DNA of 61,204 nt. Origin: Candidatus Wolfebacteria bacterium. Lineage in GTDB: Bacteria > Patescibacteriota > Minisyncoccia > Phycocordibacterales > EsbW-18. The translations under genes and the position numbers were made by a program. The notes beneath the pieces were generated by a model. The model was given only the letters and a program-made list of their open reading frames with translations. It was not told the origin of the DNA and ran no database searches. This document shows, piece by piece, positions 1 to 61,204 of the stretch. The stretch lies in contig JAKEFG010000014.1 of the NCBI GenBank assembly GCA_022616195.1, forward strand, positions 1 to 61,204, in the 5' to 3' direction. Numbering within the stretch: the first letter of the stretch is position 1; each line of letters opens with the position of its first letter.

Positions 1-98
1 CGCATACACTCCGCACTGAAGATGTCACCACGTCAGTTTGCACAGTTGCACGCGCTTGCTACGCTATCCTAGTGAGTGTCAAACAAACGGGGTCCAGT

Positions 99-293
99 TC
101 AATATAAGAACAGGCTTATTTTCTTCACTTGCCCAATTTCCTCCAAAAGATTTCCCAGAAGAGGGACCACATCCCCTGCAATCTTAGTAGAAAATGGCTG
201 TCTTTCGCTAGTTATATAGGAAATAACGCGTGAATCGCGCTCCTTTTCGAGCTTTTTAACCAGGTCTTCCCTTGACATAGTTAAATAATACAC
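99..293 (-). pseudogene. N-terminal fragment of an SDH-family (ClpP-fold, S49-like) serine protease; the ORF stops after about 64 aa
   Basis: MSREDLVKKLEKERDSRVISYITSERQPFSTKIAGDVVPLLGNLLEEIGQVKKISLFLY resembles the N-terminus of SDH/SppA-like proteases. It terminates before the expected catalytic region, and I found no continuation in other frames before the window edge. Confidence 0.3.
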
Positions 294-371
294 CGGACAG
301 TGATAAATTCAATGAACAAGGGCGCTGTCCTATCCCTAGGTCAAGAAACTATGTCTGCCTTCCATCCGATG

Positions 372-442
372 CTGGGGGGGAAGGATTCGAACCTTCATAC
401 TCGCCTTCAAAGGGCGATGTCCTACCATTAGACGACCCCCCA
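372..442 (-). tRNA. tRNA-Gln (anticodon TTG)
   Basis: Manual cloverleaf on the minus strand: acceptor TGGGGGG/CCCCCCA, anticodon stem TCGCC/GGCGA with loop CTTTGAA, T arm GAAGG-TTCGAAT-CCTTC. Length 71 nt. No CCA is encoded. Confidence 0.85.
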
Positions 443-494
443 GCATCGGACACAAGACGCTTTTGCTTACTTCTCAACCCTATCCCCTCAATCC

Positions 495-1571
495 TCACTC
501 CTGTCCGAAAAGCGTACCCGATTCTTCGCCACCGGACAACCGCATCACCGCAAGCTCAAGCGGGAGCTGGGGAATATACGCGCGCCCGATGGCGCCATAC
601 GCTTCAAGAAACGCGGAGAGTGTGTCCGAGCGAATTTTTGACCCCGCATCTCCGGCAATACTTTCAAGGAAAACAAAATCCTCGTCCCCGAATTCCTCTT
701 TGAGCTCGTCCTTCATATCACTCGCAAACCGCAACAGGAGCACCGCGCGAATTTTCTCAAGCAACAACTTGGCAAAGATTGTAATATTAACCTCCGCCTC
801 AGCCGCTCCCCGAATGGCAGAGAGTCCCTTCGCGGCGTCACCCTCATGGAGCGCCGCCACAAGCGCATTCACCAATGTCCCTTTGGGCGCGCCCGTGACC
901 GTCTCCACTTCACCAACGCTCACTTTTTTGTCTTTGGACGAGCTGATGACTTTCTGGAGAATTCCCTGCGCATCGCGGAACGACCCCTCGGCGAGAAGCG
1001 CGATGAGTTCACCGGAGGCCTGCTCGAGCGTGAACCCTTCCCGTTTAGCAACATCAAGGATATGGCTCTTGAGCACCGAGCGTGAGGGTTTTCTGAACTG
1101 ATGCACCTCACAGCGAGAGATAACCGTGTCCGGCAGTTTGTGCATCTCTGTCGTCGCCAGAACAAACACCGCATGCGGCGGCGGCTCTTCAAGTGTTTTT
1201 AGAAGTGCATTGAACGCCTCCTTGGTGAGCATGTGTACCTCGTCCACGATGTAGACCTTGTACTTTGAGTCAAACGGGACGGTGTTGACCGCCTCGCGGA
1301 GCTCCCGAACATCGTCAATGCCGCGGTTAGATGCCGCGTCAATTTCGTAAAGGTCCTTTTCGCTTGTGCCGATCTCGCGTGCAAGGATACGTGCCACCGA
1401 GGTCTTCCCGGTGCCGCGCGTGCCGGCAAAGAGATACGCATGCGCGATATTCCCTTCCTTGACTGCGCCTTCAAGCACCTTGACCACCTGCTCTTGCCCC
1501 AACACCTCTTTAAATGTCTTGGGGCGGTACCTGCGATAGAGTGCTATTGGTGCCTCGTTCTTTGACATCAC
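495..1571 (-). CDS. dnaX: DNA polymerase III subunit gamma/tau (short form)
   Basis: 358-aa ORF with YRPKTFKEVLGQEQVV, Walker A GTRGTGKTS, and the DEVHML and SRC motifs typical of clamp-loader gamma/tau. Confidence 0.9.
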   Translation of the reverse strand: MMSKNEAPIALYRRYRPKTFKEVLGQEQVVKVLEGAVKEGNIAHAYLFAGTRGTGKTSVARILAREIGTSEKDLYEIDAASNRGIDDVRELREAVNTVPFDSKYKVYIVDEVHMLTKEAFNALLKTLEEPPPHAVFVLATTEMHKLPDTVISRCEVHQFRKPSRSVLKSHILDVAKREGFTLEQASGELIALLAEGSFRDAQGILQKVISSSKDKKVSVGEVETVTGAPKGTLVNALVAALHEGDAAKGLSAIRGAAEAEVNITIFAKLLLEKIRAVLLLRFASDMKDELKEEFGDEDFVFLESIAGDAGSKIRSDTLSAFLEAYGAIGRAYIPQLPLELAVMRLSGGEESGTLFGQE

Positions 1572-1623
1572 GGCTGATTATAGCAGAAAGTTGTCGTGCG
1601 ACACACGACAACACCAGACAGGC

Positions 1624-2616
1624 CTACTCTCCCTTTTTTGCTAACTCCGCGATAGCTTTCTGTGCCTGACCGATACTATCAGCACCCATAAGCCGCAGAA
1701 GAAACGCTTTGTTGTACCCGTCGCCCTTGAGGTAGCTCTTGAAATGTTTCTTCATCAGGTGAAATGACTTATGGGGCAGTAACTCCTGAAAGAGTGTCAG
1801 GTGTTCACCGAGAACCCGTAAACGCTCGGCAAGCGGCGGACGCTCCTCCACTACACCTACACTGCGGCTATTCTCTAATTCGCGCGAATTAGAGAATAGC
1901 CATGGGTTTCCAAAAATTGCGCGTCCGAGCATAATGCCGTCAGCACCGGTCTCCTCTGCCCGCCGCCGCGCGTCAGCCATATCTTCTATATCACCGTTGC
2001 CAATGATAACTGTTGCGCTTCCGAGAGTGTCACGCATCTGTACTGCGCGAGCTATTTCCTCCCAGTGCGCCGGCACCTTGGACATTTCTTTCTTCGTCCG
2101 GGCATGGAGTGCCACCGCCGCCGGCTCCGTTTCCAAAAGCGTCGGTAACCACGTATCAAGTTCATTCTCGTCGTAGCCGATGCGCGTCTTGATTGATACC
2201 GGAAGCCGTGTCGCCTCTTTTGTTGCGCGGATGATTTCCTGCGCAAGCTTCGGTGCCCGTATCATCGCCGCGCCCGCCCCCTGCTTGCAGACGCTCCGGT
2301 CAGGACACCCCATATTGATGTCCACGCCGTCAAACCCAAGCTTCTCCGCAAGCGCTGCCGCGCGCACCATAAGCTCCGGCTCACGACTAAAAAACTGCGC
2401 GACAATAGGACGCTCCGATTCGTCGTACTGCAGGTCTTTGACAAGTACGTCATAGCCACCCTTAAAGAGACCGTCGGCAGAAATAAACTCGGTCCACATG
2501 ACATCCGGCTTGCCATACCTCGCAATGATGCGGCGGAACGCAGCATCGGTCACGTCCGCCATGGGCGCAAGGCAGAAAAACGGCTTCGATAATGTGTCCC
2601 AAAATCCTCGGTTCAT
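1624..2616 (-). CDS. dus: tRNA-dihydrouridine synthase, carrying a 12-codon palindromic insertion
   Basis: 330-aa ORF with CLAPMADVTD, DINMGCP and GRAIFGNPWLF motifs of the Dus TIM barrel. The insertion is at 1866-1901. Confidence 0.9.
   Translation of the reverse strand: MNRGFWDTLSKPFFCLAPMADVTDAAFRRIIARYGKPDVMWTEFISADGLFKGGYDVLVKDLQYDESERPIVAQFFSREPELMVRAAALAEKLGFDGVDINMGCPDRSVCKQGAGAAMIRAPKLAQEIIRATKEATRLPVSIKTRIGYDENELDTWLPTLLETEPAAVALHARTKKEMSKVPAHWEEIARAVQMRDTLGSATVIIGNGDIEDMADARRRAEETGADGIMLGRAIFGNPWLFSNSRELENSRSVGVVEERPPLAERLRVLGEHLTLFQELLPHKSFHLMKKHFKSYLKGDGYNKAFLLRLMGADSIGQAQKAIAELAKKGE
1866..1901. repeat. Palindromic element, variant 2 (GGCTATTCTCTAATTCGCGCGAATTAGAGAATAGCC), inside dus
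   Basis: Perfect 36-nt palindrome. The 32-nt core is shared with the copies at 12837-12868 and 13185-13220. Confidence 0.9.
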
Positions 2617-2629
2617 ACACCTTGCTACG

Positions 2630-2661
2630 ACATTCCAACATTCTATAGAATGTTGGAATGT
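2630..2661. repeat. 32-nt perfect palindrome ACATTCCAACATTCTATAGAATGTTGGAATGT, a diverged member of the palindromic element family
   Basis: Perfect palindrome in the 55-nt spacer between the ftsQ-like stop and the dus start. It has the same length as the family core and shares an ATTC..A.ATTCT arm pattern with it. Confidence 0.7.
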
Positions 2662-2671
2662 GTTATTTGTG

Positions 2672-3523
2672 TCATTCGTTTTCTATTTGCGTATTAGTGT
2701 CGCGTTCCAATTTATAAAACACTTTGTTCCCGTAGCGCAAATCAATGTAGTCAACTTCAATGAGTCGCCCGTCTTCAAGACGCGTCTTGAGTTCGTTTGC
2801 CCCAAGCACTATTCTTAAATTCTCAAGAATTTGAGAATAGCCGTCGGCGGGGTCAAAGATAATCTCCGCGCCCCCTCTAAGTAACAGCCGGTACTCACGG
2901 TCACCGACAATCGTGAGTTCTACAGGCCCAATGCCAAGCCCCCGTGCCGAAACAACAAAACCGTTCAGTGAACGAAATGCGTCCGGTGCGAGCACTCTGT
3001 CCCCAATCGCACGTGCCGCCTCCGTGACACGGTACACAAACAACGACGCCGATACGTCACTCGCCACTAACGCCGGCGCAAAGATAAACCCGTCTGCATC
3101 AAGTAAAAAACATCGGGTGTCAGAGGCGCAGTATTTGGCAACCTCCTTGCGCTCGGCAACCGTAACCGAAATGGTCGTCAGGTTCTCTACATCAACATCA
3201 ACGTCCTTCACCCGCGGAAACCGCTTGACAATCTCGCGTTCAATGGAAAACCGCGGATACAAGAGAATGTTTCCGCGAGAAAAGAGGTAGAGATAGTGCC
3301 CCCGCACCTTCTCCCGCACCACATCAAGTAGCTGTGGCGACGGTGTGGCGCTGTTTCCGCGCACATTCACTGTGCGGATTGCCGTCGCCTCAACCATGGA
3401 GAGTTGGGAAAGAAGCAGAATGACCGAACCGATGATGGCGAGAAGATATGCCATCCCTTCAATCACAATCTGCCGACGCCGCTGCCGCAGCGTTTGTGTT
3501 CTGATGCGCCGCCTAAGCCGCAT
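2672..3523 (-). CDS. ftsQ: FtsQ-like cell-division protein (N-terminal TM segment plus POTRA domain), carrying a palindromic insertion
   Basis: 283-aa ORF with a basic N-terminus and a TM helix, followed by IRTVNVRGNS...VDVENLTTISVTVAERKEVA, which is typical of POTRA/FtsQ. The element lies at 2809-2840. Confidence 0.7.
   Translation of the reverse strand: MRLRRRIRTQTLRQRRRQIVIEGMAYLLAIIGSVILLLSQLSMVEATAIRTVNVRGNSATPSPQLLDVVREKVRGHYLYLFSRGNILLYPRFSIEREIVKRFPRVKDVDVDVENLTTISVTVAERKEVAKYCASDTRCFLLDADGFIFAPALVASDVSASLFVYRVTEAARAIGDRVLAPDAFRSLNGFVVSARGLGIGPVELTIVGDREYRLLLRGGAEIIFDPADGYSQILENLRIVLGANELKTRLEDGRLIEVDYIDLRYGNKVFYKLERDTNTQIENE
2809..2840. repeat. Palindromic element, variant 1 (CTATTCTTAAATTCTCAAGAATTTGAGAATAG), inside the ftsQ-like gene
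   Basis: 32-nt near-palindrome with one arm mismatch. It is read as YSQILENLRI on the coding (minus) strand. Confidence 0.9.
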
Positions 3524-3527
3524 AGTG

Positions 3528-4772
3528 CTAGGTTATTCTCTGAATAACATCTTTCCCGATGTATGAACGGAGCACTTCGGGGACCACAATGGAGCCATCC
3601 GCCTGCTGGTAATTCTCGACAATTGAGACCAGTATTCTCGGTGTGGAGAGAGCAGTGTTGTTCAGAGAGTGCGCGTAGCGGAGTTTCCCGTTTTCATCCC
3701 GATATCTTATGCCAAGACGTCGAGTTTGAAAATCGTGGAAGTAGGATGAGGAGTGAGTTTCCCGATACTTGTTCTCCGATGGCACCCAGGTCTCAATATC
3801 GTATTTTTTCACCTGCCCAAGTCCGAGATCGCCGGTTGCGTTAATGACGACCTGGTACGGCAACTCAAGAGCCTGTACCAACTCCTCGGCATTTGTAGTG
3901 AGTTCCTCGTGATACTTCACCGACTCATCATGTTTTGCCTCACACAAAACGACCTGTTCAAATTTAAAAATCTCATGCACTCTAAAAATACCCGTGGTGT
4001 CTTTCCCATGACTCCCCGCCTCTCGTCGATACGACGGTGAAAATGACAGAAATTTTATTGGCAATCTGCCTTTCTCAATCACCTCGTCCATGTAGTACGC
4101 CATAGTCGGCACTTCCGCTGTCCCCTGCAAATACAAATCATCTTGTGTTTTGTAAAGGTCTTCTTCTCCCTGCGGTAAATATCCGGTACCGACAAAAGGC
4201 GCCCTTTTCAAAAGTGCTGGAGTGATTATCGGGATGAAATCACCCTTCTGCATCATATGATGAAAGACAAAGTGCCAGATGGCATACGTCAAAGTCGCCG
4301 CATCATTTTTCAGAAAGTATCCGCGAAAACCGGATACTTTCGCGCCACGCTCAAGATCCAGCATGTCTAGATTCTGCATGAGCTCAATGTGGTTTTTGAT
4401 ATCAAATGAAAACCTCGGCTTCTCACCCCATGTTCGAAGCACTGTATTTGCGCTCTCGTCGGGACCAACCGGCGTGTCTGGTGACGGCACGTTGGGAACC
4501 TTTATCATGAGAGTGACAAACTCCTTCTCCATCCGTTTGTACATTTCTTCGAGCGTCTTGAGTTCGTCTTTAATACGCCTTCCCTCTTCGACATCGCGCT
4601 CCGCCGCTGCCTTGTTGCGTTCCTGGTTGAGACCATCTATTTCCGTGCGGAGTGATTTCCGTTTCTCGTAGAGCTCCAGAACTTTGTTCAAATCAACCGG
4701 CTCGCCTTTCTTGTCGGCAATTGCCTTCTCAACGAGAACCCGATTCTCTTGTATGAATTTGATGTCAAGCAT
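3528..4772 (-). CDS. serS: Seryl-tRNA synthetase
   Basis: 414-aa ORF with an N-terminal coiled-coil arm (MLDIKFIQEN...) and class II core motifs (FRVHEF, GLGQ, NNTALSTPRILV). Confidence 0.95.
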   Translation of the reverse strand: MLDIKFIQENRVLVEKAIADKKGEPVDLNKVLELYEKRKSLRTEIDGLNQERNKAAAERDVEEGRRIKDELKTLEEMYKRMEKEFVTLMIKVPNVPSPDTPVGPDESANTVLRTWGEKPRFSFDIKNHIELMQNLDMLDLERGAKVSGFRGYFLKNDAATLTYAIWHFVFHHMMQKGDFIPIITPALLKRAPFVGTGYLPQGEEDLYKTQDDLYLQGTAEVPTMAYYMDEVIEKGRLPIKFLSFSPSYRREAGSHGKDTTGIFRVHEIFKFEQVVLCEAKHDESVKYHEELTTNAEELVQALELPYQVVINATGDLGLGQVKKYDIETWVPSENKYRETHSSSYFHDFQTRRLGIRYRDENGKLRYAHSLNNTALSTPRILVSIVENYQQADGSIVVPEVLRSYIGKDVIQRIT

Positions 4773-4779
4773 AACAAAG

Positions 4780-4807
4780 AGTAGATAGTATGTAGTATAT
4801 AGTATGG
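4780..4807. repeat. Heptanucleotide array (AGTANNN x4) in the serS/dprA divergent spacer
   Basis: The sequence is AGTAGAT AGTATGT AGTATAT AGTATGG. AGTA starts at 4780, 4787, 4794 and 4801. TAG starts at 4786, 4793 and 4800. Confidence 0.7.
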
Positions 4808-4810
4808 GGT

Positions 4811-5686
4811 ATGGAAACTAAAGACGAGATACAACGCCTCACCCCGGACGAGTTTCCCGCACTTCTCACAGAAATCACCGACCCGCCTAAAGAACTCTAC
4901 CTGCGAGGTACCCTACCCGCTGGAGGTAACCTGAAGTATCTCTGTGTCGTCGGCTCGCGCAAATATACAGAATACGGCAGAGATGCATGTGAAAAACTTA
5001 TCGCGGGGCTTCGCGGCTACCCTGTGGTGATTGTCTCGGGACTTGCGCTTGGGATTGATTCTATCGCGCACACCGCGGCGCTCGCGGCAAGACTTATAAC
5101 TATTAGCGTGCCCGGTTCCGGTTTGGGCTGGGATACGCTCTACCCGCGAAACCATGTCGAGCTTGCCAAACGCATTCTTGAAGCGGGCGGGGCGCTCCTT
5201 TCGGAATTTCCGCCGGATTTCAAAGCAACGCCGTGGAGCTTCCCGCAAAGAAATCGCATTATGGCGGGCATGTCACAGGCGGTGCTCCTCATTGAAGCGG
5301 GGGAAAAATCAGGCACGCTCATTACCGCGCGCCTCGCCTCCGAGTACAACCGCGACGTGCTCGTGGTACCCGGCTCTATCTTCGCGCCATCGCATAGGGG
5401 CTCGCACCAATTCCTCCGGCTCGGCGCGACACCCATAACATCGAGCGTGGATATTCTGGACGCGCTTGATGTGAACCAACAACCAACGACTGACAACCAC
5501 CAACGATTACTTAAAAACCTTTCACCTCAAGAACAAAAGGTTATGGAATTTCTGCGGGAACCCTTGCCGCGGGATGAACTTATCCAGGCGCTCGGTATGC
5601 CCACTAGCGAAGCAAATATTCTGCTCTCTGCCCTAGAGCTCAAGGGGGTCATCACTGAAAGACTTGGTGAGGTGAGAATCACGTAG
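4811..5686 (+). CDS. dprA: DNA-processing protein DprA/Smf
   Basis: 291-aa ORF with VVGSRKYTEYG, SGLALGIDSIAH, and the FPQRNRIMAG and GSIF motifs of the DprA Rossmann domain, plus a C-terminal winged-helix-like tail. Confidence 0.9.
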   Translation: METKDEIQRLTPDEFPALLTEITDPPKELYLRGTLPAGGNLKYLCVVGSRKYTEYGRDACEKLIAGLRGYPVVIVSGLALGIDSIAHTAALAARLITISVPGSGLGWDTLYPRNHVELAKRILEAGGALLSEFPPDFKATPWSFPQRNRIMAGMSQAVLLIEAGEKSGTLITARLASEYNRDVLVVPGSIFAPSHRGSHQFLRLGATPITSSVDILDALDVNQQPTTDNHQRLLKNLSPQEQKVMEFLREPLPRDELIQALGMPTSEANILLSALELKGVITERLGEVRIT

Positions 5687-5718
5687 CTGTTTGCAAAAAA
5701 ATTCTATGTATAGTAGTA

Positions 5719-7953
5719 ATGGGAGCCATGTCCAAGCTTGTCATTGTAGAATCTCCGGCGAAAGCCAAGACAATAGAAAAATATCTCGGCGACGGGTACA
5801 CCGTGAAAGCGTCGGTGGGGCATGTCCGTGACCTTCCCAAAAGCAACCGGAACGCCATTGATATAGAAGGCGGCTTCATCCCCCACTACCAAATCGTTGA
5901 AAAGAAAGAAAAAGTCATTACAGAGCTCCGGTACGAAGCGGAAGACGCCGATGAGGTGATTCTTGCTACCGACCCCGACCGTGAGGGCGAAGCCATCGCA
6001 TGGCACGTTGCCGAGCTTCTCGGTATCAAAAAGCCAAAGCGCATCGTATTCTACGAAATCACCCGGGACGCCGTTCGTGAAGCGCTCGCCCACCCGCGCG
6101 GCATTGATGAGCATTTGCGCCGCGCCCAAGAGGCGCGGCGCGTCCTGGACCGGCTCGTGGGCTACGACCTCTCCGGACTCATTTGGAAGAAAGTTCGCTA
6201 CGGGCTCTCTGCGGGGCGCGTGCAGTCGCCCGCGCTCCGCATCCTGATGGAACGCGAACGCGAGATACGGGCATTCACACCCGAAACATATTGGACAATC
6301 ACGGCACAAACCAAAACACCCAAAAAATCGGCGCTCAAACTCACTTGCACCGAGGAACCGCGCGACAAAAAACGCGTAGACGAAATACTTGCCGCAGGCG
6401 CCAAGGGACCGTGGGCGGTTGTCGACGTCAAAGAAAGTGAGATGGAACGCAAGGCGCGCGCGCCATTCACCACCTCCACACTCCAGCAAACCGCAAGCTC
6501 GCGACTTGGTTTTACACCCTCGCGCACCATGCGCGTCGCCCAGCGCCTCTACGAGGCGGGGCTCATTACCTACATGCGAACCGACAGCACGAACCTCGGT
6601 AAGCCCGCGCAGACGCAGATTCTCCGCACCGTGGAAAACACCTACGGGAAGGAGTACGCCAAAGCACAGACCTACGCAAGTAAAAGTAAGAATGCGCAAG
6701 AGGCGCACGAAGCGGTGCGTCCAACCGATATGGGTAAAACATCGGCCGGTGCAAGCGAGGAGCAGAAAAAACTCTACCGGCTCATCTGGGAGCGTGCCGC
6801 CGCAAGTCAAATGGCACCGGCGCGGCTCCTCAAAACTAAAATCACCGCACGCGCCGGGACGGATGAAAAGGTTCCGCCGTTTATCGCGAACGGCTCGCGC
6901 GTCCTCTTCTCCGGTTGGCTTGCCGCCGACACAGGCGCGCGCGGCGAGGACGTAGAGCTTCCCAAGGTCACGACGGGCAACGCGCTCACCCTCGTCAAAC
7001 TTGATACGTTTGAAAAAGAGACCCAGCCGCCCCAGCGCTATTCGGAGGCGGGGCTGGTAAAAGAGCTCGAGCGGCGCGGCATCGGACGGCCATCAACCTA
7101 CGCTTCCATCATCAAGACACTTCTCGACCGCGGTTATGTGGAGAAAGAGGGGCGGGCGCTCAAACCGACCGCCACGGGCGACGTGGTAAGCACGTTCCTG
7201 GAGGAAAATTTTATGAAGTACATCAGTGACTCGTTCACCTCCGAAATGGAGGACGAGCTTGATGAGATAGCGCGCGGCGAGCGAGAGTACGAGAAAACCT
7301 TGCGAGACTTCTACACACCATTCTCAAAAGACGTGAAGGTAAAGGCAAAAGACGCGCGGAAAATCACCAACCTCGGCGCGGCGCCCAAAGAGTTTCCCTG
7401 CCCAAAGTGCGGCAAGCCGATGGTCATCAAGCTTTCGCGAAACGGTACATTTATGAGCTGTAGCGACTTTCCACAGTGCCACGGCGCACGCACAATAGAG
7501 GGCGAAGAGCTTGCGGGGGACGAACCCATCGGCACACATCCCGAAACGAGCGAGGATATTTTTGTACTGAACGGCCCCTACGGCCCGTATGTCCAGCTTG
7601 GAGAAAAAACAGCGGAGAACAAGAAGCCGCGCCGCGCGAGCATTCCGCCCGATAAAGATCCCAAGACGGTTACTGTGAAAGACGCGATGCGGTACCTTTC
7701 ACTTCCCCGCGAGCTTGGCAAACATCCCGAGAGCGGCAAAATGGTTACCGCAACCGTCGGGCGCTTTGGACCCTACATCGCACATGACGGCGACTTCCGT
7801 TCGCTCAAACCTCCAAAGAATTCCGGGGAGGAAGATAAGGACGACGTGTACACCATAACGCTTGAGCGCGCCCTTGCAATTTTGAAAGAACCCAAAAAAC
7901 CGCGGCGCGGTGGGTTCAAAAAAGGCTCCAGACCTAAGAAAAAGAACTCTTGA
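5719..7953 (+). CDS. topA: DNA topoisomerase I (type IA) with C-terminal zinc ribbons and a Lys-rich tail
   Basis: 744-aa ORF with Toprim LVIVESPAKAKTIEKYLG, DPDREGEAIAWH, active-site region YMRTDS, and a CPKCGKPM...C..C zinc ribbon. Confidence 0.95.
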   Translation: MGAMSKLVIVESPAKAKTIEKYLGDGYTVKASVGHVRDLPKSNRNAIDIEGGFIPHYQIVEKKEKVITELRYEAEDADEVILATDPDREGEAIAWHVAELLGIKKPKRIVFYEITRDAVREALAHPRGIDEHLRRAQEARRVLDRLVGYDLSGLIWKKVRYGLSAGRVQSPALRILMEREREIRAFTPETYWTITAQTKTPKKSALKLTCTEEPRDKKRVDEILAAGAKGPWAVVDVKESEMERKARAPFTTSTLQQTASSRLGFTPSRTMRVAQRLYEAGLITYMRTDSTNLGKPAQTQILRTVENTYGKEYAKAQTYASKSKNAQEAHEAVRPTDMGKTSAGASEEQKKLYRLIWERAAASQMAPARLLKTKITARAGTDEKVPPFIANGSRVLFSGWLAADTGARGEDVELPKVTTGNALTLVKLDTFEKETQPPQRYSEAGLVKELERRGIGRPSTYASIIKTLLDRGYVEKEGRALKPTATGDVVSTFLEENFMKYISDSFTSEMEDELDEIARGEREYEKTLRDFYTPFSKDVKVKAKDARKITNLGAAPKEFPCPKCGKPMVIKLSRNGTFMSCSDFPQCHGARTIEGEELAGDEPIGTHPETSEDIFVLNGPYGPYVQLGEKTAENKKPRRASIPPDKDPKTVTVKDAMRYLSLPRELGKHPESGKMVTATVGRFGPYIAHDGDFRSLKPPKNSGEEDKDDVYTITLERALAILKEPKKPRRGGFKKGSRPKKKNS

Positions 7954-8288
7954 AAACTTTACGCTCCGGGAGTAGAGCAAGAAGCGAATTGGCACACCAG
8001 AGAGGAGGTGTTCGTGCAGAGACCAGCACGAGCCCGCGCGGGGCACTCGTACAAAACGAGCGCGGAGAGTTCCTGACCGCGAGCACGCTCGTGTGGAGGT
8101 TGCCCAAGGGTAACCTTCGCGAACTTCTCCGGACCGAATCTGTCGTCGAGCGGGAGAGTGCTCTTGAGTTTCTCCACGATCCAAGAATCGCGGAGGAGCT
8201 CGGGGGTATGCCCGCTGTTACCAACGGACTCCGGTGGCGAGTGTGGCGGGTCAGTGTTGCCCCTCGCCCGAGCGGTTGGAAGAAGTAA

Positions 8289-8335
8289 GCCCGCGCCGTC
8301 GCACGATGTGCGAGGCGCGGGCGCTTTGCATTTTG
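8289..8335 (+). terminator. Rho-independent-like terminator upstream of rel
   Basis: Stem GCCCGCGCC(8289-8297)/GGCGCGGGC(8314-8322) with an inner TCGCAC/GTGCGA stem, followed by GCTTTGCATTTT. Confidence 0.5.
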
Positions 8336-8367
8336 AACACAGGCAGAAACTCGCGTACAATCACACC

Positions 8368-9801
8368 ATGACCAAGGCAGACGAAAAACGCCTCAATGAC
8401 TTGTTTACGCTTATGAATTCTCCGCCGTCGCGTGAGCGAAAGCTTATCATCGGTGCGTATGTGTTTGCCAAGCACGCCCATCGAGGACAAAAACGTCTCT
8501 CGGGAAACGCATACTTTCTCCATACGTACAAAACCGCCCTGACGCTTGCAGGACTTGGTATGGACGCCGTGGCGATTGCCGCAGGGCTTCTTCACGACAC
8601 CATAGAAGACGGACACACGACGGAGAAAGAGCTCCGCAATGAGTTCGGTGACGAAGTTGCGTTCCTTGTTCTGGGTGTTACCAAGCTCGGGCGGCTCAAG
8701 TACCAAGGATTGAAACGACACGTGGAAAGTTTGCGCAAACTACTCCTCGCCATGGCGGAGGATATCCGGGTGCTTATCATCAAACTCGCCGACCGGCTCC
8801 ACAACATACAAACGGTTGGCTACCTGCCCGAAGACAAACAACGGCGCATCGCCCTTGAGACGCTTGAAATCTACGCGCCGCTCGCCCACCGTCTCGGGAT
8901 GAGCACCATCAAGGGCGCGCTTGAGGATTACGCATTCCCTGTCGTCTACCCCGAGGCATACCAAGAAACCGTCAAGCTGTTGGACAAGAAAAGTGCCGAG
9001 TACATTAACCGGCTTGAAAAAATCGCGCGCCGCCTCAAGCGCAAGGTGAGCGAATCACGCATTCGCATCGTCAAAACGGACTATCGGGTTAAACACCTCT
9101 ACAGCTTATATCGCAAGCTCGCCGAGAGCGACAAGAACATTGAAGAGGTGTACGACATCGCCGCCTTGCGCATCATAGTGCCGACCACAGACGCCTGCTA
9201 CCAAGTGCTCGGCATCATTCACACGCTCTACCGCCCGCTTCCCGGCCGCGTGAAAGACTACATCGCGAGCCCGAAATCCAACGGCTACCAGAGTCTACAC
9301 ACCACGGTCTTCGCCGGCGACGGCGGCGTTGTGGAAATCCAAGTCCGCACGCCGGAAATGCACCGCGTGGCGGAATACGGCACCGCCTCGCACGTCAGCT
9401 ACAAAGAGGGCACCGCCGAGCACGCCGAGTGGCTCTCGCGCCTGCGTACCATAACCGACAGCGACGACCCCTTGGGGTTTCTCAAAAATCTCAAGAATGA
9501 CTTTTTGAACGAGCGGGTATTCGTCTTCACCCCCAAGGGTGAGGTGATTGACCTTCCCGTAGGAGCAACACCGATTGATTTTGCCTACGCGGTGCACACC
9601 GACTTGGGGAACCACGTCTCCGCAGCGTTCGTCAACAACAAAATGGCGTCTCTGAACACGCTACTCAAAAACGGTGATATCGTCCGCATAGAAACGCGTC
9701 CGGGAGCGCACCCGACGCACAAATGGCTTGAGACGGCAACAACCAATTTCGCCCAGCGCAAAATTCGCACCGCCCTCAACAAAGAGCGACGCGTTAAATA
9801 G
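8368..9801 (+). CDS. rel: Bifunctional (p)ppGpp synthetase/hydrolase of the RelA/SpoT (RSH) family (HD, synthetase and TGS domains; no ACT domain)
   Basis: HD motif LLHDTIEDG, synthetase region YRVKHLYSLYRKL...DIAALRIIV...GYQSLHT, and TGS region VFTPKGEVIDLPVGATPIDFAYAVH. The start was moved to the ATG at 8368 (MTKADEK), because the upstream part of the ORF crosses a terminator hairpin. Confidence 0.9.
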   Translation: MTKADEKRLNDLFTLMNSPPSRERKLIIGAYVFAKHAHRGQKRLSGNAYFLHTYKTALTLAGLGMDAVAIAAGLLHDTIEDGHTTEKELRNEFGDEVAFLVLGVTKLGRLKYQGLKRHVESLRKLLLAMAEDIRVLIIKLADRLHNIQTVGYLPEDKQRRIALETLEIYAPLAHRLGMSTIKGALEDYAFPVVYPEAYQETVKLLDKKSAEYINRLEKIARRLKRKVSESRIRIVKTDYRVKHLYSLYRKLAESDKNIEEVYDIAALRIIVPTTDACYQVLGIIHTLYRPLPGRVKDYIASPKSNGYQSLHTTVFAGDGGVVEIQVRTPEMHRVAEYGTASHVSYKEGTAEHAEWLSRLRTITDSDDPLGFLKNLKNDFLNERVFVFTPKGEVIDLPVGATPIDFAYAVHTDLGNHVSAAFVNNKMASLNTLLKNGDIVRIETRPGAHPTHKWLETATTNFAQRKIRTALNKERRVK

Positions 9802-10762
9802 AGAAGTTGCTGATGGAGTAGATATCGTCGTCGCCTTCTTCACGTGTGGGCAACGTATCGCCATTGGAATTTTCTTCTTCGGCTGGAGCGTCGGCAATGG
9901 CAACCTGTATTACCTCGGGCGGCGCACCCGTGAGCTTTCCCTTCAAGCGTTCCATAAGCGCTTGCAGATCATCTTCGGTCGCAAAGTTGATAATGAGTTT
10001 GCCTCCCTCGCTCCCCGTGCGCTTCAGCACGTGCACCCGCGTCCCAAGCGTTTGCTCAAGCTCTTCCTCAAACGCCCGCACCTCCTCGCCGATTACCGAG
10101 CCGTAGGTGCGCGCCCGGTCATACGCGATGCGCTTGGACACCTGCTCGGCATCGTGCACCGTCATATTTTTGTGCAAGATTTCCTTGAAAAGGGTCCGCT
10201 GCTCCTCGGGACGGTCAACAAGCATCAGGAGCGGGCGGCTGTGCCCCTCCCGCATCTTCCCCTCCGCAATCGCCCGAAGCATTTCCTCGGGAAGCCCGAG
10301 AATACGAATAGTGTTGGAAACGTACTCGCGGCTTCGTCCCACGCGCCGTCCGATGTCACCGTGTTTATGACCGAAGTCGTTCGCAAGTTGGAAAAACGCG
10401 CGGGCGCGGTCAACGGGATTCAAGTCCTCGCGCTGGAGATTTTCAATAATCGCCAGCTCAAGTTTGATGTTCTCCGGCTCATCGCCGTCGCGGATGACCA
10501 CCGGCACCTGGGAAATCCCTGCAAGGCGAGCGGCACGAAGGCGCCGCTCGCCCGCAATGAGCTCATACTGCGAACGCATACTGCCATCATCAAGATATGT
10601 TTCCGTGCGCGTTACTACCAGTGGCTGGAGCACCCCGTACTGGCGGATGGAGTCGGCAAGGTCCTGAAGTTTGCCCGCGTCAAAGTCGCGTCGCGGTTGG
10701 TACGGGTTGGGGTTGATTTTATCCACCTCCACCCAGAAGATTGCATTATTCGCGAAGCTCAT
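9794..10762 (-). CDS. parB: Chromosome partitioning protein ParB/Spo0J
   Basis: 322-aa ORF with INPNPYQPR, GVLQPLVV, GERRLRAARLAG and an HTH region. Confidence 0.9.
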   Translation of the reverse strand: MSFANNAIFWVEVDKINPNPYQPRRDFDAGKLQDLADSIRQYGVLQPLVVTRTETYLDDGSMRSQYELIAGERRLRAARLAGISQVPVVIRDGDEPENIKLELAIIENLQREDLNPVDRARAFFQLANDFGHKHGDIGRRVGRSREYVSNTIRILGLPEEMLRAIAEGKMREGHSRPLLMLVDRPEEQRTLFKEILHKNMTVHDAEQVSKRIAYDRARTYGSVIGEEVRAFEEELEQTLGTRVHVLKRTGSEGGKLIINFATEDDLQALMERLKGKLTGAPPEVIQVAIADAPAEEENSNGDTLPTREEGDDDIYSISNFSI

Positions 10763-10859
10763 ATCACGATGCCAATATACGAATTGATACTAATAATACA
10801 AATGGCTACGAATAAAATATAGCAGAAAAGGGACGTTTTTGGTAGAATCAGAAACCAAA

Positions 10860-10941
10860 GGGCGAGTGGCGGAACTGGTATACGCGCACGACTCAAAATC
10901 GTGTCCCGCAAGGGTTGAGGGTTCGATTCCCTCCTCGCCCA
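10860..10941 (+). tRNA. tRNA-Leu (anticodon CAA), long variable arm
   Basis: Acceptor GGGCGAG/CTCGCCC, anticodon stem CACGA/TCGTG with loop CTCAAAA, T arm GAGGG-TTCGATT-CCCTC. Length 82 nt. A TGGTAGAAT extended -10-like box lies 11 nt upstream. Confidence 0.85.
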
Positions 10942-11010
10942 CTAGTGAGGGTTTTTACCGAGCACTAAACTTGTTTTAGTGCTTGGCGACCCCCTCCCCG
11001 GCACCTAATT

Positions 11011-11829
11011 TTGGATACCAACAACAAAAAACCCATGTCGTTTGACGCTCTACAAGTCGGACAGAAGTTCGGCCCGCACCCATTTTCGGTCAAAAAACTG
11101 TCGCACAAAAAATCTCTCGAGCTCCTCAACCAAAACACTCTTAGCAAAGAGCACATAAACACCCCGTACCTACTCCCTAGTGAGATTTGGGGACATGCGC
11201 GTTTGTTTTCGTCTCTCTTTGGCAAACTGAATGAGATGCTTATAACGACATCTCAATGGGAGATTCATAGCTCCATTCTACCCGAAGAAACTTTGTATGT
11301 AACAGGAACTATAACAAACAGAGAAGAAAATGGGGAGAAAAAAGTGGTAACATTTGAGACCGAGACGCGAGACAAAAACAAACGATTGTTGTTGCGGGCA
11401 AAGGACACACTCCTTTTCCTGCAAAACATAACTGGTTGGAAGTTCAAGGATAAAAAAATACAACCAACACCAGAAGGGCAATTATGTCTAAACCTACCAG
11501 TGAAAGTGTATTTTCGGCACGAATGGGATCCGAGCGTCTGGAAAAACAATATACACACCGATAAATACGCACAGACGCTCGGCTATAAACGAGGGTTACC
11601 CGAATTCACTGTTTTCTTTGATTGGATTTACGTTGCCCTAAAGCCCTTAGTGCCAGATCTAAATAAGAACAGCCTGAGAATTACTCTCCAAAAAATACTG
11701 CCTGTCTACGAAGACGATAGAATCAATATGCAGATATATAGGAATAATAATGAATACTCTATTCATTTCTTGAAGGACAGATATGAACGTATCCTGGCGC
11801 AGGCTTCTTTGATACTAGCACGGGAATGA
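11011..11829 (+). CDS. Hot-dog fold protein, MaoC-dehydratase-like (possibly a double hot-dog)
   Basis: 272-aa ORF. The C-terminal NIHTDKYAQTLGYKRGLPEF resembles the MaoC N.IH.D..A...G motif. The segment is visibly more AT-rich than its flanks. Its stop overlaps the miaA start (ATGA). Confidence 0.5.
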   Translation: MDTNNKKPMSFDALQVGQKFGPHPFSVKKLSHKKSLELLNQNTLSKEHINTPYLLPSEIWGHARLFSSLFGKLNEMLITTSQWEIHSSILPEETLYVTGTITNREENGEKKVVTFETETRDKNKRLLLRAKDTLLFLQNITGWKFKDKKIQPTPEGQLCLNLPVKVYFRHEWDPSVWKNNIHTDKYAQTLGYKRGLPEFTVFFDWIYVALKPLVPDLNKNSLRITLQKILPVYEDDRINMQIYRNNNEYSIHFLKDRYERILAQASLILARE

Positions 11830-12825
11830 AACCAAAACTCCTCGTCATTCTCGGACCGACGGCTTCAGGCAAGAGCACACTTGCCGTAGAGCTCACCAAG
11901 CAGTTTAATGGTGAGGTGATTTCTGCCGATTCGCGACAGGTGTACCGCGGACTTGATATTGGCACAGGCAAGGTCCCACGGGACTCAACCGACGACCAAC
12001 AACTTACAACCAGCGACTATTTTCACAAAGGCATCAGACATCATTTGCTTGATGTCGCGGAGCCAAACGACTATTTCTCCGTCGCCGATTACAAAAAACT
12101 GGCGGATGAAGCAATTCATACGATATATCGTATGAAAAAGCTGCCCATTCTCGCTGGCGGCACGGGGCTCTACGTTCAGGCAGTCGTCGATAACGTCGTA
12201 CCCCCAGAAGTACCACCCAACAAAAAACTCCGTGCTGAACTCGCGGAAAAATCAACGGGGGAGCTCTTCGCGGAACTCAAACGCCTTGACCCGACGCGGG
12301 CGGAAACGGTTGAGCGAGAAAACCCGCGCCGCCTCATCCGCGCCATTGAAATCGCGCGCGCACTGGAGAGCGTCCCCAGTCAAGATATCGCATTCCCCGC
12401 CGATTACAGCACAAGTCCCTATGACATACTCCAAATCGGTCTTGGCGTTCCCATTGAAACACTTACTGAGCACGTTCATGCTCGGGTCATTGAACGCCTG
12501 AAGAACGGGTGGGTGAATGAGGTACAGAATCTTCTTGCCCAAGGTGTTACACCGGAACACCTTGCCGAGTTTGGTCTCGGCTACAGGATTATCGCCTCCG
12601 CCATACAAAAAAACGGGGGGGGACGGAACCTATTCTCAAATTCTTGAGAATTTGAGAATAGGTTCCGAGAAGTGGAATAAGATGGTAGATACGATTACGA
12701 CTGCGGAGCGACGGTACGCCAAGCGCCAAATGCGGTGGTTTAAACGTGACCGGCGCATCCTGTGGTTCAGCCTTGGTGGGACAGAGAAAATCTTGAACGC
12801 GGTACAAAAATTCCTCCAAACATAA
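11826..12825 (+). CDS. miaA: tRNA dimethylallyltransferase MiaA; apparent +1 frameshift at a G8 tract, plus an in-frame palindromic insertion
   Basis: P-loop GPTASGKS, then SADSRQVYRGLDIGT and GGTGLY. The C-terminal YAKRQMRWF motif lies in the +1 frame (ORF 12517..12825). The two frames rejoin if the G-run at 12615-12622 is 7 nt rather than 8. Confidence 0.85.
12624..12667. repeat. Palindromic element, variant 1, extended to 44 nt (CGGAACC-TATTCTCAAATTCTTGAGAATTTGAGAATA-GGTTCCG), inside miaA
   Basis: 21-bp arms with a TG centre. It is read as YSQILENLRI in the downstream miaA frame. Confidence 0.9.
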
Positions 12826-12836
12826 CTGGTCTACAT

Positions 12837-12868
12837 CTATTCCACCACTCGCGCGAATTAGAGGAGGG
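12837..12868. repeat. Degenerate palindromic element, variant 2 (CTATTCCACCACTCGCGCGAATTAGAGGAGGG)
   Basis: It matches the variant 2 core at CTATTC.....(T)TCGCGCGAATTAGAG. It lies between the convergent miaA and arsR-family genes and contains the arsR-family stop codon. Confidence 0.6.
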
Positions 12869-13109
12869 ATACGATGGAGCGGGCCGGTTGTGAAAGTGTC
12901 CCGCCAAGACGGTAAAACACCTGTAAACTTCGCTGCTCGTGTTCCACAATATCCACCGCCGCCAAAAGCGAAAGGTGTTTTGACGTTGCCTTGAGTGAAA
13001 GACCGATTGCATCGGCAACCTCGCCTACCGCCGCCTCTTTCTCATCCTTGAGAAATTTCAGAATGGCGAGGCGCCGCCGGTTTGCAAGCGCTTTGAGCAC
13101 CCGCTCCAT
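12858..13109 (-). CDS. ArsR/SmtB-family transcriptional regulator
   Basis: MERVLKALANRRRLAILKFLKDEKEAAVGEVADAIGLSLKATSKHLSLL is a classic ArsR HTH. I chose the internal ATG at 13109 as the start. Confidence 0.8.
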   Translation of the reverse strand: MERVLKALANRRRLAILKFLKDEKEAAVGEVADAIGLSLKATSKHLSLLAAVDIVEHEQRSLQVFYRLGGTLSQPARSIVSLL

Positions 13110-13184
13110 TCGTACATTACTTTGTATATTACTACTCCGCATACATGCCCTGTGTCTGCCCCGCCACATCTACCCTACCACTAT

Positions 13185-13220
13185 CACTATTCTCTAATTC
13201 GCGCGAACTAGAGAATAGTG
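13185..13220. repeat. Palindromic element, variant 2, intergenic copy (CACTATTCTCTAATTCGCGCGAACTAGAGAATAGTG)
   Basis: 36-nt palindrome with one mismatch, lying between the MGMT-like stop and the arsR-family start. Confidence 0.85.
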
Positions 13221-13265
13221 GATAGCAACACCAAAACAACGCCAAATCTGTGGGTTGCGTTTAAT

Positions 13266-13583
13266 TTACTTGAATTCAAAAAGAATATCGTGGAAGTTTT
13301 TGATTTTGTCGTTCTTGTCTATTTCAATCCCCTCCTTTTTGTAGAGCCGCATTCGCTCCGCGCGATATCGCTGGCTGACCCAGATTCTGCCATCAGCATA
13401 CACAATCCGGTGAAACGGGATGTTTTTGACTCCGGCATCCTCCGCCTTGCTCAAAATATTCGTGATGCTCTGTGCGGCAAGCGCCCCGCCGCCCGCCGCG
13501 CGAGCAAGACGCCCGTAGGTCGTCACCCGCCCGCGCGGGATGGAGAGTGCCCGTTCTACCACCCGTTCGCTAAATGTTTTCAT
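13266..13583 (-). CDS. MGMT-family DNA-binding protein lacking the acceptor cysteine (alkyltransferase-like, ATL)
   Basis: IPRGRVTTYGRLA and NIPFHRIVYADG match the MGMT C-terminal domain, but PCHR is replaced by PFHR. The start was moved to the ATG at 13583, because the upstream part of the ORF overlaps tRNA-Ser. Confidence 0.75.
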   Translation of the reverse strand: MKTFSERVVERALSIPRGRVTTYGRLARAAGGGALAAQSITNILSKAEDAGVKNIPFHRIVYADGRIWVSQRYRAERMRLYKKEGIEIDKNDKIKNFHDILFEFK

Positions 13584-13631
13584 ACTAGGCGGACTGCGTC
13601 GCGCCGTAGGTTCACTACTGCGAACCGAAGG

Positions 13632-13714
13632 CGGAGGGGACAGGAGTCGAACCTGCAAGCCCTTGCGGGCGCCCGCTTTCCAAGCGGGTACCTTACCATT
13701 CGGCACACCCCTCC
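13632..13714 (-). tRNA. tRNA-Ser (anticodon GGA), long variable arm
   Basis: Acceptor GGAGGGG/CCCCTCC, anticodon stem CCCGC/GCGGG with loop TTGGAAA, T arm GCAGG-TTCGACT-CCTGT. Length 83 nt. Confidence 0.85.
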
Positions 13715-14116
13715 CTATTCCCCTGAATTCTCCGCGGCGCGGCGGCGGTAGTCAAGCCAGCCGAGCAAGTCAAGCGCCGCCGCCATAATAGCCGAATATA
13801 CCATGAGTGCAAATTGCGCCTGCGGGACGAGCCGAAGACCAAGCTCATACGCAAGTATGAATCCGGCTACCCCCGCCACAATATCAAGCAGGCGATTCTC
13901 CGTTGTTTCCTCAATGTTGAACCACGCCTCAATAAGCTCCCAACCAGCAATAAGTACAATGCCGAGCACATACGCCCACACACGCCCAAGCGGTACATAG
14001 TAGAGAGTGAGAAAACCAATAAGCGCGCCGCCCACAATGTGCGCAATCATCCACAGGTCAAAATACCGACCCTCCTCCCATGAAAACGTTACGTCCCGCG
14101 TGGTGCCGCCTTTCAT
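13715..14116 (-). CDS. Hypothetical integral membrane protein (about 4 TM helices)
   Basis: 133-aa hydrophobic ORF whose start overlaps the upstream GGDEF gene by 4 nt. I recognise no family. Confidence 0.5.
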   Translation of the reverse strand: MKGGTTRDVTFSWEEGRYFDLWMIAHIVGGALIGFLTLYYVPLGRVWAYVLGIVLIAGWELIEAWFNIEETTENRLLDIVAGVAGFILAYELGLRLVPQAQFALMVYSAIMAAALDLLGWLDYRRRAAENSGE

Positions 14117-14820
14117 AATTCGCTGTATCGCACCACGGCGTTTTTGCCGCGTGCTGTTTTTGCCTCATACATTGCTTTATCGGCATACCCCACGAGCTCG
14201 TCAAGATTGTCCGCGTCAGACGCGCGGAGCGCGGCAACACCGATGCTCGCGGTAACCGCCTTGTCCGGCGCCCGCGAGAGCGTAACCCTCTCACGAAGTG
14301 CGGACAGCGCTTCCTGCCCTTTCTCATACGCCTGGTCCTCGTTTGCACCAACAAGCGCCAGTATAAATTCTTCGCCGCCAAAGCGCGCCGCGCCATCAAT
14401 GTCGCGCACCTGCGACTGGAGAAATTCCGCAGTTGCCTTGAGCACCCTATCCCCTTCGTCGTGCCCATAGGTATCATTGACCTGCTTGAAATCGTCCAAA
14501 TCAATAAACACAATCGCAAAATCAATAATTTTAAGCGAACGTTTGGTCTCCGGATGCGTCTTGAAAAACACCGCCTCCCTGAAAATACCCTCAAACCGCT
14601 CGTAGAAACCACGACGGTTCATCACACGGGTCAACTCGTCGGTGAATACGAGTCCGCGCAAACGCTCCATCTCAACACGAATCTTCTCCGCCACCTCGTC
14701 GTGAGACGCCTCTTTGCCGTCCACCAATTCCGCCGAGAGTTCGTGGATATCGGTGACAAAACTCCGCAGGCGTTCAACCTCGGCTTTGAGCTCTTTGATT
14801 GTGTGTGTGGTTTCTTTCAT
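14113..14820 (-). CDS. Diguanylate cyclase (coiled-coil N-terminus plus GGDEF domain)
   Basis: FIDLDDFKQVNDTYGH and active-site GGEEF preceded by an RDID I-site (RxxD). Confidence 0.85.
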   Translation of the reverse strand: MKETTHTIKELKAEVERLRSFVTDIHELSAELVDGKEASHDEVAEKIRVEMERLRGLVFTDELTRVMNRRGFYERFEGIFREAVFFKTHPETKRSLKIIDFAIVFIDLDDFKQVNDTYGHDEGDRVLKATAEFLQSQVRDIDGAARFGGEEFILALVGANEDQAYEKGQEALSALRERVTLSRAPDKAVTASIGVAALRASDADNLDELVGYADKAMYEAKTARGKNAVVRYSEL

Positions 14821-14823
14821 TAC

Positions 14824-15714
14824 TTATGTTCCGCGCAAGGCATTAATCCGCTCTTGTACCGGCGGGTGGGTCAGAAACAGTTTTGCAAATCCCATCCCTC
14901 TTCGTGATACACCAAAAGGATTCGCAATATAGAGATGCGCCATCGCGGTGCTTGCGCGCCGCATGGGTACAGTATACGCATGAATTTTCTCAAGCGCACT
15001 CGCGAGTCCCTCCGGATAGCGCGTGAGAAGCGCGCCGGATGCGTCGGCAAGAAACTCGCGCTTGCGCGAGATAGCGAGTTGTATCAAGGTCGCAATAATA
15101 GGCGAGAGAATGATGAATACAATACCAATGAGCGCGAGAACACCTCCTCCGCCACCCTCGCGGCTACGCCCACCGCCCCAAAAAGAAACACGAATGAACA
15201 TATCCGAAAGAATCGCGATAAACCCGACCAACACCACAACCACCGTCTGAAGTAAAATGTCGCGATTCCCGATATGTGAAAGCTCGTGTGCGATAACCCC
15301 CTCAAGCTCCGTGCGGTTGAGTGTCTGCAGAAGCCCGCTTGTGACCGCAACCGCGGCATGTTCTTTGTCGCGCCCAGTCGCAAACGCGTTTGGCGCCGGG
15401 TCGTTGATGAGGTAGAGCGTGGGCATTGGGAGACCCGCGGTAATTGCAAGGTTCTCGGTCACATTCCAGAGATCGGGATAGTCGCTACGCACAACCGGCA
15501 CCGCTCCGGAGAGTTTGAGAGCTATCTTGTCCGAATTCCAGTACGCGAATATATTCATCCCGACGCTGAAAACAATCGCAACCCAGAGAATCTCGGGAGC
15601 GTCGTAGATATAACTAAATGAAAAACCAACCGCGACAATCACCGCCACAAAAACAGCCATCAAGAGCCACGTCTTCCGCACATTCTTATCTTGGAGCGTG
15701 TAAATCGAAGCCAT
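14824..15714 (-). CDS. htpX: Zinc metalloprotease HtpX (M48)
   Basis: HELSHIGNRD zinc motif, four TM segments, and a conserved C-terminal THPP..ERI. Confidence 0.9.
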   Translation of the reverse strand: MASIYTLQDKNVRKTWLLMAVFVAVIVAVGFSFSYIYDAPEILWVAIVFSVGMNIFAYWNSDKIALKLSGAVPVVRSDYPDLWNVTENLAITAGLPMPTLYLINDPAPNAFATGRDKEHAAVAVTSGLLQTLNRTELEGVIAHELSHIGNRDILLQTVVVVLVGFIAILSDMFIRVSFWGGGRSREGGGGGVLALIGIVFIILSPIIATLIQLAISRKREFLADASGALLTRYPEGLASALEKIHAYTVPMRRASTAMAHLYIANPFGVSRRGMGFAKLFLTHPPVQERINALRGT

Positions 15715-15754
15715 TGGAGAATAGTGAGTAGTAGGCGGTAGGTGGTGTCAGATA

Positions 15755-15931
15755 TTAACGAGCGGTGATAATGTCATCCACAAGCCCCTGTGATTTCTCG
15801 GTACGGGCCTCAATGTCTTGAATGGTGACAAATGTTTTCCAGAACACCACGACGAGCATCGCCCATGCAAAGAGCACCACAAACCACACCTTGCTCACGT
15901 TTCTGTTACCATGCGAATAAAGATTGGTCAT
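15755..15931 (-). CDS. Small single-TM protein (58 aa), not in the supplied ORF track
   Basis: ATG at 15931 overlaps the NUDIX stop (ATGA). Translation: MTNLYSHGNRNVSKVWFVVLFAWAMLVVVFWKTFVTIQDIEARTEKSQGLVDDIITAR. Confidence 0.3.
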   Translation of the reverse strand: MTNLYSHGNRNVSKVWFVVLFAWAMLVVVFWKTFVTIQDIEARTEKSQGLVDDIITAR

Positions 15932-16444
15932 GATTTCGTTTTTGACTTCATAGAAGTTGCACGCTCTTTGAGAATCTTGTCCACCATTTCAATCTCTTCA
16001 ACAATACCCTTGATAAGATCGTGGTCCTTTGCATTTTCCGCTGAAACCCATATGTACTCCACACTATCTGCATCAAGACGCACATCCCCGGACGCATACG
16101 CGGCAAAATAGCTTAGTGTCAACACTGGTACACCGTCCGGGCGCACAAAAACCAGATCAAGTAAATACTCAGGGTTCTCTAATCTCCACATTAACTTCTT
16201 CCCGCACCTCGCGGCGCAAGGTTTTCTCAAGGGCATAGTACCACTGCCCCTCTTTGTCCTGTGCGTTCGTATCGTGAATATAGTCATCGGTTTCCATACC
16301 ACCGCCCGGCACGGTCCAACGATTCGGAAAAACCTTCTTTTTGGGTGAGTGTTTGGTAATTAGATACTCGTACGTGTCCCCGCGGCGACGGTAAATAATC
16401 GCTGTAACCGCAATCCGATGCAGTTCTTTGTCCCGTACCTCCAT
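15928..16444 (-). CDS. NUDIX hydrolase with an apparent +1 frameshift at 16172-16174
   Basis: ORF 16169..16444 carries the Nudix box (WTVPGGGME...REVREEVN). ORF 15928..16302 carries the rest of the fold. Removing one G from the GGG at 16172-16174 joins them as ...VEIREPEYLLDLVF... Confidence 0.75.
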
Positions 16445-16448
16445 GTTG

Positions 16449-17015
16449 CTAGAAACTCACTTTCACCGGCTCGGTAGCGACGCTTCCCTCTTCAAGCTCA
16501 AAGAAGTCACGTTTGGAAAAGTGGAACATCCCCGCAATGATGTTGTTGGGAAACACTTCCACCGCAGTGTTGAGGTCACGCACGTTGGTGTTGTAAAAGC
16601 GACGCGCCGCTTGGATTTTGTTTTCGGTGTCCGAAAGCTCGCGCTGAAGCTCCAGAAAATTCTGGTTGGCTTTGAGGTCGGGATACGCTTCGGCAACTGC
16701 GAAGAGCGACTTGAGTGCACCAGCGAGCATGTTTTCCGTTTTGGCAATGTGGGTCGGATTCCCCGACTGCTCCGCGCCCATCGCCGCCGCGCGCGCCTTG
16801 GTGACATTTTCAAACGCCTCACGCTCGTGCGCAGCATATCCCTTCACCGTCTCCACAAGGTTGGGGATGAGATCGTATCGGCGCTTGAGTTGGACATCAA
16901 TGTCCGCCCATGACTCATCGGTGCGATTGATAAAACGAATAAAACGGTTGTATGCGACAATCGCCCAGAAAACGATGAGAACAACAACAGCAAGGAGAAT
17001 ATAAAGAATAGTCAT
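16449..17015 (-). CDS. lemA: LemA family protein
   Basis: N-terminal TM segment, then YNRFI...W.DIDVQLKRRYDLIPNLV...FYN..V..LN, which is diagnostic of LemA. Confidence 0.9.
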   Translation of the reverse strand: MTILYILLAVVVLIVFWAIVAYNRFIRFINRTDESWADIDVQLKRRYDLIPNLVETVKGYAAHEREAFENVTKARAAAMGAEQSGNPTHIAKTENMLAGALKSLFAVAEAYPDLKANQNFLELQRELSDTENKIQAARRFYNTNVRDLNTAVEVFPNNIIAGMFHFSKRDFFELEEGSVATEPVKVSF

Positions 17016-17019
17016 AACA

Positions 17020-17055
17020 TTAGTTATTAGGCGCTAGGCCTTAGGCTTTAGTAAC
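17020..17055. repeat. Heptanucleotide stop array (TAG every 7 nt, x5)
   Basis: TAG starts at 17021, 17028, 17035, 17042 and 17049. It shares the 19-mer TAGTTATTAGGCGCTAGGC with the array at 43385-43403. Confidence 0.85.
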
Positions 17056-17063
17056 AATTCAAG

Positions 17064-17103
17064 TATACCCCCCACATGGAAATTTTTCCATGTGGGGGGT
17101 ATA
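17064..17103. repeat. GTATACCC-type hairpin (TATACCCCCCACATGGAAA-TT-TTTCCATGTGGGGGGTATA)
   Basis: 19-bp perfect arms, lying between the groEL stop and the lemA start. Confidence 0.8.
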
Positions 17104-17154
17104 GCATACATAAAAAGCAAGCCACCCTCGGGGCGGGCGCAAGCGTCGGGGCTA

Positions 17155-18789
17155 TCACATCATTCCCATATCGGGGTGTGGCATCGGCGGTTCCTCTTTC
17201 TTCGGCTCTTCAGCAATCGCCACTTCCGTCGTGAGGAGCATCGCGGCGGCCGACGCAGCGTTCTGCACCGCGCTCCGCGTTACCTTGACGGGGTCAATAA
17301 TGCCCGCTTTGAGCATATCAGTTACGAGTTCATCCTTGAGCGCATCGTAACCCGATGTCTTGCCACCCTCCTTCACTTTTTCCACAATCACCGAACCGTC
17401 GCCCTTCCCAACATTCGCTGCAATTTGTTTCAGGGGGCGCTCCAAGGCATCAATAATAATCTGAAAGCCGAGCGCTGTCTCGGCGCTTCCCACTGCAGCA
17501 TCTTTCTCCGAAAGCATACCGGCGACCTTGACCAAAGCGCTACCGCCGCCCGGTACCACGCCTTCTTCAATCGCCGCTTTAGTGGCATTCACTGCGTCCT
17601 CAATCTTCAATTTCAGATACTTCATTTCGGTCTCGGTCGCCGCGCCGACATGAATGACCGCCACCCCGCCGGAGAGTTTGGCAATCCGCTCTTCAATTTT
17701 TTCCTTATCAAACTTTGAGTCGGTGCCCGCAAGCTGTGAACGGAGCTGTTTGACTCGCTTCTCAATCTCCGCTTTGTTGCCCTTGCCGCCGACGACAATG
17801 GTGGTGTCTTTAGTCGCAATCACCTTGCGCGCCTTTCCCAACATCGCAAGTTCCGCGTTCTCCATCTTGATGCCGATGTCATCCGAGACCACCTGCCCGC
17901 CGACGGTTACGGCAATATCCGCGAGCATCTCCTTTTTACGATCGCCGAAGCCGGGCGCCTTCACCGCAAGCACGCTGAAGCCGCCGCGAAGTTTGTTGAG
18001 TACAAACGTCGTGAGCGCCTCACCATCTACGTCATCGGCAATAACCACCAACTCTTTGGTACCCGACTGTGCGAGTTTTTCCAGAAGCGGGAGAATGTCC
18101 TTTACCGACGACACTTTTTTGTCGGTGATGAATATCGGCGCGTTCTCGTATACCGCCTCCATGCGCTCCGCATCGGTCACCATGTAGGGCGACACATACC
18201 CCTTGTCAAACTCAAGTCCTTCCACTACTTCCGAGTCAACGCCCAAGGTCTGCGACTCCTCAACCGTTACCACGCCGTCCTTGCCCACCTTCTCAATCGT
18301 CTCGGCGATGATTTTCCCGATTTCCTCCGACTCCGCCGAAATGGTCGCCACCTGACGGATTTCATCCTTATCCTTTATCGGCTTGGCAAGTTTGCGGAGT
18401 TCGTTTACCGCTTCCTCCGCCGCCTTCTCAATTCCCAAGCGAAGTCCCATGGCGTTCACTCCCATAATAGAGGTATGCCGCATGCCTTCCGCAATGATTG
18501 CCTGCGTCAGGACCGCCGCGGTCGTGGTACCGTCGCCGGCGACATCGTTGGTTTTCCCCGCCACTTCTTTGACGATTTCCGCGCCCATGTTCTCAAACGG
18601 TTCCTTAAGCTCTATCTCCTTGGCAATCGTCACGCCGTCGTTCGTTATCATCGGGCCGCCGTAGCTTTTCGCCACAGCAACATTTCTTCCGCGCGGACCG
18701 AGCGTCACGCGCACGGCGTTTGCCACCTTGTCAATCCCGCGCTTGAGCGCTTCGCGTGCTTTCTGGTCATAGTGAATAATCTTTGCCAT
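17155..18789 (-). CDS. groL: Chaperonin GroEL
   Basis: 544 aa with AVRVTLGPRGRNV and DGTTTA motifs and a C-terminal PDMGMM tail. Confidence 0.97.
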   Translation of the reverse strand: MAKIIHYDQKAREALKRGIDKVANAVRVTLGPRGRNVAVAKSYGGPMITNDGVTIAKEIELKEPFENMGAEIVKEVAGKTNDVAGDGTTTAAVLTQAIIAEGMRHTSIMGVNAMGLRLGIEKAAEEAVNELRKLAKPIKDKDEIRQVATISAESEEIGKIIAETIEKVGKDGVVTVEESQTLGVDSEVVEGLEFDKGYVSPYMVTDAERMEAVYENAPIFITDKKVSSVKDILPLLEKLAQSGTKELVVIADDVDGEALTTFVLNKLRGGFSVLAVKAPGFGDRKKEMLADIAVTVGGQVVSDDIGIKMENAELAMLGKARKVIATKDTTIVVGGKGNKAEIEKRVKQLRSQLAGTDSKFDKEKIEERIAKLSGGVAVIHVGAATETEMKYLKLKIEDAVNATKAAIEEGVVPGGGSALVKVAGMLSEKDAAVGSAETALGFQIIIDALERPLKQIAANVGKGDGSVIVEKVKEGGKTSGYDALKDELVTDMLKAGIIDPVKVTRSAVQNAASAAAMLLTTEVAIAEEPKKEEPPMPHPDMGMM

Positions 18790-18796
18790 GGTTGAT

Positions 18797-19165
18797 TTAT
18801 TTAACGATTGCTAACACATTTTCTGACTTGATGATGTAGTACTCCACGCCGCCCATCTTTACCTCATCAAAGCCGTATCGGGAAAAGACAACCCGGTCAC
18901 CCACCTTTACCGATGGTTTCACGAGCTTGCCGTCGTCGTACCGCCCCTCGCCCACGGCAACAACCTTGCCCTGCTCGGGCTTTTCGCGGTCAACCGTTTC
19001 GGGAATGATGATGCCCGACGCGGTACGCACGCCGAGTTCTTCTTCCGAGAGCGGGCGGACGAGTACTCGATCACCAAGCGGCGTCACGGGAACGGCGCTT
19101 TTCGAAACCAGCTTCACCGTCGGTTTCTTCGCGCGGCGCAACACTCGCGATTTCTTTTTCGCCAT
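18797..19165 (-). CDS. groS: Co-chaperonin GroES with a basic N-terminal extension of about 25 aa
   Basis: The canonical PLGDRVLVRP core is preceded by MAKKKSRVLRRAKKPTVKLVSKSAV. Confidence 0.9.
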   Translation of the reverse strand: MAKKKSRVLRRAKKPTVKLVSKSAVPVTPLGDRVLVRPLSEEELGVRTASGIIIPETVDREKPEQGKVVAVGEGRYDDGKLVKPSVKVGDRVVFSRYGFDEVKMGGVEYYIIKSENVLAIVK

Positions 19166-19210
19166 ACCTTCTCAAAAATAAAAATTACTTGCTGACAATC
19201 TGTGGAGGGC

Positions 19211-19238
19211 ATTATACCTCTTTCCTAAAGCAGGGCAA
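19211..19238 (-). promoter_or_regulatory. Putative groES-groEL promoter (-35 TTGCCC, 16-nt spacer, -10 TATAAT)
   Basis: The minus strand reads TTGCCCTGCTTTAGGAAAGAGGTATAAT, about 45 nt upstream of the groES ATG. Confidence 0.4.
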
Positions 19239-19256
19239 CTTGACAGAACCGTTCTG

Positions 19257-20954
19257 TCAATTGTGTGTCTTTATGTGTGCGAGCGCGTACTCCAGAGTAC
19301 CTGCCGCTTGTCCTCTGCGAGTGGAACGAGTCGAGGAGACTTTTTTGCCGGGGTTAAAAATATTTTTGGGGTCAAATATCTTTTTTACTTCCTCAAAAAG
19401 CCGGCACACCCCATCTCCAAACTGTTGCCGCAAGTACGGTGTGCGGATAATGCCATCATTGTGCTCGCCGGTGATTGACCCACTGTAGGAGAGCACGAGG
19501 TCGTAGACCTTTTTTGCCACCTCCGGAATAGCCGCGCGAGCACGGGCATCGGTGAGATCCATGAGCGGGATAATATGAAAGTTGCCGTTCCCGATATGTC
19601 CCGCGATGTTGTAGACCATCCTGTCGGCATACGGCTCAAAGATGGCGGTGAGTTTGGGCAAAAATTCCGAGAGCGTGTCGGGTGGCACCACGACGTCATC
19701 CACGAACGGGGCGGTCTTCATCCCTTCCACTTTGTGCCGCAGGAGATTGAAACTCTCGCGGCGAATGAGCCAGTACTCTTCCTCCTCCTTTGCCGAATGA
19801 ATGATTTCCACATATCGCGGTTCGTACTGCTTCAGCTCTCTGGCGAGCACTTCTGCTTTCTGGCGGAGAACTTTTCTATCATCGCCGTCAAATGTAATCT
19901 GGAGCACCAGCTTCGGGAGTCCGTGACGAAACATAGAGACACCTTCGGGGATGCCATTTACAATGAGCGTCAAAATATTCGGGATGCCGAGGCGCTTGAC
20001 GAACTCCCAGAAAAACTTCAGTGCTAACTTGAGTGTTTTGTCGTCGTACGATTCAAACGTCGTTGGGTGGTGTTTAAGGACCGTGCCCACCATGTCCCCC
20101 ACCCGACCTAGATCATCAAGGAACATAACCATCATCTGCGAATATGGAGCCGGTGTGATAAGCCCATACGTGATTTCGGTAATGAGACCGAGTGTTCCCT
20201 GCGAACCCACGAAGAGCTGTGTCAGGTCAAAGACGCCGGTGTCGCGGTTCCACACATTCCAGAGGTAGTAGCCGGCGGAGTTCTTTGACACTTTCGGGCG
20301 AGCACGTTGAATGAGTTCGTAATTGCCATCAATGAGCGCGAAGAGTTTCCGATAGAGCTCGCCCTCAAAGTCCTCCTGCGCCATCTTCGCGTCAAGCGCA
20401 TCTCTTGTAAGCGGCTCAAAAACATACTCGTTGCCGTCGGCAAGCACTACCTTTAGCTTGCGCACATAGTTTTCCGTCTTTCCATACTGAAGCGTTTCTT
20501 CACCCCCCGAGTTGTTTGCCACCATACCGCCCACAGTGCAAATCTGTCGCGATGCGGGGTACGACGGCATCAGCAGGTTTTTTGCCAGCGTCGCTTTCTC
20601 AAAATCGCGATAAAACACTCCCGGCTCTGTCACGACATACCCGGTGTTCCCTTCGCACACCACTTCACCCATGTGTGTGAAGTATTTATTGAAATCAACC
20701 ACCACCGACTCGGTGAGTGCCCCGCCATCCATGCCAGTGCCTCCCGAACGGGCGGTGAGTGATACGCCCCCATGCCCGCCCGCAAACCGCACAAGCGCCC
20801 TCACATCATCAACATCGCGCGGCACTACCACCACTTGCGGAACAATCTCAAAAAGCGACGCGTCCGTAGCATATTTAGCTCGCGTCGCCTCGTCCACATA
20901 TACATCGCCCGTAATACACCGCTTTAGTTCTATTACAGTATCATCTTTCATCAC
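19257..20954 (-). CDS. FAD-binding oxidoreductase (GlcD / D-lactate dehydrogenase-like)
   Basis: 565 aa. The N-terminal FAD_binding_4-like region has ARSGGTGMDGG. The C-terminal FAD-oxidase region has SITGEHNDG and FDPKNIFNPGK. Confidence 0.85.
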   Translation of the reverse strand: MMKDDTVIELKRCITGDVYVDEATRAKYATDASLFEIVPQVVVVPRDVDDVRALVRFAGGHGGVSLTARSGGTGMDGGALTESVVVDFNKYFTHMGEVVCEGNTGYVVTEPGVFYRDFEKATLAKNLLMPSYPASRQICTVGGMVANNSGGEETLQYGKTENYVRKLKVVLADGNEYVFEPLTRDALDAKMAQEDFEGELYRKLFALIDGNYELIQRARPKVSKNSAGYYLWNVWNRDTGVFDLTQLFVGSQGTLGLITEITYGLITPAPYSQMMVMFLDDLGRVGDMVGTVLKHHPTTFESYDDKTLKLALKFFWEFVKRLGIPNILTLIVNGIPEGVSMFRHGLPKLVLQITFDGDDRKVLRQKAEVLARELKQYEPRYVEIIHSAKEEEEYWLIRRESFNLLRHKVEGMKTAPFVDDVVVPPDTLSEFLPKLTAIFEPYADRMVYNIAGHIGNGNFHIIPLMDLTDARARAAIPEVAKKVYDLVLSYSGSITGEHNDGIIRTPYLRQQFGDGVCRLFEEVKKIFDPKNIFNPGKKVSSTRSTRRGQAAGTLEYALAHIKTHN

Positions 20955-21045
20955 ATCTCAGTGTATCGCGTAGTGACACAAACACAAAACATGTTGCATC
21001 TTGCGAGACAGGCTGTCCTCCGGTACTATATATCCACTGTATTCC

Positions 21046-21267
21046 ATGAATACAATACTTCCTATAATTCAGATTATTCTCGCCGTACTTCTTATTGCAG
21101 GCGTGTTGCTCCAGCGATCAGAGGCGGGACTAGGTGCTGCGTTTGGCGGCTCCGGTGACGCTGGCTTCAAGCACACCCGCCGGGGATTTGAAAAAATACT
21201 TTTCAATGCAACCATTGTCATAGCAGTCTTGTTTGTTTTGTCCACATTTCTTGCTTTACTTCTCTAG
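21046..21267 (+). CDS. secG: Preprotein translocase subunit SecG
   Basis: 73-aa two-TM protein with the motif LLQRSEAGLGAAFGG. I chose the ATG at 21046 as the start. Confidence 0.75.
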   Translation: MNTILPIIQIILAVLLIAGVLLQRSEAGLGAAFGGSGDAGFKHTRRGFEKILFNATIVIAVLFVLSTFLALLL

Positions 21268-21336
21268 GTTTGCTACTATACCAGTATCACCACCTCGCGA
21301 TGCCGTTCGCGAATGGCTCCTCAGCATACTTAACTT

Positions 21337-23079
21337 GTGAGACATTATCGAATTCCTATTGTTGATAGGTTAGAGCACGCAGTGCGTTCACTTTCGTTTG
21401 TAGAACGTGCGCTCTTGTACGTATTTATCACGCTTCTTATCGGCTCCAGTTTGATTATGCTTGGAAAGGTAAATGCGGCGCTTTTAGTGGAGGTACCGCG
21501 CCACGGCGGAAGTATTACCGAGGGCATCATTGGTGCACCGCGCTTTATCAATCCCCTGCTTGCAGCATCGGACGCCGACCGCGACCTCACACAGCTCGTC
21601 TACTCCGGCTTGTTGCACGCAACACCCGACGGAAGGCTTGTGCCGGACCTGGCCGAACGCTACAGTATTTCTGAAGACGGTCTAGTATACACATTCACGC
21701 TTCGCGATAACCTGCGATTTCATGACGGCATGTCGGTTACCGCTGAGGACGTACTCTTCACCGTTACCCTTGCACAAAACCCTGATGTGAAAAGCCCAAA
21801 GCGTGCGAATTGGGAGGGTGTACATGTGGATGCCCCTGACACACAGACGGTAGTATTCACACTCGCCGAGGCATATCAGCCGTTCTTGGAAAACACCACG
21901 CTTGGCATCCTCCCTAAACACATCTGGGAAAAAACAACCCCCGAGCAGCTGCCGTTCAATACCTTCAACGCCGACCCGGTGGGATCAGGACCATATCGCG
22001 TAACTGACTTTGTGCGCGACGACGCGGGCGTCCCAACGCGCTATGAGCTCACCGCCTTTGACGACCATGCCCTGGGAAGACCGTATATAACCGACCTTAC
22101 ATTCCGTTTTTATACAAACGAGGACGACCTGTTCAGCGCGCTTGAAACTGGTGAGGTAGAACATGTAAGCGCTATCACCCCAGAGAACGCGAGGGCGCTT
22201 GGGGACAAAGGACAACGTGTTGAAACCTTCCCGCTACCGCGCGTATTCGGCGTCTTCTTCAACCAAAATCAGGCCCCCGTGTTTACCAACATCGAGGTAC
22301 GCAAGGCGCTCGCTGTCGCGGTTCCGCGTGAAAAAATTGTTCGTGATGTACTCTTGGGCTATGGCGTACCAGCGAATGGACCGATTCCACCCGGCCTTGT
22401 TACCGTAGATACGCCCGGTATAGAAAACGAGGAGGTGAACATCGCCGAGGCACAGGCAATACTGGAGCGAAACGGCTGGACGCGGGATGAGGAGAAAGGA
22501 ATATATGTGAAAAAGACAAAAAATGAGACCACATTCCTTCAATTCACCATTACTACTGCCAATATCCCCGAACTCAAGCATACTGCGGAGCTACTCCAAA
22601 ACACATGGGGGAAGATTGGCACACAAGTAGACATCAAGCTGTTTGAAACCGGTAACCTCAACAATGAGGTTATCCGTCCGCGCGAATACCAGGCACTTCT
22701 TTTTGGGCAAATTATCGGGCGTGACCTCGACCCGTTCCCGTTCTGGCATTCATCACAGCGCAACGACCCCGGCCTCAACATCGCGCTCTACACAAACATC
22801 ACCACCGACCAGATACTTGAGGACATCAGGACAACACATGGCGAGGATGAACTTTCCCGCCTCTATAACGAATTCAGTGCCGAGATAGCGGGCGATGCCC
22901 CTGCTGCGTTTGTGTACACTCCAGATTTCATCTACATCGTTAACCCAGATCTCAAAGGACTATCGCTTGGCACAGTGACAACCCCCGCAGAACGATTCCT
23001 TGATATTACTCACTGGTACTTCTATACCGACTTAGTATGGCGACCTTTTAGCAACTACAACAAAACAGATACATGGTAG
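21337..23079 (+). CDS. ABC-transporter substrate-binding protein, family 5 (peptide/nickel type), membrane-anchored
   Basis: 580 aa with a GTG start and an N-terminal TM segment. It contains SBP_bac_5-like stretches (LVYSGL, YTFTLRDNLRFHDG, GSGPYRV). No permease or ATPase genes are adjacent. Confidence 0.8.
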   Translation: MRHYRIPIVDRLEHAVRSLSFVERALLYVFITLLIGSSLIMLGKVNAALLVEVPRHGGSITEGIIGAPRFINPLLAASDADRDLTQLVYSGLLHATPDGRLVPDLAERYSISEDGLVYTFTLRDNLRFHDGMSVTAEDVLFTVTLAQNPDVKSPKRANWEGVHVDAPDTQTVVFTLAEAYQPFLENTTLGILPKHIWEKTTPEQLPFNTFNADPVGSGPYRVTDFVRDDAGVPTRYELTAFDDHALGRPYITDLTFRFYTNEDDLFSALETGEVEHVSAITPENARALGDKGQRVETFPLPRVFGVFFNQNQAPVFTNIEVRKALAVAVPREKIVRDVLLGYGVPANGPIPPGLVTVDTPGIENEEVNIAEAQAILERNGWTRDEEKGIYVKKTKNETTFLQFTITTANIPELKHTAELLQNTWGKIGTQVDIKLFETGNLNNEVIRPREYQALLFGQIIGRDLDPFPFWHSSQRNDPGLNIALYTNITTDQILEDIRTTHGEDELSRLYNEFSAEIAGDAPAAFVYTPDFIYIVNPDLKGLSLGTVTTPAERFLDITHWYFYTDLVWRPFSNYNKTDTW

Positions 23080-24974
23080 AACAGCAACATAATCATCGCG
23101 GCAGTCACCGGCGTCGCTCGCGCATACGCACCTTGCGCAAAGATACCCCAACACATAGGAGCGGGCAAGGCAGTGGTGTACATGTAAAAATAACACACCG
23201 CGACAAAACACCTCGGCGCGTTCCGAAACCAAAACGACGTCCGCCGAAACAGAGCGGCACCGGGCGTCCTCGCGGACCCAAGAGCGGACTTGCCATACCG
23301 CCGCCGGGGGACAACCTACGCATTATCCCCTTGGGCGGCTTTGAAGAAATTGGAAAGAACATGACCGCCATTGAATATAAAGAAGACATCGTCGTCATTG
23401 ACGCAGGTTTTCAGTTCAGCGAAGTGGAAACACCGGGCATTGACTACATCATTCCCGACGTCACCTACCTTGAGGAACGCAAGGGGAAGATTCGCGGTAT
23501 CTTCATCACCCACGGACACTACGACCACATCGGCGCCATCCCGCACATCATGGAGCGCATCGGCAACCCGCCCGTGTACTCGCGCGAGTTCGGCGCTTTG
23601 GTGATGCAAAGACGTCAGGTGGAGTATACGAGCGCGCCGCCGCTTGACGTGCGCATCGTTGACGGCACGCAACGTGTTAAAGCGGGTACGCATATGCATG
23701 TACGCTTCTTTGAAATTGAACACGCCATCCGCGACGCGATGGGTATTATTGTGGAAACCCCCGTAGGGAATGTCGTCATTATCACCGATGTGCGCGTCAA
23801 CAACATTGACGGCGTCCCGACCAAAGAGGAAATGGAGCACTACGCATTTTTCAAAAATGAAAAAGTGCTTCTCTTCATGCTCGACTCCACACGTATTGAG
23901 AAACCCGGTTTTTCAACCTCCGAACAGGAAGCCATTGAAGGCGTGGCAAAATACGTGAAGAGCGCCCCGGGACGAATCATCATCGGCATGTTTTCGTCAC
24001 AGGTAGAGCGGTTCATGGAAATCATTAAGTATGCTGACAGCATCGGCAAGAAGGTTATCATCGACGGCCGCAGTATGCGCGGTAATGCGGCAATCCTGGA
24101 ACAGCTTGGACTCATGACAACCAAGAACCTCATCCCGATTGAAGCAATGCGGGACTACCCACCGAACAAAATCGTCATTATTGCGACTGGCGCACAGGGT
24201 GAGGAGTACTCCGCGTTTGACCGCATGTCGACCAATCGGCACAAGTACATCAAGCTCCATCCCACCGACACCGTCGTTCTCTCTTCTTCAATCATTCCCG
24301 GCAACGAAATGGCAATACAAAAACTCAAAGATAACTTATATCGGAGCGAGGCGCGCATCATTTCCTATCTTGAGGACAAGGTGCATGCGGGTGGGCATGG
24401 CTACCGGGGTGAACTTGAGTGGATACACAAACAAATCAACTACCGGTTCTTCATGCCCATGCACGGCCATCACTACATGCTCCGCATTCACGCGGAGGCG
24501 GCACAGGAACTCGGCGTACCGAAAGAAAACATTGTCATTTCCGACAACGGTTCTATTGTTGAGATTACCCCAGACGGCAAGCGCATCTCCATGCGCAAGG
24601 AAAAGGCCCCGGCCGACCCGGTAATGGTTGACGGTTTCTCGGTATCCGGTCAGCAGGAGGTGGTCATTCGCGACCGCCAGCTCCTTGCCGAGGACGGTAT
24701 TATGGTCATCGTCGCCTCCGTCGACCCCCGCTCGGGAAAACTGCGCAAGTCGCCCGACATCATCGCGCGGGGATTCGTCTATGTCCGCGAGTCGCAACAG
24801 CTCTTTGACGAAACTCGCGCCATCGTGAAACGCACCGTTGAGAACACCGTAAAAGGCATGCACCCCATCAACTTTGACATTGTGAAAGGCGCCGTGACTG
24901 ACGAGGTGCGCCGACACCTCTTCCAGCGCACAGCCAAATCACCGATGGTTATTCCGGTCATTATCGGAGTCTAG
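23073..24974 (+). CDS. rnj: Ribonuclease J with an Arg/Lys/Pro-rich N-terminal extension of about 90 aa
   Basis: Metallo-beta-lactamase motif HGHYDHIGA followed by beta-CASP and a C-terminal domain. The N-terminus reads MVEQQHNHRGSHRRRSRIRTLRK...PKPKRRPPKQSG. Confidence 0.9.
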   Translation: MVEQQHNHRGSHRRRSRIRTLRKDTPTHRSGQGSGVHVKITHRDKTPRRVPKPKRRPPKQSGTGRPRGPKSGLAIPPPGDNLRIIPLGGFEEIGKNMTAIEYKEDIVVIDAGFQFSEVETPGIDYIIPDVTYLEERKGKIRGIFITHGHYDHIGAIPHIMERIGNPPVYSREFGALVMQRRQVEYTSAPPLDVRIVDGTQRVKAGTHMHVRFFEIEHAIRDAMGIIVETPVGNVVIITDVRVNNIDGVPTKEEMEHYAFFKNEKVLLFMLDSTRIEKPGFSTSEQEAIEGVAKYVKSAPGRIIIGMFSSQVERFMEIIKYADSIGKKVIIDGRSMRGNAAILEQLGLMTTKNLIPIEAMRDYPPNKIVIIATGAQGEEYSAFDRMSTNRHKYIKLHPTDTVVLSSSIIPGNEMAIQKLKDNLYRSEARIISYLEDKVHAGGHGYRGELEWIHKQINYRFFMPMHGHHYMLRIHAEAAQELGVPKENIVISDNGSIVEITPDGKRISMRKEKAPADPVMVDGFSVSGQQEVVIRDRQLLAEDGIMVIVASVDPRSGKLRKSPDIIARGFVYVRESQQLFDETRAIVKRTVENTVKGMHPINFDIVKGAVTDEVRRHLFQRTAKSPMVIPVIIGV

Positions 24975-24975
24975 A

Positions 24976-26154
24976 ATGCGTCGTATGCGCTTTTCGCTTC
25001 TCACACAGAGAAAATCGCTTCACACACTCTACGTCATTGCGTTCCTGCTTGCTCTTTACACCGCACTTCCCACCTATATCAACTCTACATTCCTCGGGGA
25101 ACAGGTTGGGGGGGTGTTCGTGGGGGCCATCTACACTGTGGGATCAATTCTCACCATCCTCTTGCTCCTCGCCATGCCCCGTGTCTTGCGAGCCATCGGA
25201 AATTTCAGCACCACGCTCACGCTCATTGTGCTTCAGGTAATATCCGTGTTGGGGCTCGCCCTTGCCCCGTCACCAAAAGTAATTGTGCTGTCGTTTCTGG
25301 TGTACCTCATCATCAACACCCTGCTCTGGTTCACCGTCGACCTTCTTCTTGAGAGTTTCACCGACAACAGCCATACCGGCGGCATCCGCGGACTGTATTT
25401 CAGTATTGCAAACATTGCGTGGGTGGTCGCACCAACGCTTGCAGGTTTCATCCTCACCATCACGGGATACTCGACACTCTACCTTGCCACCGCCCTTCTC
25501 CTTGCACCCATCGCCTTCATCGTCACTTTTGCGTTCCGCGAGTATCAGGACCCACACTACGACAGCACACCCATCTTGGGGACTCTCAACACAATCTGGG
25601 TACGCAAGGATATCTATCGTGTTGCCATGGTGTCGTTCCTCCTACGTTCGTTTTATGCGGTGATGGTAATTTACACACCGATTTACCTGCACCAGCACAT
25701 CGGGCTTTCGTGGGGAGTAATCGGCGGTATCTTTACGGTCATGTTGGTGCCATTCGTACTCCTCGAGTATCCTCTCGGGCGCATTGCCGACGGCAAACTG
25801 GGCGAAAAGGAGCTCATGGCAGCCGGGTTTATCATTATCGCGGTAACAACCGGTGCACTGTCATTTATCACCAGCACATCATTCGTGCTCTGGGCAATAT
25901 TTCTCTTTGCCACGCGCATCGGTGCCGCAACGATTGAAATAATGAGTGAGACATACCTCTTCAAAAAAATCAACGAGGAGGATTCGCATATTCTCCGCTT
26001 TTTCAGGATGACCAATCCCCTTGCCTATGTTGTTGCTCCGCTCATCGTGTCAGGGGTACTTGCCTTTCTTGATATCAGGTATCTCTTTCTCCTCCTCGGA
26101 ACCGTGATGCTTCTGGGATTGTGGTACAGTTTGAAACTCAAAGATACGCTCTAA
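24976..26154 (+). CDS. MFS transporter
   Basis: 392 aa with about 12 predicted TM helices and the typical MFS two-halves layout. Confidence 0.8.
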   Translation: MRRMRFSLLTQRKSLHTLYVIAFLLALYTALPTYINSTFLGEQVGGVFVGAIYTVGSILTILLLLAMPRVLRAIGNFSTTLTLIVLQVISVLGLALAPSPKVIVLSFLVYLIINTLLWFTVDLLLESFTDNSHTGGIRGLYFSIANIAWVVAPTLAGFILTITGYSTLYLATALLLAPIAFIVTFAFREYQDPHYDSTPILGTLNTIWVRKDIYRVAMVSFLLRSFYAVMVIYTPIYLHQHIGLSWGVIGGIFTVMLVPFVLLEYPLGRIADGKLGEKELMAAGFIIIAVTTGALSFITSTSFVLWAIFLFATRIGAATIEIMSETYLFKKINEEDSHILRFFRMTNPLAYVVAPLIVSGVLAFLDIRYLFLLLGTVMLLGLWYSLKLKDTL

Positions 26155-26181
26155 ACCAGTGCGGGTTGACAAGGATTCAAA

Positions 26182-26227
26182 CTCTAGCTAGTGCCTAGAG
26201 CCTAACGGCTAGCCGCTAGCTTAGTCC
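26182..26227. repeat. Heptanucleotide stop array in a convergent spacer
   Basis: TAG or TAA starts at 26189, 26196, 26203, 26210 and 26217. It shares the 16-mer CTAGTGCCTAGAGCCT with 40136-40151. Confidence 0.85.
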
Positions 26228-26315
26228 ATATGCCCCGCCTCAATCTTGCCGCCGAGAGTTCCCCGCACCGATCTAACGATCGGTACGGGGTAAACTCCGT
26301 TCTTCTGTGTGCACA

Positions 26316-27209
26316 CTACTCATGTTCACTCTGTATTTTGCCGCCAAGCGTTCGGAGTTCTTTGAGAAATTTTTGTTCCTCCTCTTTTGTTGGCGGTTTA
26401 CCGTGCCAGTTAAAGTCGTTTTCAATTTCTTTGATGCCTTTGCCGGGAATCGTGTGTGCAATGACTACCGTCGGCTTCTCCTGAATCGCTTTCGCTTCCT
26501 CAACCGCATCCACGAACGCCTCAATGTTGTGCCCGTCAACTTCCAGAACATGCCAGTTGAACGCTTCCCATTTCGCCCGCAGGGGCTCGAGCGGCATGAT
26601 GTTTTCGGTAGTGCCGTCAATCTGTATGTTGTTGCGGTCAACAACGCCGGTGAGATTTGACAACTTGTTCTTACCGGTAAACATCGCCCCTTCCCAAAGA
26701 TTCCCCGCATCATGTTCACCATCAGACATCAAACAGTAGGTACGAAACTTTTTGCCGTCCATTCGTGCTGCGTAGGCAATGCCAGCTGCTTGCGAAAGTC
26801 CAGAACCAAGGGGACCTGAGGTGGTTTCAAGTCCGGGCAGACGTTCGCGCTCCGGATGTCCCTGCAGTCGCGTGCCAAATTTTCGCAACGTCTTACATTC
26901 CTCAATCGGGAAGTACCCAGCGTGCGCCATCGTGGCATATCGGATAGGCGTGATGTGCCCGTTCGAGAGAATGAGCCTATCACGCTCATCCCAGGCGGGG
27001 TTCTTGGGATCATGATTCAGAATATGAAAATAGAACGCGGTGAAGATATCCGCCATACCCAAGGGTCCTGCTGTGTGGCCGCTCCCAGCGTCCTCAAGCA
27101 TATCAATCAACGTCTGGCGGATGTCATTCGCGCGCAACTCCAACTCTTTCAATCTATCGTCGTGTAAATATGCCATACGTCGGTGTTCTATTGATACCAC
27201 GCGGAACAC
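26316..27209 (-). CDS. Transketolase, N-terminal (thiamine-diphosphate-binding) subunit
   Basis: 297 aa with GSGHTAGPLG, GHPE and GDG...G..WEA motifs. No C-terminal subunit gene is adjacent. Confidence 0.9.
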   Translation of the reverse strand: MFRVVSIEHRRMAYLHDDRLKELELRANDIRQTLIDMLEDAGSGHTAGPLGMADIFTAFYFHILNHDPKNPAWDERDRLILSNGHITPIRYATMAHAGYFPIEECKTLRKFGTRLQGHPERERLPGLETTSGPLGSGLSQAAGIAYAARMDGKKFRTYCLMSDGEHDAGNLWEGAMFTGKNKLSNLTGVVDRNNIQIDGTTENIMPLEPLRAKWEAFNWHVLEVDGHNIEAFVDAVEEAKAIQEKPTVVIAHTIPGKGIKEIENDFNWHGKPPTKEEEQKFLKELRTLGGKIQSEHE

Positions 27210-27799
27210 TCATCGGCAGAATAAGAACCTTGCCTGACACAATATTCAAACCACACGTCTTTAATAGGTCGTGCTGGTGGAATCAACCGAAACGTCCGCG
27301 CCATTGTTCTGCAGGTTTTTTCAACATCTTCACGTGCGCTATTACACTGAATACGAACCGCTCTATCACCTTCTTCAAAGAATGCAAAAATGTCTTCTGG
27401 CGATCCTGGGGGACCTGATCTTAAACAACCCGTAACAGAACGCTCACCAATTATTAATTCCGTTTGCTTTGATGTTTCACATGCATGCGGGCCTAGAGCA
27501 AATTGCCCTTGATGATCTTTGTCCGCAATGGTAATTAAAATGACCGACGCTGGAATAGTGTCATAGGGTTCGCTCGAACCTATTCCCACTCCTCCGAGGG
27601 GACTCCATTCCTTTACAACAAAGTCCCGGGGATGCTCTATTTCAAAACCATATTTTGTGTCTGTGTATATCACCCAGTTATCTATCGACGTACTTCCTGC
27701 AACACGATTCTGATACGCTACATACCCGCCAACACCTCCCACTGCAACAAGAACCACAACAACAAGTATGACTGTCCCTACTGTGCCTTTTTGATTCAT
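27188..27799 (-). CDS. Hypothetical membrane-anchored or secreted protein
   Basis: 203 aa with an N-terminal TM segment (VILVVVVLVAVGGVGGYV) and Cys residues in the C-terminal half. The segment is AT-richer than its flanks. Confidence 0.5.
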   Translation of the reverse strand: MNQKGTVGTVILVVVVLVAVGGVGGYVAYQNRVAGSTSIDNWVIYTDTKYGFEIEHPRDFVVKEWSPLGGVGIGSSEPYDTIPASVILITIADKDHQGQFALGPHACETSKQTELIIGERSVTGCLRSGPPGSPEDIFAFFEEGDRAVRIQCNSAREDVEKTCRTMARTFRLIPPARPIKDVWFEYCVRQGSYSADECSAWYQ

Positions 27800-27811
27800 A
27801 TGTTTATTGCG

Positions 27812-28534
27812 TCATCCTTCGGCTGATTGATAATCGGTAGAGCCTAGTTGCTGAAAATAGTCGATGGCTTCTTCAGCGTCACCGCTTTCAAATATAGCAG
27901 ACCCGGCAACGAGTTTGTTCACACCTGCCTCCACGAGCTTGGGTGCGGTTTCCTCGTTCACGCCGATGTCAACCGCGATGGTCAGGTCAGGAAACTTCCT
28001 GCGGATAGTTTTCACTTTTTCATAGACGCGCTCATCAAGCTCCGCACCATGGTAGCCAATTCGGTCGTTCCCCATCACTTGCACGAAATCCGGCATGCCG
28101 TGTTCTTTAATAATCCGAAACAGTTCATCGTTCGGTGTGTTGGGCCTCATGCCCCACCCGACCTCCATCTCAGCTATTCTCAAATTCTTGAGAATTTGAG
28201 AATAGCTCCTGGTGGACTCAATGTGAATCACCGTGCCCACAATACCCGCGTGAATCCAGCCATCCAGATACTTCTCCGGCTCGGCAACGAGCATGTCTAC
28301 CTCGACATCAAGCTCGCGCCAGAACGGCAGTCCCTCGTCCTCGCGAACAATTCGCGCGAACTGTTCACTTACCTGTTTGGTCATGTCGTTGTACGGCCAC
28401 GTTGTTGTCGGCGCATAGCTGCCGTTCGCAATGTCTACTTGCACCCGTTCCACCAACCCCTTCACCCGCACCATATGCGCTTCAAGATCGTCAAAATCCT
28501 TTGGAATGATGGCCGGAACAACAGAGACAGTCAT
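27812..28534 (-). CDS. rpe: Ribulose-phosphate 3-epimerase-like TIM-barrel protein, carrying a palindromic insertion
   Basis: 240 aa with VVPAIIP...VQVDIANG and a C-terminal VDIGVNEETAPKLVEAGVNKLVAGSAIF. It sits in an operon-like block with rpiB, gap and tkt. The element lies at 28172-28207. Confidence 0.75.
   Translation of the reverse strand: MTVSVVPAIIPKDFDDLEAHMVRVKGLVERVQVDIANGSYAPTTTWPYNDMTKQVSEQFARIVREDEGLPFWRELDVEVDMLVAEPEKYLDGWIHAGIVGTVIHIESTRSYSQILKNLRIAEMEVGWGMRPNTPNDELFRIIKEHGMPDFVQVMGNDRIGYHGAELDERVYEKVKTIRRKFPDLTIAVDIGVNEETAPKLVEAGVNKLVAGSAIFESGDAEEAIDYFQQLGSTDYQSAEG
28172..28207. repeat. Palindromic element, variant 1 (AGCTATTCTCAAATTCTTGAGAATTTGAGAATAGCT), inside the rpe-like gene
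   Basis: 36-nt palindrome with a TG centre. It is read as YSQILKNLRI on the coding (minus) strand. Confidence 0.9.
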
Positions 28535-28539
28535 AGGGT

Positions 28540-29025
28540 TTATGACGGCGTAGAATCCAGAAACTGGATTCTACGCTTATGACGCTCTTCGGCGGTAAAC
28601 GGCGTCTCAAGCCAGCGTTGGACAACAAGTTCTGAATCCTCAAGCGACACGAATGACGCCCCTAGGGCAAGTATGTTGGAATCGTTGTCCTCTCGGCTAC
28701 TCGTAATCAAATCTACCGAGGGACCCGTTTTGTGTGACTCGGGAAGCGGGTCAACATTACCGTAGTACACAAGCGCCCGCGCACCCTTTATGCGATTCGC
28801 CACAATGCCCTCTCCCTGCCCGGAACTCCCAATAACAATCGCCCTCTCAACCTCACCGCTCCCCACCGCCCGCGCCGCGGGCATAATAAAGTCGGGGTAG
28901 TCGTCGCTCGGGTCAAACTCGTACGCGCCGAAATCCTTCACCTCGTGCCCGAGATGCTCCAAAAACGTCTTGAGTTTTTCCTTAAGCTCAAACCCTACGT
29001 GGTCTGCGGCAATGGCAATTCGCAT
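28540..29025 (-). CDS. rpiB: Ribose-5-phosphate isomerase B
   Basis: 161 aa with MRIAIAADHVGFELKE and IGSSGQGEGIVANR. The last 11 codons and the stop are encoded by the palindrome at 28548-28576. Confidence 0.9.
   Translation of the reverse strand: MRIAIAADHVGFELKEKLKTFLEHLGHEVKDFGAYEFDPSDDYPDFIMPAARAVGSGEVERAIVIGSSGQGEGIVANRIKGARALVYYGNVDPLPESHKTGPSVDLITSSREDNDSNILALGASFVSLEDSELVVQRWLETPFTAEERHKRRIQFLDSTPS
28548..28576. repeat. 29-nt palindrome GCGTAGAATCCAG-AAA-CTGGATTCTACGC flanked by 8-bp direct repeats TTATGACG
   Basis: 13-bp perfect arms. The direct repeats lie at 28540-28547 and 28577-28584. Confidence 0.85.
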
Positions 29026-29027
29026 GA

Positions 29028-30053
29028 CTATTTCGTGTGTTTACCTGTTTCCACGACATGCTTGACGAGCGTGTTGGTATACCCCATTTCGTTGTCATAC
29101 CACGAGAGTACCTTGACGAGATTGCCCCCCACGACACGCGTCATCTCAAGGTCCGCGATTGAAGCATACGTATCGCCAACGATGTCGGATGAGACAAGCG
29201 GTTCCTCGCTCACCCTAAAAATACTTTCCCAGCGTTTCTCCTGCGCCGCCTTGCGGAGAATATCGTTTACCTCTTCTTTGCTGGTATCTTTCTTTGTCAC
29301 GAACGTGAGATCAACATAGGAACCAACGACCACCGGCACGCGAACCGAGATACCGTCAAAGAACGGCACACCCTCAACCGCCTGCGTGACCGCCGTTGCG
29401 GCACCGGTTGAGGACGGCACGATATTCTGCGCCGCCGCTCTCCCTCGACGCCAGTCATGCTTGCTTGGACTGTCAACAAGTGATTGTGACGCAGTGTACG
29501 CATGTACCGTATCAAGCAACGCCTTCTCAATATCAAGCGTCTCTTCCATAATCGCGACGATTGGACTTGCCGCATTCGTGGTACACGAACCGTTAGCGGT
29601 AATCCGGCATGTTTTTAATTTCTCCTCGTTGACCCCCATCAAGACCGTTGCGCTCGCGACACCCTGGACCGGCTCGCCCTTTGCCGGAGCAGAAATGACG
29701 ACGCGCTTTGCGCCTGCGTCTAAATGCAATTTTGCACCGTCGTAGGTAGTAAAAAATCCGGTTGATTCAAGCACCACGTCAATGTCCATGTCGCGCCATG
29801 GAAGTTTGCTTGGATCCTTCTGCTGGAGGAACGCCATCTCCTTGCCATTCACGATAAGCTTCCCTTCCACGGTCTTAATATCCAGGTGCGAACGTCCGTA
29901 CGTGGTGTCATATTTCAAAAGGTACGCAAGGTTTTCCTCGTCACCAAGGTCGTTGATAGCAACAATCTCCAGCTCATCATATTCCTGCGCAAGTTTGAAA
30001 AATGACCTGCCGATGCGCCCGAATCCGTTTATGGCTACGCGTGTTTTTGACAT
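29028..30053 (-). CDS. gap: Glyceraldehyde-3-phosphate dehydrogenase (type I)
   Basis: 341 aa with INGFGRIGR, the active-site region NGSCTTN and WYDNE. Confidence 0.95.
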   Translation of the reverse strand: MSKTRVAINGFGRIGRSFFKLAQEYDELEIVAINDLGDEENLAYLLKYDTTYGRSHLDIKTVEGKLIVNGKEMAFLQQKDPSKLPWRDMDIDVVLESTGFFTTYDGAKLHLDAGAKRVVISAPAKGEPVQGVASATVLMGVNEEKLKTCRITANGSCTTNAASPIVAIMEETLDIEKALLDTVHAYTASQSLVDSPSKHDWRRGRAAAQNIVPSSTGAATAVTQAVEGVPFFDGISVRVPVVVGSYVDLTFVTKKDTSKEEVNDILRKAAQEKRWESIFRVSEEPLVSSDIVGDTYASIADLEMTRVVGGNLVKVLSWYDNEMGYTNTLVKHVVETGKHTK

Positions 30054-30057
30054 ACCT

Positions 30058-31509
30058 TTATTCTAGCAGTTTCTTGAATAATTTTTGCAGAACTTGTGGA
30101 TTGGCGGAACCCTTGGAAAGCTTCATCCCTTGCCCGATGAGATACTGGAGTGACGCTCCTTTACCTGCTTTGTACTCTGTGGCTGCGTCAGGATTGTCCT
30201 TGACCACCTGCTCGGCAATTTTCTTGAGTTCTCCCTCGTCGCTTTTTTGGAGCAGACCTTCTCGTTCTGCAATTTCTTTCGGTGTCGCCTCTTTCTCCAA
30301 CATTATTGCCAGCACGTCTTTGGCACCACGCGAGGACAGTAGTCCATCACCAACCATCTCAATCAAGTCGGTAAACCACTCCGGCCTTGGCAGTACCCAT
30401 TCTGGTTCCCCAGCAAGAATTCCAAGAGCGTCAGAAGTTAGGTAGTTTGCAGCTAGTTTCCATTTTGTTGTATGTTTGGTAACCCTGTCGTAATACTCAG
30501 CGAGCAACACTTCTCCCTCTGTCGTTGGGACAAAAGTATTGACAAGCACCTCAATGGTTTCATCTGATAATCCCTCGTATGGTTTGGTTTTATACAACTC
30601 TCGACGTTGCCATGGCAACTCGGGCAACTCCTTCTTGAGCGTTTCTTCGGCAAACTCGGGAATCTCCGAGAGTTTGAGCTTCGGCAGGTCAGGCTCCGGA
30701 AAATAGCGGTAGTCGTGCGATGATTCTTTTGTACGCTGGGAGAAGGTTTCCTGCCTATCCTCATCCCATCCGCGGGTCTCTTGTACCACCACACCACCCG
30801 ATTCAAGCACACCAACTTGTCGCTTGATCTCATACGCAATGGCTCGCTCCACCGAACGAAATGAGTTGAGATTTTTTATCTCTGTTTTTGTGCCAAATTC
30901 GTCCGTTTTGCTCACCGACACGTTCGCTTCCAATCGTAGCTCGCCCTTCTCCATATTTGCGTCGCTCACACCGAGATACCGAAGCAGTAATTGAAATTCT
31001 TTGGCGAACGCAACGGCGTCTTCTGCGGAATGAATCACTGGCTCGGTCACCAACTCCATCAGGGGAATCCCCGCGCGGTTGAAGTCGATGAGCGAGTGGT
31101 CACCCTCGTGTTTGGAGAGCGCCGTGTCTTCCTCAAGATGAATGCGGGTGAACGTGATTTTTCTCTCTGTCCCGGGAATAACAAGAGAGCCGCCGGTGAC
31201 CAGAGGATATTTATACTGGCTGATTTGATAGCCCTTGGGAATGTCGGGGTAGAAATAGTTCTTGCGATCAAACTCGGTAAAGTCGGCGCGTGTGCCACCA
31301 ACCGCCACACCCACTTTTAACACATGCCTGACCGCCTCCTTGTTCATGACCGGGAGCGTCCCCGGGTGCCCCATGCAGATGGGGCAGATATTGACATTCG
31401 GGCGCGTTTCATCAGGGTCGTTCTTTGAGTTGCAGAACATCTTCGTCCGCGTCTTGAGCTGTGCGTGTATTTCTAGCCCGATGGTCGGTTTGTATTCAGA
31501 CATTGTCAC
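30058..31509 (-). CDS. gatB: Asp/Glu-tRNA amidotransferase subunit B
   Basis: 483 aa with GLEIHAQL, FDRKNYFYPD and a C-terminal GatB_Yqey domain. Confidence 0.95.
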   Translation of the reverse strand: MTMSEYKPTIGLEIHAQLKTRTKMFCNSKNDPDETRPNVNICPICMGHPGTLPVMNKEAVRHVLKVGVAVGGTRADFTEFDRKNYFYPDIPKGYQISQYKYPLVTGGSLVIPGTERKITFTRIHLEEDTALSKHEGDHSLIDFNRAGIPLMELVTEPVIHSAEDAVAFAKEFQLLLRYLGVSDANMEKGELRLEANVSVSKTDEFGTKTEIKNLNSFRSVERAIAYEIKRQVGVLESGGVVVQETRGWDEDRQETFSQRTKESSHDYRYFPEPDLPKLKLSEIPEFAEETLKKELPELPWQRRELYKTKPYEGLSDETIEVLVNTFVPTTEGEVLLAEYYDRVTKHTTKWKLAANYLTSDALGILAGEPEWVLPRPEWFTDLIEMVGDGLLSSRGAKDVLAIMLEKEATPKEIAEREGLLQKSDEGELKKIAEQVVKDNPDAATEYKAGKGASLQYLIGQGMKLSKGSANPQVLQKLFKKLLE

Positions 31510-31569
31510 TATTGTAGCAAAAAGAAAGGAGCGCTGGGCGTTCCTCGGGACGGGGGTTCCGCCGGTTCT

Positions 31570-31755
31570 CTAGTTGATCTCGTCAGAGAGAGGAGCGGGA
31601 GTAGGGGTGCTCACGAGCACCGAATCCGGATAGAGCGGCGTTCCACCGAGGTCAACGACGACTACATTGTCGAACGACATCTCTGGTGTCCCCTGTTCCC
31701 GACCCGATGGTGCTGAATCCTCCCTGAGGGGGCACCGTGGGTTGTGATCCGCCAC
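31570..31755 (-). CDS. Small hypothetical protein (61 aa, GTG start)
   Basis: A strong Shine-Dalgarno sequence, AAGGAGGTGACTA, lies immediately before the GTG. I recognise no family. Confidence 0.3.
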   Translation of the reverse strand: MADHNPRCPLREDSAPSGREQGTPEMSFDNVVVVDLGGTPLYPDSVLVSTPTPAPLSDEIN

Positions 31756-31782
31756 TAGTCACCTCCTTGTCCACCCCAAAGG

Positions 31783-32691
31783 CTACACTTCAAGAGCGAG
31801 TTGCGCAAGTTTGAACGCTCCCTCTCGTGACCGAGCAACACAAAGAAAACAGTTGTTGTGACAGAAGTATGCGTCTGATACGCCGGTAACAGTTGCAAGT
31901 TCCTCCTTATTCTTCCCTGCCCACTCCCTTGGCAAGGGCTTGCGATTCGTATCAAAATTGAATACATCGTTACGGACACATTCAACCGACCAGTTACCGT
32001 CACTGCCGCGATACCGCATAAAATAAAGCGGTTCGGAATGCTTAAGAAGCGCGCCAATAACTATGTCGCGACTAAGTTCGCGTTTCCCCTCAAATATAAT
32101 AAGTCGTTTGTCTTTCGACTGCTGGTATGTCTCTTCGGCGTATGCCTGCATTTCAAGGACAGTGTTTTGATACACAATCTCCCGTTGAAGCACCACCTTT
32201 GCCCACATGACCGCATCTGAAAATGCCTCGCGCATATCTCTGTTCTCACGCCAGCCCGGATGAAACGCCTCTACCACATTTTGGATGAGAAACGGACGGA
32301 CATCTATGCGTGCCAGTTTGGCAAGATCAACTCCGTTATCAAAAGCATCAATCGGTTGTACAAGCCATTGATCTATCGCATCCGCAAGTGTCCTTGAGCC
32401 GACGACGTCAACACCGAATTTTTTCCATACCAGCCCAAACGATGCATACGGGATACCGTTGTCCCGCTCACCCGCTTTCCCTTCCTGATGGTGGTCAAAA
32501 CGGTTGCGTTCGGGATTATGCACGAATCCAACGTCAACCACATAATCGGCGCTTTCAATCACTTCCTTGTCGCGGCTCCGTATTACCTCACAGTTTTCGT
32601 CTCCCAACAGTAACAGAAGTGTCGCCACAGCGAACACGTCGTCCGTGTGAAACCCACTTGAATGCGTAACGATTTTAATCTTCTTTGTCAT
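31783..32691 (-). CDS. MYG1-family metal-dependent hydrolase (UPF0160)
   Basis: MTKKIKIVTHSSGFHTDDVFAVATL and DHHQ motifs. I chose the ATG at 32691 as the start. Confidence 0.85.
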   Translation of the reverse strand: MTKKIKIVTHSSGFHTDDVFAVATLLLLLGDENCEVIRSRDKEVIESADYVVDVGFVHNPERNRFDHHQEGKAGERDNGIPYASFGLVWKKFGVDVVGSRTLADAIDQWLVQPIDAFDNGVDLAKLARIDVRPFLIQNVVEAFHPGWRENRDMREAFSDAVMWAKVVLQREIVYQNTVLEMQAYAEETYQQSKDKRLIIFEGKRELSRDIVIGALLKHSEPLYFMRYRGSDGNWSVECVRNDVFNFDTNRKPLPREWAGKNKEELATVTGVSDAYFCHNNCFLCVARSREGAFKLAQLALEV

Positions 32692-33028
32692 CCTGGAGAA
32701 AAATCTTCTCACCAAGCCACGCAAACACTGAAACGATAAGCGCACCCAACACCGCCGTCCAGAAGCCGGAAACCGAAAACCCTTCTATGAATTTCGCCGC
32801 GAGCCAAAAGAGAAAACCGTTAATAACCCAGAGAAAGAGTCCGAGCGTGAGAATGTTGATGGGAAGCGTGAGCACAACAAGAATCGGCTTTACAATGAGA
32901 TTCAGAAGTCCGAGCACCAATGCCACCAAAAGTGCGACGAGAAACTCCGATACGGCAATACCCGGCACAAGATACGCCACGGCGAGAAGCGCAAGTGCGG
33001 TGATAAGGATTTTCGCAAGGATTTTCAT
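32675..33028 (-). CDS. Small membrane protein, phage holin family IV (PF04020-like)
   Basis: 117 aa with four TM helices. LNLIVKPILVVLTLPINILTLGLF is typical of this family. Confidence 0.7.
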   Translation of the reverse strand: MKILAKILITALALLAVAYLVPGIAVSEFLVALLVALVLGLLNLIVKPILVVLTLPINILTLGLFLWVINGFLFWLAAKFIEGFSVSGFWTAVLGALIVSVFAWLGEKIFLQDDKED

Positions 33029-33197
33029 CCCGTTTAGAAATTTCTTTTCTGATACTACTACATCATACTCCCGTCGGCTTTCTTCAACTCTCGCGGTAGG
33101 GCAGAGCGAGCAAAGATTTCCAACGGGATTTTACTATCTCCACAATACCAATTATATGGCTCTGTTTCAAGCCCTTTTTGGCTATCCCCATAAATAC

Positions 33198-33225
33198 TTG
33201 ACAACTCATACCGATTTGCTATAAT
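33198..33225 (+). promoter_or_regulatory. Near-consensus sigma-70-type promoter (TTGACA, 16-nt spacer, TGC-TATAAT)
   Basis: TTGACA at 33198-33203. The extended -10 element TGCTATAAT ends at 33225. It points the opposite way to all neighbouring genes. Confidence 0.55.
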
Positions 33226-33231
33226 GTCAAC

Positions 33232-33512
33232 AGATGATGAGGCACAGCAATCGTCGCACGCCTCCTCATCGGCCACGCGCAGGCGTCACCGTCCCTGGCG
33301 GACAGAAGCAGTCCTAACCGACTGGCCTGTGGCGAGCCGAAAAGCCCAATGGGGTTACCCGGGGAGACCAACTGGTACTGTCCATGGACACTACCAACCG
33401 CGTCGAACCATACCCCTTGCGTCCCAAGGACGTGGGCACAGGACCACCAAGGCAGGAACTCGCGTAGAGCGCGCTCGTTCCTCCCAAGGTGGTCCTTTCA
33501 CTTTTATTTTTT
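33232..33512 (+). ncRNA. Candidate structured ncRNA of unknown class (about 280 nt)
   Basis: It starts about 7 nt after the promoter and contains at least 5 strong hairpins. It ends in a long hairpin (AGGACCACC at 33440-33448 pairing with GGTGGTCCT at 33488-33496) followed by TTCACTTTTATTTTTT. No credible ORF is present. Confidence 0.35.
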
Positions 33513-36053
33513 CTCCACCTCCGTGATGAGCTTCCATTCTCCCGACTGAATCAGTGGTTCTGCTTTCTTATATTTCATTTCTTTATTCTCATTACCGTTT
33601 GTGATTGTTACTACATCATTGCGCCCGATTTTATCCGCTTTACGCGCAACAACAGTTACTCCTTTCGTGCTCGCGCCGCCCCCTCTTGTTTTTGCCTGTT
33701 CACTCTGTCTGCGCAACCGCTCCTGCTCCTTGGCAAACGCCCCGACGCCCATGTTCGGAAGCAACTCCCGGATGTGTCCCGCAACAGACGTCTCCATTTC
33801 CCTAAAGAGACGAAGGCCCTCACGCTTATACTCTACGAGCGGATCGCGCTGGCCGTATGCCCGCAGATTGACGCTCCCGCGCAGATAGTCCATTTGTTCA
33901 AGGTGCCCCACCCAGTAGAGATCAATCGTCTGGAGGAGGAGCCGCCGCACACCGGCAACGAATTCTTCTTCGCCGAGCGCACTACGTTTTTCATCAACCA
34001 CAGTTTTTACTTCTTCATCATCACCAACAACCTCGTCAAGTGCGGCGAGAACATCATCGGACTTTCCCAGGAGCACTTGTCTGCGGCGATTGTAGATGCT
34101 TTGACGCTGGGTGTTCAGCACATCGTCAAACTCAAGCACGTGCTTGCGCGCATCAAAATTGAGTCCCTCAATCTTTTTCTGTGCGGTCTCAAGCGAGCGT
34201 GTAATCAGCCGGTTCTCAATCGGCATATCTTCAGGGATATCCATCTTTGCCATCATGTTCTTAATAGTGTCCGCGGCAAACACTCGCATAAGCGTGTCGT
34301 CAAGTGAGACAAAAAACTGTGTCTCGCCCGGATCTCCCTGTCGCCCCGAGCGTCCGCGGAGCTGGTTGTCGATTCGACGAGCCTCGTGACGCTCGGTGCC
34401 AAGCACGAACAAACCGCCAGTCTCCTTGACTGCCTCATATTCCCCAGGTGAGGGTGGGTTGCCGCCGAGTTTGATATCAACTCCGCGACCCGCCATGTTA
34501 GTCGCTATGGTCACTGCGTCCCTCCGCCCTGCCTGTGCAATAATTTCTCCCTCGCGTTCGTGGTTTTTCGCATTCAGAATCTCATGGATAATGCCTTCCT
34601 GCTGAAGGTACGCTGACAACAGCTCATTGTCTTCAATTGCAACCGTGCCTATCAAGACCGGCTGTCCTTTCTCGTTGAGCTCTTTCACTTTACTGGCAAT
34701 GGCCTTGAATTTGCCATCCGTTGTACGAAAGATAAGATCATTGCGATCAATCCGAGCAACGGGAACATTTGTGGGAATGACCACTGTTTCAAGACCGTAC
34801 ACTTTATAGAACTCCTCGGCAGAGGTTTCTGCAGTTCCGGTCATGCCGGAAAGTTTTTTATACTGCCGGAAGTAGTTCTGGTACGTTATGGAGGCAAATG
34901 TACGCGACTCTCGCTCAATCGGTACATTTTCTTTTGCCTCTATCGCCTGATGAAGTCCTTCTGACCAGCGACGCCCAGGCTGCAATCGCCCCGTAAACGA
35001 GTCAACAATGATAACCTTGCCGTCCCGCACCACGTAGTCCTTGTCGCGTTTGTAGTTTGCTTTTGCTCGCACCGCGGTTTCCAAGTGGTGTACGTACTTA
35101 ATACCTGCGTCTGTGTAGATATTGTCAATACCAAGAAGCTTCTCCGCTTTCTCAATACCTGCGTCAGTCAGCGCGGTTGCTTTATGCTTTTCCTCCACTT
35201 CATAATCCTCGCCCTCCGTGAGCTGTGCGGTAATTCGTGCAAATGTTTGGTACAGGTCTTCCGATTCTTCGGCGGGCATGGAAATAATCAAGGGCGTCCG
35301 CGCCTCGTCAATGAGAATTGAGTCAATCTCGTCCACGATTGCATAGTGAAACCCCCCCTCATCTTCCATCCGTTGTGATATATCCTCCTCTCGATACGCG
35401 ATATTGTCGCGCAGGTAATCAAAACCAAACTCGCTGTTGGTACCGTAGGTAATATCCGCCCGGTATGCCTCGCGCTTCCCCACCGGGCGAAGAAATTCAT
35501 AGATAACTCTAAACGAGCCCGTTGCATCTCGCTCCTGATCCGTTTCCGTGTGCCCCGGATCATAGAAAAACGACTGATTCTGGCTGTTGATGACACCTAC
35601 CGAAAGCCCGAGAAACGCGTAGATTTGTCCCATCCAGACCGCGTCGCGGCGGGAGAGATAGTCGTTTACCGTCACGACATGCACACCGCGTCCGGCAAGT
35701 GCGTTGAGATATACCGGGAGCGTCGCAACAAGTGTCTTTCCCTCGCCAGTTTTCATCTCGGCAATGTCTCCCCGGTGAAGCACGATGCCGCCGACAAGCT
35801 GCACATCGTAATGACGTTGGCCGAGCGTGCGGCGTGCCGCTTCACGCACCACCGCGAACGCTTCCGGAAGGATATCTTCTAGTGTGCTGCCATCTGCCAA
35901 TTCTTCTTTAAAAAACGCCGTCTTTGCCTTGAGCGCATCATCCGAGAGATTCTGGACGTTACTCTCACAAGCATTTATGGCATCTACCGTCGACTGAACC
36001 GCCGTGACGGCGCGAGCGCTTTCGTTGCCAAATAGGTTTTTTAACAACGACAT
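33504..36053 (-). CDS. secA: Preprotein translocase ATPase SecA
   Basis: About 849 aa with the MKTGEGKTL Walker A motif and the DEIDSILIDEARTPLII and TNMAGRGVDI motifs. I chose the ATG at 36053 as the start. Confidence 0.97.
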   Translation of the reverse strand: MSLLKNLFGNESARAVTAVQSTVDAINACESNVQNLSDDALKAKTAFFKEELADGSTLEDILPEAFAVVREAARRTLGQRHYDVQLVGGIVLHRGDIAEMKTGEGKTLVATLPVYLNALAGRGVHVVTVNDYLSRRDAVWMGQIYAFLGLSVGVINSQNQSFFYDPGHTETDQERDATGSFRVIYEFLRPVGKREAYRADITYGTNSEFGFDYLRDNIAYREEDISQRMEDEGGFHYAIVDEIDSILIDEARTPLIISMPAEESEDLYQTFARITAQLTEGEDYEVEEKHKATALTDAGIEKAEKLLGIDNIYTDAGIKYVHHLETAVRAKANYKRDKDYVVRDGKVIIVDSFTGRLQPGRRWSEGLHQAIEAKENVPIERESRTFASITYQNYFRQYKKLSGMTGTAETSAEEFYKVYGLETVVIPTNVPVARIDRNDLIFRTTDGKFKAIASKVKELNEKGQPVLIGTVAIEDNELLSAYLQQEGIIHEILNAKNHEREGEIIAQAGRRDAVTIATNMAGRGVDIKLGGNPPSPGEYEAVKETGGLFVLGTERHEARRIDNQLRGRSGRQGDPGETQFFVSLDDTLMRVFAADTIKNMMAKMDIPEDMPIENRLITRSLETAQKKIEGLNFDARKHVLEFDDVLNTQRQSIYNRRRQVLLGKSDDVLAALDEVVGDDEEVKTVVDEKRSALGEEEFVAGVRRLLLQTIDLYWVGHLEQMDYLRGSVNLRAYGQRDPLVEYKREGLRLFREMETSVAGHIRELLPNMGVGAFAKEQERLRRQSEQAKTRGGGASTKGVTVVARKADKIGRNDVVTITNGNENKEMKYKKAEPLIQSGEWKLITEVEKK

Positions 36054-36078
36054 GACAAAACAGTATAGCACAAAACGC

Positions 36079-36107
36079 TAAAAACCCCGCCCGGAGGCAG
36101 GGTTTTT
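36079..36107 (-). terminator. Rho-independent terminator downstream of the small basic protein gene
   Basis: The minus strand reads AAAAACCCTGCCTCCGGGCGGGGTTTTTAGCGTTTTG, a GC stem followed by a T-run. Confidence 0.55.
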
Positions 36108-36178
36108 AGCAAGTGGGATAGACCTTCGCCTACTTGCAAACGCTTGAGTGAGCGTAGCAAGCAAAGAACCGGGGTTCT

Positions 36179-36343
36179 TTACCGACGACGGCGGCGAGTT
36201 GCCTTACGCTTTGGAGCCGCTTTCTTAGTAGCCCGGCGGCGACGGCGCTTCGGTGCAGCCTTTTTGGCCGTCTTGCGGCGGCGAGTAGTGCGACGCTTCG
36301 GTGTCGCCTTCTTAGCTGCTGCCTTTCGTCTTCGTCTTACCAT
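36179..36343 (-). CDS. 54-aa highly basic repeat protein (histone H1-like / nucleic-acid-binding), not in the ORF track
   Basis: Translation: MVRRRRKAAAKKATPKRRTTRRRKTAKKAAPKRRRRRATKKAAPKRKATRRRRR, with three KKA(T/A)PKR(R/K) repeats. The gene is followed by a terminator. The 67-aa plus-strand ORF at 36144..36347 is its mirror image. Confidence 0.45.
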   Translation of the reverse strand: MVRRRRKAAAKKATPKRRTTRRRKTAKKAAPKRRRRRATKKAAPKRKATRRRRR

Positions 36344-36870
36344 ATAGATGTATAGGAGTGATTCCTATTTCTAAGAGTTCGACCGCTGTGCACATACATA
36401 ACCATCTCTACACAACAGCGTGCACATATTGTTGTCACTTGTAATTATCTGACAATAGGATATGCAATACAATACATGCAACAACAAAAGTGTGGATAAG
36501 TGTGTCTCCGCTTTTACTTGATGTTGAATCAAATAAAGGCGATGTGACGTTACAAATGTTTACCTTGCCGAAGTTTTAACGCAGGCAGGTCGCTTATGCG
36601 AATGAAATGCGCTAACCGTTTCTGTTAAGAACGCTTTGCGCCAATAACGAATGACACTCGTACAAATAAAGGGTATTAAACCCTTTGTTGACTCCTCGAC
36701 TCGGAAATGTGAAAGTTCTGCTTTCACATTTCTCTCGCTCTACGTCGCCAATAAAAAGTTCACGTCCGAGTGTGGGAGGCGGGTGCCAGCTCCATGCTAG
36801 ATGTTCTATGTGAGTGCAGCCGCCCCCCGCAGCCGAACACGACTGCATCAGTATAGCAAACAACTCTCGG

Positions 36871-36939
36871 AAAACGCGAACCCCGCCTTGCGGCGGGGCT
36901 CACGTAGAACATGTAGTGGTCTAGCACCACTGCACTCAC
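36871..36939 (-). ncRNA. Candidate short sRNA (about 70 nt) with its own promoter and terminator
   Basis: Minus-strand promoter: TTGCAT (36969-36974), 17-nt spacer, TGCTACAAT (36946-36954). Then a hairpin AGTGGT/ACCACT. The terminator is CCCCGCC-GCAA-GGCGGGG followed by TTCGCGTTTT. Confidence 0.3.
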
Positions 36940-36994
36940 GGGGGCATTGTAGCATACCCTGTCCTAAAATGCAACCCCACAAGCCACGGTGCCC

Positions 36995-38140
36995 CTAGTG
37001 ATGATATAAAGCCGCTGTTCTCTCAAGCATACGTTCCAGAGAAAACCTCTCAGTAACAGCCTTTTTAAGAGCCTTCCCATACTTCTTTCGTTTATCCTGA
37101 TTCCTGAAAAGTAACTCAAGTGCCCGGGCGACCTCGTCCGCATCCCCGGGACGGACAAGGATGCCTGAAGCCTCGTCAGTAATAACCTCAGGAATGCCGC
37201 CGGTCGTTGAGGCAATAACCGGCAGCCCTGCCTGCCCCGCCTCAAGCACCGTATACGGCAATCCTTCTTTAAGAGACGGGAGGACAAACACATCCAGTGC
37301 CGGCAGCACACGTGCAGTGTCCACATACCCCACCAAAAACACCTGTTGACTGAGCCCGAGGTGGCCAATAAGTCGTTCAAGTGTGTTATACTCCTCCCCC
37401 TCACCAGCAATCACACATCGTGCCTTCGGAAACATATCAACAACCGAGCGCATCGCCCATACAAGCGCGTCAAATGCTTTGTTTCTGGTAAGTTCTCCCA
37501 CTGTTCCCACCCACACACCGCGTGGAGAATCGTTACGAAGCGAGGGCACAAGAACCTTGAGATATTCTTGCGCGGCCGCCCGGCTTGCAAATGAGAGCGG
37601 TGCACGGCCGTTGTGAATGAGGACACATTTCCCCCGCAGAAACGGCATCCGCTCAGCCGCTCTCATGTCAACATCGGCAATCAGTATCACTCGGTGCGCA
37701 AAAAATGCCGTAAGCCATGAGAAGAACACAATGAGCATCCGTGCGGTACGCCCACGTTGTTCACGAAACGGCCAGCCGTGAACAGTGAAGATAACTCTAT
37801 GCACGCCAAGGAGTCGTGCAGCAACCGCGCCAAGTCCGCCGGCTTTTGAGCTATTGACATGCACCACATCTGGACGCTCACGCCAGATAATACGGAACAA
37901 CTCCGCGAATGCACGGGCTTCTTTTATAAAGTGTATGTCACGCTGGAACGTACGCACCTGAACCGTCCGTATGCCCGCCGCCTCAAGCCGCGTCTTGAGC
38001 TCGCCGCTACCACCGAGTGCAACAACAACATCGTAGACACCTTGGAGTTCTGTTGCGAGATCGTAGACATACCGCTGTGCCCCAAACCATACAGATTTCG
38101 TAATGATGTAGAGTACCTTTGGTGTATGTGTTGTTTTCAT
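36995..38140 (-). CDS. Glycosyltransferase family 4 (GT-B fold)
   Basis: 381 aa. The C-terminal PSLKEGLPYTVLEAGQAGLPVIAST.GGIPEV resembles the E(x7)E region of GT4 enzymes. Confidence 0.85.
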   Translation of the reverse strand: MKTTHTPKVLYIITKSVWFGAQRYVYDLATELQGVYDVVVALGGSGELKTRLEAAGIRTVQVRTFQRDIHFIKEARAFAELFRIIWRERPDVVHVNSSKAGGLGAVAARLLGVHRVIFTVHGWPFREQRGRTARMLIVFFSWLTAFFAHRVILIADVDMRAAERMPFLRGKCVLIHNGRAPLSFASRAAAQEYLKVLVPSLRNDSPRGVWVGTVGELTRNKAFDALVWAMRSVVDMFPKARCVIAGEGEEYNTLERLIGHLGLSQQVFLVGYVDTARVLPALDVFVLPSLKEGLPYTVLEAGQAGLPVIASTTGGIPEVITDEASGILVRPGDADEVARALELLFRNQDKRKKYGKALKKAVTERFSLERMLERTAALYHH

Positions 38141-38150
38141 ACTCTTTCAG

Positions 38151-38192
38151 TATACCCAGCACCACTTTTATATAAAAGTGGTGCTGGGTGTA
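38151..38192. repeat. GTATACCC-type hairpin (36-nt perfect palindrome ACCCAGCACCACTTTTATATAAAAGTGGTGCTGGGT)
   Basis: It lies in the 87-nt divergent spacer between the GT4 start and the gdh start. Confidence 0.85.
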
Positions 38193-38227
38193 ACGCGAGA
38201 AGCGTCTCTCTGATACAATGGCACCGT

Positions 38228-39547
38228 ATGAAAATACTTCCTCACGACACCCGTCTTGTGTGCACTAACTGCAAAAAACAGCTTGCCATACTCCATAGAA
38301 AGCATGTCTTTAGCGACAAAGAACTGGAATTGCTTGAACACGCTCGGCGTGCATTGGTTGTGAATTTTCCTGCCGTGATGGACGACGGGTCAGTGCGTGT
38401 TGTAGAAGGCTACCGCGTCCAGTATAACGACGCACTCGGTCCTACTAAGGGCGGCATCCGTATCCACGAAAACACAAATTTTGACGAGGTATCTGAACTT
38501 GCGTTTCTCATGTCCTTAAAAACGTCGCTCGCCGGACTCCCCTACGGCGGTGCCAAGGGTGCGATACGCATTAATCCCAACGAGCTCTCCCCGTTTGAAC
38601 ACGAACGCGTCGTGCGGGGATTTATCCGAGAGATTGCGCGCTTCATTGGGCCCGACCATGACATCCCCGCGCCCGACATCAACACCAATCCAGAAACCAT
38701 GGCGCTAATGCTTGATGAGTACGAACATGTTGTGGGACACAAAGCGCCAGCTGCGTTCACGGGGAAACCGTTTGCACGAGGTGGAAGCCTGGGGCGTGAT
38801 ACCGCAACCTCCAAAGGAGGGTTCTACATCATCACAGAGTACTTCTCCGCCAAAGGCGCGTACCCGCCGGACGGGCAGGAATCCGCTTCGGGCGGAAAAA
38901 ACAAAAACCCGCACAGTATTTCAGTCGCGATTCAGGGATTTGGTAACGTGGGGTCACACCTCGGCGAACTCCTCGCCAAGGCGGGCTTCCGTGTCATCGC
39001 CGTAAGCGATTCAAGCGGCGGCGTATATCAAAAAGACGGGCTTCCGATGGACGACATTATCCGATGGAAACGTGACAAAAAGAACCTGGTTGATTTCACA
39101 AACTCCCTGGGCAACACTTCGGCAGAATCAATCACCAACGAAAAACTTTTGGAACTCCCGGTTGATGTACTCATCCCATCAGCCCTCGGCGGCGTCATTA
39201 CTGAAACAAACGCGCCAAGAATACACGCGCGGCTTATCATAGAGATGGCAAACGCACCGGTAACCCCAGACGCCGACCCCGTGCTCAAAGAAAAAGGGGT
39301 GGCAATCATTCCCGACATACTCGCCAACTCTGGCGGCGTCATTGTCTCTTACTTTGAGTGGCTCCAGAACCGCGCGGGCGAGCAGTGGACTGCAGACAAA
39401 GTTGATGACAAACTTAAAAAAACAATACTCCTCGCCTATCGGCGGGTCATGGACGAATGTGCGCGACGTCCCAAGTTTGATATGCGCACGGTGAGTTACC
39501 TCCTTGCAGTACAGCGAATTGTAGAGGTAGAAAAAGAGAGGAAATAG
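38228..39547 (+). CDS. gdhA: Glutamate dehydrogenase (Glu/Leu/Phe/Val dehydrogenase family)
   Basis: GPTKGGIRIH, the catalytic region GGAKGAI and the Rossmann motif IQGFGNVG. I chose the ATG at 38228 as the start, because the upstream part of the ORF is antisense to the GT4 gene. Confidence 0.9.
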   Translation: MKILPHDTRLVCTNCKKQLAILHRKHVFSDKELELLEHARRALVVNFPAVMDDGSVRVVEGYRVQYNDALGPTKGGIRIHENTNFDEVSELAFLMSLKTSLAGLPYGGAKGAIRINPNELSPFEHERVVRGFIREIARFIGPDHDIPAPDINTNPETMALMLDEYEHVVGHKAPAAFTGKPFARGGSLGRDTATSKGGFYIITEYFSAKGAYPPDGQESASGGKNKNPHSISVAIQGFGNVGSHLGELLAKAGFRVIAVSDSSGGVYQKDGLPMDDIIRWKRDKKNLVDFTNSLGNTSAESITNEKLLELPVDVLIPSALGGVITETNAPRIHARLIIEMANAPVTPDADPVLKEKGVAIIPDILANSGGVIVSYFEWLQNRAGEQWTADKVDDKLKKTILLAYRRVMDECARRPKFDMRTVSYLLAVQRIVEVEKERK

Positions 39548-39635
39548 AAGAGGGGAGGTAGCCCGAAGGTGGACTCCTCCCCGAAGTGCGGCTCTCGCCG
39601 CGGTACTGCTCTTGCGCTTGACCAGATAGCAAAAC

Positions 39636-40028
39636 CTAGAGCGGCAAATCATCCAGAAGAGGCGCAGGCGGGGGGAGAGCGGGGGGAAGCGGCAAATGTT
39701 GTGTGATTTCACCCCACGCCCTGATGATTGCTACCCCCTCGGCACCATCAAGATTGCCCTCTTCGGCAAGTTCCCGAATGGTGCTTCTTAGAGTTCCGTA
39801 GCAGATGCACTGTTCTGGAACAAGTTCCGTCACTTTATCCCAGAGGTTGTAACAGTCCATGCACACCCGCCATGACGAGAAGCCGGCTTCGCTCCACCTT
39901 CCGACACAGTACATGTGACGCTCCCCGACATGAATCGGGCGCCTGCAATCAATGCACGCATGCCGTTTCTTCGCCTTCACCTCGCGAAATCGCGAGAACT
40001 CGCAGTGATCAAACTCGCAATCACACAT
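39636..40028 (-). CDS. Hypothetical Cys-rich (putative zinc-binding) protein with a Pro-rich tail
   Basis: 130 aa with CDC, HC, CIDC, CMDC and CIC clusters and a C-terminal LPLPPALPPPAPLL. It lies directly downstream of fusA on the same strand. Confidence 0.45.
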   Translation of the reverse strand: MCDCEFDHCEFSRFREVKAKKRHACIDCRRPIHVGERHMYCVGRWSEAGFSSWRVCMDCYNLWDKVTELVPEQCICYGTLRSTIRELAEEGNLDGAEGVAIIRAWGEITQHLPLPPALPPPAPLLDDLPL

Positions 40029-40133
40029 CGCCTCTCCTCCTTATTCTTGTCTTGTGTTGAGAGAGCCTGACGCCAGTACCGTACAATCCCAGACTATGAA
40101 TCTATACCTACCCTACCACACTGGTCTGCATTT

Positions 40134-40152
40134 ATCTAGTGCCTAGAGCCTG
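40134..40152. repeat. Short CTAG heptad array (2 units)
   Basis: TAG starts at 40137 and 40144. It shares a 16-mer with 26188-26203. Confidence 0.6.
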
Positions 40153-40237
40153 TTTTACACGCGGGACTTAATATCTCCTCATCTCCTCCGCAACCCCGTT
40201 AGAAAGCTCCGCTTCTAACGGGGCAGGCGTTCCCGGC

Positions 40238-42376
40238 TTACGTCCTGGCGGATATAATTTCACTTGCGACGTTCTGCGGCACAATCGCGTAGTGGTCAAA
40301 CTCCATGGTTGAACTGCCGCGCCCCTCGGTCATGGAGCGGAGCTGCGTTGTGTAGCCAAACATCTCCGAGAGCGGCACCTTGGCGTGAATCACTTTCATG
40401 TTGCCGCGGTCCTCCGTAGCTTCCACAAGCCCGCGTTTCCCGGAGAGATTGCCGGTGATGTCGCCCATAAACCTGTCCGGCACAATCACTTCCACTTTCA
40501 TAATCGGCTCCAGTAAGACCGGCTTTGCGCGCTTCGTCGCGTCCTGAAACGCTTGAGATGCGGCAATCTTAAACGCGATTTCGCTTGAATCCACCTCGTG
40601 GTACGACCCGTCAAAAAGATCAACGGAGATGTCCACCATCTTGTAGCCGGCGACCACGCCGCGGTCCATTGCTTCTCGCACGCCTTTCTCCACAGCGGGA
40701 ATATACTCGTTCGGAATGATGCCTCCTTTGATGCTATTCACAAATTCAAAATGCTCGCTCCGCTTGGTGTTCTTGGGCACGTCTTCCGGCTTTACGGTCA
40801 TGTCCATCGGCTTCACGCGCAATTTCACGTGCCCGTACTGTCCGCGTCCGCCGGTCTGTTTGATATACTTGTTCTCCGCCTCAGCGTTCGTGGTAATCGT
40901 CTCGCGATAGGCGACCTGCGGTTTGCCGACATTTGCCTCAACGGAAAACTCACGTTTCATCCGATCAACAATGATCTCCAAATGAAGCTCGCCCATACCG
41001 GAGATAATGGTCTCGAGTGTTTCCGCGTCGCTTGAGACGCGAAACGTTGGGTCTTCATCGGCGAGCTTCTTGAGTGCCATACCCATTTTTTCCTGGTCGG
41101 CTTTGGTCTTGGGCTCAATGCGCATCGCCACCACCGGCTCGGGAAAGTCAATTTTGTGAAGCACAATCGGATGCGCCTCATCACAGAGCGTGTCGGAGGT
41201 GTGCGTGTCCTTGAGCCCCACTGCCGCGGCAATTTCGCCCGCATAGACCGTCTTCACCTCCTCGCGGTCGTTCGCGTGCATCCGCAAAATGCGCCCCACG
41301 CGCTCTTTTTCGCCCGTCGTTGAGTTGTAGACATACGAGCCCGCGGAAATGGTTCCCGAATACACGCGAAAATACATAAGCTGACCCACGAACGGGTCCG
41401 TTTGAAGTTTGAATGCAAGCGCGGCAAATGGCTCGTCGTCAGACGATTTCCGGCTGATGATTTCCCCCGTCTTCGGTTCAACCCCTTCAATCGGCGGCAC
41501 ATCAAGCGGACTCGGCAGATAGTCAACGACTGCGTCCAGAAGCTTCGTCACGGTCGCGGTACGTCCGTCAGCAACCATGACCGGGAAGAATTCTCCCGAA
41601 ATCGTACCCTTGCGGATGAGTGATTTAATTTCAGCGGCAGTAAGCACACCATCTTCCAGATAGCGCGCCATGAGCGTCTCGTCCATTTCCACGACCTTCT
41701 CAAGCATGTGCTCCCGGTACCGTTTCACATCATCTCTAAGTTCCGTGGGGATTTCTGCCTCCTTTAGTTGTGTGTGCTCGTCATTTGCATATACCCATGC
41801 TTTCTGCTCAACAAGATCCACAATACCTCTGTGTTCATCGTGCTCACCGATGGGAATCCAAATGGCAAATGCGTTCGGTGAGAGCCGCTCTTTGATGCTT
41901 TTTAAGGTCATGGTGAAGTTGCCGCCGAGCGCATTGATTTTGTTTGCAAAACACATGCGCGGTACCTTGTATTTGTCCGCCTGCCGCCACACCGTCTCCG
42001 ACTGCGGCTCCACGCCCATCTTTGAATCAAAAATAACCACGGCACCGTCAAGCACCTTGAGCGAGCGCTCTACCTCGGCGGTGAAATCCACGTGTCCGGG
42101 CGTATCAATGATGTTGATGCGGTGCTTCTTATCTTGATTGCCCGGGTCGTAGGTTGGCGTCCAAAAGCATGTGGTCGCAGCGGAAGTAATGGTGATGCCG
42201 CGCTCCTTTTCCTGCGCCATCCAGTCCATGATCGCGGCGCCTTCGTGCACCTCGCCGATTTTGTGCGAGACGCCGGTATAAAACAAAATACGCTCGGTTA
42301 CCGTCGTCTTGCCGGCGTCGATGTGCGCAATGATGCCAATATTACGAACCTTTTCAAGTGGGTAATCTCTACTCAT
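40238..42376 (-). CDS. fusA: Elongation factor G
   Basis: 712 aa with [17 protein letters not shown] and the full five-domain length. Confidence 0.97.
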
Positions 42377-42449
42377 ATGTCTTGTCGTATATTCCTCAAA
42401 CGCCTGCCTGTCATCGACAGGGATAGCCGCCTGCTATGCTCAACACCGA

Positions 42450-42956
42450 TTATCTGGATTTTCTCCTCGGCTTATTAAACGCAAAGTGGGCGAACGCCTT
42501 GTTGGCTTCCGCCATTGAGTGCATCGTCGCTTTCTTCTTCATCGCTTCACCCTCTTCCTTGCTCGCGGCAACAAGCTCGTCGGCAAGGCGCTTCGCCATA
42601 GGACGCCCGTGCTTCCCGCGCGCTGCCTGCAAAATCCAGCGCATGGAGAGCGCCAAGCGGCGCTCCGGGCGCACCTCGTAGGGCACCTGATAGTTAGCGC
42701 CGCCAACGCGCCGCGAGCGCACTTCCATGGACGGGCCGACGTTGCGCAAAGCCGCCTCAAAGACCTCAAGCGGCTTTTCCTTGGTCTCTTTTTCTATAAT
42801 GTCAAGTGCGTCATAGACAACGTTCTCAGCGACTGTTTTCTTGCCGCGCTCCATCACATAGTTGATGAATTTAGTCACTCGTTCGGAGCCATATTTGTGA
42901 TCCGGTACAAGTGGATGTTTCTCGCGTTCTTTAAGTGGTCTGCGCATGGTAGACAA
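42450..42956 (-). CDS. rpsG: 30S ribosomal protein S7
   Basis: 168 aa. It sits in str-operon order with the conserved VEVRSRRVGGANYQVP. Confidence 0.97.
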   Translation of the reverse strand: MSTMRRPLKEREKHPLVPDHKYGSERVTKFINYVMERGKKTVAENVVYDALDIIEKETKEKPLEVFEAALRNVGPSMEVRSRRVGGANYQVPYEVRPERRLALSMRWILQAARGKHGRPMAKRLADELVAASKEEGEAMKKKATMHSMAEANKAFAHFAFNKPRRKSR

Positions 42957-42959
42957 CTA

Positions 42960-43373
42960 TTACTCCTTCTTCGAGCGCTTCGCGCCGTAACGGCTCCGTG
43001 CCTGCTTACGCTTCCCCACGCCCTCCGCGTCAAGTTTGCCGCGGACAATGGTGTAGCGCACGTTAATATCCTTTACGCGTCCCGCGCGCACAAGCACAAC
43101 CGAGTGTTCCTGCAGATTGTGCCCCATGCCGGGAACGTATGCAGTTACTTCCATACCATTTGTAAGCCGCACACGAGCGATCTTACGCACCGCTGAGTTC
43201 GGCTTGCGAGGATTTGTAGTTGTTACTTTCGTACAAACACCTCGCTTGAATGGGGACACATAACGACTTGGGCGATTCTTGAGCGTATTAAAACCACGGC
43301 GAAGCGCCACCGCTTTTGACTTCTTGCGGGCTTGTTTTCTTCCTTTTCGCACCAGTTGATTGACGGTTGCCAT
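42960..43373 (-). CDS. rpsL: 30S ribosomal protein S12
   Basis: 137 aa with [12 protein letters not shown] and PKKPNSA-like RKPNSAVRK. Confidence 0.97.
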
Positions 43374-43382
43374 ACTCCAGAC

Positions 43383-43418
43383 ACTAGTTATTAGGCGCTA
43401 GGCACTAGGCCTAACGCC
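43383..43418. repeat. Heptanucleotide stop array upstream of rpsL
   Basis: TAG starts at 43385, 43392, 43399 and 43406. TAA starts at 43412. Confidence 0.85.
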
Positions 43419-43486
43419 AAGCCGATACATCTTACCCAAAGAAAACAGAAAACGCAAGGTCCTCTGATAGAGAGCGGGTAAAAAAG

Positions 43487-43903
43487 TTACTCAAGTGTCC
43501 GGTAGTACTCTTGAATAACCCGTACCACCTCGGAATCACCACGCAAATCCTCAACAATGACGACATGGTCGCGGTTGATGCGCATTTCGTCAACAGGCCC
43601 ATGGAGCTCGCCGCCAAATTTGACCAGATTAACATCCGGTTGCGGAGGCAGGGCGCCATTCTCCGACTGGACCGGCTGTATCGGCTGGCTCACCTGGAGA
43701 TAAAAGATGTCGCGCAGAACAATGAATTGTCTGTCACGCCCGGATAGTGTACCGAAATACACCTGATTATTATCAAGAAACACGGCTTGATACGTCCCCG
43801 CATCGGCGTCCGACGAAAAGGGAAGGACACCGGCGTCGTACAACAGGAACCCGCCGGCGGCAACTATCACGAGAATGAGCAAAACAAGTAATCCTTTAAA
43901 CAT
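43487..43903 (-). CDS. Hypothetical membrane-anchored protein
   Basis: 138 aa with an N-terminal TM segment (LLVLLILVIVAAGGFLL). I recognise no family. Confidence 0.5.
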   Translation of the reverse strand: MFKGLLVLLILVIVAAGGFLLYDAGVLPFSSDADAGTYQAVFLDNNQVYFGTLSGRDRQFIVLRDIFYLQVSQPIQPVQSENGALPPQPDVNLVKFGGELHGPVDEMRINRDHVVIVEDLRGDSEVVRVIQEYYRTLE

Positions 43904-43970
43904 AGTGCGGTTTCAGCATGAATTTTGTAATGGGGCTCATATATACCATGTCACATCACTTTCCAAAATG

Positions 43971-46900
43971 CTACGGAGTATCTGTGGACTCCGTGTCGGG
44001 TTCCGTGTCCGCCTCACTGTCCTCCTGCTGTGGTGCAGGTGCCGACTCGTCAGAATGGGGCAACGCCTCTTCAGATGTTTCCGGCTCCGACGTACCGATT
44101 GGCTCGGGTTCACTCGCCTCCGGTTCCCCCGCCGGCTCCTCTGACTCTTCCACGGCGCCGTCGGTGCCCCCAATTGATTTACCTATCTCTCCGCCGTCTT
44201 CACCGCCGTCCCCATCTTCAATTTCCGGAGTGGTCGTTCCCTTCCCGCCCTGCGGCTCTTCTGCTTCACCACCTCCGCCCGATGGCGTATCTTGACTCTC
44301 GCTCGCAGATGTTTCCCCCGCACTTGCCTCGCTGTCAGATACTTTCCCGCACTCGCCCGAGCGGGTGATCGTTGTACCCCCGCGTACCGAGAGACAGTAT
44401 GGCTCGCCGGTCCGCTCGTCGTAGAGCGTGATGCCGGAGGGCTTTTCGGAAGACCCGACCGTAAGCCGCTCCACAACAAGATTCACTGTGTTGGTAATGC
44501 CCGACCCGATTGCCGCGGCAAGTTGGTCAACCCGCTCCACAAGTTCCTGAATCGCCTGAATCAGGAGCGGTACGATGCTGATGTAGCGGACGCTGTTCGG
44601 CCGTCCCTCTCCGTCATAGCCGACAAGCTGCTCGTCAACCGAGTCAACTTCCTCCGCGATGAGTCCGTAGCGTGTGCCGGGAACCGCGTTGTACTCAAAC
44701 GACACCGGACGCAATTGCACCACCCGCGACAGCGCAAAATTCTCCGGAAGCGTTTCAATGTCATGCTTATACCGTTCGGAAGAGGCGAGGCATGTCTCGG
44801 CATCGGTATTCCGTGTAACTTCGCCCGCGCTCGAGAGACACAGCGACGCCGCGGCGGCTCCGGTATTGAGCGTCAGCCCCGAGAATGCAACCGTACCGCT
44901 CGCCGAGAGCGTGCGCCATGGCGAGCTGGTGCCGACGCCGACGTTCCCCGACGCATCAACAACTGAGAGTACCGTCCCAGAGTTATTCTGCCACTCCTGG
45001 AGATTGACGCTTTGCCCCGACTTGCCACGTACTCCCAACACCACGTCACTTGAAAGCCGTGGTTCTACCAAGAGACCCGGGGAATTTCCTGTTGCAGTCA
45101 GTAGTGTCACCCCCGCCGCCTGTACTGTTAGACCTTCGGAGAGAATCGCGGCACCGAAGCGGTCAATGGTTAATCCCTTGCCGCCACTCGAAAGAAGGGT
45201 GGCGACCGCTTCAGTACTATTGCTTTGAGTCACCTTAAGTGCTGTCTGTGACTCGCTCGACGGAATCACCACGTGAAGTTTCGCGGTCGGACTCGCGATG
45301 CCAATACCGACATTCCCACTAGCGTCAATGATAAATGGCGTGGAGTCGGAACTCGTGGCATCCTCTACCACAAACGAGGGTGCTGTTCCTGTATTGGTGA
45401 CGGAAAGTCTTGCCCAAGGTGAGGTCGTGCCGATGCCAAAGGTGCTATCTGTGAAACGTGCAACTTCAGCATTTGTTGACGAAAATACGGGAATACTTCC
45501 GTTATTTACTTCAAACCGATTACCTCCAAGCACTCCGATATAATTTCCAAATGCCGTCATTCGATAGTCACCAGCGTTACTAATGTCGGATGAGTCAATG
45601 GTGAGAACCGAGTTCCCACCAATTGCTACCGCAAGATGGTTATCTAAAATTTCAAAAAATCCCGTATCCCCATCGCCGAACGCAAGTGTGGGAGTAGTTG
45701 CATCATTTGATAACGGTAGAAGGAGTTGCGCTGTGGAGGACGCCGAAAGATTTAACGTCGCGTTGTTGTCATTCCACACAAAGTTGGCATCTCCACCGAA
45801 TGACCCACCATTGTTGTATTGTACATAGGTGTCGGCACCGCCCGGAGATGTTGTGAGTCCCAACGTTGACGTCGCCACCCACTGGATACCAGAACCCGTT
45901 GTTTGCAGAACTGAACCATTTGTTCCTAAACTCGCGCTGTTGTCGTACACCCCTCCCGTGAGCGCGAGATTTCCGCTTACTGAAAGCCTCGCAAACGGAG
46001 ACGTGGTGCCGATACCTACATTGACCGCATCAGCGCCCGTGCCCCCAAGCACCAATGAATTGGACGCGCCCACTTTCGCATTTTTTCCGATAGCGGTGGC
46101 ATTCGTGAAACCTGTGTTCAGAACGTCCGCATTATAGCCAACAAGCGTATTGTATGTACCGTCTACATTAGTGTTCCCTGCAAGAAACCCTACTCCTGTG
46201 TTGAACGAGCCCGAGTTGGTGCCAGTGAGCGCCTGCGCGCCGACGGCCGTGTTTTCATCACCCGTTGAAACATTAAACAACGAGGTATCACCCAGTGCGG
46301 TGTTATCAATTCCCGTTGTTAAAAACTTGCCCGCTGTCACGCCAAGTGCTACGTTGCTCTGACCGCTCGTGAGGCTTTGGAGCGTCTGATAGCCAATACC
46401 AATGTTGCCGAGCGTCCCGCTCATGGTGAAATTACCCGCATCTCTCCCCAGAAAGAGATTGGTGATATTGCCAAATGAATGAAGATACCTATTCAGCCCC
46501 ATGTACACGATGCCTTCGGTCGCGGTGGTCTGCGGCAACCCGAAGTTGCCCGAGATCGAGAGCTGCTGTGTCGGGTTCTCGATACCGATTCCCACACGCC
46601 CCGTCGATACATCTGCAAAAAGAAGTGGTGTTGAGGATGTACCAACGCGGACGTCGCCCCAGACGTCCAGAGGGGACGCAGGAGATGTGGTTCCAATACC
46701 GAGATTGCCCGAAAAGTAGCCTCCCCCAATCACCTCAAGTTTTTGATTGGTGGTTGTCGCCGAAGCGCCAATCAAAACTTGATTGGTCGTCGTCGCAAGG
46801 CGGACGCCGCTCTCGTTGAAAAACTCCCAACTCTCATCACCGCTCACAGCCGCCCACGAAAGCCCTCCAACACCATTCGTGGTGAGCGCCTGCCCGCTCG

Positions 46901-48014
46901 TCCCGTCGCTTCCCGGGAAGAGATACTCCACGCCGTTCAACGTCGTGGATGCAGAAACGGTGAGCGTGTCGGAAGAAAGCTCTCCGGAAAATGTTCCGTC
47001 AGTGCCTGATAGTGCACCAGTGAGTGTGCCTCCAGAAGTCGGAAGAAAATCGCCGGCGCCGGAACGATTTGAGGGTGAGCGAGCCGCACGGTCAATTCGT
47101 GGCGTGAGTTCATCCCTCAGAGCGTTCACCGCAGTCTCGACATCTAGAAGAGAAAGGCTGTCCGACACATTTGATACCACAACCGGAATCCGTTCAATAA
47201 TACGTTCAACAACCCATGGGGACATCCCTTGCGACTGGGGCGATGGAATAAATTCTTCTTGTTGTGCCATCCGCTCCTTCGCTTCTTCAACCACGTCCTC
47301 GTCTATGACAAGCGCCGTGTTCTCGTCTCTGCAGCCCGCGCCTCTCGGTACAATTGGACAGAGTGTATAGTACAAAGACCGTGCGAATACACGCACTGGG
47401 TCAAAAATGCTCCACACATTTGCAACACCTACGTTGGGCAACCTTTCACCAAGTCGACGGATTGTCCTTTCCGAACCGTTGAGCCCGTCATCAACGAACG
47501 TACTCAACCCGCTCCACGCAGAACCAATCATATTACGAACATCATATGTTGCCACCGATACATCAAGAGTATGACGGAACATGTACCCTGATATTACAAG
47601 TCCGGCAATTAAGAGTGACACGGCAACACGAAGTGCACCTCGCGTTACTCTTTTGTTTCGCGACGACTGAGACGAAAGAATCCTCACCCGCCGAAGGTAA
47701 GGAAAGTCTTCGTTGCTTCCGGTGCCGCGCGGTTCTATTGTTGACTCACTTCTTGAGAAAGGCTTGCGCGGTGGTGGCGAGAAGTCCTCGCGGGTGGTGA
47801 GTGGCTGTGTCTCGGTCTCTCTGTTAGATGCATGCTCTGCAACATATGCCCTGGTACTTTCTTCATCAACAAAACGCAGTTTCCCGATGAGCTTAGAGCG
47901 AATCTTGCCCGCCCGGGCGAGCTGCCCGATATAATCGCTTGTATAGCCGCTTATCTCGGCTGCTCGCCGAGACGAGATATACGTCTTCCCGTTAAATTCA
48001 ATACCGTCTGTCAT
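43971..48014 (-). CDS. Giant surface protein: N-terminal HTH, one TM segment, tail-fibre-like repeat region, S74 intramolecular-chaperone domain, acidic tail
   Basis: 1347 aa. The excisionase/MerR-like HTH is TYISSRRAAEISGYTSDYIGQLARAGKIRSKLIGKLRFVDE. The TM segment is ALRVAVSLLIAGLVISGYMF. The motif (N/F)(V/L/G)GIGT(T/S)SP recurs 5 times. The S74-like segment is SSERYKHDIE...YGLIAEEV...ISIVPLLIQAIQEL, at about nt 44500-44790. The tail is rich in Asp, Glu, Ser and Thr. Confidence 0.8.
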   Translation of the reverse strand: MTDGIEFNGKTYISSRRAAEISGYTSDYIGQLARAGKIRSKLIGKLRFVDEESTRAYVAEHASNRETETQPLTTREDFSPPPRKPFSRSESTIEPRGTGSNEDFPYLRRVRILSSQSSRNKRVTRGALRVAVSLLIAGLVISGYMFRHTLDVSVATYDVRNMIGSAWSGLSTFVDDGLNGSERTIRRLGERLPNVGVANVWSIFDPVRVFARSLYYTLCPIVPRGAGCRDENTALVIDEDVVEEAKERMAQQEEFIPSPQSQGMSPWVVERIIERIPVVVSNVSDSLSLLDVETAVNALRDELTPRIDRAARSPSNRSGAGDFLPTSGGTLTGALSGTDGTFSGELSSDTLTVSASTTLNGVEYLFPGSDGTSGQALTTNGVGGLSWAAVSGDESWEFFNESGVRLATTTNQVLIGASATTTNQKLEVIGGGYFSGNLGIGTTSPASPLDVWGDVRVGTSSTPLLFADVSTGRVGIGIENPTQQLSISGNFGLPQTTATEGIVYMGLNRYLHSFGNITNLFLGRDAGNFTMSGTLGNIGIGYQTLQSLTSGQSNVALGVTAGKFLTTGIDNTALGDTSLFNVSTGDENTAVGAQALTGTNSGSFNTGVGFLAGNTNVDGTYNTLVGYNADVLNTGFTNATAIGKNAKVGASNSLVLGGTGADAVNVGIGTTSPFARLSVSGNLALTGGVYDNSASLGTNGSVLQTTGSGIQWVATSTLGLTTSPGGADTYVQYNNGGSFGGDANFVWNDNNATLNLSASSTAQLLLPLSNDATTPTLAFGDGDTGFFEILDNHLAVAIGGNSVLTIDSSDISNAGDYRMTAFGNYIGVLGGNRFEVNNGSIPVFSSTNAEVARFTDSTFGIGTTSPWARLSVTNTGTAPSFVVEDATSSDSTPFIIDASGNVGIGIASPTAKLHVVIPSSESQTALKVTQSNSTEAVATLLSSGGKGLTIDRFGAAILSEGLTVQAAGVTLLTATGNSPGLLVEPRLSSDVVLGVRGKSGQSVNLQEWQNNSGTVLSVVDASGNVGVGTSSPWRTLSASGTVAFSGLTLNTGAAAASLCLSSAGEVTRNTDAETCLASSERYKHDIETLPENFALSRVVQLRPVSFEYNAVPGTRYGLIAEEVDSVDEQLVGYDGEGRPNSVRYISIVPLLIQAIQELVERVDQLAAAIGSGITNTVNLVVERLTVGSSEKPSGITLYDERTGEPYCLSVRGGTTITRSGECGKVSDSEASAGETSASESQDTPSGGGGEAEEPQGGKGTTTPEIEDGDGGEDGGEIGKSIGGTDGAVEESEEPAGEPEASEPEPIGTSEPETSEEALPHSDESAPAPQQEDSEADTEPDTESTDTP

Positions 48015-48120
48015 GGTTCAATACCCCCATTCTAAACAAAACCACGAAAAAAAGTAGTCAATCGGGCCAATACTGTGCATATCTCGTCTAGACGAGATGC
48101 GAGAAAATCTCAAAATAGGC

Positions 48121-48720
48121 CTAAAAACCTGTGCCTGTGATAAGAGAAAACAAAAAACTGATCACGGGCACGATAAGCCGCCACAGGAAAAGAATAAAGA
48201 GTAGGACCACGATAAGCCCGTAACGCTCAAGAAACGCTCTGACCGCGCCGTAACGGTACGGCAGAAGCGCAAAGAGAATCTTAGAACCGTCCAGGGGCGG
48301 GATGGGAACGAGGTTGAAAACTGCGAGCACGATGTTGATGAGCACCACGAACGAGAGAATTTCAAGAAGTGTCCCGCTCACCGGCGTCAGGCGCATGATA
48401 AAACCAAAGATGAGCGCGAAGACGATGTTTGATGCCGGGCCCGCCGCCGCGACAAGCGCTTCTCCCCATTTTTGATTGCGAAGGTTATAGGGATTATACG
48501 GCACTGGCTTCGCCCACCCGAAAATAAACCCGCCGGCAAACCAGGTGATGAGCGGAACAAGGACAGAACCCATGGGATCAAGATGCCGCAGCGGATTCAA
48601 GGTGAGCCGCCCTTGCAGACGCGCAGTAGGATCGCCAAGCGCCTCCGCCGCATAGCCGTGGCTTACTTCGTGAATCACCACCGAGAGAATAAGAACAATG
48701 ATGCCGAATACAATTTCCAT
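48121..48720 (-). CDS. Site-2 protease family zinc metalloprotease (M50)
   Basis: 199 aa, polytopic, with the HEVSHG zinc motif and the NLVPIPPLDG motif. Confidence 0.85.
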   Translation of the reverse strand: MEIVFGIIVLILSVVIHEVSHGYAAEALGDPTARLQGRLTLNPLRHLDPMGSVLVPLITWFAGGFIFGWAKPVPYNPYNLRNQKWGEALVAAAGPASNIVFALIFGFIMRLTPVSGTLLEILSFVVLINIVLAVFNLVPIPPLDGSKILFALLPYRYGAVRAFLERYGLIVVLLFILFLWRLIVPVISFLFSLITGTGF

Positions 48721-48730
48721 GTGTGTAAAT

Positions 48731-48757
48731 CCGAAATTCGAATATCGAAATTCGAAA
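48731..48757. repeat. TTCG/CGAA heptad array downstream of the four-helix-bundle gene
   Basis: The sequence is CGAAATT CGAATAT CGAAATT CGAAACA. CG starts at 48732, 48739, 48746 and 48753. Confidence 0.75.
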
Positions 48758-48771
48758 CAAAGACTATAATA

Positions 48772-49140
48772 CTACTCCGACTTTCTCATGATAACACTAA
48801 ATATCTTCATAAGCTCGGTCGCCTCTTGTACCAGAAAACCTCTTTCTTGTTCAAGGGCTTGGGCACCACCTGTGTCGACAAGTCGCAACCAATGCACACT
48901 TTCTTTCGATTCCTTTCGGCAAATTCGTATACGATGCACGAAGTCCTTTTTACTCAACGACTCGTTCGCTTCGATATAATTCGCACCAACGGAACCAGAT
49001 GAACGAACGAGTTGTTTGCCATCTTCAATGTTCCCGATATTCTTTGGAAGTTTCTTAACAAAAGTTCTCACGTCCTGACCGAACCAAAATGTCCGTTCTT
49101 CAAGGTCATATCGTTTGGTGTTGTGTACCTTATTGGTCAT
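48772..49140 (-). CDS. Four-helix-bundle protein (23S rRNA intervening-sequence protein family, Avd-like)
   Basis: 122 aa with QLVRSSGSVGANYIEANESLSKKDFVHRIRICRKESKES, which is characteristic of the family. Confidence 0.85.
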   Translation of the reverse strand: MTNKVHNTKRYDLEERTFWFGQDVRTFVKKLPKNIGNIEDGKQLVRSSGSVGANYIEANESLSKKDFVHRIRICRKESKESVHWLRLVDTGGAQALEQERGFLVQEATELMKIFSVIMRKSE

Positions 49141-49146
49141 TCGGGT

Positions 49147-49178
49147 TTGTTTCGTGCTTCGGATTTCGTGCTTCGTGC
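49147..49178. repeat. TTCG heptad array upstream of the four-helix-bundle gene, inverted relative to 48731-48757
   Basis: The sequence is TTTGTTTCG TGCTTCG GATTTCG TGCTTCG TGCTT. CG starts at 49153, 49160, 49167 and 49174. Confidence 0.75.
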
Positions 49179-49226
49179 TTAGGGCACTTGCCGGCAGTGT
49201 CTTTGTATGCTAGCATAGTGGGCACT

Positions 49227-49469
49227 ATGGCAAAAGAATGTGCAGTAACCGGCAAATCATCACAAGTGGCGGGCGGGTACAGCAATCGCACGCGCGCAAC
49301 GCAGTTCAACCCGACTGGCAAGCGCCGTCAGCGTTCAAACATCCAAAGACGAAGAATCTATATCCCCGAGCTCGGTAAAAATGTTTCCGTCAACCTCTCG
49401 GCAAAGGGACTCAAAATCATACAAAAGAAAGGTCCATACAAAGCGCTCAAGGACGCAGGAGTTATTTAG
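49227..49469 (+). CDS. rpmB: 50S ribosomal protein L28
   Basis: MAKECAVTGKSSQVAGGYSNRTRATQFNPTGKRRQRSNIQ is a typical L28 N-terminus. I chose the ATG at 49227 as the start. Confidence 0.9.
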   Translation: MAKECAVTGKSSQVAGGYSNRTRATQFNPTGKRRQRSNIQRRRIYIPELGKNVSVNLSAKGLKIIQKKGPYKALKDAGVI

Positions 49470-49500
49470 CATCTAGCTCCTAGCGACTAGGCGCTAGCCG
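49466..49500. repeat. Heptanucleotide stop array beginning with the rpmB stop codon
   Basis: TAG starts at 49467 (the rpmB stop), 49474, 49481, 49488 and 49495. Confidence 0.9.
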
Positions 49501-49510
49501 ACCATATACC

Positions 49511-49539
49511 AAACTCTAGCGATTAATCGCTAGAGTTTT
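49511..49539. terminator. Bidirectional rho-independent terminator between convergent genes
   Basis: AAACTCTAGCG-ATTAAT-CGCTAGAGTTTT. It has an A-run on one side and a T-run on the other. Confidence 0.6.
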
Positions 49540-49553
49540 GTAAAGGGTGTCGC

Positions 49554-50432
49554 TCACCGAGCTCTGACTGTGTTGCCGTCAGATTCAAAGACAACTGTCC
49601 CCTCGTCGCAGGTGGAGAGTATTTTTGTATTGAGCTTCGTGAATATATCAATCACCTCCTGATGCGGATGTCCGTAGGAATTGTCACACCCAGCAGAAAT
49701 CACAACATAGTCGGGATCAACGACACCCACAAAGTGCTCCGAGTTTGATGTCCGCGAACCGTGGTGACCTGCTTTGAGCACATCACTCTCAAGCGACGGC
49801 CCGTCGCGAAGTATTAAATATTCTTCAATTGCCTGCGGCGCGTCCCCGGTGAGCATGAATTCCGTGTCACCGTAGACGAGTTGTGCGATAACCGAACCGG
49901 TGTTCGTTTCAACACCCGACACGTCGCGGTCGGGAAAGAGTATCCGCAGATACGCGCCGCCTCCTACATCAACTACCTGTCTGCGGCGCGCAAGAACGCG
50001 CTTTCCCTCCGGTTCTTCATCGGCAAGCCGCTCAAATTCTTCATACACTCCCGTGTCGTTCAGTACGCCCGGGTCAAGAATATGCGAGACGTTGTAGTCC
50101 TCCAGTACGTCTGCAAGTCCCCCGATGTGGTCCCGGTCGGGGTGCGTCGCAATCACAACATCAATAGAGCGGTCAAAGAACGGCATCACCCCACCGAGCT
50201 GGCGGAGCACCACATTTCCCGCTCCGCCGTCGATGAGCACTTGCCGACCCGAGGGGCTTTCTATAAAAATACTGTCGCCCTGCCCCACATCCAAAAACGC
50301 AACGGTGAGCGTATCGCGTGCCGTCTCCGCCGCAACCGCGTACCACACAACCACGTTCACCAACACGAGCACCAAGAGCACTAGCCATCTTATGTTGTTC
50401 CTCAATCCGTTCACACCAACAGTATAGCCCAC
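49554..50432 (-). CDS. ComEC/Rec2-related metallo-beta-lactamase-domain protein (stand-alone)
   Basis: 292 aa with an N-terminal TM segment, then VAFLDVGQGDSIFIE, HPDRDHIGG and GHHGS motifs. Confidence 0.8.
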   Translation of the reverse strand: MGYTVGVNGLRNNIRWLVLLVLVLVNVVVWYAVAAETARDTLTVAFLDVGQGDSIFIESPSGRQVLIDGGAGNVVLRQLGGVMPFFDRSIDVVIATHPDRDHIGGLADVLEDYNVSHILDPGVLNDTGVYEEFERLADEEPEGKRVLARRRQVVDVGGGAYLRILFPDRDVSGVETNTGSVIAQLVYGDTEFMLTGDAPQAIEEYLILRDGPSLESDVLKAGHHGSRTSNSEHFVGVVDPDYVVISAGCDNSYGHPHQEVIDIFTKLNTKILSTCDEGTVVFESDGNTVRAR

Positions 50433-50605
50433 CCCACCAAAACCAAACGAGGAGCATTGTTATATCGGTTAATTCTTACACCCATCCGCCTTTGGAGGAA
50501 ATTAACCGGTATGCAAAAACAAAGTTGTGTGTTTCAATGTTTTTTGCCGGGATTCCAACATCACATAGACATAAGCAGTGTTCCAAAAACCCGTACCCGA
50601 AGAAT

Positions 50606-52309
50606 TTATCCCGTGTGCATCTTACGCCAGAGTTCGTAGATACGAATGAGGCGAAGCGTGTCGTAGGATACCGTTTTACCTTCCATCTTTTCTATATACT
50701 CCCGTAACGGCACAAGGCGCTCCCAGCCGTGTTTGTCGGCCGCGCAGCGCGCGGCGGCCAGCGCGCGGTCATCGGGAGCAAGTTTCAAATGCGAAAGGTT
50801 GAGCGGTACGCCTTCTTCAAGCAGTTTCTCAATATGAGAGAATATCGTTCCCGCCGACACACCGCGCTCTTGAGCGATAGCGTTGACGCTCTTTCGCTCC
50901 ATAAGCAATTCGTGCGTTCGGTGGTGCGTCGGCGCGCGTCGAGCGGCGTTTGCCAGTGCCGGGTGCCGCGGCAGAGCGTCTTTGATGTATGTTCCCTTGT
51001 GACGCCTGACAAACTCCTTGTGGCGTTTCTCGCGCTCCTCGTTCGACACCAGAGCAAGGCGGGCTCGCGCATGCGACGAACGCGTCTGGAACTCCGCATC
51101 CGCCCGCCGCACCGCGTCGTCAACGGCAAGCGCCGTGTCATTCAGCGAACCGAGATAGAGTCCTTGCAAACTCCGCACCCGCGAGAGCGCCACGTACCCC
51201 TGCCCGGGCACGAATGCGCCGGAGAGCTCCACATACGCCTCGTCGAGTGTGAGTCCCTGGCTCTTATGCACGGTGAGCGCCCACGCGAGCCGAAGCGGCA
51301 CCTGCGTAATCCGCGCCCGAACGGCTCCGTGCTCCTCAATGCGCCATTCAACCGGCTCGGCGACAACCTTTCTCCCGCTTCGCGTTCTCACCAGCGGATA
51401 CGCGCCGTCAAGACTTTCAACGACGCCGCGTGTGCCGTTGACATACGTGCGCATGGAATCGTTTTTGACAAAGAGCACCTCCGCGCCAACTTTGAGGCGA
51501 AGATTTTCGGGAGCGAGACAGCCGCGCTTGAGCGCTTCCACCAATTTGCTCCCGCCTTTTGTCCGCATCTCGTATATCTTTTCACTGCCGGAAAGCGTAG
51601 CAAGTTTCTCTTCGTTTTCCGCGTCTACATCCTTGTTGTGCGCGTAGAGCCGCGTCACGCCCTCACCAACCGCAGAACGCGCCGTGTGCCGTTCTTCAAG
51701 AACCGCCCGCACCCGTTCCAGCGCGCTCCCGGCTCGAATGTCGTTCAGCATCTCGGCAAAGCGTTCGTCTTCTTTATGTCGCTCGCGGGTTTCCAGATAA
51801 CACACAACAGGCTTCGCTTCGTGCCACGCCTCCGCTTCGTACGCAAAGCGCGCGGGCTCCTCATCCTCGCGGGTGACCGGCGGGAGTTGAAAGAAATCAC
51901 CCGCGAACACCACCGTCATGTCGCCGAACGGTTTATCGCTCATGCGCAATACTTTTCCGATGGCGGAAAGCGCGTCAAGTTGTTCCGCCGAGAGCATGGA
52001 CACCTCGTCTATAATCAGCACTGCCGTGTCTCTCCAGCGCTTGGCGAGCCGCTTGTTCCGTTCAAGCGCGGGAATGTCTTCGTCGGCAAGCCGCTTTCTG
52101 ACACCCAAGCCGGACCACGAGTGCACCGTCTGCCCGCCCAAGTGCGTCGCGGCAATACCGGTTGAGGCAGTGACCGCGTACGGAACGTTCACCGCGGCGA
52201 GCCAGTCGATAAAGCGGTTCACAAGAAAGGTCTTGCCGCTTCCGGCACTTCCGGTGATAAACGCCGTGTGCCCCATTTTCAAAATATCAAGCGCTTCCTC
52301 CTGCCGCAT
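50606..52309 (-). CDS. PIF1/RecD-like ATP-dependent DNA helicase with a C-terminal HTH
   Basis: 567 aa with Walker A GSAGSGKTF, the DEVSM motif, the VHKSQGLTLD motif and a C-terminal IAQERGVSAGTIFSHIEKL. Confidence 0.85.
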   Translation of the reverse strand: MRQEEALDILKMGHTAFITGSAGSGKTFLVNRFIDWLAAVNVPYAVTASTGIAATHLGGQTVHSWSGLGVRKRLADEDIPALERNKRLAKRWRDTAVLIIDEVSMLSAEQLDALSAIGKVLRMSDKPFGDMTVVFAGDFFQLPPVTREDEEPARFAYEAEAWHEAKPVVCYLETRERHKEDERFAEMLNDIRAGSALERVRAVLEERHTARSAVGEGVTRLYAHNKDVDAENEEKLATLSGSEKIYEMRTKGGSKLVEALKRGCLAPENLRLKVGAEVLFVKNDSMRTYVNGTRGVVESLDGAYPLVRTRSGRKVVAEPVEWRIEEHGAVRARITQVPLRLAWALTVHKSQGLTLDEAYVELSGAFVPGQGYVALSRVRSLQGLYLGSLNDTALAVDDAVRRADAEFQTRSSHARARLALVSNEEREKRHKEFVRRHKGTYIKDALPRHPALANAARRAPTHHRTHELLMERKSVNAIAQERGVSAGTIFSHIEKLLEEGVPLNLSHLKLAPDDRALAAARCAADKHGWERLVPLREYIEKMEGKTVSYDTLRLIRIYELWRKMHTG

Positions 52310-52401
52310 AGATCAAGTTCATTAGTTACTTAGTCAGTTAGTTTGTTGGTGCATTCCCCTCCTCCGCGCGATATACCAACATTCTCAAGTTTATTGGTAT
52401 G

Positions 52402-53127
52402 TCAATCAATAAGTTTGAGCAATGGTTCCTCCCAATCAAACATGGTTGACCGACCCTCAAGTATACGGAACGCTTCCGCGCATTTCGGCTCAATCTTTGC
52501 ATACTCCTTGAGCATGTCCACCGACGCGACAATGAGATTGCCGACCGTTCCGTCGGAATCGTCCACCCCTCCCCGCGAGAGCTTCTCGTCAATACGCACA
52601 AGTGTGTCTACGACGAACTTTGCCGTCTGCCGACTCACCGGTAAATCTGAAAAGACAGCCGACAGACGCCTACGCCCTTCCAAGAGCGAGTCCTGGTACG
52701 CAAACCATGTCCGCGACGGACCGTCGTATGACTTGATATATCGCAGAGCCGCGGTGATTTTCTTTTTGGCGGCTGAAAGCTCTGTTTTATTCAACTCCCC
52801 TTTTCTGCCGCTCGATACCACCTCATCAGCGCGTTTTTTGTCTTTTGCCGAGAGCGGTTTGCCGCCGACCGCCGCGCGCATCGCGACCGCCACCATGTGC
52901 TTGCAGAGCGTGTCTTGCTCGCCGAGGTAACAGGTGCAATAGCCGCGGTCAAACCCGCGCGCCGACACAAACACTTCGTAGGAACTCGTACCGAGTACGA
53001 CTGCCGAGTGCCCATCAACCAGCTCGCAAAATCGCGTTACCTTGCCACCCTCATACAAACGAACCGCGCGGTCAAAAATTCCTTTGTCGGTCCCGAACTT
53101 TATGTCCTCAATCGTATACTTTGGCAT
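52402..53127 (-). CDS. SWIM zinc-finger protein
   Basis: 241 aa. CTCYLGEQDTLCKHMVAV fits the CxCx(n)CxH SWIM pattern. Confidence 0.75.
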   Translation of the reverse strand: MPKYTIEDIKFGTDKGIFDRAVRLYEGGKVTRFCELVDGHSAVVLGTSSYEVFVSARGFDRGYCTCYLGEQDTLCKHMVAVAMRAAVGGKPLSAKDKKRADEVVSSGRKGELNKTELSAAKKKITAALRYIKSYDGPSRTWFAYQDSLLEGRRRLSAVFSDLPVSRQTAKFVVDTLVRIDEKLSRGGVDDSDGTVGNLIVASVDMLKEYAKIEPKCAEAFRILEGRSTMFDWEEPLLKLID

Positions 53128-53260
53128 TTGGCGTGTTATTTCTCCAAATAAACCCTGTTACCCCGCAGCAAGCTGACGGGGCAATCTCTTCGAGTATACC
53201 AAAGAAAATTCCCCGCCTCGTTTCGGAGACGGGCGGGGCACGGAACACACGCGGGGATTC

Positions 53261-54386
53261 TCACGGCGGGTTGTTCTCACCCTGCCTGATGATAAACGCA
53301 TCCAGCAAGTCCACCAGGTTGTCACCATCGTAGATTCGGACCTTCCACACGAACAGGTCTGCGGCAGTAAACCCGCACTGCGGCAGGTGGAAATCGGCAA
53401 AGGTCACCATGTGCTGGATGAACAATGGGGTGTACGCCGAAGACAGACCTTCAACCCCATTGAAGAACGTGCTCCCAAGAGATGTGCCCGACGCCGAGAA
53501 GTTAATAGAGCACGACGGCTCGTTCTCCCTCACCGTCAGGATTCGTAGAGAAAGCGAGGGGTGAGGACCAGCGCCGACCGACGGGAAGAACGCCGCAACG
53601 GTAAAGCCACTTTCCTTGAACGGTCCCATGCTCTGCAGGTCCATCAACTCAAAGAACGGTTGGTTTGCGTGATTGGGGTCAGGGGTAGCGTTGATAAAGA
53701 CGCCGTCCCCTGGTTCACACGGGTTTCCTTCAACGAAGTTGAGGAATCCGCTGCAGGGCAGAGGGACACGGTTGAGATTGATGAAGTCGGTGGGGTTGGT
53801 GTAGTCAGCTGCTACCTCTATCTCGCTTTTCTTGCAGGGAAAAACCGATGCGAGGTCGTCAAACTTCCTCACTTCAAAGTGCAGATGATACGGCAGACAG
53901 CCGTTGCTGTTTCCTACCGTGCCCACCTGCTCGCCGCGATGCACCTCGTCTCCTATCTGCCACGGCAGTCCGGTGTGCGGGTTATTGCTTACTTCCCCGA
54001 GGTGCCCGTATTGGGTATCGGGGTTCGTCACCGTGCCGCGCTTCGGGAAGCGCGAACGTGCCTGTGTGCCCGATGAGGACGATGTTGCCCCAGCAGGAGC
54101 CGGCTTGTCCGGCAAATTTGATGGTGCCGTCTCCCGCAGCGTACACGGAATCGCCCGCGTCGTCGCCGTCAAGGGCGTTGAGGTCTTGGCCGGGATGGTA
54201 CACCGCCCCACACGAGTACGACGTGGTGTCGAGCGTGAGAAAGTCGTTCGCCCCGATGGTGATGCCGTATCCCTCACCGTCGGGCGGGTTGAGCGGGAAG
54301 TTAAAGCCATCGGTGGTCAGCGTCTGTGCACCGGCCGAGAGAGCCGCGAGGAGCAGAGCGCTCCCGAGAACTGTTGCTTGCTTCAC
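53261..54386 (-). CDS. Secreted M23 (LytM-type) peptidase with an unknown C-terminal domain; apparent +1 frameshift at 54045-54047
   Basis: ORF 53982..54386 carries the signal peptide and HPGQDLN. ORF 53261..54310 carries YGHL...GDEVHRGEQVGTVGNSNGCLPYHLHFEV. Removing one G from the GGG at 54045-54047 joins them as ...GTFALPKRGTVTNPDTQYGHL... Confidence 0.75.
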
Positions 54387-54399
54387 CTATATGCTCCTT

Positions 54400-55215
54400 T
54401 CAGTTGAACTCAAGCGAGTTGAGTATCTGGGTGAAGGTGTCAAGAGAGACGTACACCGGGTCGATGCCGATGCCGTTGGTAACTCGGTAAATGCGAGTAT
54501 CTACAGCGAGAACGACCGAACCAGTATCGAGACTTTGAAGTACCTCGCGACCAGCGATGGTTGTGAGCATGTAGATCGAGCTCCAGTCTCCGTCAGGAGT
54601 GGGCCAGTTTTGCTGATCTGCCCACTCACTTATACTCAGACTTTCAGGATTCAACTCCCTCCATGAGACAGAGACACCCTGAGAAGGATTAGATGAGTTG
54701 AGCAGTCCGAAGTTCTGCCCTTGTGGCTGGGCTTCGAATTCCTGCAGCTGAAACTCCCCTGGGTAGCTGATGGTGAAGCCGCCTGCCTCACTTGCCACAC
54801 TCGGCCACACGATGGTAACCGTAGCCGGGAGCGGCTTTGCGAGGGTCTGGCTGCCGTCCGCTGGGCGGACGTGGAGCGTCCCTTCTAGAGTTTCGGGGTC
54901 GGCATCGACCGACGCGGTGAAAGCGAGCGTCACGGTGTTGACGCTTCCATCGGTGACACCAAGGAACGAGTTGGGTGAGACCGTGAGAACGTCCGCGAGT
55001 TCGGGTACCGGCTCGATGACGACATCGCCGATGTCCTCGTTCGCGGTGAACGAGACGTTCACTTCGGTCGGTTCGGCACCGACAGTTGCCGTCGCCGAGA
55101 CCGTTCGAGGCGACCAGATGACGGGATAATTCCCCTGCGAGGCGGCGTACGCTGCGCCGAGGGCAGCAACGACAAACACCACGACTGCGATTGCGATGAT
55201 GTGTATTTTGCTCAT
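54400..55215 (-). CDS. Hypothetical secreted or membrane-anchored protein
   Basis: 271 aa with an N-terminal TM/signal segment (IIAIAVVVFVVAALGAAYA). I recognise no family. Confidence 0.5.
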   Translation of the reverse strand: MSKIHIIAIAVVVFVVAALGAAYAASQGNYPVIWSPRTVSATATVGAEPTEVNVSFTANEDIGDVVIEPVPELADVLTVSPNSFLGVTDGSVNTVTLAFTASVDADPETLEGTLHVRPADGSQTLAKPLPATVTIVWPSVASEAGGFTISYPGEFQLQEFEAQPQGQNFGLLNSSNPSQGVSVSWRELNPESLSISEWADQQNWPTPDGDWSSIYMLTTIAGREVLQSLDTGSVVLAVDTRIYRVTNGIGIDPVYVSLDTFTQILNSLEFN

Positions 55216-55527
55216 GACCCTAGTTTACTCCTCCCTATGTGTGTTGTGAAGAACTTATGTGCACAAGCCGCCGCGTGGCGGCTTGGTATTTCCGAGAAGA
55301 GTATAACAGGTTACAACACTACCACCAACACCCCACTGCAACGACACCCATTCGGGAGTCTAACTCCCCACAGAGCCCCGATCGTCTCCACAAACGATTT
55401 CAATGCGGGATAGAAACTTTCTTCCCGCGCATCGCCGCGCTTGCCGGCATCAAAAACCTCTTTGAGATAGCCGGCAATAATGCTTTTGCCCTGTTGTGCC
55501 TCTTGTTTTGAAGCCACTGCAGGTTCA

Positions 55528-55571
55528 GTATACCCCGCACCATTTTTAAATAAAAATGGTGCGGGGTATAC
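55528..55571. repeat. GTATACCC-type hairpin (GTATACCCCGCACCATTTTTA-AA-TAAAAATGGTGCGGGGTATAC)
   Basis: 21-bp perfect arms. Overlapping ORFs on both strands read the same KNGAGYT peptide here, as expected for a palindrome. Confidence 0.85.
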
Positions 55572-55626
55572 CCGCTCACTAGTGCTAATGCGAACGGAGC
55601 CGTCGGAGAGTGTTTCTCCAACGGCT

Positions 55627-55947
55627 CTAGCCAAAACAAATCTTGATGGAGAGATTGCGCACAGCGCGCGCAACCGCAAGCTTGGTACGCTGAACGTCTC
55701 CAGAAAACACACGGATTTCCTGTGCTCCGCCGTTACCAATCACGGCGAGGCGTATCCCACCGCTCATGTCGGAAATCTTCACACGGGGCTGTGAGCTTCC
55801 TGACACCCGCGCATTGATGCCCCCGATAGTGACGTTTGTCACTTCGGGTCTTGTGACGACAAGGTCTGCGACCTTTGCCGCCGCATCCGTCAGCGTACTG
55901 TGTCTGCCCCCGAACTTTCCGCCTTTTCGGTGTGGCTGTCCTCCCAT
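55627..55947 (-). CDS. Small hypothetical protein, possibly DUF2103-like
   Basis: 106 aa. The pattern GRHSTLTD...VTNVTIGGI...GGIRLAV..NGGAQEIRVF resembles, from memory, DUF2103-type small proteins. This identification is not verified. Confidence 0.4.
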   Translation of the reverse strand: MGGQPHRKGGKFGGRHSTLTDAAAKVADLVVTRPEVTNVTIGGINARVSGSSQPRVKISDMSGGIRLAVIGNGGAQEIRVFSGDVQRTKLAVARAVRNLSIKICFG

Positions 55948-56040
55948 TAAGAATCTCCTTTCCGAGGGAATTATACACCTCTTTACTAATTACATCAATT
56001 TAAACCACCCGCCCCTGCGAGTTGTAGGGGCGGGTGGTTT

Positions 56041-56068
56041 GCTAAGCGCTAGGTGCTAGCGGCTAGGT
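56041..56068. repeat. Heptanucleotide stop array downstream of the SleB-like gene
   Basis: TAA starts at 56043. TAG starts at 56050, 56057 and 56064. Confidence 0.8.
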
Positions 56069-56070
56069 GT

Positions 56071-56661
56071 TTATTTAATGTTGGAGTAGAAGGCGAAGCG
56101 GAGCGAGCCGGATATGGGATCGGGTACGGTATGCGACGGCGTTTCTCCCTGTGCCCAGAGCGGCGTTCGGCGAACAGCAATCGGTGAGTAGAAGTGCGTG
56201 ACACCAGAGGCAATCGGGCGCACGGAATCATCGGCAAAGTACACGTCGTTTGCTACCGCAATAGCGCTTTCCCACCCGACCGCCGCGTCATCAAAATCAA
56301 GCGTGGTATTGAGTGAGTAGTGACGGTCCGAGGAGTTGAGTCCCGAGAACTGTTTGGGCTGGAGTACGACTTCCTGATACGTATTCGGATACTTGCTTGA
56401 GGCAACACGGTTCCGGATGACCCACGCGACGAGCTCCTGCTCCTTGCGCACCTTGGTCTCCGAATAGACCGCGCGGGCAAGCCAGAGGATTTCCTCAAGT
56501 TCCCCGGTATCTGCCTCCGGGGCATATGCGCGGGCGATCAAAGGCACGCCCCAGAAGGTATGGGCAGAGAACATGAGTCCGAGAACACCCAAAAGTCCGA
56601 AAACGGCGGCAACCGCCTTGGATATGGGAACATCATCGGACTGACGGGTAACAGATTTCAT
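56071..56661 (-). CDS. Cell-wall hydrolase, SleB domain (Hydrolase_2)
   Basis: 196 aa with an N-terminal TM segment, then LARAVYSETKVRKEQELVAWVIRNRV and QPKQFS. Confidence 0.8.
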   Translation of the reverse strand: MKSVTRQSDDVPISKAVAAVFGLLGVLGLMFSAHTFWGVPLIARAYAPEADTGELEEILWLARAVYSETKVRKEQELVAWVIRNRVASSKYPNTYQEVVLQPKQFSGLNSSDRHYSLNTTLDFDDAAVGWESAIAVANDVYFADDSVRPIASGVTHFYSPIAVRRTPLWAQGETPSHTVPDPISGSLRFAFYSNIK

Positions 56662-56946
56662 AGAGTTTATGTATGATACTTAGTGTTAGAAACGAAAATT
56701 CCCGCTGACGCGGGATTCGCTGCCTCTTACGAGGACAGCTCTATCCTAGCATGGCCTCATAAAAAAGTCAATACTTGGCAATCTTCCCTTGTGTCTGTCA
56801 ACCAATGGCTCTGTTGAGCCGCCCGGGAGTAAATTCTCTTTTAGGGACGCGGAGGAAATCCCCGGGCGATTGTGCCCGATGTTGCACCAAAACCCTGCTT
56901 AGACACCCGCATCTGCTATACCCCCTCACCTTTTTGAACATGCGGG

Positions 56947-56992
56947 GTATACCCAGCACCGCTTTTGCGAACAAAAGCGGTGCTGGGTATAC
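56947..56992. repeat. GTATACCC-type hairpin (GTATACCCAGCACCGCTTTTG-CGAA-CAAAAGCGGTGCTGGGTATAC)
   Basis: 21-bp perfect arms, in the divergent spacer between the sleB-like and sod genes. A partial extra arm, TATACCCC, lies at 56917-56924. Confidence 0.85.
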
Positions 56993-57030
56993 TTGAGAGC
57001 ACTCCCCGCATTAACCACAGCAAACCACCT

Positions 57031-57636
57031 ATGCATCACTACGAGACCAAAAAATTCGTCCTCCCCTCTCTGAAGGGCATCTCGGAAAAGCAAATAACTG
57101 AACATCTCAAGCTCTATGAGGGCTATGTGAAGCATGTCAATAAGATTTCCGAGCAAGTGAAGGAATGGCTTGCCGAGGACGAGGAAAAATACAGCTATCC
57201 CATAAGCGAACTTTGGCGGCGCCTCTCATTTGAGTTTAACGGCATGCGAAGCCACGAATACTACTTCAACGCGCTTGAAGGCGGTGCCGCGGCGTTTGAC
57301 CCTGAAAGCCCGCTTGGCAAGGCACTCGTCGCACAGTATGGGAGCTACGAGAACTGGGCAAAGGTGTTTACCCGGGTGGCAAAAACCCGCGGGTCCGGCT
57401 GGACTATGCTCTACTACGATCGGCACAGCGACGACAAGCCCTTCATCGTCGGCTGGATAGATGAGCACCACATCGGGTATTTGTCATCCCTCCCTCTTGT
57501 GCTCGCGCTTGACTGCTGGGAGCACGCCTACATGGTGGACTACACCCCCGGCGAACGTGGAAAGTACATCTCTGCTTATCTCAATAATATAAACTGGGAA
57601 GTGGTTGAACAAAACTTCCAGAACGCACAGTCCTAG
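57031..57636 (+). CDS. Fe/Mn superoxide dismutase family protein
   Basis: 201 aa with a C-terminal DCWEHAYMVDY (the D.WEHAY ligand motif). The N-terminal helical hairpin is diverged: EHLKLYEGYV replaces H..KHH..YV. I chose the ATG at 57031 as the start. Confidence 0.8.
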   Translation: MHHYETKKFVLPSLKGISEKQITEHLKLYEGYVKHVNKISEQVKEWLAEDEEKYSYPISELWRRLSFEFNGMRSHEYYFNALEGGAAAFDPESPLGKALVAQYGSYENWAKVFTRVAKTRGSGWTMLYYDRHSDDKPFIVGWIDEHHIGYLSSLPLVLALDCWEHAYMVDYTPGERGKYISAYLNNINWEVVEQNFQNAQS

Positions 57637-57786
57637 CCACCTTAGAGATAAGAAATCCGAGGATTTCTGCCGAAATGTATTTCGGATCTCTAACGGGGTG
57701 GATAACTGGTTTGGGCAGATTGTACAGTAACAGGTACAATAGAACCGTACACGTACATTATCAGTTTATATACACATAACCCGCAT

Positions 57787-58029
57787 ATGACGACATTGAT
57801 GCTTGCCGCGCTCGCCATTATCGGTCTCGCGTGGCTCATGCAGCTTCTCAATGCCTGGAAGCATGGAAGGAGTTTGTCAGATACCTTCCTCCTCACCTAT
57901 GGCATTGGTACAGCGCTTCTCCTTGTTGACGGAGCACAAACTGGGTTCTCAGCGATCACGTGGATTTACCTGATTACGCTCCTTATCGTTGCGCTGGTCT
58001 ACATCCGCATACACCGAACTCAAGGGTAG
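57787..58029 (+). CDS. Small hypothetical membrane protein (3 TM helices)
   Basis: 80-aa hydrophobic ORF. Its TAG stop is the first unit of a heptad array. Confidence 0.45.
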   Translation: MTTLMLAALAIIGLAWLMQLLNAWKHGRSLSDTFLLTYGIGTALLLVDGAQTGFSAITWIYLITLLIVALVYIRIHRTQG

Positions 58030-58059
58030 CGACTAGCCGCTAGCATCTAGCGCCTAGCC
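58027..58059. repeat. Heptanucleotide stop array beginning with the stop codon of the 57787..58029 ORF
   Basis: TAG starts at 58027, 58034, 58041, 58048 and 58055. Confidence 0.9.
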
Positions 58060-59594
58060 AGATTGGAACCAGAGTCAGCCACCACCCCCGCGGCTGCGGG
58101 GGTGGTGGTTTTCTTCTTATGAAAATACACGAGAAGCGCCACATACGCGCCGTAGAGGAGAAACATTCCCCACGCGGGGAATACCGGAAGCGCGACTGAC
58201 ACAAACGGAATATCGGCAAACAAGGACACCACGCCAAGAATGTACGACAGGAGTCCGTAGCTCGCATAGGCAAACGGAAGCGAGAGAACGGTACTCACCA
58301 GCCCGACCATGCCGGCGAAAAATCCAACGAACATCGTCACAGGCACCGCCGCAAGTACGAGAATGTTTACGGGAAGCGCCGCGAGCGAGAGCTGTCCCAC
58401 TTGAAACAAGAGAAGTGGGAGGACAAAAATCTGCGTTGCGAGCGTCGCCACGATTACCTCCCGCAACTGCCACTTGGTTGACACGAAATGGAGACGCGTT
58501 TCAATGATCGGCGCGACGTAGATGAGCCCAAGCGTCGCCAGAAATGAGAGCTGAAACGACGGGTCAAAGGCGAGAATCTTCGGACTCACCAGGACCATCA
58601 GAAACCCGGCGACAAAGAGGGCGCGGGTGATGTCATAGGTTCTCCCCGTCGCCCGCGCCAATACCACGAGGAGTGCCATGATAGACGCGCGGACAATCGT
58701 CGCCGAGCCGCCCGTCATCACCGCAAAGAGCACGATGCCGAGCGCACCAAAGCCGATGGCGGCAAGGTGCGGCAGGAACATTCCCGCAAACCGCATGATT
58801 GCTTCAGCAATGATGGTCACGTTGTAACCGGAGAGCACAACGATGTGAATAATGCCCGTCGCGCGAAAGTCATCAAGAAGCTCGTCGCCGAGCGATTCTT
58901 GCGCGCCCACGACCAAGCCGCCGAGGAGCGCCGCGTGGGGCTCCGGCACCACCCGCTCCACACGCGAGAGAAACGCATTCTTAAACCCGAAGAGAAGGCG
59001 CTTTACGGGATTGCCGTACCCACTCTCCAGAAACTCAACCTCGGGATAGAGCATTTGGTAGAAAATATTATCCTTGGCAAGATACGCGGGGTAATCAAAG
59101 AGGCGTCCGTTGTCCGTCTCAAACGCTTCCGGCTCTTTGAGCGTTCCGGTGACGCGTACCTTGTCGCCGTAGTTGTACTTCGGGCGCGTCGCGGCAAGAA
59201 CAAGTATCTTTGCGTCCTCTTCCCCTACTATACTATTTTCTACATTCTCTATTCTGATGCGAAGTTGTTGGGTTCTCTCCTTGTGTATTGGCTCGTCAAT
59301 CACCACCCCTTCAAGCGTTACTTTCGCATCAAGAAACTCGTCAAGCGCGTGGCGCGGTGCAAACGCGTCGGCAAGGTCAAAGCGAAGCATGCCGAGTGCC
59401 GCCGCAATACAGACAAGCGGAACAAAGAGGAGCACCGTGTTGTGCTGTGCGAGAAGTACGTAAGCGCCGAGCACAACGCCGAGAAAGAGTACAAAAAGCG
59501 AGAACGAGAGTCCGAAATCAACAAACGAGCGGAGAAACACCCCTGCCACAAAGCTCCCTATGCCCACATAAAACCACCGCGCCGCACTATCCAT
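58047..59594 (-). CDS. comEC: DNA internalisation competence protein ComEC/Rec2 (DUF4131 plus competence domain; no MBL domain)
   Basis: 515 aa, polytopic. It contains FRATGIIHIVVLSGYNV and SFLATLGLI motifs typical of the ComEC channel domain. Confidence 0.85.
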   Translation of the reverse strand: MDSAARWFYVGIGSFVAGVFLRSFVDFGLSFSLFVLFLGVVLGAYVLLAQHNTVLLFVPLVCIAAALGMLRFDLADAFAPRHALDEFLDAKVTLEGVVIDEPIHKERTQQLRIRIENVENSIVGEEDAKILVLAATRPKYNYGDKVRVTGTLKEPEAFETDNGRLFDYPAYLAKDNIFYQMLYPEVEFLESGYGNPVKRLLFGFKNAFLSRVERVVPEPHAALLGGLVVGAQESLGDELLDDFRATGIIHIVVLSGYNVTIIAEAIMRFAGMFLPHLAAIGFGALGIVLFAVMTGGSATIVRASIMALLVVLARATGRTYDITRALFVAGFLMVLVSPKILAFDPSFQLSFLATLGLIYVAPIIETRLHFVSTKWQLREVIVATLATQIFVLPLLLFQVGQLSLAALPVNILVLAAVPVTMFVGFFAGMVGLVSTVLSLPFAYASYGLLSYILGVVSLFADIPFVSVALPVFPAWGMFLLYGAYVALLVYFHKKKTTTPAAAGVVADSGSNLARR

Positions 59595-59612
59595 AGCAAC
59601 AATGGTAGCACG

Positions 59613-60185
59613 CTAATCTAGCTGCGAGCCTGCACGTAAAAACAACAATGCCGATACGGCAAACAACACAGCGAAAATAGCATTGAAAACAAATACACCG
59701 ATGACACCCGCATCACCCCAGGATGCCTGGGCTGGCCAAACAAAAAGCGCAAACGCAGGAACTAAAAATTGGATGCCTGCCGCCGCGAACAGTGTGCGTG
59801 CCATGCCGCGCGGTTTAAAGCGTGCTACAAGAGAACCGATAAGCCCAACGGCAAATACCGCCCCGTACAGCAGATTGGCGGGGTTGTCTTCGCTCCCGAT
59901 GATGCCGACAGCTCCGTTAACCCAACCGAGGAGAAACGCTCCGAGAAGCCCAATACCAAAAGCAAAACGGTACATCCTATTCCGTGTCTTTAGCCATTGC
60001 CGCGTTTCATAAGCGCCGCCAATAGCCATGAGTATGATGCCGTAGGCAACGGCTTCATTCCACTGCACTTCATTGGTGAACTCCATCGTCAGAGGTATCA
60101 GCACTATAAGCACTATGACGACGGCCCACACTACCTGTCTTTTTGTAATGTTTTGCATACTATAGTTAGCTGGCTGCCAGCCCAA
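59613..60185 (-). CDS. Hypothetical integral membrane protein
   Basis: 190 aa with about 6 TM helices. I recognise no family. Confidence 0.5.
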   Translation of the reverse strand: MGWQPANYSMQNITKRQVVWAVVIVLIVLIPLTMEFTNEVQWNEAVAYGIILMAIGGAYETRQWLKTRNRMYRFAFGIGLLGAFLLGWVNGAVGIIGSEDNPANLLYGAVFAVGLIGSLVARFKPRGMARTLFAAAGIQFLVPAFALFVWPAQASWGDAGVIGVFVFNAIFAVLFAVSALLFLRAGSQLD

Positions 60186-60223
60186 GGCTGGTAAACATGC
60201 TTGCTCTGTTTTTAATACAGAAG

Positions 60224-60670
60224 CTACTTTTCTTTTCCCAAGTGTTTCTCGAGTACAATGAGTGCCTTCCGTGTCTCGGGGGTCAGGTCGTAATCAAGAG
60301 CTTCATCAGAAGTAACCCACGCCGAGTCGATATGTTCCTCGCTTAATTGTAGCTTTCCTCCAATAGATTTGCCGATTGAAAAAATAGATACATACGGCAT
60401 TCCCTCGTACGGACCCTTGTCTACAACATAACCGTCAACATACGCCATGTGTTCAGTCGGTTCCACAAGCAGTCCTGTCTCTTCCATTACCTCACGTTCA
60501 AAAGCGCGGTGCAGTTCCTGACCCTTGTCTAACTTACCGCCGGGGCATTCCCACAGACCGGGGTTGCGTCTGTCCCTTTCCGAGCGCCGTATAAGCAAAA
60601 AATGGTTTGCGGCGTCAAAAACAAAACCTCTACTTACCAAAAGTATTTGTGGTCGTTCGTGCTTATTCAT
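60224..60670 (-). CDS. NUDIX hydrolase
   Basis: Canonical Nudix box GGKLDKGQELHRAFEREVMEETGL. Confidence 0.85.
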   Translation of the reverse strand: MNKHERPQILLVSRGFVFDAANHFLLIRRSERDRRNPGLWECPGGKLDKGQELHRAFEREVMEETGLLVEPTEHMAYVDGYVVDKGPYEGMPYVSIFSIGKSIGGKLQLSEEHIDSAWVTSDEALDYDLTPETRKALIVLEKHLGKEK

Positions 60671-60675
60671 ACTCT

Positions 60676-60972
60676 TTATTTATCTTTCTTCATATCCAAC
60701 CTATCCAGCTTGAGTCCCTTGAAGACAAGGTAGACGACCGCGGCGATGATGAGAAAATCAAGGAGTGTGGAAATGAACGCGCCTGTTTGTACCACACCAA
60801 CACTCCAACCGCTCAATCCTTCCGACGAGCGCCAGATAAGCCCCACCAACGGATTGATTATATTGTCCACGAGAGACGACACCACGTCTTTTGAGGCGGC
60901 ACCGAGGATAAAGCCGATGGCAAGGCCCATCACTCCCTGTTCACGCACGAATTGTATGAACCCCTGTACCAT
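60676..60972 (-). CDS. mscL: Large-conductance mechanosensitive channel MscL (short form)
   Basis: 98 aa with FIQFVREQGVMGLAIGFILGAA and NIINPLVG. Confidence 0.85.
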   Translation of the reverse strand: MVQGFIQFVREQGVMGLAIGFILGAASKDVVSSLVDNIINPLVGLIWRSSEGLSGWSVGVVQTGAFISTLLDFLIIAAVVYLVFKGLKLDRLDMKKDK

Positions 60973-61204
60973 ATCACGACACTAATTATGAATAACCCAA
61001 CGAGTGACACGAGTAATCAAATTATACCACGGTTTTACGACAAGAACGAGGGCGTTTGGATGAAAAACCTTGCGGAGCGTCCGTGAGCACGGTGTCCGAC
61101 TTATTGAGTTAAAGGACAAAACGGGTTGCTATTTTTGATATACTACGGCTCTATTAAGAGCTAAAACCACAATTGAATACAATGAGATTTAAAAAACTGC
61201 CCAC

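Follow-up and report, generated by a model that had tools for sequence, protein, structure and literature searches.

How does a gene for tRNA-dihydrouridine synthase (dus) come to carry a perfect palindrome in frame, and what is that palindrome? In the window, by which we mean the whole stretch of 61,204 nucleotides that was analyzed, the sequence GGCTATTCTCTAATTCGCGCGAATTAGAGAATAGCC forms a perfect palindrome of 18+18 nt which is translated as part of Dus (...GNPW-LFSNSRELENS-RSVG...), the remaining two frames being interrupted by TAA and TAG on direct reading. On both of these points the initial annotation of the locus was accurate. It had further taken the dus palindrome to be the founding copy of a family of inserted elements that colonize housekeeping genes in the manner of Rickettsia palindromic elements (RPEs). 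We suggest instead that the dus palindrome is probably one copy of an operator-type site distributed across the Patescibacteria, most likely bound by a small ArsR-type regulator, and that its palindromy arises via template switching.

The pattern ATTC-N4-ATTC-N4-GAAT-N4-GAAT is matched six times in the window against 0.05 matches expected by chance, and the total for the window comes to six good copies and one degenerate copy (Table 1). Allowing up to three mismatches to the degenerate core, a scan of the window returned five copies (at 1868, 2809, 12630, 13187 and 28174) and 100 shuffles of the window returned none; solitary half-sites of the motif were not found in the window. The copies listed initially at 2809, 12630, 13185 and 28174 therefore stand, while that at 12837 is degenerate, with six mismatches. 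A further copy, beyond those listed at the time, is the CAAC-type palindrome in the 55-nt gap between the ftsQ-like gene and dus, 14 nt 5' of the dus ATG; it was called terminator-like on the plus strand by the terminator scan, and this variant is also present in L164 and L202, while in L078 it flanks an ArsR paralogue. Several copies do lie in frame within housekeeping genes as had been described, but the copy at the end of miaA does not do so cleanly: the upstream frame reaches a stop within the element, and the C-terminal part of MiaA is encoded in the +1 frame. An A7-C-G8 run at 12607-12623 lies beside this copy, and the frame change may be a sequencing error. The copies in dus, the ftsQ-like gene and rpe are separated from the next start codon by 195-380 nt, which is not typical operator spacing.

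Table 1. Copies of the motif and associated genes in the window.
Feature	Position	Strand	Details
dus (tRNA-dihydrouridine synthase), palindrome host	1624-2616	minus	330 aa, Pfam PF01207
T-type palindrome in dus	1866-1901	.	core 1870-1897 = ATTCTCTAATTCGCGCGAATTAGAGAAT; in-frame, peptide LFSNSRELENS
CAAC-type copy (third motif variant)	2630-2661	.	ATTCCAACATTCTATAGAATGTTGGAAT core; perfect 32-nt palindrome
FtsQ-like (POTRA) gene, host of the 2809 copy	2672-3523	minus	
A-type copy in ftsQ-like gene	2809-2840	.	1 mismatch; peptide YSQILENLRI
A-type copy near miaA 3' end	12624-12667	.	perfect 21+2+21 palindrome, CGGAAC/GTTCCG flanks
Degenerate T-type copy	12837-12868	.	6 mismatches; overlaps stop codon of ArsR-like gene
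Small ArsR/SmtB-family winged-helix gene, proposed T-type binder	12858-13142	minus	94 aa as called, ~83-aa conserved core
T-type copy, proposed autoregulatory operator	13185-13220	.	1 mismatch; 45 nt 5' of ArsR-like ATG at 13142
ribulose-phosphate 3-epimerase gene (rpe), host of the 28174 copy	27812-28534	minus	
A-type copy in rpe	28172-28207	.	peptide YSQILKNLRI

Beyond the window, the 28-nt core was found in more than 100 Patescibacteria assemblies, at loci with a GC content of 31-62%, and since these are independent assemblies from many studies an assembly artefact is ruled out. Its four tetramers form a 12-4-12 inverted repeat; the shared unit measures 28-32 bp, with flanks that are unrelated from copy to copy. 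About 73% of the copies are extragenic, many of them at the 3' ends of genes. Dispersed copies are identical at 28 of 28 positions, an information content far above what a transcription factor needs, and contigs of 151-876 kb carry at least two to three blocks of exact copies. No account of the motif, or of an ArsR regulon, in CPR/Patescibacteria was found in the literature. Across this phylum-wide distribution the motif is found most constantly flanking a small ArsR-family gene on either side, and the status of dus as the founding copy is accordingly abandoned.

The protein encoded by this gene belongs to a family of about 86 aa (Pfam HTH_20/HTH_5) that shows 60-80% identity across classes and has HlyU, NolR, CzrA and SmtB as its nearest solved relatives. 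No metal-sensing residues are evident in its alignment, and family searches detected the winged-helix DNA-binder fold only, with no catalytic domain. When the search was seeded with the palindrome, the gene was a neighbor of the motif at about 32 of the 121 loci; a copy lies 2-92 nt 5' of the ATG in 33 of the 36 genes recovered in this way, and a second copy is found at or after the stop codon in 28 of them. The reciprocal search, seeded with the protein, gave 80 metagenome loci, of which 76 were testable, with the motif upstream in 67/76 and at or after the stop in 69/76. Clustering of the genes downstream of 148 copies identified the ArsR-like family as the only recurrent neighbor, and no regulon of recurrent targets beyond the regulator's own gene was found among these downstream genes. 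The association is specific, in that two protein subfamilies correspond to two motif classes: proteins of the type found in the window occur with the T-type motif, and the second subfamily with the A/CAAC-type. Both paralogues are present on one contig in L191 and L202, each beside its own variant, and in L191 each is flanked on both sides by that variant. The two sites flanking an ArsR-like gene match even where the variant is rare (L078, L011, L005). Protein and site are thus associated, covary and are conserved together, and from this association we predict that the ArsR-like protein is most likely the factor that binds the motif.

ArsR/SmtB repressors are known to bind inverted repeats of the 12-2-12 type located in the promoters of their own genes. 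The sites described here share with the operators of SmtB, CzrA, NolR and HlyU the protein family and a long AT-rich inverted repeat with symmetric half-sites of about 12 bp located 5' of the regulator's gene, and two properties expected of such operators, a repeat of the form ~12-N-12 in the regulator's own promoter region and a site that covaries with the protein as cognate pairs, are both observed. They differ in the 12-4-12 spacing with its four-tetramer pattern, in the absence of evident metal-sensing residues, in the second site over the stop codon of the gene, in the extra sites within housekeeping genes, and in being conserved nearly base for base throughout a phylum. A simple promoter scan did not detect a sigma-70-like promoter at the proposed autoregulatory site. 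The possibility that the right arm of the motif provides the -10 box of the arsR promoter (as GGTAGAAT) was considered and rejected, as the difference between upstream and downstream sites is too small to favor it (5 versus 3 cases).

Many of the sites from the protein-seeded search retain the sequence nTTCTCTA-ATTC-GCGC-GAAT-rGnn-GAAT without retaining its pairing, the left arm being kept and the right arm degenerate, and this conservation of sequence without pairing fits protein recognition better than hairpin function. The motif could be read as a structural hairpin of RNA or single-stranded DNA, acting as a terminator, mRNA stabilizer or processing site, given the very stable hairpins predicted for the copies (-13 to -32 kcal/mol, z down to -8; -25.1 kcal/mol and z = -7.95 for the dus copy), the compensated changes and paired flanks, the many copies at gene 3' ends, and the A-run and T-run on either side of some intergenic copies (e.g., L027, L033, L079, L083). 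We nevertheless consider this very improbable: most cassette sites in the protein-seeded set cannot fold fully and yet keep their sequence, the T-run is missing at most stop-codon copies, the terminator scan called no terminator-like site at the ArsR cassette, and a hairpin function would not require an invariant sequence of 24 nt over a GC range of 31-62%. A search of Rfam gave no family above the gathering thresholds in the window, and only chance-level miRNA matches around the copies. Intrinsic terminators differ from the motif also in composition, the core of the dus copy having 29% G+C in place of a G+C-rich stem, and A/T runs accompany only a subset of the intergenic copies.

The degenerate right arm also counts against a second possibility, that the motif is a site-specific recombination site of the tyrosine/Xer type, with the ArsR-like gene as the flanked module and the genome-specific center as the crossover region. 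The 28-mer can indeed also be parsed as 11-6-11 with variation mostly restricted to the center, as in dif/pdif sites, and the center is usually common to both sites around a gene, in direct or inverted orientation. Sites of the dif/Xer type occur once per replicon near the terminus, or bound modules next to recombinase-dependent junctions. However, many copies lie in essential genes, where recombination between them could be expected to cause lethal rearrangements; the neighbor clustering shows no recombinase gene as a recurrent neighbor; and one identical ArsR protein is found in the same gene context in all 6 places listed, of 23 contigs, so that a recombination site seems a most unlikely explanation. 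With respect to the deeper history of the cassette, this constant context is uninformative.

The genic copies bear on whether the motif was inserted into its host genes, in which case orthologues lacking it should show a gap of the length of the element. The window has three further genic copies, and two of them show the opposite: FtsQ-like orthologues without the palindrome have homologous residues and no gap (GYDHLLGNLTIVL, SYTQALSDLSVIL), and Rpe with the palindrome aligns free of gaps to human RPE, without a change in length relative to solved RPE structures. In other genomes, the copy in SHMT likewise shows no gap against its orthologues, and that in AlaRS is accompanied by a length change of at most one residue. 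Against the palindrome-free orthologue nearest to it, the FtsQ-like copy shows 15 differences in 32 nt and no indel, a distance that is hard to cover via single substitutions. In UvrC, the peptide FSNSQEFENAA may overlay a native LEFEEAA motif; where UvrC was aligned with solved structures, the UVR domain fell outside the aligned part. The copies in TsaD (+14 aa) and Tgt (+9-11 aa) coincide with insertions roughly as long as the element. An element-length gap in orthologues is therefore not a general feature of the motif family, and while the initial annotation was right that a family of short palindromes exists and that some of its members are genic and in frame, these are not gene-colonizing insertions in FtsQ-like, Rpe, SHMT or AlaRS.

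Dus itself gives a more complicated picture. The gene sits in a conserved order, serS-ftsQ-like-dus-dnaX, and the palindrome occurs at the equivalent site in seven further Dus genes. It is unchanged in eight Dus orthologues though many synonymous sites in the flanking codons differ, which points to constraint on the DNA itself. Many orthologues are shorter at this point in the alignment, in keeping with the gap that had been anticipated; the loop that hosts the palindrome is, however, variable in length and contains different palindromes in other lineages, and the net extra length among the eight palindrome-holding genes ranges from about +2 to +13 residues, with +13 aa in the Dus of the window. 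The distribution of the palindrome over Dus orthologues is patchy, and the nearest relative (L118) has a decayed copy. In the dus gene of L207 the left arm of the sole inverted repeat consists of the native codons for PWLFAS, which we count in favor of template switching.

Together with the copies elsewhere in the genome, these observations could also be explained by a selfish short palindrome of the RPE, REP or MITE kind that propagates itself within the genome, either via hairpin-dependent transposition or through templated copying of short patches. The ArsR-like gene between two copies would then be a master or associated cassette, and the genic copies would be tolerated hitch-hikers. Such a scenario is supported by the center tetranucleotide of the T-type motif, which is identical in 32/34 pairs within genomes against 26% between genomes, a pattern that looks like copying or concerted evolution and not like the independent evolution of binding sites. 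The near-perfect identity of dispersed copies, the element-sized insertions in TsaD, Tgt and the Dus of the window, and the patchy distribution in Dus with its decayed copy in L118 point the same way, as do the stop codons of the ArsR and MiaA genes, which fall within the repeat, and the repeat-flanked gene, which recalls the RAYT genes found between REPs. On the other side, length is unchanged in FtsQ-like, Rpe and SHMT and nearly so in AlaRS, and orthologous copies stay intact amid diverged synonymous sites where neutral inserts would decay. Comparison of the flanks revealed no target-site duplications at the copies, the cassette sites are often non-palindromic, and the flanked gene encodes a winged-helix DNA binder without a catalytic domain. 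Copy number appears low, and the motif found no match among the INPHARED phages, PLSDB plasmids or IMG/VR. Taken as a whole, we regard a selfish element as rather unlikely.

Comparison with the individual element families leads in the same direction. RPEs, at about 100-150 bp, are genuine insertions, and they degenerate together with the gene that hosts them. The present motif resembles them as a palindromic repeat in frame in conserved housekeeping genes of a small-genome bacterium, but its unit is 28-36 bp, it often replaces native codons without a change in length, it is invariant at orthologous sites and it is tied to the gene of a DNA-binding protein. With the REP/REPIN-RAYT system it shares a palindrome of 20-40 bp, a mostly extragenic distribution and an associated gene between copies. 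REP palindromes are marked at one end by a conserved tetranucleotide, GTAG or CGTC (PMC3733652), whereas only 10 of 129 copies here have either tag within 8 nt of an end on either strand; moreover, the flanked gene is a winged-helix regulator and not an IS200/IS605-like Y1 transposase, and copies are few per genome, with some in coding sequence. MITEs derive from an IS and combine terminal inverted repeats with direct target-site duplications; here the flanks are inverted complements, not direct duplications, and there is no internal sequence outside the palindrome.

The behavior of these flanks concerns the palindromy itself, which had been proposed to be generated or maintained beyond the core through flanks that differ from copy to copy, and this proposal is borne out statistically. 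At five positions outside the 28-mer, pairing among 129 copies from many genomes amounts to 0.83, 0.74, 0.53, 0.53 and 0.45, where base frequencies give an expected complementarity of 0.58, 0.41, 0.29, 0.29 and 0.29, and three or more additional pairs beyond the core are present in 34/89 copies against 3.8 expected by permutation. In the dus copy, this extension into the flank pairs the GG of the invariant Trp codon with CC. Within the motif, the bases at variable positions 7 and 22 complement each other in 128/129 copies, the changes in diverged copies mostly come in even numbers as compensated pairs, and the centers of two copies flanking one gene can be flipped relative to each other (GCCC/GGGC, TCAC/GTGA, GTGC/GCAC). 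The perfect palindromes, compensated double changes, flipped centers and growth into unrelated flanks are best explained by template switching. Homogenization of the arms, expansion of the inverted repeat into its flanks and inversion of the spacer, along with clustered changes free of indels, are likewise outcomes of quasipalindrome template switching described in two reports (PMC8604942, PMC13100816). Such switching is a mutational process and not an element, and it explains the perfection of the copies, not the recurrence of the motif.

In principle, recurrence could result from natural competence, with biased uptake and subsequent recombination enriching a motif of the DNA-uptake-sequence type in the Patescibacteria. 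Indel-free genic copies at peptide-compatible places, genome-specific "dialects" and persistence at orthologous positions would all fit. We find this scarcely credible, however, as DUS/USS motifs number hundreds to thousands of single units, far more than the at least two to three exact-copy blocks per contig of 151-876 kb seen here; solitary half-sites are missing from the window, and the two-sided tie to the ArsR-like gene would be left unexplained.

Returning to the operator-type site, we suggest that the motif serves as a double-stranded DNA recognition site for dimers of a small, sensor-less ArsR/SmtB-family protein. The regulator's gene has one copy in its promoter region, which would make autoregulation possible, and a second copy over its stop codon; a few more copies per genome lie between or inside other genes, including the conserved 3' position in dus upstream of dnaX, where the copy may have a regulatory effect. 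At least two paralogous regulators exist, one with the T-type and one with the A/CAAC-type variant. Switching of the DNA polymerase between the arms of the inverted repeat would homogenize and extend them. In genes, the motif overwrites native codons where the native peptide was already close to LFSNSxELEN or YSQILxNLRI, or else occupies variable loops. A comparable arrangement is offered by the parS sites of ParB, which are palindromic, very widely conserved, low in copy number and often situated without indels in coding sequence. The motif is similarly a palindromic site, with protein binding predicted, that is conserved over very wide phylogenetic distance, but it involves a different protein family, is not associated with partition genes, is 28 bp long as opposed to 16 bp, and flanks the gene of its own putative binder. 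A more speculative scenario, which we hold to be doubtful, is that the operator propagates itself: the regulator would be bracketed by its own site, and that site of 28-36 bp would be copied elsewhere by templated short-patch synthesis or template switching, overwriting codons in frame as readily as inserting and becoming homogenized in each genome. If true, it would constitute a transposase-free mobile cis-element across the Patescibacteria, rewiring the target genes of the regulator.

The Patescibacteria (CPR) account for a large part of the diversity of bacteria and have tiny genomes with very few regulators, and to our knowledge almost nothing is known of how their genes are controlled. 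A near-invariant, phylum-wide pair of a regulator and its predicted binding site, with the motif recurring at set places, for example in the 3' portion of dus within the conserved serS-ftsQ-dus-dnaX cluster, provides a testable handle on regulation in this group. The copies in SHMT, AlaRS, Rpe and FtsQ-like represent an unusually clear natural case of a long DNA-level signal laid over coding sequence, and they also illustrate how template switching at inverted repeats could remodel protein sequence. For genome annotation, palindromes of this kind create stop codons or frame changes at the ends of genes, as in MiaA and ArsR, and they may break assemblies.

The dus gene of the window contains the sequence GGCTATTCTCTAATTCGCGCGAATTAGAGAATAGCC, a perfect palindrome of 18+18 nt. 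Its host is a 330-aa ORF encoding a tRNA-dihydrouridine synthase (Dus, Pfam PF01207) with best homologues in Patescibacteria (identity up to 71%), which translates the palindrome as LFSNSRELENS immediately C-terminal to GNPW; TAA and TAG occur in the two remaining frames. Sequence and translation thus confirm what the initial annotation had reported at this site. It had also described a family of window copies, and this was confirmed too: its degenerate core recovers five copies at ≤3 mismatches and none in 100 shuffles. The copy at 12837 is degenerate, and a perfect palindrome just upstream of dus had been missed. The 28-nt core ATTC-N4-ATTC-N4-GAAT-N4-GAAT, which has T-type, A-type and CAAC-type variants, occurs at 6 window sites against 0.05 expected, and single-strand hairpins of −13 to −32 kcal/mol are predicted for the window copies.

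Palindromic features of the window and the genes that carry or adjoin them
Feature	Position (nt)	Strand	Remarks
serS - ftsQ-like - dus - dnaX	495-4772		One motif copy each of three variants within 1 kb (2811, 2632, 1870)
Dus ORF	1624-2616	minus	
Perfect palindrome in dus	1866-1901		
Perfect 32-nt palindrome	2630-2661		14 nt upstream of dus start codon
miaA	11826-12647		On to ~12830 in +1 frame
miaA frame change	12607-12667		At A7-C-G8 run, just 5' of palindrome
Degenerate motif copy	12837-12868		Overlaps ArsR-like stop
ArsR-like gene	12858-13142	minus	Bracketed layout as in other loci
Near-perfect motif copy	13185-13220		45 nt upstream of ArsR-like gene
Near-perfect 22-nt palindrome in rpe	28345-28366		GAACAATTCGCGCGAACTGTTC; inner core AATTCGCGCGAA as in T-type motif, outer arms differ; 170 nt from A-type copy of same gene; encodes EQFARIV
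Second, unrelated long-palindrome family	17064-17103, 38151-38192, 55528-55571, 56941-56958		Common outer arms TATACCCC..CAC / GTG..GGGGTATA, inner parts variable; copies at 17064 and 38151 between long ORFs
Imperfect 24+24 palindrome	49501-49548		88% complementary, ACCATATACCAAACTCTAGCGATT/AATCGCTAGAGTTTTGTAAAGGGT; unrelated to ATTC/GAAT motif family

An exact-pattern scan with ATTCTCNAATTCNNNNGAATTNGAGAAT, using one genome per species, returned at least 117 stretches; among the matches listed, nearly all are from Patescibacteria of many classes, with a few MAGs labelled otherwise, and the G+C content of the loci spans 31-62%. Motif-bearing assemblies labelled Elusimicrobia, Bdellovibrionales, Gammaproteobacteria, Planctomycetota or Oscillospiraceae are found among the retrieved loci L005, L006, L008, L012, L013, L026, L029, L060, L099, L103, L107 and L112; several have the appearance of small CPR-type genomes under a wrong label (e.g., an 876-kb single contig). 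In L099 (62% GC) the G-type core has an A-run on one side and a T-run on the other, and this match may be an unrelated terminator that fits the pattern by chance. The proposal that palindromy itself is maintained was borne out. Among the matches listed, the two free positions of the arms can pair with each other in 128 of 129 exact copies, around variable centre tetranucleotides (GCGC, TTAA, TCAA/TTGA, TGCA, TCAC/GTGA, GTAC, GCAC/GTGC), and allowing ≤5 substitutions yields 170 copies, with none in shuffles. Given their distribution of mismatch counts (0:129, 1:5, 2:14, 3:6, 4:11, 5:5), diverged copies mostly carry compensated pairs of changes, and pairing reaches about 5 positions into otherwise unrelated flanks, well over expectation. 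No matching family was found in Rfam, nor, in the literature searched, a description of the motif. Identity with Rickettsia palindromic elements, REPs or MITEs was rejected, since defining features of each were tested and did not fit. An uptake sequence would account for some features and fail on others, and is scarcely credible.

Clustering of the ORFs adjoining 148 copies gave, among the matches listed, a single recurrent family, a protein of ~86 aa placed by Pfam in HTH_20/HTH_5, with HlyU, NolR, CzrA and SmtB as its closest solved relatives. Identity within this ArsR-like family is 60-80% in an alignment of 27 members; the LKALANRRR...SKH core is invariant, and no Cys/His pattern in that alignment suggests a metal site. 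In the palindrome-seeded loci, among the matches listed, a copy lies 2-92 nt upstream of the ATG in 33 of 36 ArsR-like genes and a second at or just after the stop in 28 of the 36; the left arm contains the TAA stop (...ATT/CTT CTC TAA) of one subfamily, and in the other the palindrome encodes the final nine codons (ILKFLRxLE). As this association is open to discovery bias, a reciprocal search was seeded by the protein alignment, giving 80 metagenome loci of which 76 were testable. The motif was present upstream in 67/76 and at or after the stop in 69/76, with the consensus nTTCTCTA-ATTC-GCGC-GAAT-rGnn-GAAT. At many of these sites the sequence is kept where a full hairpin is impossible; a pure hairpin or terminator, which explains some features and fails on others, is very improbable. 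The motif also covaries with the protein: of the two subfamilies, the window type always accompanies T-type sites and the second goes with A-type or CAAC-type sites, and where both paralogues lie side by side (L191 and L202) each adjoins its own variant, on two sides in L191. The ArsR gene directly adjoins dnaX in L121 and L011. Many contigs bearing it are very short (0.5-2 kb), which may merely mirror the generally short contigs of the collection; alternatively, flanking palindromes could break short-read assemblies.

The best-supported reading of these sequences is that the motif serves as a putative site at which the ArsR-like protein binds double-stranded DNA. It would work like an ArsR/SmtB operator, which it resembles in sitting in the regulator's own promoter region and in the cognate covariation of site and protein. 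We suggest an operator-type site (12-4-12, four tetramers) that would mediate autoregulation at the protein's own gene, with a few further sites elsewhere, among them the one in the 3' part of dus, whose position in the serS-ftsQ-like-dus-dnaX cluster is conserved.

About a quarter of the copies, among the matches listed, lie within long ORFs, always in an open frame. Hosts are Dus (8 genomes, same site), MiaA, MurD, UvrC, TatD, glycosyltransferases, MnmA, Tgt, TsaD, AlaRS, SHMT, PurN, RsmD, Mpg and Rpe. The initial annotation took such copies for insertions, and alignment of host proteins to orthologues or solved structures gave a mixed outcome: extra residues are present in TsaD (+14 aa), Tgt (+9-11 aa) and Dus (variable), but of the three further genic copies in the window, those in FtsQ-like and Rpe overlie homologous residues without a gap, a pattern that the initial annotation had set out as refuting its view. 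In the FtsQ-like protein GYSQILENLRIVL faces GYDHLLGNLTIVL, SYTQALSDLSVIL and LSKVSQNLASLL of syntenic orthologues with no gap or a one-residue difference, and 15 of 32 nt differ from the nearest palindrome-free orthologue without an indel; Rpe aligns gaplessly with human RPE (native residues ALIKDIRENGM), as does SHMT (L084) with three SHMT chains among the alignments listed, and in AlaRS (L056) the palindrome-encoded stretch overlays native YPELVKAQEQVE with no gap or a one-residue difference. A selfish element copying itself would explain the insertions of roughly element size, the excess of sequence information and the concerted centres within genomes, but is unlikely in view of the genic copies lacking an indel, the invariant copies at orthologous sites, the non-palindromic sites around the ArsR-like gene and the lack of a catalytic gene; moreover, GTAG/CGTC tags lie near only 10/129 copies among the matches listed, and the motif was not found in phage, plasmid and viral collections. 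In the window miaA, frame 0 reads ...NLFSNS up to a TGA at the centre of the palindrome and the conserved C-terminus (ERRYAKRQMRWFKRD) resumes in the +1 frame, which points either to an error of assembly at the homopolymer or to a miaA that is split or pseudogenised; MiaA of L034 and L088 terminates within the palindrome (..ILKFLRI).

Most Dus orthologues read GNPWLF-SG-KSRP with nothing intervening; the window Dus is ~13 residues longer at this loop, and Kaiserbacteria Dus with the same palindrome only 2-4. In the closest relative, L118, the copy is decayed and carries 18 additional nt in its centre, L119 and L120 contain hairpin-like inserts whose arms are related (CAATCTTG...CAAGATTG and CAATTTGTC...GACAAATTG), and L207 dus (1612-1650) holds an unrelated palindrome whose left arm is native CCGTGGCTTTTTGCATCG (PWLFAS) and whose right arm is its reverse complement, an arrangement suggestive of a fold-back (template-switch) inverted duplication in an essential gene. 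Because these four loci hold other sequences exactly there, the loop is a recurrent birthplace of palindromes. Across the 8 Dus genes the surrounding codons differ at many synonymous positions, and the motif is constant save for paired position 7/22 and the centre. This indicates that the motif is under constraint, or ongoing correction, at the DNA level; an old insert decaying neutrally would leave another pattern. The gene order serS - ftsQ-like - dus - dnaX is kept across distant Patescibacteria (the window, L036, L055, L113, L120, L121, L208).

Copies within a genome resemble each other. Among the matches listed, the T-type centre is common to 32/34 within-assembly pairs as against 26% between assemblies, and the copies on either side of one ArsR gene have even rare variants in common. 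Together with the indel-free FtsQ-like copy, this argues against simple independent binding sites. A recombination site (11-6-11 with a shared centre) covers some features and fails on others, and we give it very little credence. For the putative operator, polymerase template switching between inverted-repeat arms may shape the copies: perfect palindromy, compensated double changes, flipped centres and flank extension are among the template-switch outcomes described in PMC8604942 and PMC13100816. Centres flipped around one gene do occur (GCCC/GGGC, TCAC/GTGA, GTGC/GCAC), and the dus palindrome reaches as far as the GG of the invariant Trp codon, so that the CC at its opposite end was most likely copied from this GG. 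The same process would act on purely native sequence in L207. The sequences themselves show that motif and gene are associated, that they covary and that they are conserved; from these patterns we infer binding, a regulatory consequence and the seeding of new copies.

The motif and its protein would thus belong to an ordinary regulator-and-site class, but an unusual one: near-invariant across the phylum, with copies on both sides of the gene and a stop codon embedded in one, with housekeeping genes carrying in-frame copies that replace native sequence instead of adding to it, and homogenised genome by genome.

Follow-up and report, generated by a model that had tools for sequence, protein, structure and literature searches.

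The ArsR/SmtB repressors SmtB, CzrA and CadC use operators with a 12-2-12 layout, and the family also includes non-metal members such as HlyU, NolR and PagR. Autoregulated ArsR operons carry a palindrome just upstream of their own gene, and the sequence of ArsR/SmtB operators would be expected to covary with the DNA-reading helix. Rickettsia palindromic elements (RPEs) are a palindromic repeat family translated within unrelated proteins; they are about 100–150 bp long and always add a segment. REP/BIME sequences with RAYT genes (REPINs) are short (20–40 bp) dispersed palindromes that occur in several variants per genome, carry a GTAG/CGTC head, are extragenic and flank a small gene for an HUH/Y1 transposase (PMC3733652).

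High-information palindromes that are tolerated or conserved inside coding sequence include the parS/ParB, Noc NBS, SlmA SBS and MatP matS sites. The sites of parS-type systems, and of the archaeal ArsR-like centromere binder AspA (pNOB8), can lie in or next to the binder’s own gene. In Pasteurellaceae and Neisseria uptake sequences a DNA motif shapes peptides in preferred frames, as it does in the mitochondrial coding palindromes of Nematomorpha, which reach 284 bp and have no associated binder (PMC6649704).

We analyzed a 61,204-nt stretch of DNA from a Candidatus Wolfebacteria bacterium (the window), which holds six full copies of a palindrome and one decayed copy (looser family pattern). 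This palindrome system has traits in common with ArsR operators, REP/RAYT, RPEs and intragenic architectural sites, and its copy in an ftsQ-like gene fails the defining features of REP/RAYT and RPE. The relevant features are as follows, with strand given for genes:

1624–2616, minus strand: dus (tRNA-dihydrouridine synthase; PF01207, 2.7e-63), host of a variant-2 palindrome
1868–1899: palindrome, variant 2, perfect with a GCGC centre, lying in dus and read as LFSNSRELENS from the LF of the conserved NPWLF motif
2630–2661: palindrome, third variant (ACATTCCAACATTCTATAGAATGTTGGAATGT), intergenic, 11 nt past the ftsQ stop and 14 nt ahead of the dus ATG
2672–3523, minus strand: ftsQ-like gene (283 aa), host of a variant-1 palindrome; the POTRA_1 match is weak, just below threshold, and a profile built from the ORF finds E. 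coli FtsQ structures (E 6e-4)
2809–2840: palindrome, variant 1 (TCAA/TTGA type, one arm mismatch), overlying FtsQ codons 229–238
11826–12825, plus strand: miaA, split over two frames at a G8 run just upstream of its palindrome
12630–12661: palindrome, variant 1, within a 17-aa insertion in miaA; symmetry reaches 42 nt (12625–12666, GGAAC...GTTCC)
12837–12868: decayed palindrome over the stop codon of the ArsR-like gene
12858–13169, minus strand: ArsR/SmtB-family winged-helix gene, clade B (NF033788, 64.5 bits, cutoff 55); the true start is likely the Met at about 13109
13187–13218: palindrome, variant 2 (one mismatch), upstream of the ArsR-like gene and placed as an operator would be
27812–28534, minus strand: rpe (ribulose-phosphate 3-epimerase), host of a variant-1 palindrome
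28174–28205: palindrome, variant 1, over the native helix that follows the HIES motif in Rpe, read as YSQILKNLRI

An exact pattern (up to three mismatches) and a degenerate pattern each match five times in the window, compared with 0.00 expected from shuffled sequence. The looser family pattern matches six times (0.01 expected). These shuffles rule out chance or codon coincidence as the origin of the palindromes. Palindrome density is about 1 per 10 kb, and all six full copies fall in the first 28 kb. A 13-nt arm (up to two mismatches) is found 12 times, and 10 of these matches are palindrome arms. The remainder is at the level expected by chance (1.4), and half-sites are almost never solitary.

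The ftsQ copy reads CTATTCTTAAATTCTCAAGAATTTGAGAATAG. It has 15-nt arms with a single mismatch (T8, where C is expected) and a CA centre on the plus strand. On the gene strand, frame 2 encodes YSQILENLRI (residues 229–238 of 283), frame 1 is closed by TGA and frame 3 by TAA. The initial annotation had given the same sequence, coordinates, mismatch, centre and translation, all of which we confirm, and had taken the palindrome for a genuine repeated element, as the shuffles bear out. It had also reported YSQILKNLRI in the rpe-like gene, which is indeed read in ORF 27812–28534 (minus strand) from the CA-centre orientation, and YSQILENLRI in miaA. The latter peptide exists but only in the +1 frame, in ORF 12517–12825 rather than ORF 11826–12647. 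Its proposals that one frame-2 peptide is used in three genes and in both orientations of the element, and that the two-nucleotide centre (TG versus CA) explains the E/K difference, hold. It was right that stops close the other two frames; these were said to be TGA, and in the ftsQ copy the frame-3 stop is TAA because of the arm mismatch. The shared frame is largely forced, since a 32-nt palindrome has just one self-symmetric frame, frame 2, and no other frame is open in both directions.

The same annotation implied that insertion of the palindrome had added 10–11 residues to FtsQ, which might form an extra helix or loop. Alignment and structure prediction both contradict this. Residues 229–238 align to 20–21 homologs with zero gaps, N235 is invariant, and the segment consists of conserved residues even in orthologs that have no palindrome (L122 and L129). 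The family consensus across the segment is x-L-x-N-L-x-x-x-L (e.g. LAVALENLRVLL and YDHLLGNLTIVL). In a profile alignment, the native helix TMKRLARFVEL of E. coli FtsQ occupies the same columns as the palindrome peptide. An AlphaFold2 model (mean pLDDT 85.7) places residues 229–241 in a confident helix (pLDDT about 90) that matches this native helix. An insertion in FtsQ is ruled out by these three results: the ftsQ palindrome is an overlay on the codons of a native C-terminal helix and adds no residues.

In the DNA of two relatives at about 67% identity, a single arm survives: the right one in L119, where it is identical (16/32 self-complementary), and the left one in L121 (20/32). L128 has a right half-site only, and the ftsQ genes of L122 (43% identity) and L129 contain no palindrome. 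A TTA mismatch is common to all three close ftsQ lineages, which implies that a near-canonical copy is older than their split.

The other intragenic copies fall into both categories. Dus differs from its PDB homologs (1vhn, DusB) by just 3–4 aa, and palindrome-free Dus orthologs (L122 and L129) are shorter by 10–13 aa directly after NPWLF/W. The dus copy is a true insertion, located in a linker. Among the matches listed, a palindrome is found at the same NPW[LF]-LF position of Dus in five loci, with differing variants. As the PDB-only comparison was misleading for Dus, we re-tested Rpe with 120 close orthologs. The HIES...GWG stretch of Rpe spans 35 aa in the window and likewise in 92 of the 120 orthologs, and the segment aligns to human RPE without gaps. 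The rpe copy is also an overlay, with no indel.

The GLGYR...RRYAKRQ stretch of MiaA measures 38 aa in 106 of 120 orthologs. It reaches 51 aa in P0023, the closest ortholog (68% identity), and 55 aa in the window once the frame is corrected. This insertion (+13 to 17 aa) is common to the window and the closest ortholog only, and the miaA copy is a true insertion. ORF 11826–12647 terminates at a TGA inside the palindrome, and the MiaA C-terminus is encoded by the +1-frame ORF 12517–12825; rejoining the frames needs one base less in the G8 run (about 12617–12624). We considered an 8-nt direct repeat in L123 (CGGAAAAA) as a possible target-site duplication at the miaA insert. Its size misfits the 39-nt length difference, and we therefore treat it as a coincidence.

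These copies resemble RPEs in being translated within unrelated proteins, and the miaA and dus copies add 10–17 residues in loops or linkers. Unlike RPEs, the unit is 32 bp long, the ftsQ and rpe copies add nothing, and a cognate winged-helix gene is linked to the family. An RPE-like in-frame insertion is rejected for the ftsQ copy, as its segment adds no residues and is a native helix rather than a surface loop or appendage. Similarity to REPINs lies in the short, dispersed palindromes, the several variants per genome and the small flanked gene. However, the flanked gene encodes an ArsR/SmtB winged helix and no HUH/Y1 transposase, and the palindrome ends in CTATTC...GAATAG with no GTAG/CGTC head. 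Copies are also intragenic, and orthologous intragenic ones are kept over deep divergence. We thus reject the REP/RAYT class.

We defined a family core of 32 bp with 14-nt arms and a 4-nt centre (ATTCY-NNN-ATTC-NNNN-GAAT-NNN-RGAAT) and scanned a species-representative genome set for it. More than 118 stretches matched; the matches listed are overwhelmingly from Patescibacteria of many classes, across which the arm sequence is kept beyond mere pairing. A few of the matching MAGs listed carry the database labels Bdellovibrionales, Elusimicrobia, Micavibrio or ‘Gammaproteobacteria’. Viral contigs provided just two weak matches in 2.9 million, and a phage origin of the palindromes was rejected on this basis. 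No account of the motif turned up in literature searches, which also used the arm sequences themselves, and the family is apparently undescribed so far.

Scorable copies among the matches listed (n = 122) comprise 34 inside ORFs and 88 between genes. The intergenic copies lie between tandem (55), convergent (19) or divergent (11) genes, an uninformative distribution with no clear promoter preference. We found no common regulon theme among the genes just downstream of the listed copies; the recurrent ones are the ArsR-like gene itself and a ~570-aa Cys-rich zinc-ribbon protein. The lack of a promoter preference and of a shared downstream theme among these matches speaks against the palindromes being binding sites of the ArsR-like proteins.

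Palindrome copies spaced about 280–356 nt apart always flank a small ArsR-type gene. This ArsR-like gene is present in 34 of 119 palindrome loci among the matches listed. Its bracketing in these 34 loci almost always involves one copy 5–120 nt upstream of the aligned start and one over or just after the stop codon. In clade A, where TCAAATTC-T..A palindromes enclose the gene, the final 32 nt of the ORF are the downstream copy itself (...SILKFLRILE*); the palindrome supplies the TAG stop and encodes the last 10 residues. In clade B, it overlaps the last 11 nt (...SIL*), with the TAA in the left arm, and the decayed copy in the window sits at the same position as these clade-B downstream (‘DN’) copies at other loci. 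For other ArsR-like genes, the downstream copy begins 0–50 nt beyond the stop. Metagenomes contributed 16 further clade-B genes, mostly bracketed likewise, and two distant high-GC ArsR genes that are unbracketed. A metagenome scan for the cassette in very close relatives found none above 72% identity.

The ArsR-like protein is a winged helix of 83–90 aa without a catalytic domain or metal-site (Cys/His) residues. It matches Pfam HTH_20 and HTH_5, and its best PDB matches are HlyU, NolR and CadC, with SmtB also found. Clade A shows weak sequence similarity to AspA (E 6e-4). Four protein subclades, distinct in their recognition helix, pair with four palindrome variants, in samples that share ancestry. 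Among the matches listed, the solo copies of a genome are of the variant that adjoins its ArsR-like gene. The window encodes a clade-B gene only, and clade B goes with variant 2. Variant 1 (ftsQ, miaA and rpe) is of the clade-A type, and a clade-A paralog is therefore predicted elsewhere in the genome.

The partner protein is thus a bona fide ArsR/SmtB family member. As in autoregulated ArsR operons, a palindrome lies just upstream of its own gene in nearly all of the 34 + 16 loci, including the window (13187–13218), and as would be expected of ArsR/SmtB operators the site sequence covaries with the DNA-reading helix, again with the shared ancestry of the samples. The system departs from ArsR/SmtB precedents in its 14-4-14 rather than 12-2-12 layout, in the missing Cys/His sensing motifs, in the second copy over the gene’s own stop codon and in the many extra near-perfect scattered copies, a quarter of them inside coding sequence. 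Likeness to parS-type sites and to AspA extends to high-information palindromes inside coding sequence and a site in or next to the binder’s own gene. In contrast to parS-type systems, no adjacent ParA/ParB-type partner was seen, and there is no sign of spreading or positional clustering, apart from the six copies that fall within the window's first 28 kb.

The palindromes are probably cognate DNA sites of small ArsR/SmtB-type proteins that occur throughout Patescibacteria, with the ftsQ copy superimposed on a native helix. The protein–palindrome link rests on adjacency and covariation, for which related genomes are non-independent samples. The ancestral ftsQ helix (...L-E-N-L-R-I/V) would have been compatible with frame 2 of the palindrome, so that the protein could keep its fold and the DNA carry a full site. 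The variant-1 copies in ftsQ, miaA and rpe would be bound by a dimer of a clade-A ArsR-like protein whose gene is predicted to lie beyond the 61-kb contig. The protein of 12858–13169, from clade B, would bind the variant-2 copies, in dus and at its own upstream site. Binding might control transcription entering the downstream gene (the dus start lies 193 nt downstream of the ftsQ copy) or might have a chromosome-level role of the kind that parS, NBS or matS sites play from within genes. New copies may arise in two ways, through insertion (miaA and dus) and through the overwriting of sequence that was already arm-like (ftsQ and rpe). The arms could be kept alike by selection for symmetric binding, by hairpin-templated repair, or by both.

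Symmetry is actively kept, with compensated changes at orthologous sites. First, of 130 copies among the matches listed, 93% and 85% have complementary bases at the pattern-free positions, compared with 51% and 37% after shuffling. Second, the miaA insert of relative A is a perfect palindrome of another variant, and the eight positions at which it departs from the window copy all form compensated pairs. Finally, the orthologous rpe site carries CAA/TTG (YSQILKNLRI) in the window, GCA/TGC (YSAILQNCRM) in L149 and ACA/TGT (YSTILQNCRI) in L150, with decayed forms in L151 and L148. The compensated rpe variants mean that amino-acid pairs swap jointly as reverse-complement codons.

Symmetry also extends into the variable flanks in 53 of 84 copies among the matches listed (mean +2.1 nt, 0.33 expected). 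In the window, a 12–13-nt gain on the left of the miaA copy, which includes the G8 run and GGAAC, is the mirror image of the right flank, GTTCC. Such flank symmetry is not expected if the palindromes are protein sites and nothing more. The copies are also far more perfect than typical operators, an observation that counts against an operator role.

Among the alternatives, a selfish REP/MITE-like repeat survives best, and we consider it unlikely. Here, the palindrome–ArsR gene–palindrome cassette would be the master unit, and solo copies would owe their spread to insertion or short-patch gene conversion and would be homogenized within each genome. The ftsQ copy would be a conversion patch, tolerated since the native helix reads similarly. 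The true insertion in miaA, seen in the closest ortholog only, and the longer Dus relative to palindrome-free L122 and L129 fit this account. So does a 438-nt cassette (decayed palindrome, ArsR-like gene and upstream palindrome) that is present in the window and absent from relative A, where 2 nt separate the stop codon of miaA from that of the MGMT-like gene; window and relative A share 94% identity in the MGMT-like protein and just 68% in MiaA. Further support comes from the near-identity of the copies inside the window, set against different variants at the orthologous sites of other genomes, from the flank symmetry with its miaA gain, and from the ftsQ left arm, which is canonical and not templated from its mutated right arm. 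One and the same subclade and variant is also found in MAGs labelled Saccharibacteria and Elusimicrobia.

Other features argue against a selfish repeat. The sole associated protein has no catalytic domain, no transposase, RAYT or recombinase was found next to copies in the loci examined, and target-site duplications are absent. Neither the ftsQ nor the rpe copy brought an indel, matches to viral contigs are confined to the two in 2.9 million, and deeply diverged lineages retain the rpe and dus sites at identical codon positions, which suggests a host-level function. This alternative overlaps partly with the preferred one, as an ArsR-like protein could still bind the repeats. Considered as protein sites, the palindromes show behavior resembling that of mobile elements in the miaA and dus insertions and the 438-nt cassette indel. 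In relative B, the ftsQ site (20/32), the rpe site (24/32) and the miaA insert (absent) are all degraded or missing, which would fit loss of a trans-acting factor.

The palindromes could instead act as mRNA hairpins, serving as processing, stability or pausing signals in operons, with the stem reflecting an RNA-binding partner. We regard this as improbable. Folding predicts hairpins of high stability (−18.5 to −31.6 kcal/mol, z −3.7 to −7.7; ftsQ copy, −18.5 to −20 kcal/mol for RNA/DNA, z −3.7 to −5.2), changes are compensated and stems often extend into the flanks. Some intergenic copies are flanked by an A-run and a T-run, like bidirectional terminators. However, the arm sequence, and not just its pairing, is kept across many classes, and the variants follow differences in the recognition helix of a DNA-binding protein. 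The ftsQ copy has a C·A mismatch in its sense-strand RNA (G·U in the antisense) and an AT-rich stem without a T-run or U-tail, 134 nt ahead of the stop codon. A terminator scan of the window called only the intergenic 2630–2661 copy, and an intrinsic (Rho-independent) terminator is rejected for ftsQ. An Rfam search of the window likewise returned no known RNA family for the palindrome, with just three tRNAs reaching threshold. Least credible is a DNA uptake signal accumulated by biased uptake and recombination: Patescibacteria are believed to rely on DNA uptake, and a preferred reading frame and indel-free overlay of coding sequence would suit such a signal, but half-sites are essentially never alone, unlike uptake sequences, which are over-represented as single copies in one preferred orientation (10 of the 12 arm matches lie in palindromes, against a chance level of 1.4), density is just about 1 per 10 kb, one genome holds several variants and the link to an ArsR-type gene is tight.

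Taking the palindromes as cognate sites of ArsR/SmtB-type proteins, we tentatively extend this reading to an undescribed, lineage-wide Patescibacteria system in which ArsR-type proteins and 32-bp sites co-diversify. Such a system might form a global regulatory or chromosome-organizing network, or a transposase-free selfish ‘site plus binder’ element. Its sites would be written at fixed positions of the housekeeping genes rpe, dus, ftsQ and miaA, and because the DNA symmetry must hold, the host proteins would show correlated swaps (Q...L, A...C, T...C).

Patescibacteria have tiny genomes with very few recognizable regulators, and to our knowledge almost nothing is known of gene control or chromosome organization in this group. 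A palindrome and binder pair found across many classes, with sites at the same housekeeping codons, would give a testable handle on their biology. The family is also an unusually clean case of DNA symmetry dictating protein sequence, with rpe residue pairs changing as reverse-complement codons. This matters for reading covariation and for annotating ‘insertions’ in Patescibacteria genomes; in practical terms, the ftsQ copy is no inserted peptide module. Variants resembling the intergenic 2630–2661 copy adjoin ArsR-like genes in L004 and L132.

Different variants of the family palindrome, the 32-bp element, occupy the orthologous site in rpe (window 28174-28205; homologous loci L148-L151 from other genomes) in several lineages. 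The residue pairs at this site (Q…L, A…C and T…C), encoded by reverse-complement codons, are therefore correlated.

The copy in miaA (window 12625-12666) is a perfect palindrome of 42 nt. Its left side is ~12-13 nt longer (GGGG…GGAAC) than in the ortholog of relative A (L123), and the gain mirrors the right flank, GTTCC. This gain looks as if the palindrome had grown through hairpin-templated copying. The following run lies just 5′ of the palindrome:

12608-12625, A8 C G8 run

The G8 homopolymer is the exact point at which miaA splits into two frames (ORFs 11826-12647 and 12517-12825), and the N-terminal ORF is terminated by a TGA inside the palindrome. Deleting one G from the G8 run restores full-length MiaA. 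The split reflects either an assembly error or a genuine frameshift or pseudogene.

A 438-nt segment of the window (~12829-13266), consisting of a decayed palindrome, the ArsR-like gene and a palindrome, is missing from L123 (corresponding junction 1028-1031). Divergence is strongly uneven across this junction: between the window and L123, identity reaches 94% for the flanking MGMT-like protein but only 68% for MiaA next to it. The 5′ part of a long ORF (13266-13706) is overlapped by a tRNA gene:

13632-13714 (-), tRNA gene

The true start of the MGMT-like gene is probably at ~13583, a Met that matches the 105-aa ortholog.

In L128, the FtsQ gene (4236-5081; P0005 lineage, 38% identity) contains only a right half-site, GAGAATTTAAGAGTA; the left arm is absent. 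Synonymous choices in this half-site are identical to those in the window, and the same contig carries a dus palindrome at 8982. The half-site is either coincidental or what is left of an ftsQ palindrome of far greater age.

We also identified a recurrent Cys-rich zinc-ribbon protein (~560-600 aa; N-terminus …CQNCK..F.IE..DF.FYEKI.VPPPTFCP.CR…), whose start is preceded by a palindrome at a distance of 5-24 nt. The protein is encoded at the following loci:

L013, 1-1111 and 1438-3126
L019, 3985-5676
L038, 2991-4781
L046, 2819-4555
L100, 516-2225

The upstream palindrome is sometimes shared, serving as the downstream copy of the ArsR gene. The zinc-ribbon gene may be a regular target.

All six full copies of the 32-bp palindrome fall within the first 28 kb of the window (1868-28205), and none was found in the remaining 33 kb of the 61 kb. 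Cumulative GC skew is monotonic window-wide.

The window also contains a second palindrome family (~42-46 nt; consensus TATACCC[AC]GCACC..TTTT…AAAA..GGTGC[TG]GGGTATA), unrelated to the 32-bp family, with three copies, all intergenic:

38146-38192, second-family palindrome
55524-55572, second-family palindrome
56947-56992, second-family palindrome

Short repeats of CTAGG/TTAGG/GCTAG-rich units (for example, TTAGGCGCTAGGCCTTAGGC) are present in both orientations:

17008-17046, CTAGG/TTAGG/GCTAG-rich repeat
43372-43410, CTAGG/TTAGG/GCTAG-rich repeat
56041-56066, CTAGG/TTAGG/GCTAG-rich repeat
58033-58058, CTAGG/TTAGG/GCTAG-rich repeat

What the first reader, a model, noticed from the sequence alone, without database searches (positions are those of the whole stretch)
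28172..28207. Variant 1 element (36 nt, 12 codons) in-frame inside the ribulose-phosphate-epimerase-like gene
AGCTATTCTCAAATTCTTGAGAATTTGAGAATAGCT is a perfect palindrome apart from the 2-nt centre. It is translated as ...IESTRSYSQILKNLRIAEMEVG..., between the beta-strand ending in HIES and the GWGM/PNTP strand of the TIM barrel. This is a fourth conserved metabolic or housekeeping gene carrying the element in the single permissive frame. That implies strong purifying selection on frame, or a mechanism that tolerates or removes the element.
Basis: seen in the sequence. Interest (0 to 1): 0.7.

Follow-up and report, generated by a model that had tools for sequence, protein, structure and literature searches.

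The report
Regulator-site palindrome encoding an enzyme helix
The 36-base palindrome is real, but it adds no residues: it spells a native helix of the pentose-phosphate epimerase and is probably one copy of the DNA site of a small ArsR-type regulator found across Patescibacteria.

Summary
The palindrome AGCTATTCTCAAATTCT-TG-AGAATTTGAGAATAGCT sits at 28172-28207, in frame in a 240-aa Rpe-like gene on the minus strand. It is not an insertion. Thirty CPR orthologues and the solved human and rice Rpe structures have the same length at this site. An AlphaFold model (pLDDT 93) makes residues 111-120, YSQILKNLRI, helix alpha-4 of the barrel.

The DNA belongs to a family with the skeleton ATTCT-N3-ATTC(T/G)-N2-(A/C)GAAT-N3-AGAAT. 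The window holds six copies and one degenerate copy. A 30-nt pattern matched at least 117 stretches in representative genomes, nearly all Patescibacteria.

Orthologous Rpe genes of one clade carry the palindrome at the same codons, with compensatory arm changes and excess synonymous conservation. More distant orthologues lack it.

A gene for an ArsR/SmtB-type winged-helix protein of about 86 aa lies within 160 nt of a copy in 31 of 117 loci. It is flanked on both sides in 4 of 4 loci chosen by protein similarity alone. Two protein subtypes match two palindrome subtypes without exception.

Best reading: a cognate protein-binding site embedded in coding DNA. Binding is untested, and so is any role of the Rpe copy. 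Other copies (MiaA, Tgt) do add 11-18 codons, so a REP/RPE-like spreading process remains possible.

The parts
28172..28207 (.). The 36-nt palindrome of the finding (17-2-17). The conserved 32-nt family core is 28174-28205. T-type subfamily: ATTCT-CAA-ATTCT-TG-AGAAT-TTG-AGAAT.
28175..28204 (-). Ten codons TAT TCT CAA ATT CTC AAG AAT TTG AGA ATA = Y111-I120, which form helix alpha-4 of the (beta/alpha)8 barrel.
   Evidence: AlphaFold model: H111-120 between E100-104 and E124-129, pLDDT about 97-98. No gap against solved Rpe structures or against 29 CPR orthologues.
27812..28534 (-). Rpe-like gene (240 aa) in a GAPDH-RpiB-Rpe-(membrane protein)-transketolase block.
   Evidence: same gene order in orthologous loci
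12628..12663 (.). Copy with a 32-nt core identical to the Rpe copy (the perfect palindrome extends to 12624-12667), inside MiaA. Here it is insertion-like: 13-18 extra residues compared with 22 orthologues.
2807..2842 (.). T-type copy with one arm mismatch, inside the FtsQ/POTRA-like gene 2672..3523 (-), read as YSQILENLRI.
1866..1901 (.). G-type copy (ATTCT-CTA-ATTCG-CG-CGAAT-TAG-AGAAT) inside Dus 1624..2616 (-), read as LFSNSRELENS. The same Dus site is occupied in at least 10 other genomes. It overlays native sequence within +/-1 codon.
2630..2661 (.). Third subfamily with the same skeleton (ATTCC-AAC-ATTCT-AT-AGAAT-GTT-GGAAT). Intergenic, 14 nt upstream of the Dus start codon.
   Evidence: the same subfamily occurs in L207
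13185..13220 (.). G-type copy 43-76 nt upstream of the ArsR-type gene; the presumed auto-operator.
12858..13142 (-). Gene for an ArsR/SmtB-type winged-helix protein (HTHa, 83-94 aa depending on the start codon, no cysteine). It is the presumed binding protein of the G-type palindromes. The partner of the T-type Rpe copy (HTHb) is not encoded in the window.
12837..12868 (.). Degenerate G-type copy (CTATTCCACCACTCGCGCGAATTAGAGGAGGG) that contains the stop codon of the ArsR-type gene, as in other genomes (...SIL*/...SLL*).

Best explanation
The palindrome is one copy of a Patescibacteria-wide family of DNA sites built from four pentamers, 14-2-14: ATTCT-N3-ATTC(T/G)-N2-(A/C)GAAT-N3-AGAAT. These sites are most likely bound by dimers of a small ArsR/SmtB-type winged-helix protein. 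That protein's own gene is bracketed by two copies, one just upstream of the start codon (auto-operator position) and one over the stop codon. There are two protein subtypes, and each goes with its own palindrome subtype. The Rpe copy is the T-type and is identical to copies that sit beside HTHb genes in other genomes.

In Rpe the site is not an insert. It is written into the ten codons of native helix alpha-4, so the same 30 bases serve as a structural helix and as a DNA motif. It arose once in the ancestor of one Rpe clade. Since then it has been kept under DNA-level constraint in some lineages and has decayed in others.

Shown here: the lack of any length change; the helix assignment; family membership; conservation at the orthologous site with compensatory changes; excess synonymous conservation; and the gene-palindrome association with matching subtypes. 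Inferred: that the protein binds the palindrome. Unknown: what binding at the Rpe site does. Candidates are a transcriptional roadblock or internal control of the downstream transketolase genes, or a nucleoid or marker role.
For: Not an insertion: there is no gap against human or rice Rpe (HIESTRSYSQILKNLRIAEMEVGWG against HLEATENPGALIKDIRENGMKVGLA) or against 29 CPR orthologues. The AlphaFold model, pLDDT 93.3, has H111-120 = YSQILKNLRI.

Family: six skeleton matches in the window against 0.02 expected. At least 117 genomic stretches match a 30-nt pattern, nearly all in Patescibacteria MAGs. There are none in 2.9 million viral contigs.

Conserved at the orthologous Rpe site: seven orthologues at 60-73% identity carry it at the same codons. 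P0006 has CATTCT-CAC-ATTCT-TG-AGAAT-GTG-AGAATG, a perfect palindrome with Q->H paired with L->V. P0010 has GCA/TGC spacers. The H..M codons CAT..ATG replace the Y..I codons TAT..ATA. In orthologues at 38-53% identity where the site could be located, the skeleton scores only 2-11 of 20. The tree fits one origin with several decays.

DNA-level constraint: given an identical amino acid, the codon is identical in 74% of pairs inside the palindrome and 42% elsewhere, at equal amino-acid identity.

Protein partner: an ArsR-type gene lies within 160 nt of a copy in 31 of 117 loci and in the window. It is flanked by two copies 320-400 nt apart in six loci. In 4 of 4 loci chosen only by HTHa protein similarity, a copy ends 10-36 nt before the ATG and another lies at or over the stop codon. 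HTHa goes with CGAAT inner pentamers in 23 of 23 cases and HTHb with ATTCT/AGAAT in 15 of 15. HTHa passes the NCBIfam ArsR/SmtB cut-off, and the nearest solved relatives are HlyU and NolR. In several HTH-flanking copies the pentamers are kept while the spacers lose symmetry, as expected for a protein site rather than a hairpin.
Against: No binding experiment exists. The HTHb partner of the T-type Rpe copy is not encoded in the window.

Twenty-three of 78 intergenic copies lie between convergent genes, where there is no promoter to regulate. About a quarter of copies are inside genes. A classical small regulon therefore does not describe the distribution.

The 2-4 bp outside the conserved core vary between copies yet stay complementary (60/56/44% against about 27%). 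A dimeric protein site does not predict this.

In MiaA and Tgt the family adds 11-18 codons, which looks like insertion of a mobile sequence.

How a family consensus came to replace a native helix codon for codon is unexplained.
Confidence: 0.55

Rival explanations
1. Selfish, REP/RPE-like mobile palindrome. The family spreads by insertion, or by copy-paste conversion, into intergenic and coding DNA. The copies that survive are those read in an open frame as an amphipathic helix. The ArsR-type gene is merely a favoured neighbour or a host factor. The Rpe copy would be an old insertion followed by loss of the redundant native helix.
For: Copies are dispersed through genes, 3' ends and 5' ends. 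The 32-nt cores in MiaA and Rpe are identical. MiaA and Tgt have clean insertion-like gaps of 11-18 residues. The outer pairs are variable but complementary. The encoded peptides are helix-like, as in Rickettsia RPEs and PARCELs (PMC2996958 appeared in the results; the comparison rests on my own knowledge).
Against: There is no target-site duplication. No transposase or nuclease family recurs near 117 copies. The one Y1 transposase seen is an IS inserted into an HTH gene. In Rpe and Dus the length change is 0 and +/-1 codon. The Rpe and Dus sites are kept across deep divergence with excess synonymous conservation, unlike neutral decay. The perfect match of HTH subtype to palindrome subtype needs specific recognition.
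Confidence: 0.25
2. RNA-level element. The transcribed palindrome forms a 16-bp hairpin in the mRNA that acts as an RNase III or stability determinant, a terminator, or a translational pause. The symmetry would be kept for RNA pairing.
For: The predicted hairpin is -27.5 kcal/mol, z = -5.7. Compensatory arm changes occur in orthologues. Symmetric spacers occur in at least 10 types. Outer pairs are complementary. Many copies sit at 3' ends, including between convergent genes.
Against: A DNA-binding protein gene, not an RNA-binding one, is the conserved neighbour, and its subtypes match the palindrome subtypes. HTH-flanking copies keep the pentamers but lose spacer pairing. The conserved part is sequence (four pentamers), not just pairing. 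There is no T-run after the stem and no Rfam family. Symmetric changes are also expected when one protein monomer reads both half-sites.
Confidence: 0.12
3. Uptake or recombination signal. The palindrome would be a DNA uptake sequence for the competence machinery of these bacteria, or a site for a site-specific recombinase, accumulated by biased uptake and recombination. That would explain replacement without length change.
For: Replacement without indels in Rpe and Dus resembles how uptake sequences accumulate in coding DNA; this is established knowledge for the Pasteurellaceae and Neisseriaceae, recalled from my own knowledge. The motif is shared across many related lineages, with 'dialects'.
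Against: The density is low: six copies and one degenerate copy in 61 kb, against about one per kb for known uptake sequences. The motif is a long perfect palindrome rather than a short oriented core. This reading does not explain the bracketing of a winged-helix gene or the subtype matching.
Confidence: 0.05

Closest known systems
ArsR/SmtB-family autorepressors and their 12-2-12 inverted-repeat operators (SmtB, CzrA, NmtR; non-metal members HlyU, NolR, BigR)
   Same: The protein is a small winged-helix protein that passes the NCBIfam ArsR/SmtB cut-off. The site is a two-fold symmetric repeat with a 2-nt centre lying just upstream of the regulator's own start codon.
   Different: The site is longer, 14-2-14, built of four pentamers. 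A second copy lies over the stop codon. Further copies are dispersed through the genome, including inside conserved genes. The window protein has no cysteine, and I saw no obvious metal-site motif by eye. There is no adjacent efflux or detoxification gene. Binding has not been shown.
Rickettsia palindromic elements (RPE) and PARCELs: palindromic repeats translated in frame within proteins
   Same: A repeated palindrome is read in frame as a helix-like peptide in housekeeping proteins. Some copies (MiaA, Tgt) add residues relative to orthologues.
   Different: This family is 32-36 nt rather than about 100-150 nt. The Rpe and Dus copies replace native residues one for one instead of adding a surface segment. 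It is tied to a DNA-binding protein gene. It is found in Patescibacteria, not Rickettsia.
REP/REPIN elements with their RAYT transposases
   Same: Short dispersed palindromes. An associated gene is bracketed by copies. Subfamilies of the gene match subfamilies of the repeat.
   Different: The bracketed gene is a winged-helix protein of about 86 aa with no HUH/Y1 catalytic domain. About a quarter of copies lie inside genes. There is no GTAG head.
Chromosomal protein-binding palindromes that lie inside genes (parS/ParB, Noc-binding sites, matS/MatP)
   Same: Tens of palindromic sites or fewer per genome, often inside coding sequence and conserved across taxa because the binding protein is conserved. 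A site lies next to the protein's own gene (comparison from my own knowledge).
   Different: The protein family differs (ArsR-type rather than ParB or MatP). The site is about twice as long. No positional bias along the chromosome could be tested.

Membership tests
RPE-type in-frame inserted palindromic element | Adds residues relative to orthologues that lack the element | tested here: not met
   The Rpe copy shows zero length difference against 29 CPR orthologues and the solved human and rice Rpe structures. It encodes native helix alpha-4. The feature is met for other copies: MiaA +13-18 aa and Tgt about +11 aa.
RPE-type in-frame inserted palindromic element | Repeated palindromic sequence translated in frame within conserved proteins | tested here: met
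RPE-type in-frame inserted palindromic element | Element length of about 100-150 bp, genus Rickettsia | tested here: not met
   The family is 32-36 nt, and the matching genomes are Patescibacteria MAGs.
REP/REPIN-RAYT | Associated Y1 (HUH) transposase gene flanked by the repeats | tested here: not met
   The flanked gene is an ArsR-type winged-helix gene. No transposase cluster was found near 117 copies. The single Y1_Tnp (L208) is an IS inserted into an HTH gene.
REP/REPIN-RAYT | Extragenic location | tested here: not met
   About 30 of 127 copies lie well inside long ORFs.
MITE (cut-and-paste) | Target-site duplication flanking the element | tested here: not met
   There is no excess of direct repeats of 3 bp or more at any offset.
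ArsR/SmtB regulator with inverted-repeat operator | Regulator is a member of the ArsR/SmtB winged-helix family | tested here: met
   NCBIfam NF033788 scores 64.5 and 67.8 bits against a cut-off of 55 for HTHa. HTHb scores 34 bits, below the cut-off, but it hits HTH_20/MarR/HTH_5 in Pfam. PDB matches are HlyU, NolR and SmtB.
ArsR/SmtB regulator with inverted-repeat operator | Two-fold symmetric site next to or overlapping the regulator's own promoter | tested here: met
   A copy lies upstream of the start codon in the window and in 22 other cases. In 4 of 4 loci chosen by protein similarity it ends 10-36 nt before the ATG.
ArsR/SmtB regulator with inverted-repeat operator | The protein binds the site | not testable with these tools
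   Only indirect support: subtype matching in 23 of 23 and 15 of 15 cases.
ArsR/SmtB regulator with inverted-repeat operator | The cognate regulator of this particular (T-type) copy is present in the same genome | tested here: inconclusive
   Only HTHa is encoded in the 61-kb window. HTHb lies beside identical T-type copies in L009, L012, L039, L066 and L085.
DNA uptake sequence | Very high genomic density (about 1 per kb) of a short oriented core | tested here: not met
   Six copies and one degenerate copy in 61 kb, and the motif is a 30-nt palindrome.
Ribulose-phosphate 3-epimerase (host gene) | Pfam PF00834 match and (beta/alpha)8 fold | tested here: met
   E=1.5e-22. The model has eight beta/alpha units at pLDDT 93. 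Two metal ligands differ (Gln32, Asp80), so activity is inferred from the family match and the PPP gene context.

The most novel reading that the evidence does not exclude
Patescibacteria carry a transposase-less system in which paralogous ArsR-type proteins and their four-pentamer palindromes co-evolve, and the palindromes propagate by copy-paste that can overwrite native codons as well as insert. Structural helices of core enzymes (Rpe alpha-4, the Dus 'PW-LFSNS' helix) would then be encoded by regulator-binding DNA and kept for that reason. This would be a protein-guided, REP-like repeat family that writes itself into proteins.
Probability: 0.2. Interest if true: 0.8.

Novelty: new variant of a known kind. 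Interest (0 to 1): 0.6.

Why it matters
Almost nothing is known about gene regulation or genome organisation in Patescibacteria (the Candidate Phyla Radiation). This work gives a concrete, testable pair: a small, highly conserved ArsR-type protein (at least 865 sequence clusters) and a 30-nt site shared across many classes. The sites are conserved inside core genes such as Dus, Rpe, Tgt and MiaA.

It also gives a clean example of dual coding. The same 30 bases specify a TIM-barrel helix and a symmetric DNA motif, and compensatory amino-acid changes (Q/L to H/V or A/C) are driven by DNA symmetry rather than by protein need.

For annotation it carries a warning. A perfect palindromic repeat in a gene is not necessarily an insertion, and a check against orthologues can overturn that reading.

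Tried and rejected
1. RAYT lead. A Y1_Tnp gene in L208 appeared to be flanked by family copies. Reading the DNA showed an IS200/IS605-type insertion, with its own hairpin ends, inside a second HTHa gene. The palindromes flank the HTH gene, not the transposase.

2. Neighbourhood clustering. This gave 'UvrA' (14 loci) and 'RarA' (8 loci) clusters. Most members were weak ATPase cross-hits. The gene after Dus is DnaX. I dropped the DNA-repair regulon idea.

3. Target-site duplications: none.

4. Viral contigs: no exact match.

5. Rfam: only sub-threshold generic hairpin hits to miRNA precursor models.

6. Literature: four full-text searches found no description of this element or regulator pairing.

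7. RNA-level removal of the element: unnecessary, because the peptide is the native helix.

8. Chance origin from codon usage of an amphipathic helix: rejected. The 32-nt core is identical in MiaA, and 30-nt cores are identical beside HTHb genes in other genomes.

9. The metagenome scan for Rpe relatives returned only distant orthologues, at 38-53% identity. These served as palindrome-free outgroups but gave no close presence/absence pair.

Full report
THE OBSERVATION

The sequence AGCTATTCTCAAATTCTTGAGAATTTGAGAATAGCT is at window 28172-28207. It consists of two 17-nt arms that are 100% complementary around a 2-nt centre. It lies in ORF 27812..28534 on the minus strand, 240 aa, Pfam Ribul_P_3_epim, E=1.5e-22. 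It is read as HIESTR-SYSQILKNLRIA-EMEVGWGMRPNTP.

It is not a chance feature:
- The full pattern with up to three mismatches finds a second site in MiaA, with 0.00 matches expected.
- The window holds 15 long palindromes, against none in each of five shuffles.

Three of the six frames through this copy are open, not one. The second minus-strand frame (LFSNSQEFEN) is used in other genomes.

NOT AN INSERTION

They do.
- Against the solved structures there is no gap: HIESTRSYSQILKNLRIAEMEVGWGMRPNTP aligns with human HLEATENPGALIKDIRENGMKVGLAIKPGTS and with the rice enzyme.
- In an alignment of 30 CPR orthologues, every sequence has the same length at the site apart from a one-residue deletion in P0012 and downstream insertions in P0002 and P0114. 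This includes those with unrelated peptides there, such as DYGHITEQLREQ, KYKEVADKLKDN, AHGDIFKKLKDA and EIEKIIQKIKDM.
- An AlphaFold2 model built from that alignment (mean pLDDT 93.3, pTM 0.90) has strand 100-104 (VIHIE), helix 111-120 and strand 124-129. The helix is exactly YSQILKNLRI, the ten codons of the 30-nt core, at pLDDT about 97-98.

The palindrome therefore encodes native helix alpha-4 of the barrel. Nothing has to be removed from the RNA or tolerated as extra sequence.

A FAMILY WITH A DEFINED SKELETON

Comparing copies shows four pentamers: ATTCT-N3-ATTC(T/G)-N2-(A/C)GAAT-N3-AGAAT, usually closed by C...G.

The window has six matches, with 0.02 expected:
- 1866-1901, in Dus
- 2630-2661, intergenic, a third subtype
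- 2807-2842, in an FtsQ-like gene
- 12628-12663, in MiaA
- 13185-13220, intergenic
- 28172-28207, in Rpe

There is also a degenerate copy at 12837-12868.

Nearly all are Patescibacteria/Parcubacteria MAGs: Kaiser-, Sung-, Taylor-, Vogel-, Yanofsky-, Lloyd-, Lipton-, Moran-, Nealson- and Portnoybacteria. It found none in 2.9 million viral contigs.

Although the pattern allowed mixed arms, the spacer bases were always complementary in the 126 occurrences: CAA/TTG or CTA/TAG. A looser scan adds at least eight further symmetric spacer types.

About a quarter of the copies lie inside long ORFs and the rest are intergenic. There is no target-site duplication, no Rfam match, and no description in four literature searches.

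THE RPE SITE IS CONSERVED AS DNA

I fetched the DNA of seven orthologues at 60-73% identity. All carry the skeleton at the same codons, scoring 17-20 of 20.

The differences are telling:
- P0006 reads CATTCT-CAC-ATTCT-TG-AGAAT-GTG-AGAATG. This is a perfect palindrome in which Q->H is matched by L->V.
- P0010 has GCA/TGC spacers (Q->A matched by L->C).
- Several orthologues have CAT...ATG (H...M) where the window has TAT...ATA (Y...I).

Among these eight genes, the codon is identical in 74% of pairs with an identical amino acid inside the palindrome, against 42% elsewhere. Amino-acid identity is the same in both (61% against 64%).

Eighty more distant orthologues (38-53% identity) came from metagenomes. 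In those where the site could be located, the skeleton scores only 2-11 of 20.

On a neighbour-joining tree with the site masked, the palindrome-bearing genes are spread through one clade, together with members that have lost it. Outgroups lack it. One origin with several decays is the simplest history.

THE ASSOCIATED PROTEIN

In six loci two copies lay 320-400 nt apart. In every case the gene between them encodes a protein of about 90 aa of the KALANKRRLAIL... or KGVANHHRIDIL... type, and its stop codon lies in the downstream copy.

The window has the same unit:
- ORF 12858..13142/13169 on the minus strand
- a G-type copy upstream at 13185-13220
- a degenerate copy over the stop codon

The proteins are ArsR/SmtB-type winged-helix proteins. 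They hit Pfam HTH_20 and HTH_5. HTHa scores 64.5-67.8 bits on NCBIfam NF033788 against a cut-off of 55. The best solved relatives are HlyU and NolR.

Such a gene lies within 160 nt of a copy in 31 of the 117 loci. It is by far the most recurrent neighbour, and no transposase family recurs.

The two protein subtypes sort perfectly with the inner pentamers: HTHa with CGAAT in 23 of 23 cases, HTHb with ATTCT/AGAAT in 15 of 15. The Rpe copy is T-type and identical to copies beside HTHb genes in L009, L012, L039, L066 and L085.

That sample was chosen by the palindrome, so I ran an independent test. HTHa has at least 865 homologue clusters, named only generically in Patescibacteria MAGs. Four were picked by protein similarity alone. 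All four have a G-type copy ending 10-36 nt before the start codon and another at or over the stop codon. In several of these the pentamers are kept while the spacers are no longer complementary. That fits a protein site better than a hairpin.

One apparent RAYT-like Y1 transposase turned out to be an IS inserted into a second HTHa gene.

HOW THE FAMILY BEHAVES IN OTHER GENES

- Dus carries a copy at the same site (G-N/R/T-P-W/F/S followed by LFSNSxELEN) in the window and at least ten other genomes, with either subtype. Against T. maritima Dus the peptide aligns one to one (WLFSNSRELENS against WIFKQIKDFLRS). Against a CPR Dus without the palindrome the difference is one codon. This is replacement again.
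- MiaA behaves differently. In the window, and in one relative whose copy reads IYSTILQNCGID, it has 13-18 extra residues compared with 22 orthologues.
- Tgt with the element has about 11 extra residues.
- Other recurrent sites occur in a GT1 glycosyltransferase and in PMT/ArnT-like proteins.

The family therefore both overlays and inserts.

INTERPRETATION

The best-supported reading is that the palindromes are the cognate DNA sites of these winged-helix proteins. The architecture resembles the 12-2-12 operators of ArsR/SmtB autorepressors (from my own knowledge). The Rpe copy is such a site embedded in coding DNA. Binding is inferred, not shown.

What the site does inside Rpe is unknown. It lies about 370 nt upstream of the next gene, which is transketolase in most orthologous loci.

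Three observations do not fit a simple operator model:
- Twenty-three of 78 intergenic copies lie between convergent genes.
- The 2-4 bp outside the core vary yet stay complementary.
- Some copies are insertion-like.

These keep two rival readings alive. One is a REP/RPE-like spreading process. The other is a role for the hairpin, which is predicted at -27.5 kcal/mol, z = -5.7, in the mRNA. A mutational mechanism that perfects quasi-palindromes by template switching could also maintain the symmetry without selection; that idea comes from my own knowledge and was not tested.

VERDICT

- Observation: confirmed.
- What is there: a coding-embedded member of a previously undescribed, CPR-wide palindrome family coupled to an ArsR-type protein.
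- Novelty: a new variant of known kinds (operator palindromes, REP-like repeats, translated palindromes).
- Interest: 0.6.

Noticed in passing
window 12590-12665: The MiaA reading frame breaks just before the palindrome, next to an A7 run (12608-12614) and a G8 run (12615-12622). The N-terminal ORF 11826..12647 stops inside the element. The conserved C-terminus (TITTAERRYAKRQMRWFKRD...) continues in ORF 12517..12825. This is an assembly error in a homopolymer, a pseudogene, or a programmed shift.
   Followed up: partly
window 17064-17103, 38151-38192, 55528-55571, 56947-56992: A second, unrelated palindrome family, (G)TATACCC(C/A)(G/C)CAC..., with 19-21-nt arms. The copies appear mostly intergenic.
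   Followed up: no
window 2630-2661; L207 4626-4653: A third subfamily of the pentamer palindrome (CATTCCAACATTCT-NN-AGAATGTTGGAATG). It lies 14 nt upstream of the Dus start codon in the window, and inside an FAD-oxidase gene in another genome that also has an extra weak HTH_5 gene.
   Followed up: partly
L208 7040-7911: A second HTHa gene, still bracketed by family palindromes, is split by an IS200/IS605-type insertion that carries a Y1 transposase and its own CCCCGCGG...-type hairpin ends.
   Followed up: yes
window 27812-28534 (protein residues 32 and 80): The CPR Rpe-like family has invariant Gln32 and Asp80 where human RPE has the metal ligands His35 and His70. It may use a different metal site or chemistry.
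   Followed up: no
window 49507-49542: An isolated 36-nt perfect-centre palindrome, TACCAAACTCTAGCGATTAATCGCTAGAGTTTTGTA, unrelated to the pentamer family.
   Followed up: no
L081 about 3241: A Dus gene whose reading frame shifts at the palindrome, so that it is read as SYSQILKNLRI instead of LFSNS.... This is a frameshifted pseudogene or an assembly error at the repeat.
   Followed up: no
window 1624-3523 and 495-1571: The gene order FtsQ-like, Dus, DnaX is conserved across many of the fetched Parcubacteria loci. Family palindromes lie in the first two genes and in the gap between them.
   Followed up: partly

Follow-up and report, generated by a model that had tools for sequence, protein, structure and literature searches.

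Heptamer repeats between genes have been known for decades from cyanobacteria, Xanthomonas and Beggiatoaceae, but no mechanism has been assigned to them. In many prokaryotes, heptanucleotides are described as the most abundant type of long simple-sequence repeat (Mrazek 2007, as cited in PMC4679880 and PMC4692102). The TAACTGA repeats of marine Beggiatoaceae, cyanobacteria and Bacteroidetes form runs of 2-6 units with a 7-nt period (MacGregor 2015, PMC4679880). They are intergenic and lie directly upstream of start codons, including those of ribosomal protein genes, they sometimes overlap the upstream stop codon and place stops in three frames, and their phylogeny is patchy (PMC4679880); all these traits are shared by the arrays described here. 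The GGGAATC and GGGGA(C/T)T repeats of Xanthomonas and Nostoc (Rehm 2015, PMC4692102) and the cyanobacterial STRR heptamers are, like the present arrays, intergenic heptamers for which about four units are preferred. The GGGAATC-type repeats obey the same position rule, adjoining the 5' neighbour ORF in any orientation, which places the repeat on the sense strand just past a stop codon, or antisense just upstream of a start (PMC4692102). The same geometry is found in the HutP site of the hut mRNA of Bacillus subtilis, where three U/XAG triplets are separated by sequence-free 4-nt spacers, resulting in a period of 7 (PMC2425495). As regards extra stop codons, a systematic study detected no selection acting on fail-safe stops in bacteria (PMC6764699).

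Seven arrays at gene boundaries

The window, meaning the whole stretch of 61,204 nt that was analysed, is taken from a contig of Candidatus Wolfebacteria bacterium (JAKEFG010000014.1). It contains seven (C/T)TA(G/A) arrays with a strict 7-nt period, starting at 17020, 26184, 40136, 43384, 49466, 56042 and 58026. The array behind the ribosomal protein L28 gene (rpmB) had been reported in an earlier note on this DNA, together with recurrences at 58027, 17020, 26182, 43383 and 56041; all of these turned out to be real arrays, and the site at 40136 is additional to that list.

The rpmB array (49466-49500, plus strand) belongs to class I and lies in the 3' UTR, with the stop codon on one side and the terminator on the other. 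Re-reading of the letters gave TTAGCA TCTAGCT CCTAGCG ACTAGGC GCTAGCC, as previously recorded, with TAG starting at 49467, 49474, 49481, 49488 and 49495 and CTAG at 49473, 49480, 49487 and 49494. It therefore consists of the stop TAG followed by four CTAG units with the consensus CTAGCNN. The assignment of TAG 49467-49469 as the L28 stop also held, since the ORF, whose true start is 49227, matches Pfam Ribosomal_L28. The terminator is a hairpin at 49507-49542 with a 15-bp stem (z=-5.5), common to rpmB and a convergent MBL-fold gene. Its stem reads CTAGcga-TTAAtcg-CTAG, three YTAR units at period 7. A second TAG-TAA-TAG set lies inside the stem, 22 nt from the array.

Two further class I arrays were found. 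The array at 58026-58060 (plus strand) has five TAG units, GTAG and four CTAG, each followed by C. Its first unit serves as the stop codon of a gene (57787-58029) for a conserved 80-aa membrane protein, and a convergent ComEC ORF on the minus strand ends at the unit at 58047. An intrinsic terminator with a 15-bp stem and a T-run (58077-58110, plus strand) is located 17 nt past the array. The array at 56042-56069 (minus strand; CTAA and three CTAG) reads CTAGccg CTAGcac CTAGcgc TTAGc on the minus strand. It begins 4 nt past the TAA stop of a Hydrolase_2 (cell-wall hydrolase) gene (56071-56661) and is directly followed by a hairpin with a 16-bp stem (56002-56040, minus strand).

In class II, the array precedes a start codon. 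The array at 43384-43415 (minus strand; three CTAG and TTAG) reads CCTAGtgc CTAGcgc CTAAtaa CTAGtgt in the sense direction; it ends 10 nt upstream of the rpsL ATG (43373) and lies downstream of a weaker terminator-like hairpin (43466-43446). The array at 17020-17052 (minus strand) shows four TTAG and one CTAG on the plus strand, which correspond to five CTAA/CTAG units in the sense direction. It ends 5 nt upstream of the LemA ATG (17015), and the groEL terminator hairpin (17063-17104) is 11 nt away. The two remaining arrays are one at 26184-26222, with five CTAG and one in-register CTAA, between convergent genes for an MFS transporter (stop 26154) and transketolase (stop 26316), with a hairpin (26261-26290) at 39 nt; and a short two-unit array at 40136-40150, CTAGTGCCTAGAGCCT, situated 43 nt from a hairpin (40193-40224) that is itself 3' of fusA. 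Within the genome the arrays fall into families with longer common motifs, CTAGCNN and GCCTARN.

A run of three TAGtatg units with TAG on a single strand (4786-4806, plus strand), between the divergent serS and dprA, is a possible relative of uncertain membership. A TAG chain at 13209 was rejected as an array, as it forms one arm of a 32-nt palindromic repeat unrelated to the arrays. Two mixed-stop chains (27824 and 37098) run antisense within coding regions and may be due to chance.

Six of the seven arrays adjoin a gene end and lie within 45 nt (1-43 nt) of one of the 22 strongest hairpins of the window. Shuffled sequences and the mapped gene ends of the window both bear out the view that the arrays are non-random and placed at gene boundaries. 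The position rule of Rehm (2015), by which a repeat adjoins its 5' neighbour ORF whatever the orientation of the ORFs, was followed by about 15 of 19 TAG arrays (binomial p=0.02). The neighbouring genes (rpmB, rpsL, groEL, fusA) are of highly expressed types. A promoter reading, with TAGNNT as a -10 element, was rejected as a general explanation, as most units miss the final T.

Periodicity and conservation of the core

Three CTAGs at period 7 occur five times in the window and in none of 100 dinucleotide-preserving shuffles. The avoidance of CTAG assumed in the earlier note is real, as the window contains 67 copies against 116 ± 9 expected; 24 of the 67 are concentrated in the 254 nt of the arrays. 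The excess of arrays is far beyond chance. At period 7, the window has 7 TAG chains of at least three units, and a comparison set of non-redundant Paceibacterota loci (724 kb) has 16; each other period from 4 to 12 yielded 0-4 chains in the window and in this set. For TAG, CTAG or YTAR, the window holds no such chain at periods 4-6 or 9-12 and one at period 8. No period-7 peak was observed for TAA, TGA or TTAA in the window or in the 724 kb of related loci, and other palindromic tetramers (GGCC, CCGG, GCGC, GATC) gave isolated single chains at most.

An exact look-up of the L28 protein of the window gave no record, and relatives were reached through homologues. The rpmB array, stop TAG and four units, is present at the same position and with the same unit number in two other Paceibacterota lineages, L210 and L211/L212, whose L28 proteins are 78-79% identical to that of the window. 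Across the three lineages, 18 of 19 core columns are invariant, compared with 4 of 15 spacer columns (Fisher p=4.8e-5), and the invariant spacer columns are mainly the C directly after TAG. The base preceding TAG is C in 12 of 12 units, and the base following it is C in 13 of 15; the preceding C is retained even in L210, which lacks a convergent gene at this array. The core TAGCGATTAATCGCTA of the terminator hairpin is kept in L211. The Hydrolase_2 array recurs identically in L125 (3090-3107), with three CTAG units in both genomes, and the stem of the hairpin beside it has diverged in sequence while the pairing is kept. On these alignments, the CTAG core is under purifying selection.

The distribution is patchy. 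The rpmB array is absent in L125, the closest relative found (L28 84% identical), relative to which array and hairpin resemble a 66-nt indel. It is also absent in all 80 metagenome rpmB loci kept from the L28 scan, which served as background for the period statistics.

The arrays might represent decaying heptanucleotide simple-sequence repeats without a function of their own, expanded by polymerase slippage near hairpins and gene ends. Tolerated versions would then persist, and their conservation would reflect shared ancestry with a low mutation rate, or gene conversion. The arrays do consist of head-to-tail 7-nt units in at least three copies in non-coding DNA, stop-free repeats with the same period are present nearby (AAATTCG at 48727 and TTCGTGC at 49151), and a genome-collection scan retrieved, among the matches listed, many perfect (CTAGNNN)n tandem arrays in many phyla. 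The patchy distribution and the position rule common to TAG arrays and GGGAATC repeats (PMC4692102) point in the same direction. Neutral decay, however, would strike core and spacers alike, while here the spacers are near-random and the core is intact in three lineages. The units are not alike over all seven positions: the CTAG core and one flanking base are common and the spacers all differ, and Tandem Repeats Finder misses or barely scores most of the window arrays. Moreover, the unit number is five in all three lineages, in contrast to a length-variable simple-sequence repeat, although this is a small sample. This explanation is regarded as unlikely.

A structural role was considered as well, the array acting as a small hairpin or cruciform that serves as auxiliary terminator, stability element or slipped-DNA structure. 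Because CUAG/CTAG is self-complementary, a four-unit array is near-palindromic. An imperfect 10-bp hairpin is scored at both 49473-49497 and 58033-58057, and in the minimum-free-energy folds units 1 and 4 pair with each other, as do units 2 and 3. The array at 56036-56075 folds with z=-3.3. The folds of the other two of these three arrays, taken alone, are like those of shuffles (z=-1.4 and -0.5). The spacer complementarity is lost in L210 and L211, with no covariation between species, the more stable palindromes GGCC, CCGG, GCGC and GATC are never used in such arrays, and non-palindromic TAG-only arrays occur in relatives. A conserved RNA fold was rejected on the basis of the shuffle-like folds and the lack of covariation. 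Rfam covariance models reached the gathering score in the window for three tRNAs only, and a search of 49380-49620 with E up to 1 gave no meaningful match. What is conserved is the sequence and not the structure. A structural element is a very improbable account of the arrays.

A small mobile or duplicative element (a MITE/REP-like cassette of array and hairpin), or alternatively a cluster of sites for a CTAG-specific methyltransferase or restriction enzyme, would explain why near-identical copies exist. The array at 56042-56069 is an inverted copy of that at 58033 (56041/58033, 92% complementary), the rpsL-side array (43384-43415; copy at 43372) is 82% identical over 39 nt to the copy at 17008-17046, and a 16-mer is common to 26188 and 40136. 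The 66-nt indel relative to L125 and the depletion of CTAG elsewhere in the window would also fit. Nevertheless, similarity among the arrays is pairwise only, the hairpins beside different arrays are unrelated in sequence, and neither terminal inverted repeats, target-site duplications nor a transposase were seen. The rpmB array is an old one that keeps its position in three lineages, and no methyltransferase or restriction gene was detected among the window ORFs scanned with Pfam. This is the least probable of the explanations considered.

Stop codons or binding sites

The earlier note had proposed a translational stop block or insulator at gene boundaries, or alternatively a recognition array. 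For the former, the arrays would act as an all-frame, often six-frame, stop cap that frees read-through or frameshifted ribosomes after a highly expressed gene, before the terminator is melted or the next initiation region is reached. The palindromic CTAG would serve the other strand, and the period of 7 would come solely from the known bacterial bias to heptamer slippage. This is the main rival to the reading preferred below, and it is possible but doubtful. The stops are indeed there: three frames are closed downstream of the gene, mostly on both strands, and the in-register variants TTAG and CTAA preserve stops on both strands. The word that is conserved is itself a stop codon, the one most often used here (by 24 of the 53 genes of at least 100 aa). 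Both rpmB, in three lineages, and the conserved 80-aa gene end on unit 1 of their arrays, the ComEC stop also falls within an array, and sense-strand TAA/TAG runs directly precede the LemA and rpsL starts. Chains of any stop codon number 13 at period 7 in the window, compared with 0-3 at other periods. The expression level of the neighbouring gene types agrees with such a function, as do the TAACTGA repeats, with their three-frame stops and overlap with upstream stop codons (PMC4679880).

Stops, boundaries and selection on the core stand in favour of the stop block, but the data do not support it as sufficient in itself: only TAG/YTAR at period 7 is enriched. A stop block should accept any period not divisible by 3, yet periods 4, 5, 8 and 10, which would be equally useful, are empty. 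The choice of stop codon is not free either: TAA, TGA and TTAA are unused even in relatives with 35% GC, whose genes mostly end in TAA. The conserved C before and C after TAG have no role in termination, and arrays have 4-5 units where three are enough for all frames. No correlation was seen between the density of arrays and the use of TAG as a stop (rho=0.18, p=0.30), and in some arrays of relatives TAG stands solely on the strand that is antisense to the genes on either side. Selection for additional stop codons is generally not seen in bacteria (PMC6764699). Among the matches listed in the genome-collection scan, the ends of long ORFs fall on units 1, 2 and 3 in a ratio of 39:25:28; the phase relative to the stop codon is therefore only weakly non-random, and the deviation is not significant. 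If the stop-cap reading were true, selected fail-safe stops would have here their first clear example in bacteria, against the current view.

The pattern fits the recognition array better than the stop block, with a putative reader. The best reading, still a tentative one, is that the arrays are cooperative binding sites for a putative protein with a 7-nt register. We infer a protein as reader, RNA, single-stranded DNA or duplex DNA as its target, and the effect of binding. The arrays would be cis-elements of 3-5 contiguous heptads with a fixed core TAG, usually CTAG, and one conserved neighbouring base, the rest being free. An oligomeric nucleic-acid-binding protein would contact one core per 7 nt in a cooperative manner. 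The suggested arrangement with a CTAG core on every second helical face must be corrected, because 7 bp correspond to a helix turn of about 240 degrees and every third core shares a face. The class I arrays (rpmB, 80-aa gene, Hydrolase_2) would be bound between stop codon and terminator hairpin, and the class II arrays (rpsL, LemA) between the upstream terminator and the next start codon. Given this placement beside terminators and starts, the bound protein would modulate terminator efficiency or read-through, or else affect how the flanking mRNA is translated or how stable it is. That every frame contains stops would be a built-in side property of the TAG core, which may add some benefit.

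Several observations suggest binding sites: the exclusivity of the period, the stronger conservation of core than of spacer, a TAG specificity that goes beyond stop codons, the proximity of hairpins, the lack of a conserved fold and the precedent of the HutP geometry. The longer common motifs CTAGCNN and GCCTARN are as expected for the sites of one regulon. Against it counts that no candidate binder was recognised by Pfam among the about 50 window ORFs scanned, and that the arrays are patchy, the rpmB array being missing from most relatives. The antisense TAG in the class II arrays of AT-rich relatives is awkward for a reader acting at the mRNA level. In viral contigs, runs of four CTAGs are frequent at other periods too (113 loci at period 8 and 53 at period 5, next to at least 120 loci at period 7). 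Part of the pattern may reflect the origin of heptamer repeats rather than a TAG reader, since GGGAATC families with different units obey the same position rule (PMC4692102).

A wider proposal is that TAG heptad arrays serve as cis-sites for a gene-boundary system so far unrecognised, which would be widespread in Patescibacteria and perhaps occur in other phyla as well. An oligomeric protein would read TAG every 7 nt on nascent RNA or single-stranded DNA; at many genes with high expression it would thereby set terminator read-through or translational coupling. This is rather unlikely at present. A reader, if it exists, would amount to a new regulator acting globally on termination or translation in Patescibacteria, and the arrays offer a ready bait for finding it.

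Comparison with known systems

In none of the papers found is CTAG mentioned together with Patescibacteria or related names. What is new here is the clear evidence that purifying selection keeps a core of 4-5 nt while the spacers are free, at one and the same gene end across diverged species, and the occurrence of the pattern in a streamlined candidate-phylum (Paceibacterota) genome, where non-coding DNA is scarce.

Besides HutP, the precedents for such a register are the omega repressor of inc18 plasmids and MetJ, ribbon-helix-helix proteins of a class that polymerises on repeated DNA sites. Their operators, the omega heptads and the 8-bp met boxes, are made of contiguous units of 7-8 bp; a dimer occupies each unit, and binding is cooperative on at least two of them. 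CTAG is formed at the junction of tandem met boxes. The omega heptad is WATCACW and the met box AGACGTCT, and both are found at promoters or centromere-like sites. The present arrays share the contiguous 7-8-bp units but have CTAG as their core in place of WATCACW or AGACGTCT. In contrast to these promoter operators, they are placed at gene 3' ends, in class I between convergent ends, and upstream of starts, where those of class II may overlap promoters.

No HutP or TRAP domain, Csp protein or obvious ribbon-helix-helix candidate was found by Pfam scans of about 50 ORFs of the 61-kb window; to our knowledge, HutP is essentially a Firmicutes protein. The arrays agree with the HutP site in having at least three U/XAG triplets with 4-nt spacers. 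The HutP site lies beside or within an intrinsic terminator and its binding alters termination (PMC2425495), and the arrays are also near terminators. The HutP site is, however, bipartite, with two XAG-rich sites and a 12-17-nt linker flanking the terminator stem (PMC2425495), whereas the arrays are single runs. It is located upstream of the regulated genes of one operon, whereas the arrays, of 4-5 units, occur at a number of gene ends and have TAG flanked by a conserved C on both sides. TRAP sites are comparable in their repeated (G/U)AG triplets, free spacers and a ring-shaped oligomer that controls a terminator (in part, PMC2425495). They differ in having 9-11 triplets with 2-3-nt spacers (period 5-6), in contrast to 3-5 units at period 7; no TAG chains at period 5 or 6 occur in the window. 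If the gene-boundary system were true, it would be the genome-wide counterpart of single-operon regulators such as HutP and TRAP.

Fail-safe stops and engineered three-frame stop cassettes resemble the arrays in placing stops in every frame downstream of a gene. Natural fail-safe stops need no single codon, period or conserved flanks, whereas the arrays show all three.

Compared with the heptamer families, the TAACTGA unit is exactly repeated and carries two stops on one strand only (PMC4679880), whereas here only 4-5 of 7 positions are fixed around the palindromic core CTAG (or TAG/YTAR). TAACTGA repeats precede starts (PMC4679880), and many of the present arrays follow stops and precede terminators. 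GGGAATC-type units differ from TAG arrays in being quadruplex-forming G-tracts without a stop codon, and their copy number varies between close relatives (PMC4692102), unlike that of the rpmB array. The arrays are a degenerate-spacer variant of these known, unexplained intergenic heptamer repeats of bacteria, and the proposed gene-boundary system, if true, could explain why heptamers dominate among bacterial intergenic repeats.

The arrays in the window

The sequence at 49466-49500 was found to be exactly as read in the earlier note, with TAG starting at 49467, 49474, 49481, 49488 and 49495. The first of these is the stop codon of the L28 gene (rpmB), identified by its match to Pfam Ribosomal_L28; its true start codon, the ATG at 49227, yields a protein of 80 aa for which more than 2,700 homologues exist. 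The other reported sites were all recovered (58026, 56042, 26184, 43384 and 17020), and an extra short copy of two units was detected at 40136. The window has five occurrences of three CTAGs in a row at period 7, and 100 dinucleotide-preserving shuffles produced none. The claim that CTAG is avoided overall held for the window (67 observed against 116 ± 9 expected), and 24 of the 67 lie in the arrays, within 254 nt. Among periods 4 to 12, only period 7 was populated by such chains, and only TAG, CTAG or (C/T)TA(G/A) formed them; apart from isolated single chains, none of TAA, TGA or the fifteen other palindromic tetramers were found in the window over the same periods.

The neighbours of every array were assigned by Pfam scans, and two recurrent layouts were observed. 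In class I, a stop codon is followed by the array and, after 1-20 nt, by a terminator hairpin. The rpmB array (49466) precedes a 15-bp hairpin at 49507-49542, while the array at 58026, whose unit 1 is the stop of a conserved membrane protein gene of 80 aa (57787-58029), is followed by a terminator at 58077-58110. On the minus strand, the array of the Hydrolase_2 gene (56042) is directly followed by a 16-bp hairpin (56002-56040). C nearly always follows TAG in this class, giving the unit CTAGCNN. In class II, an upstream terminator is followed by the array and then by a start codon: the array at 17020-17052 lies 11 nt past the groEL terminator and ends 5 nt 5' of the LemA ATG, and that at 43384-43415 ends 10 nt 5' of the rpsL ATG. 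Their sense strand reads CTAA/CTAG-NGC, and the two are 82% identical over 39 nt (repeat pair D12); the arrays at 26184 and 40136 have a 16-mer in common and fall into one sequence family with the class II arrays (repeat pair I16). When the 22 strongest hairpins of the window are considered, six of the seven arrays have one at a distance of 1-43 nt, and the seventh (43384) has a weaker terminator-like hairpin nearby.

A likely -10 element of rpmB, TAGCAT, is located at 49207-49212, only 15 nt 5' of the ATG, so that the leader would be very short. This hexamer also forms unit 1 of the rpmB array. The ComEC ORF, on the minus strand, runs within 58047-58112 through the terminator hairpin of the convergent gene (58077-58110) and ends only in the CTAG array, so that its product, at 515 aa, is about 20 residues longer at the C-terminus than homologues of 474-501 aa.

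Other repeats were also present. A 32-nt perfect-palindrome family, CTATTCTC[T/A]AATTC..GAATT[A/T]GAGAATAG, has five to six copies (1868-1899, 2809-2840, 12630-12661, 12837-12863, 13187-13218 and 28174-28205), three of them within called coding regions (Dus, FtsQ-like and ribulose-phosphate epimerase). Two copies flank an ArsR-type HTH gene (12858-13169), a placement suggestive of either an operator or a small mobile palindrome. A family of long terminator-like hairpins with common ends GTATACCC...GGGTATAC and 18-21-bp stems (38146-38192, 55524-55570, 56946-56993 and also 17063-17104) is REP-like, recurring at several gene ends.

Distribution among relatives and other genomes

The nearest named L28 homologues belong to Candidatus Paceibacterota and Campbellbacteria, both members of the Patescibacteria/CPR. 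The order EF-G, S7, S12, M50 peptidase, L28, MBL-fold protein, Hydrolase_2, SOD, ComEC is preserved in relatives. Two blocks are missing from their syntenic regions and may be phage-derived or mobile insertions: 43487-48014 (rpsL to M50), with a 138-aa ORF and a 1347-aa Peptidase_S74 (tail-fibre chaperone) protein, and 50606-55739 (MBL-fold gene to Hydrolase_2), with a PIF1-helicase.

Conservation in related genomes, put forward as a check in the earlier note, was borne out for the rpmB array and is the key result. The array occupies the same post-rpmB position in two other Paceibacterota lineages, L210 (L28 79% identical to that of the window, GC 46%) and L211/L212 (78%, GC 48%). The window, L210 and L211 all have an in-register TAG at the rpmB end, four more units and then a terminator hairpin; in L211 a TAA stands immediately 5' of that TAG, and the hairpin core TAGCGATTAATCGCTA is common to the window and L211. 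When the three sequences are compared, 18 of 19 core columns show no variation, the exception being one change of CTAG to CTAA; among the spacer columns only 4 of 15 are invariant, chiefly those of the C after TAG (Fisher p=4.8e-5). L125, the closest relative found (L28 84% identical), has a Hydrolase_2 array identical to that of the window, and the adjacent hairpin there has changed in sequence and kept its pairing. The TAGCAT of the likely rpmB -10 element is also kept in L125 (about 1861-1866).

The distribution is patchy: L125 has no rpmB array, its rpmB-MBL spacer being just 18 nt, and the array is absent from several further relatives and from all 80 metagenome rpmB loci fetched. Assemblies made independently from different sources contain arrays, so an assembly artefact is excluded.

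In 724 kb of non-redundant Paceibacterota loci, 16 chains of three or more TAGs were found at period 7, against 0-4 at each other period. The same type of count for (C/T)TA(G/A) gave 15 against 0-5, and TAA, TGA, TTAA and control words showed no period-7 peak in these loci. The window, 61 kb long, is unusually rich in holding at least seven arrays. AT-rich relatives carry arrays whose unit is TAGTTTT (CTAAAAA on the opposite strand), 2-27 nt 5' of start codons with TAG antisense. One such Paceibacterota contig, L173 (GC 35%), has six TAG-N4 arrays in 20 kb (1155-8840 and 15986), all at this distance and orientation; one is directly 5' of a gene whose product starts MTRVKRG and is L20-like by eye. 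Read along the TAG strand, an array abuts its 5' neighbour gene regardless of gene orientation, a rule that about 15 of 19 arrays follow (p=0.02).

This rule is also obeyed by two period-7 tandem repeats of the window that contain no stops, AAATTCG x4.4 (48727-48757) and TTCGTGC x4.3 (49151-49180), each a few nt from a minus-strand gene start (M50 peptidase and 23S-IVS protein, respectively). Mixed-stop chains of period 7 lie antisense in rpe (27824-27854, plus strand; TGA, TAA, TAG, TAG, TGA) and in a glycosyltransferase gene (37098-37114, plus strand; TGA, TGA, TAA); they could be fortuitous, or else antisense counterparts of the arrays.

With one genome per species, four CTAGs at period 7 were found at no fewer than 120 loci across many phyla. 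Many among the matches listed are perfect tandem repeats, and many others have variable spacers and contexts like those of the window, namely a T-run terminator with the array after it, or a ribosome-binding site and ATG preceded by an array at 10-20 nt. Scans of viral collections for period CTAG runs gave no clean contrast between periods. Neutral decay of repeats born by slippage was judged improbable as the origin of the arrays.

Possible roles of the arrays

The arrays are genuine, lie at gene boundaries and are under selection. The earlier note had proposed a stop block covering all frames, which would explain why a stop codon serves as the word, why rpmB and the 80-aa gene have unit 1 as their real stop, and why the variants are TTAG and CTAA. 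It leaves unexplained the exclusive period 7, the exclusion of TAA, TGA and TTAA, the C kept on both sides of TAG, and the use of five units where three are enough. Nor does it explain that the phase of arrays to stop codons, which the earlier note named as a refuting condition if random, gave a weak signal in other genomes, or that array density is uncorrelated with TAG stop usage, for which related loci range between 6% and 58%. This role was considered rather doubtful. In the window, TAG is the commonest stop (24 of 53 ORFs of at least 100 aa; TGA 16, TAA 13), which is unusual for bacteria. A systematic study in bacteria detected no selection for fail-safe additional stop codons (PMC6764699).

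What is conserved in the arrays is the word, not the fold, and a structural hairpin or cruciform was regarded as very improbable, as was a mobile cassette or a cluster of methylation sites, the two taken jointly. Both, like neutral decay, are less likely explanations. The word is short and fixed, its register is strict and its spacers are free; it forms runs of 3-5 contiguous units and, within the genome, extended consensus families, which together make up the classical signature of repeated binding sites. The best explanation, accepted tentatively, is thus an array of sites for a putative oligomeric nucleic-acid-binding protein. Pfam scans of about 50 window ORFs identified no binding protein for the arrays, so the protein is one that we infer. 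Its target could be RNA, single-stranded DNA or duplex DNA: class I arrays lie ahead of a terminator in a 3' UTR that is transcribed, which points to RNA, and those class II arrays that have TAG only antisense point to DNA. Binding sites and a stop block are not mutually exclusive.

Comparison with known repeats

A literature search found no paper pairing CTAG with Patescibacteria or related names. In many prokaryotes, heptanucleotide repeats are reportedly the commonest of the long simple-sequence repeats (Mrazek 2007, as cited in PMC4679880 and PMC4692102). The closest parallel is the TAACTGA repeats of Beggiatoaceae, cyanobacteria and Bacteroidetes, which lie just 5' of start codons, those of ribosomal protein genes included, in some cases extend over the stop codon of the preceding gene, and place stops in all three frames; their role is unexplained (PMC4679880). 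The position rule of the TAG arrays also holds for the GGGAATC/GGGGAYT repeats of Xanthomonas and Nostoc, which favour four units but, unlike the arrays, carry no stop codon (PMC4692102). The HutP site of Bacillus hut mRNA, three XAG triplets with 4-nt spacers beside a terminator (PMC2425495), has the geometry of the TAG arrays. The arrays are best placed among the known, unexplained bacterial intergenic heptamer repeats, as a variant with degenerate spacers, a CTAG/TAG core and a site geometry like that of HutP.
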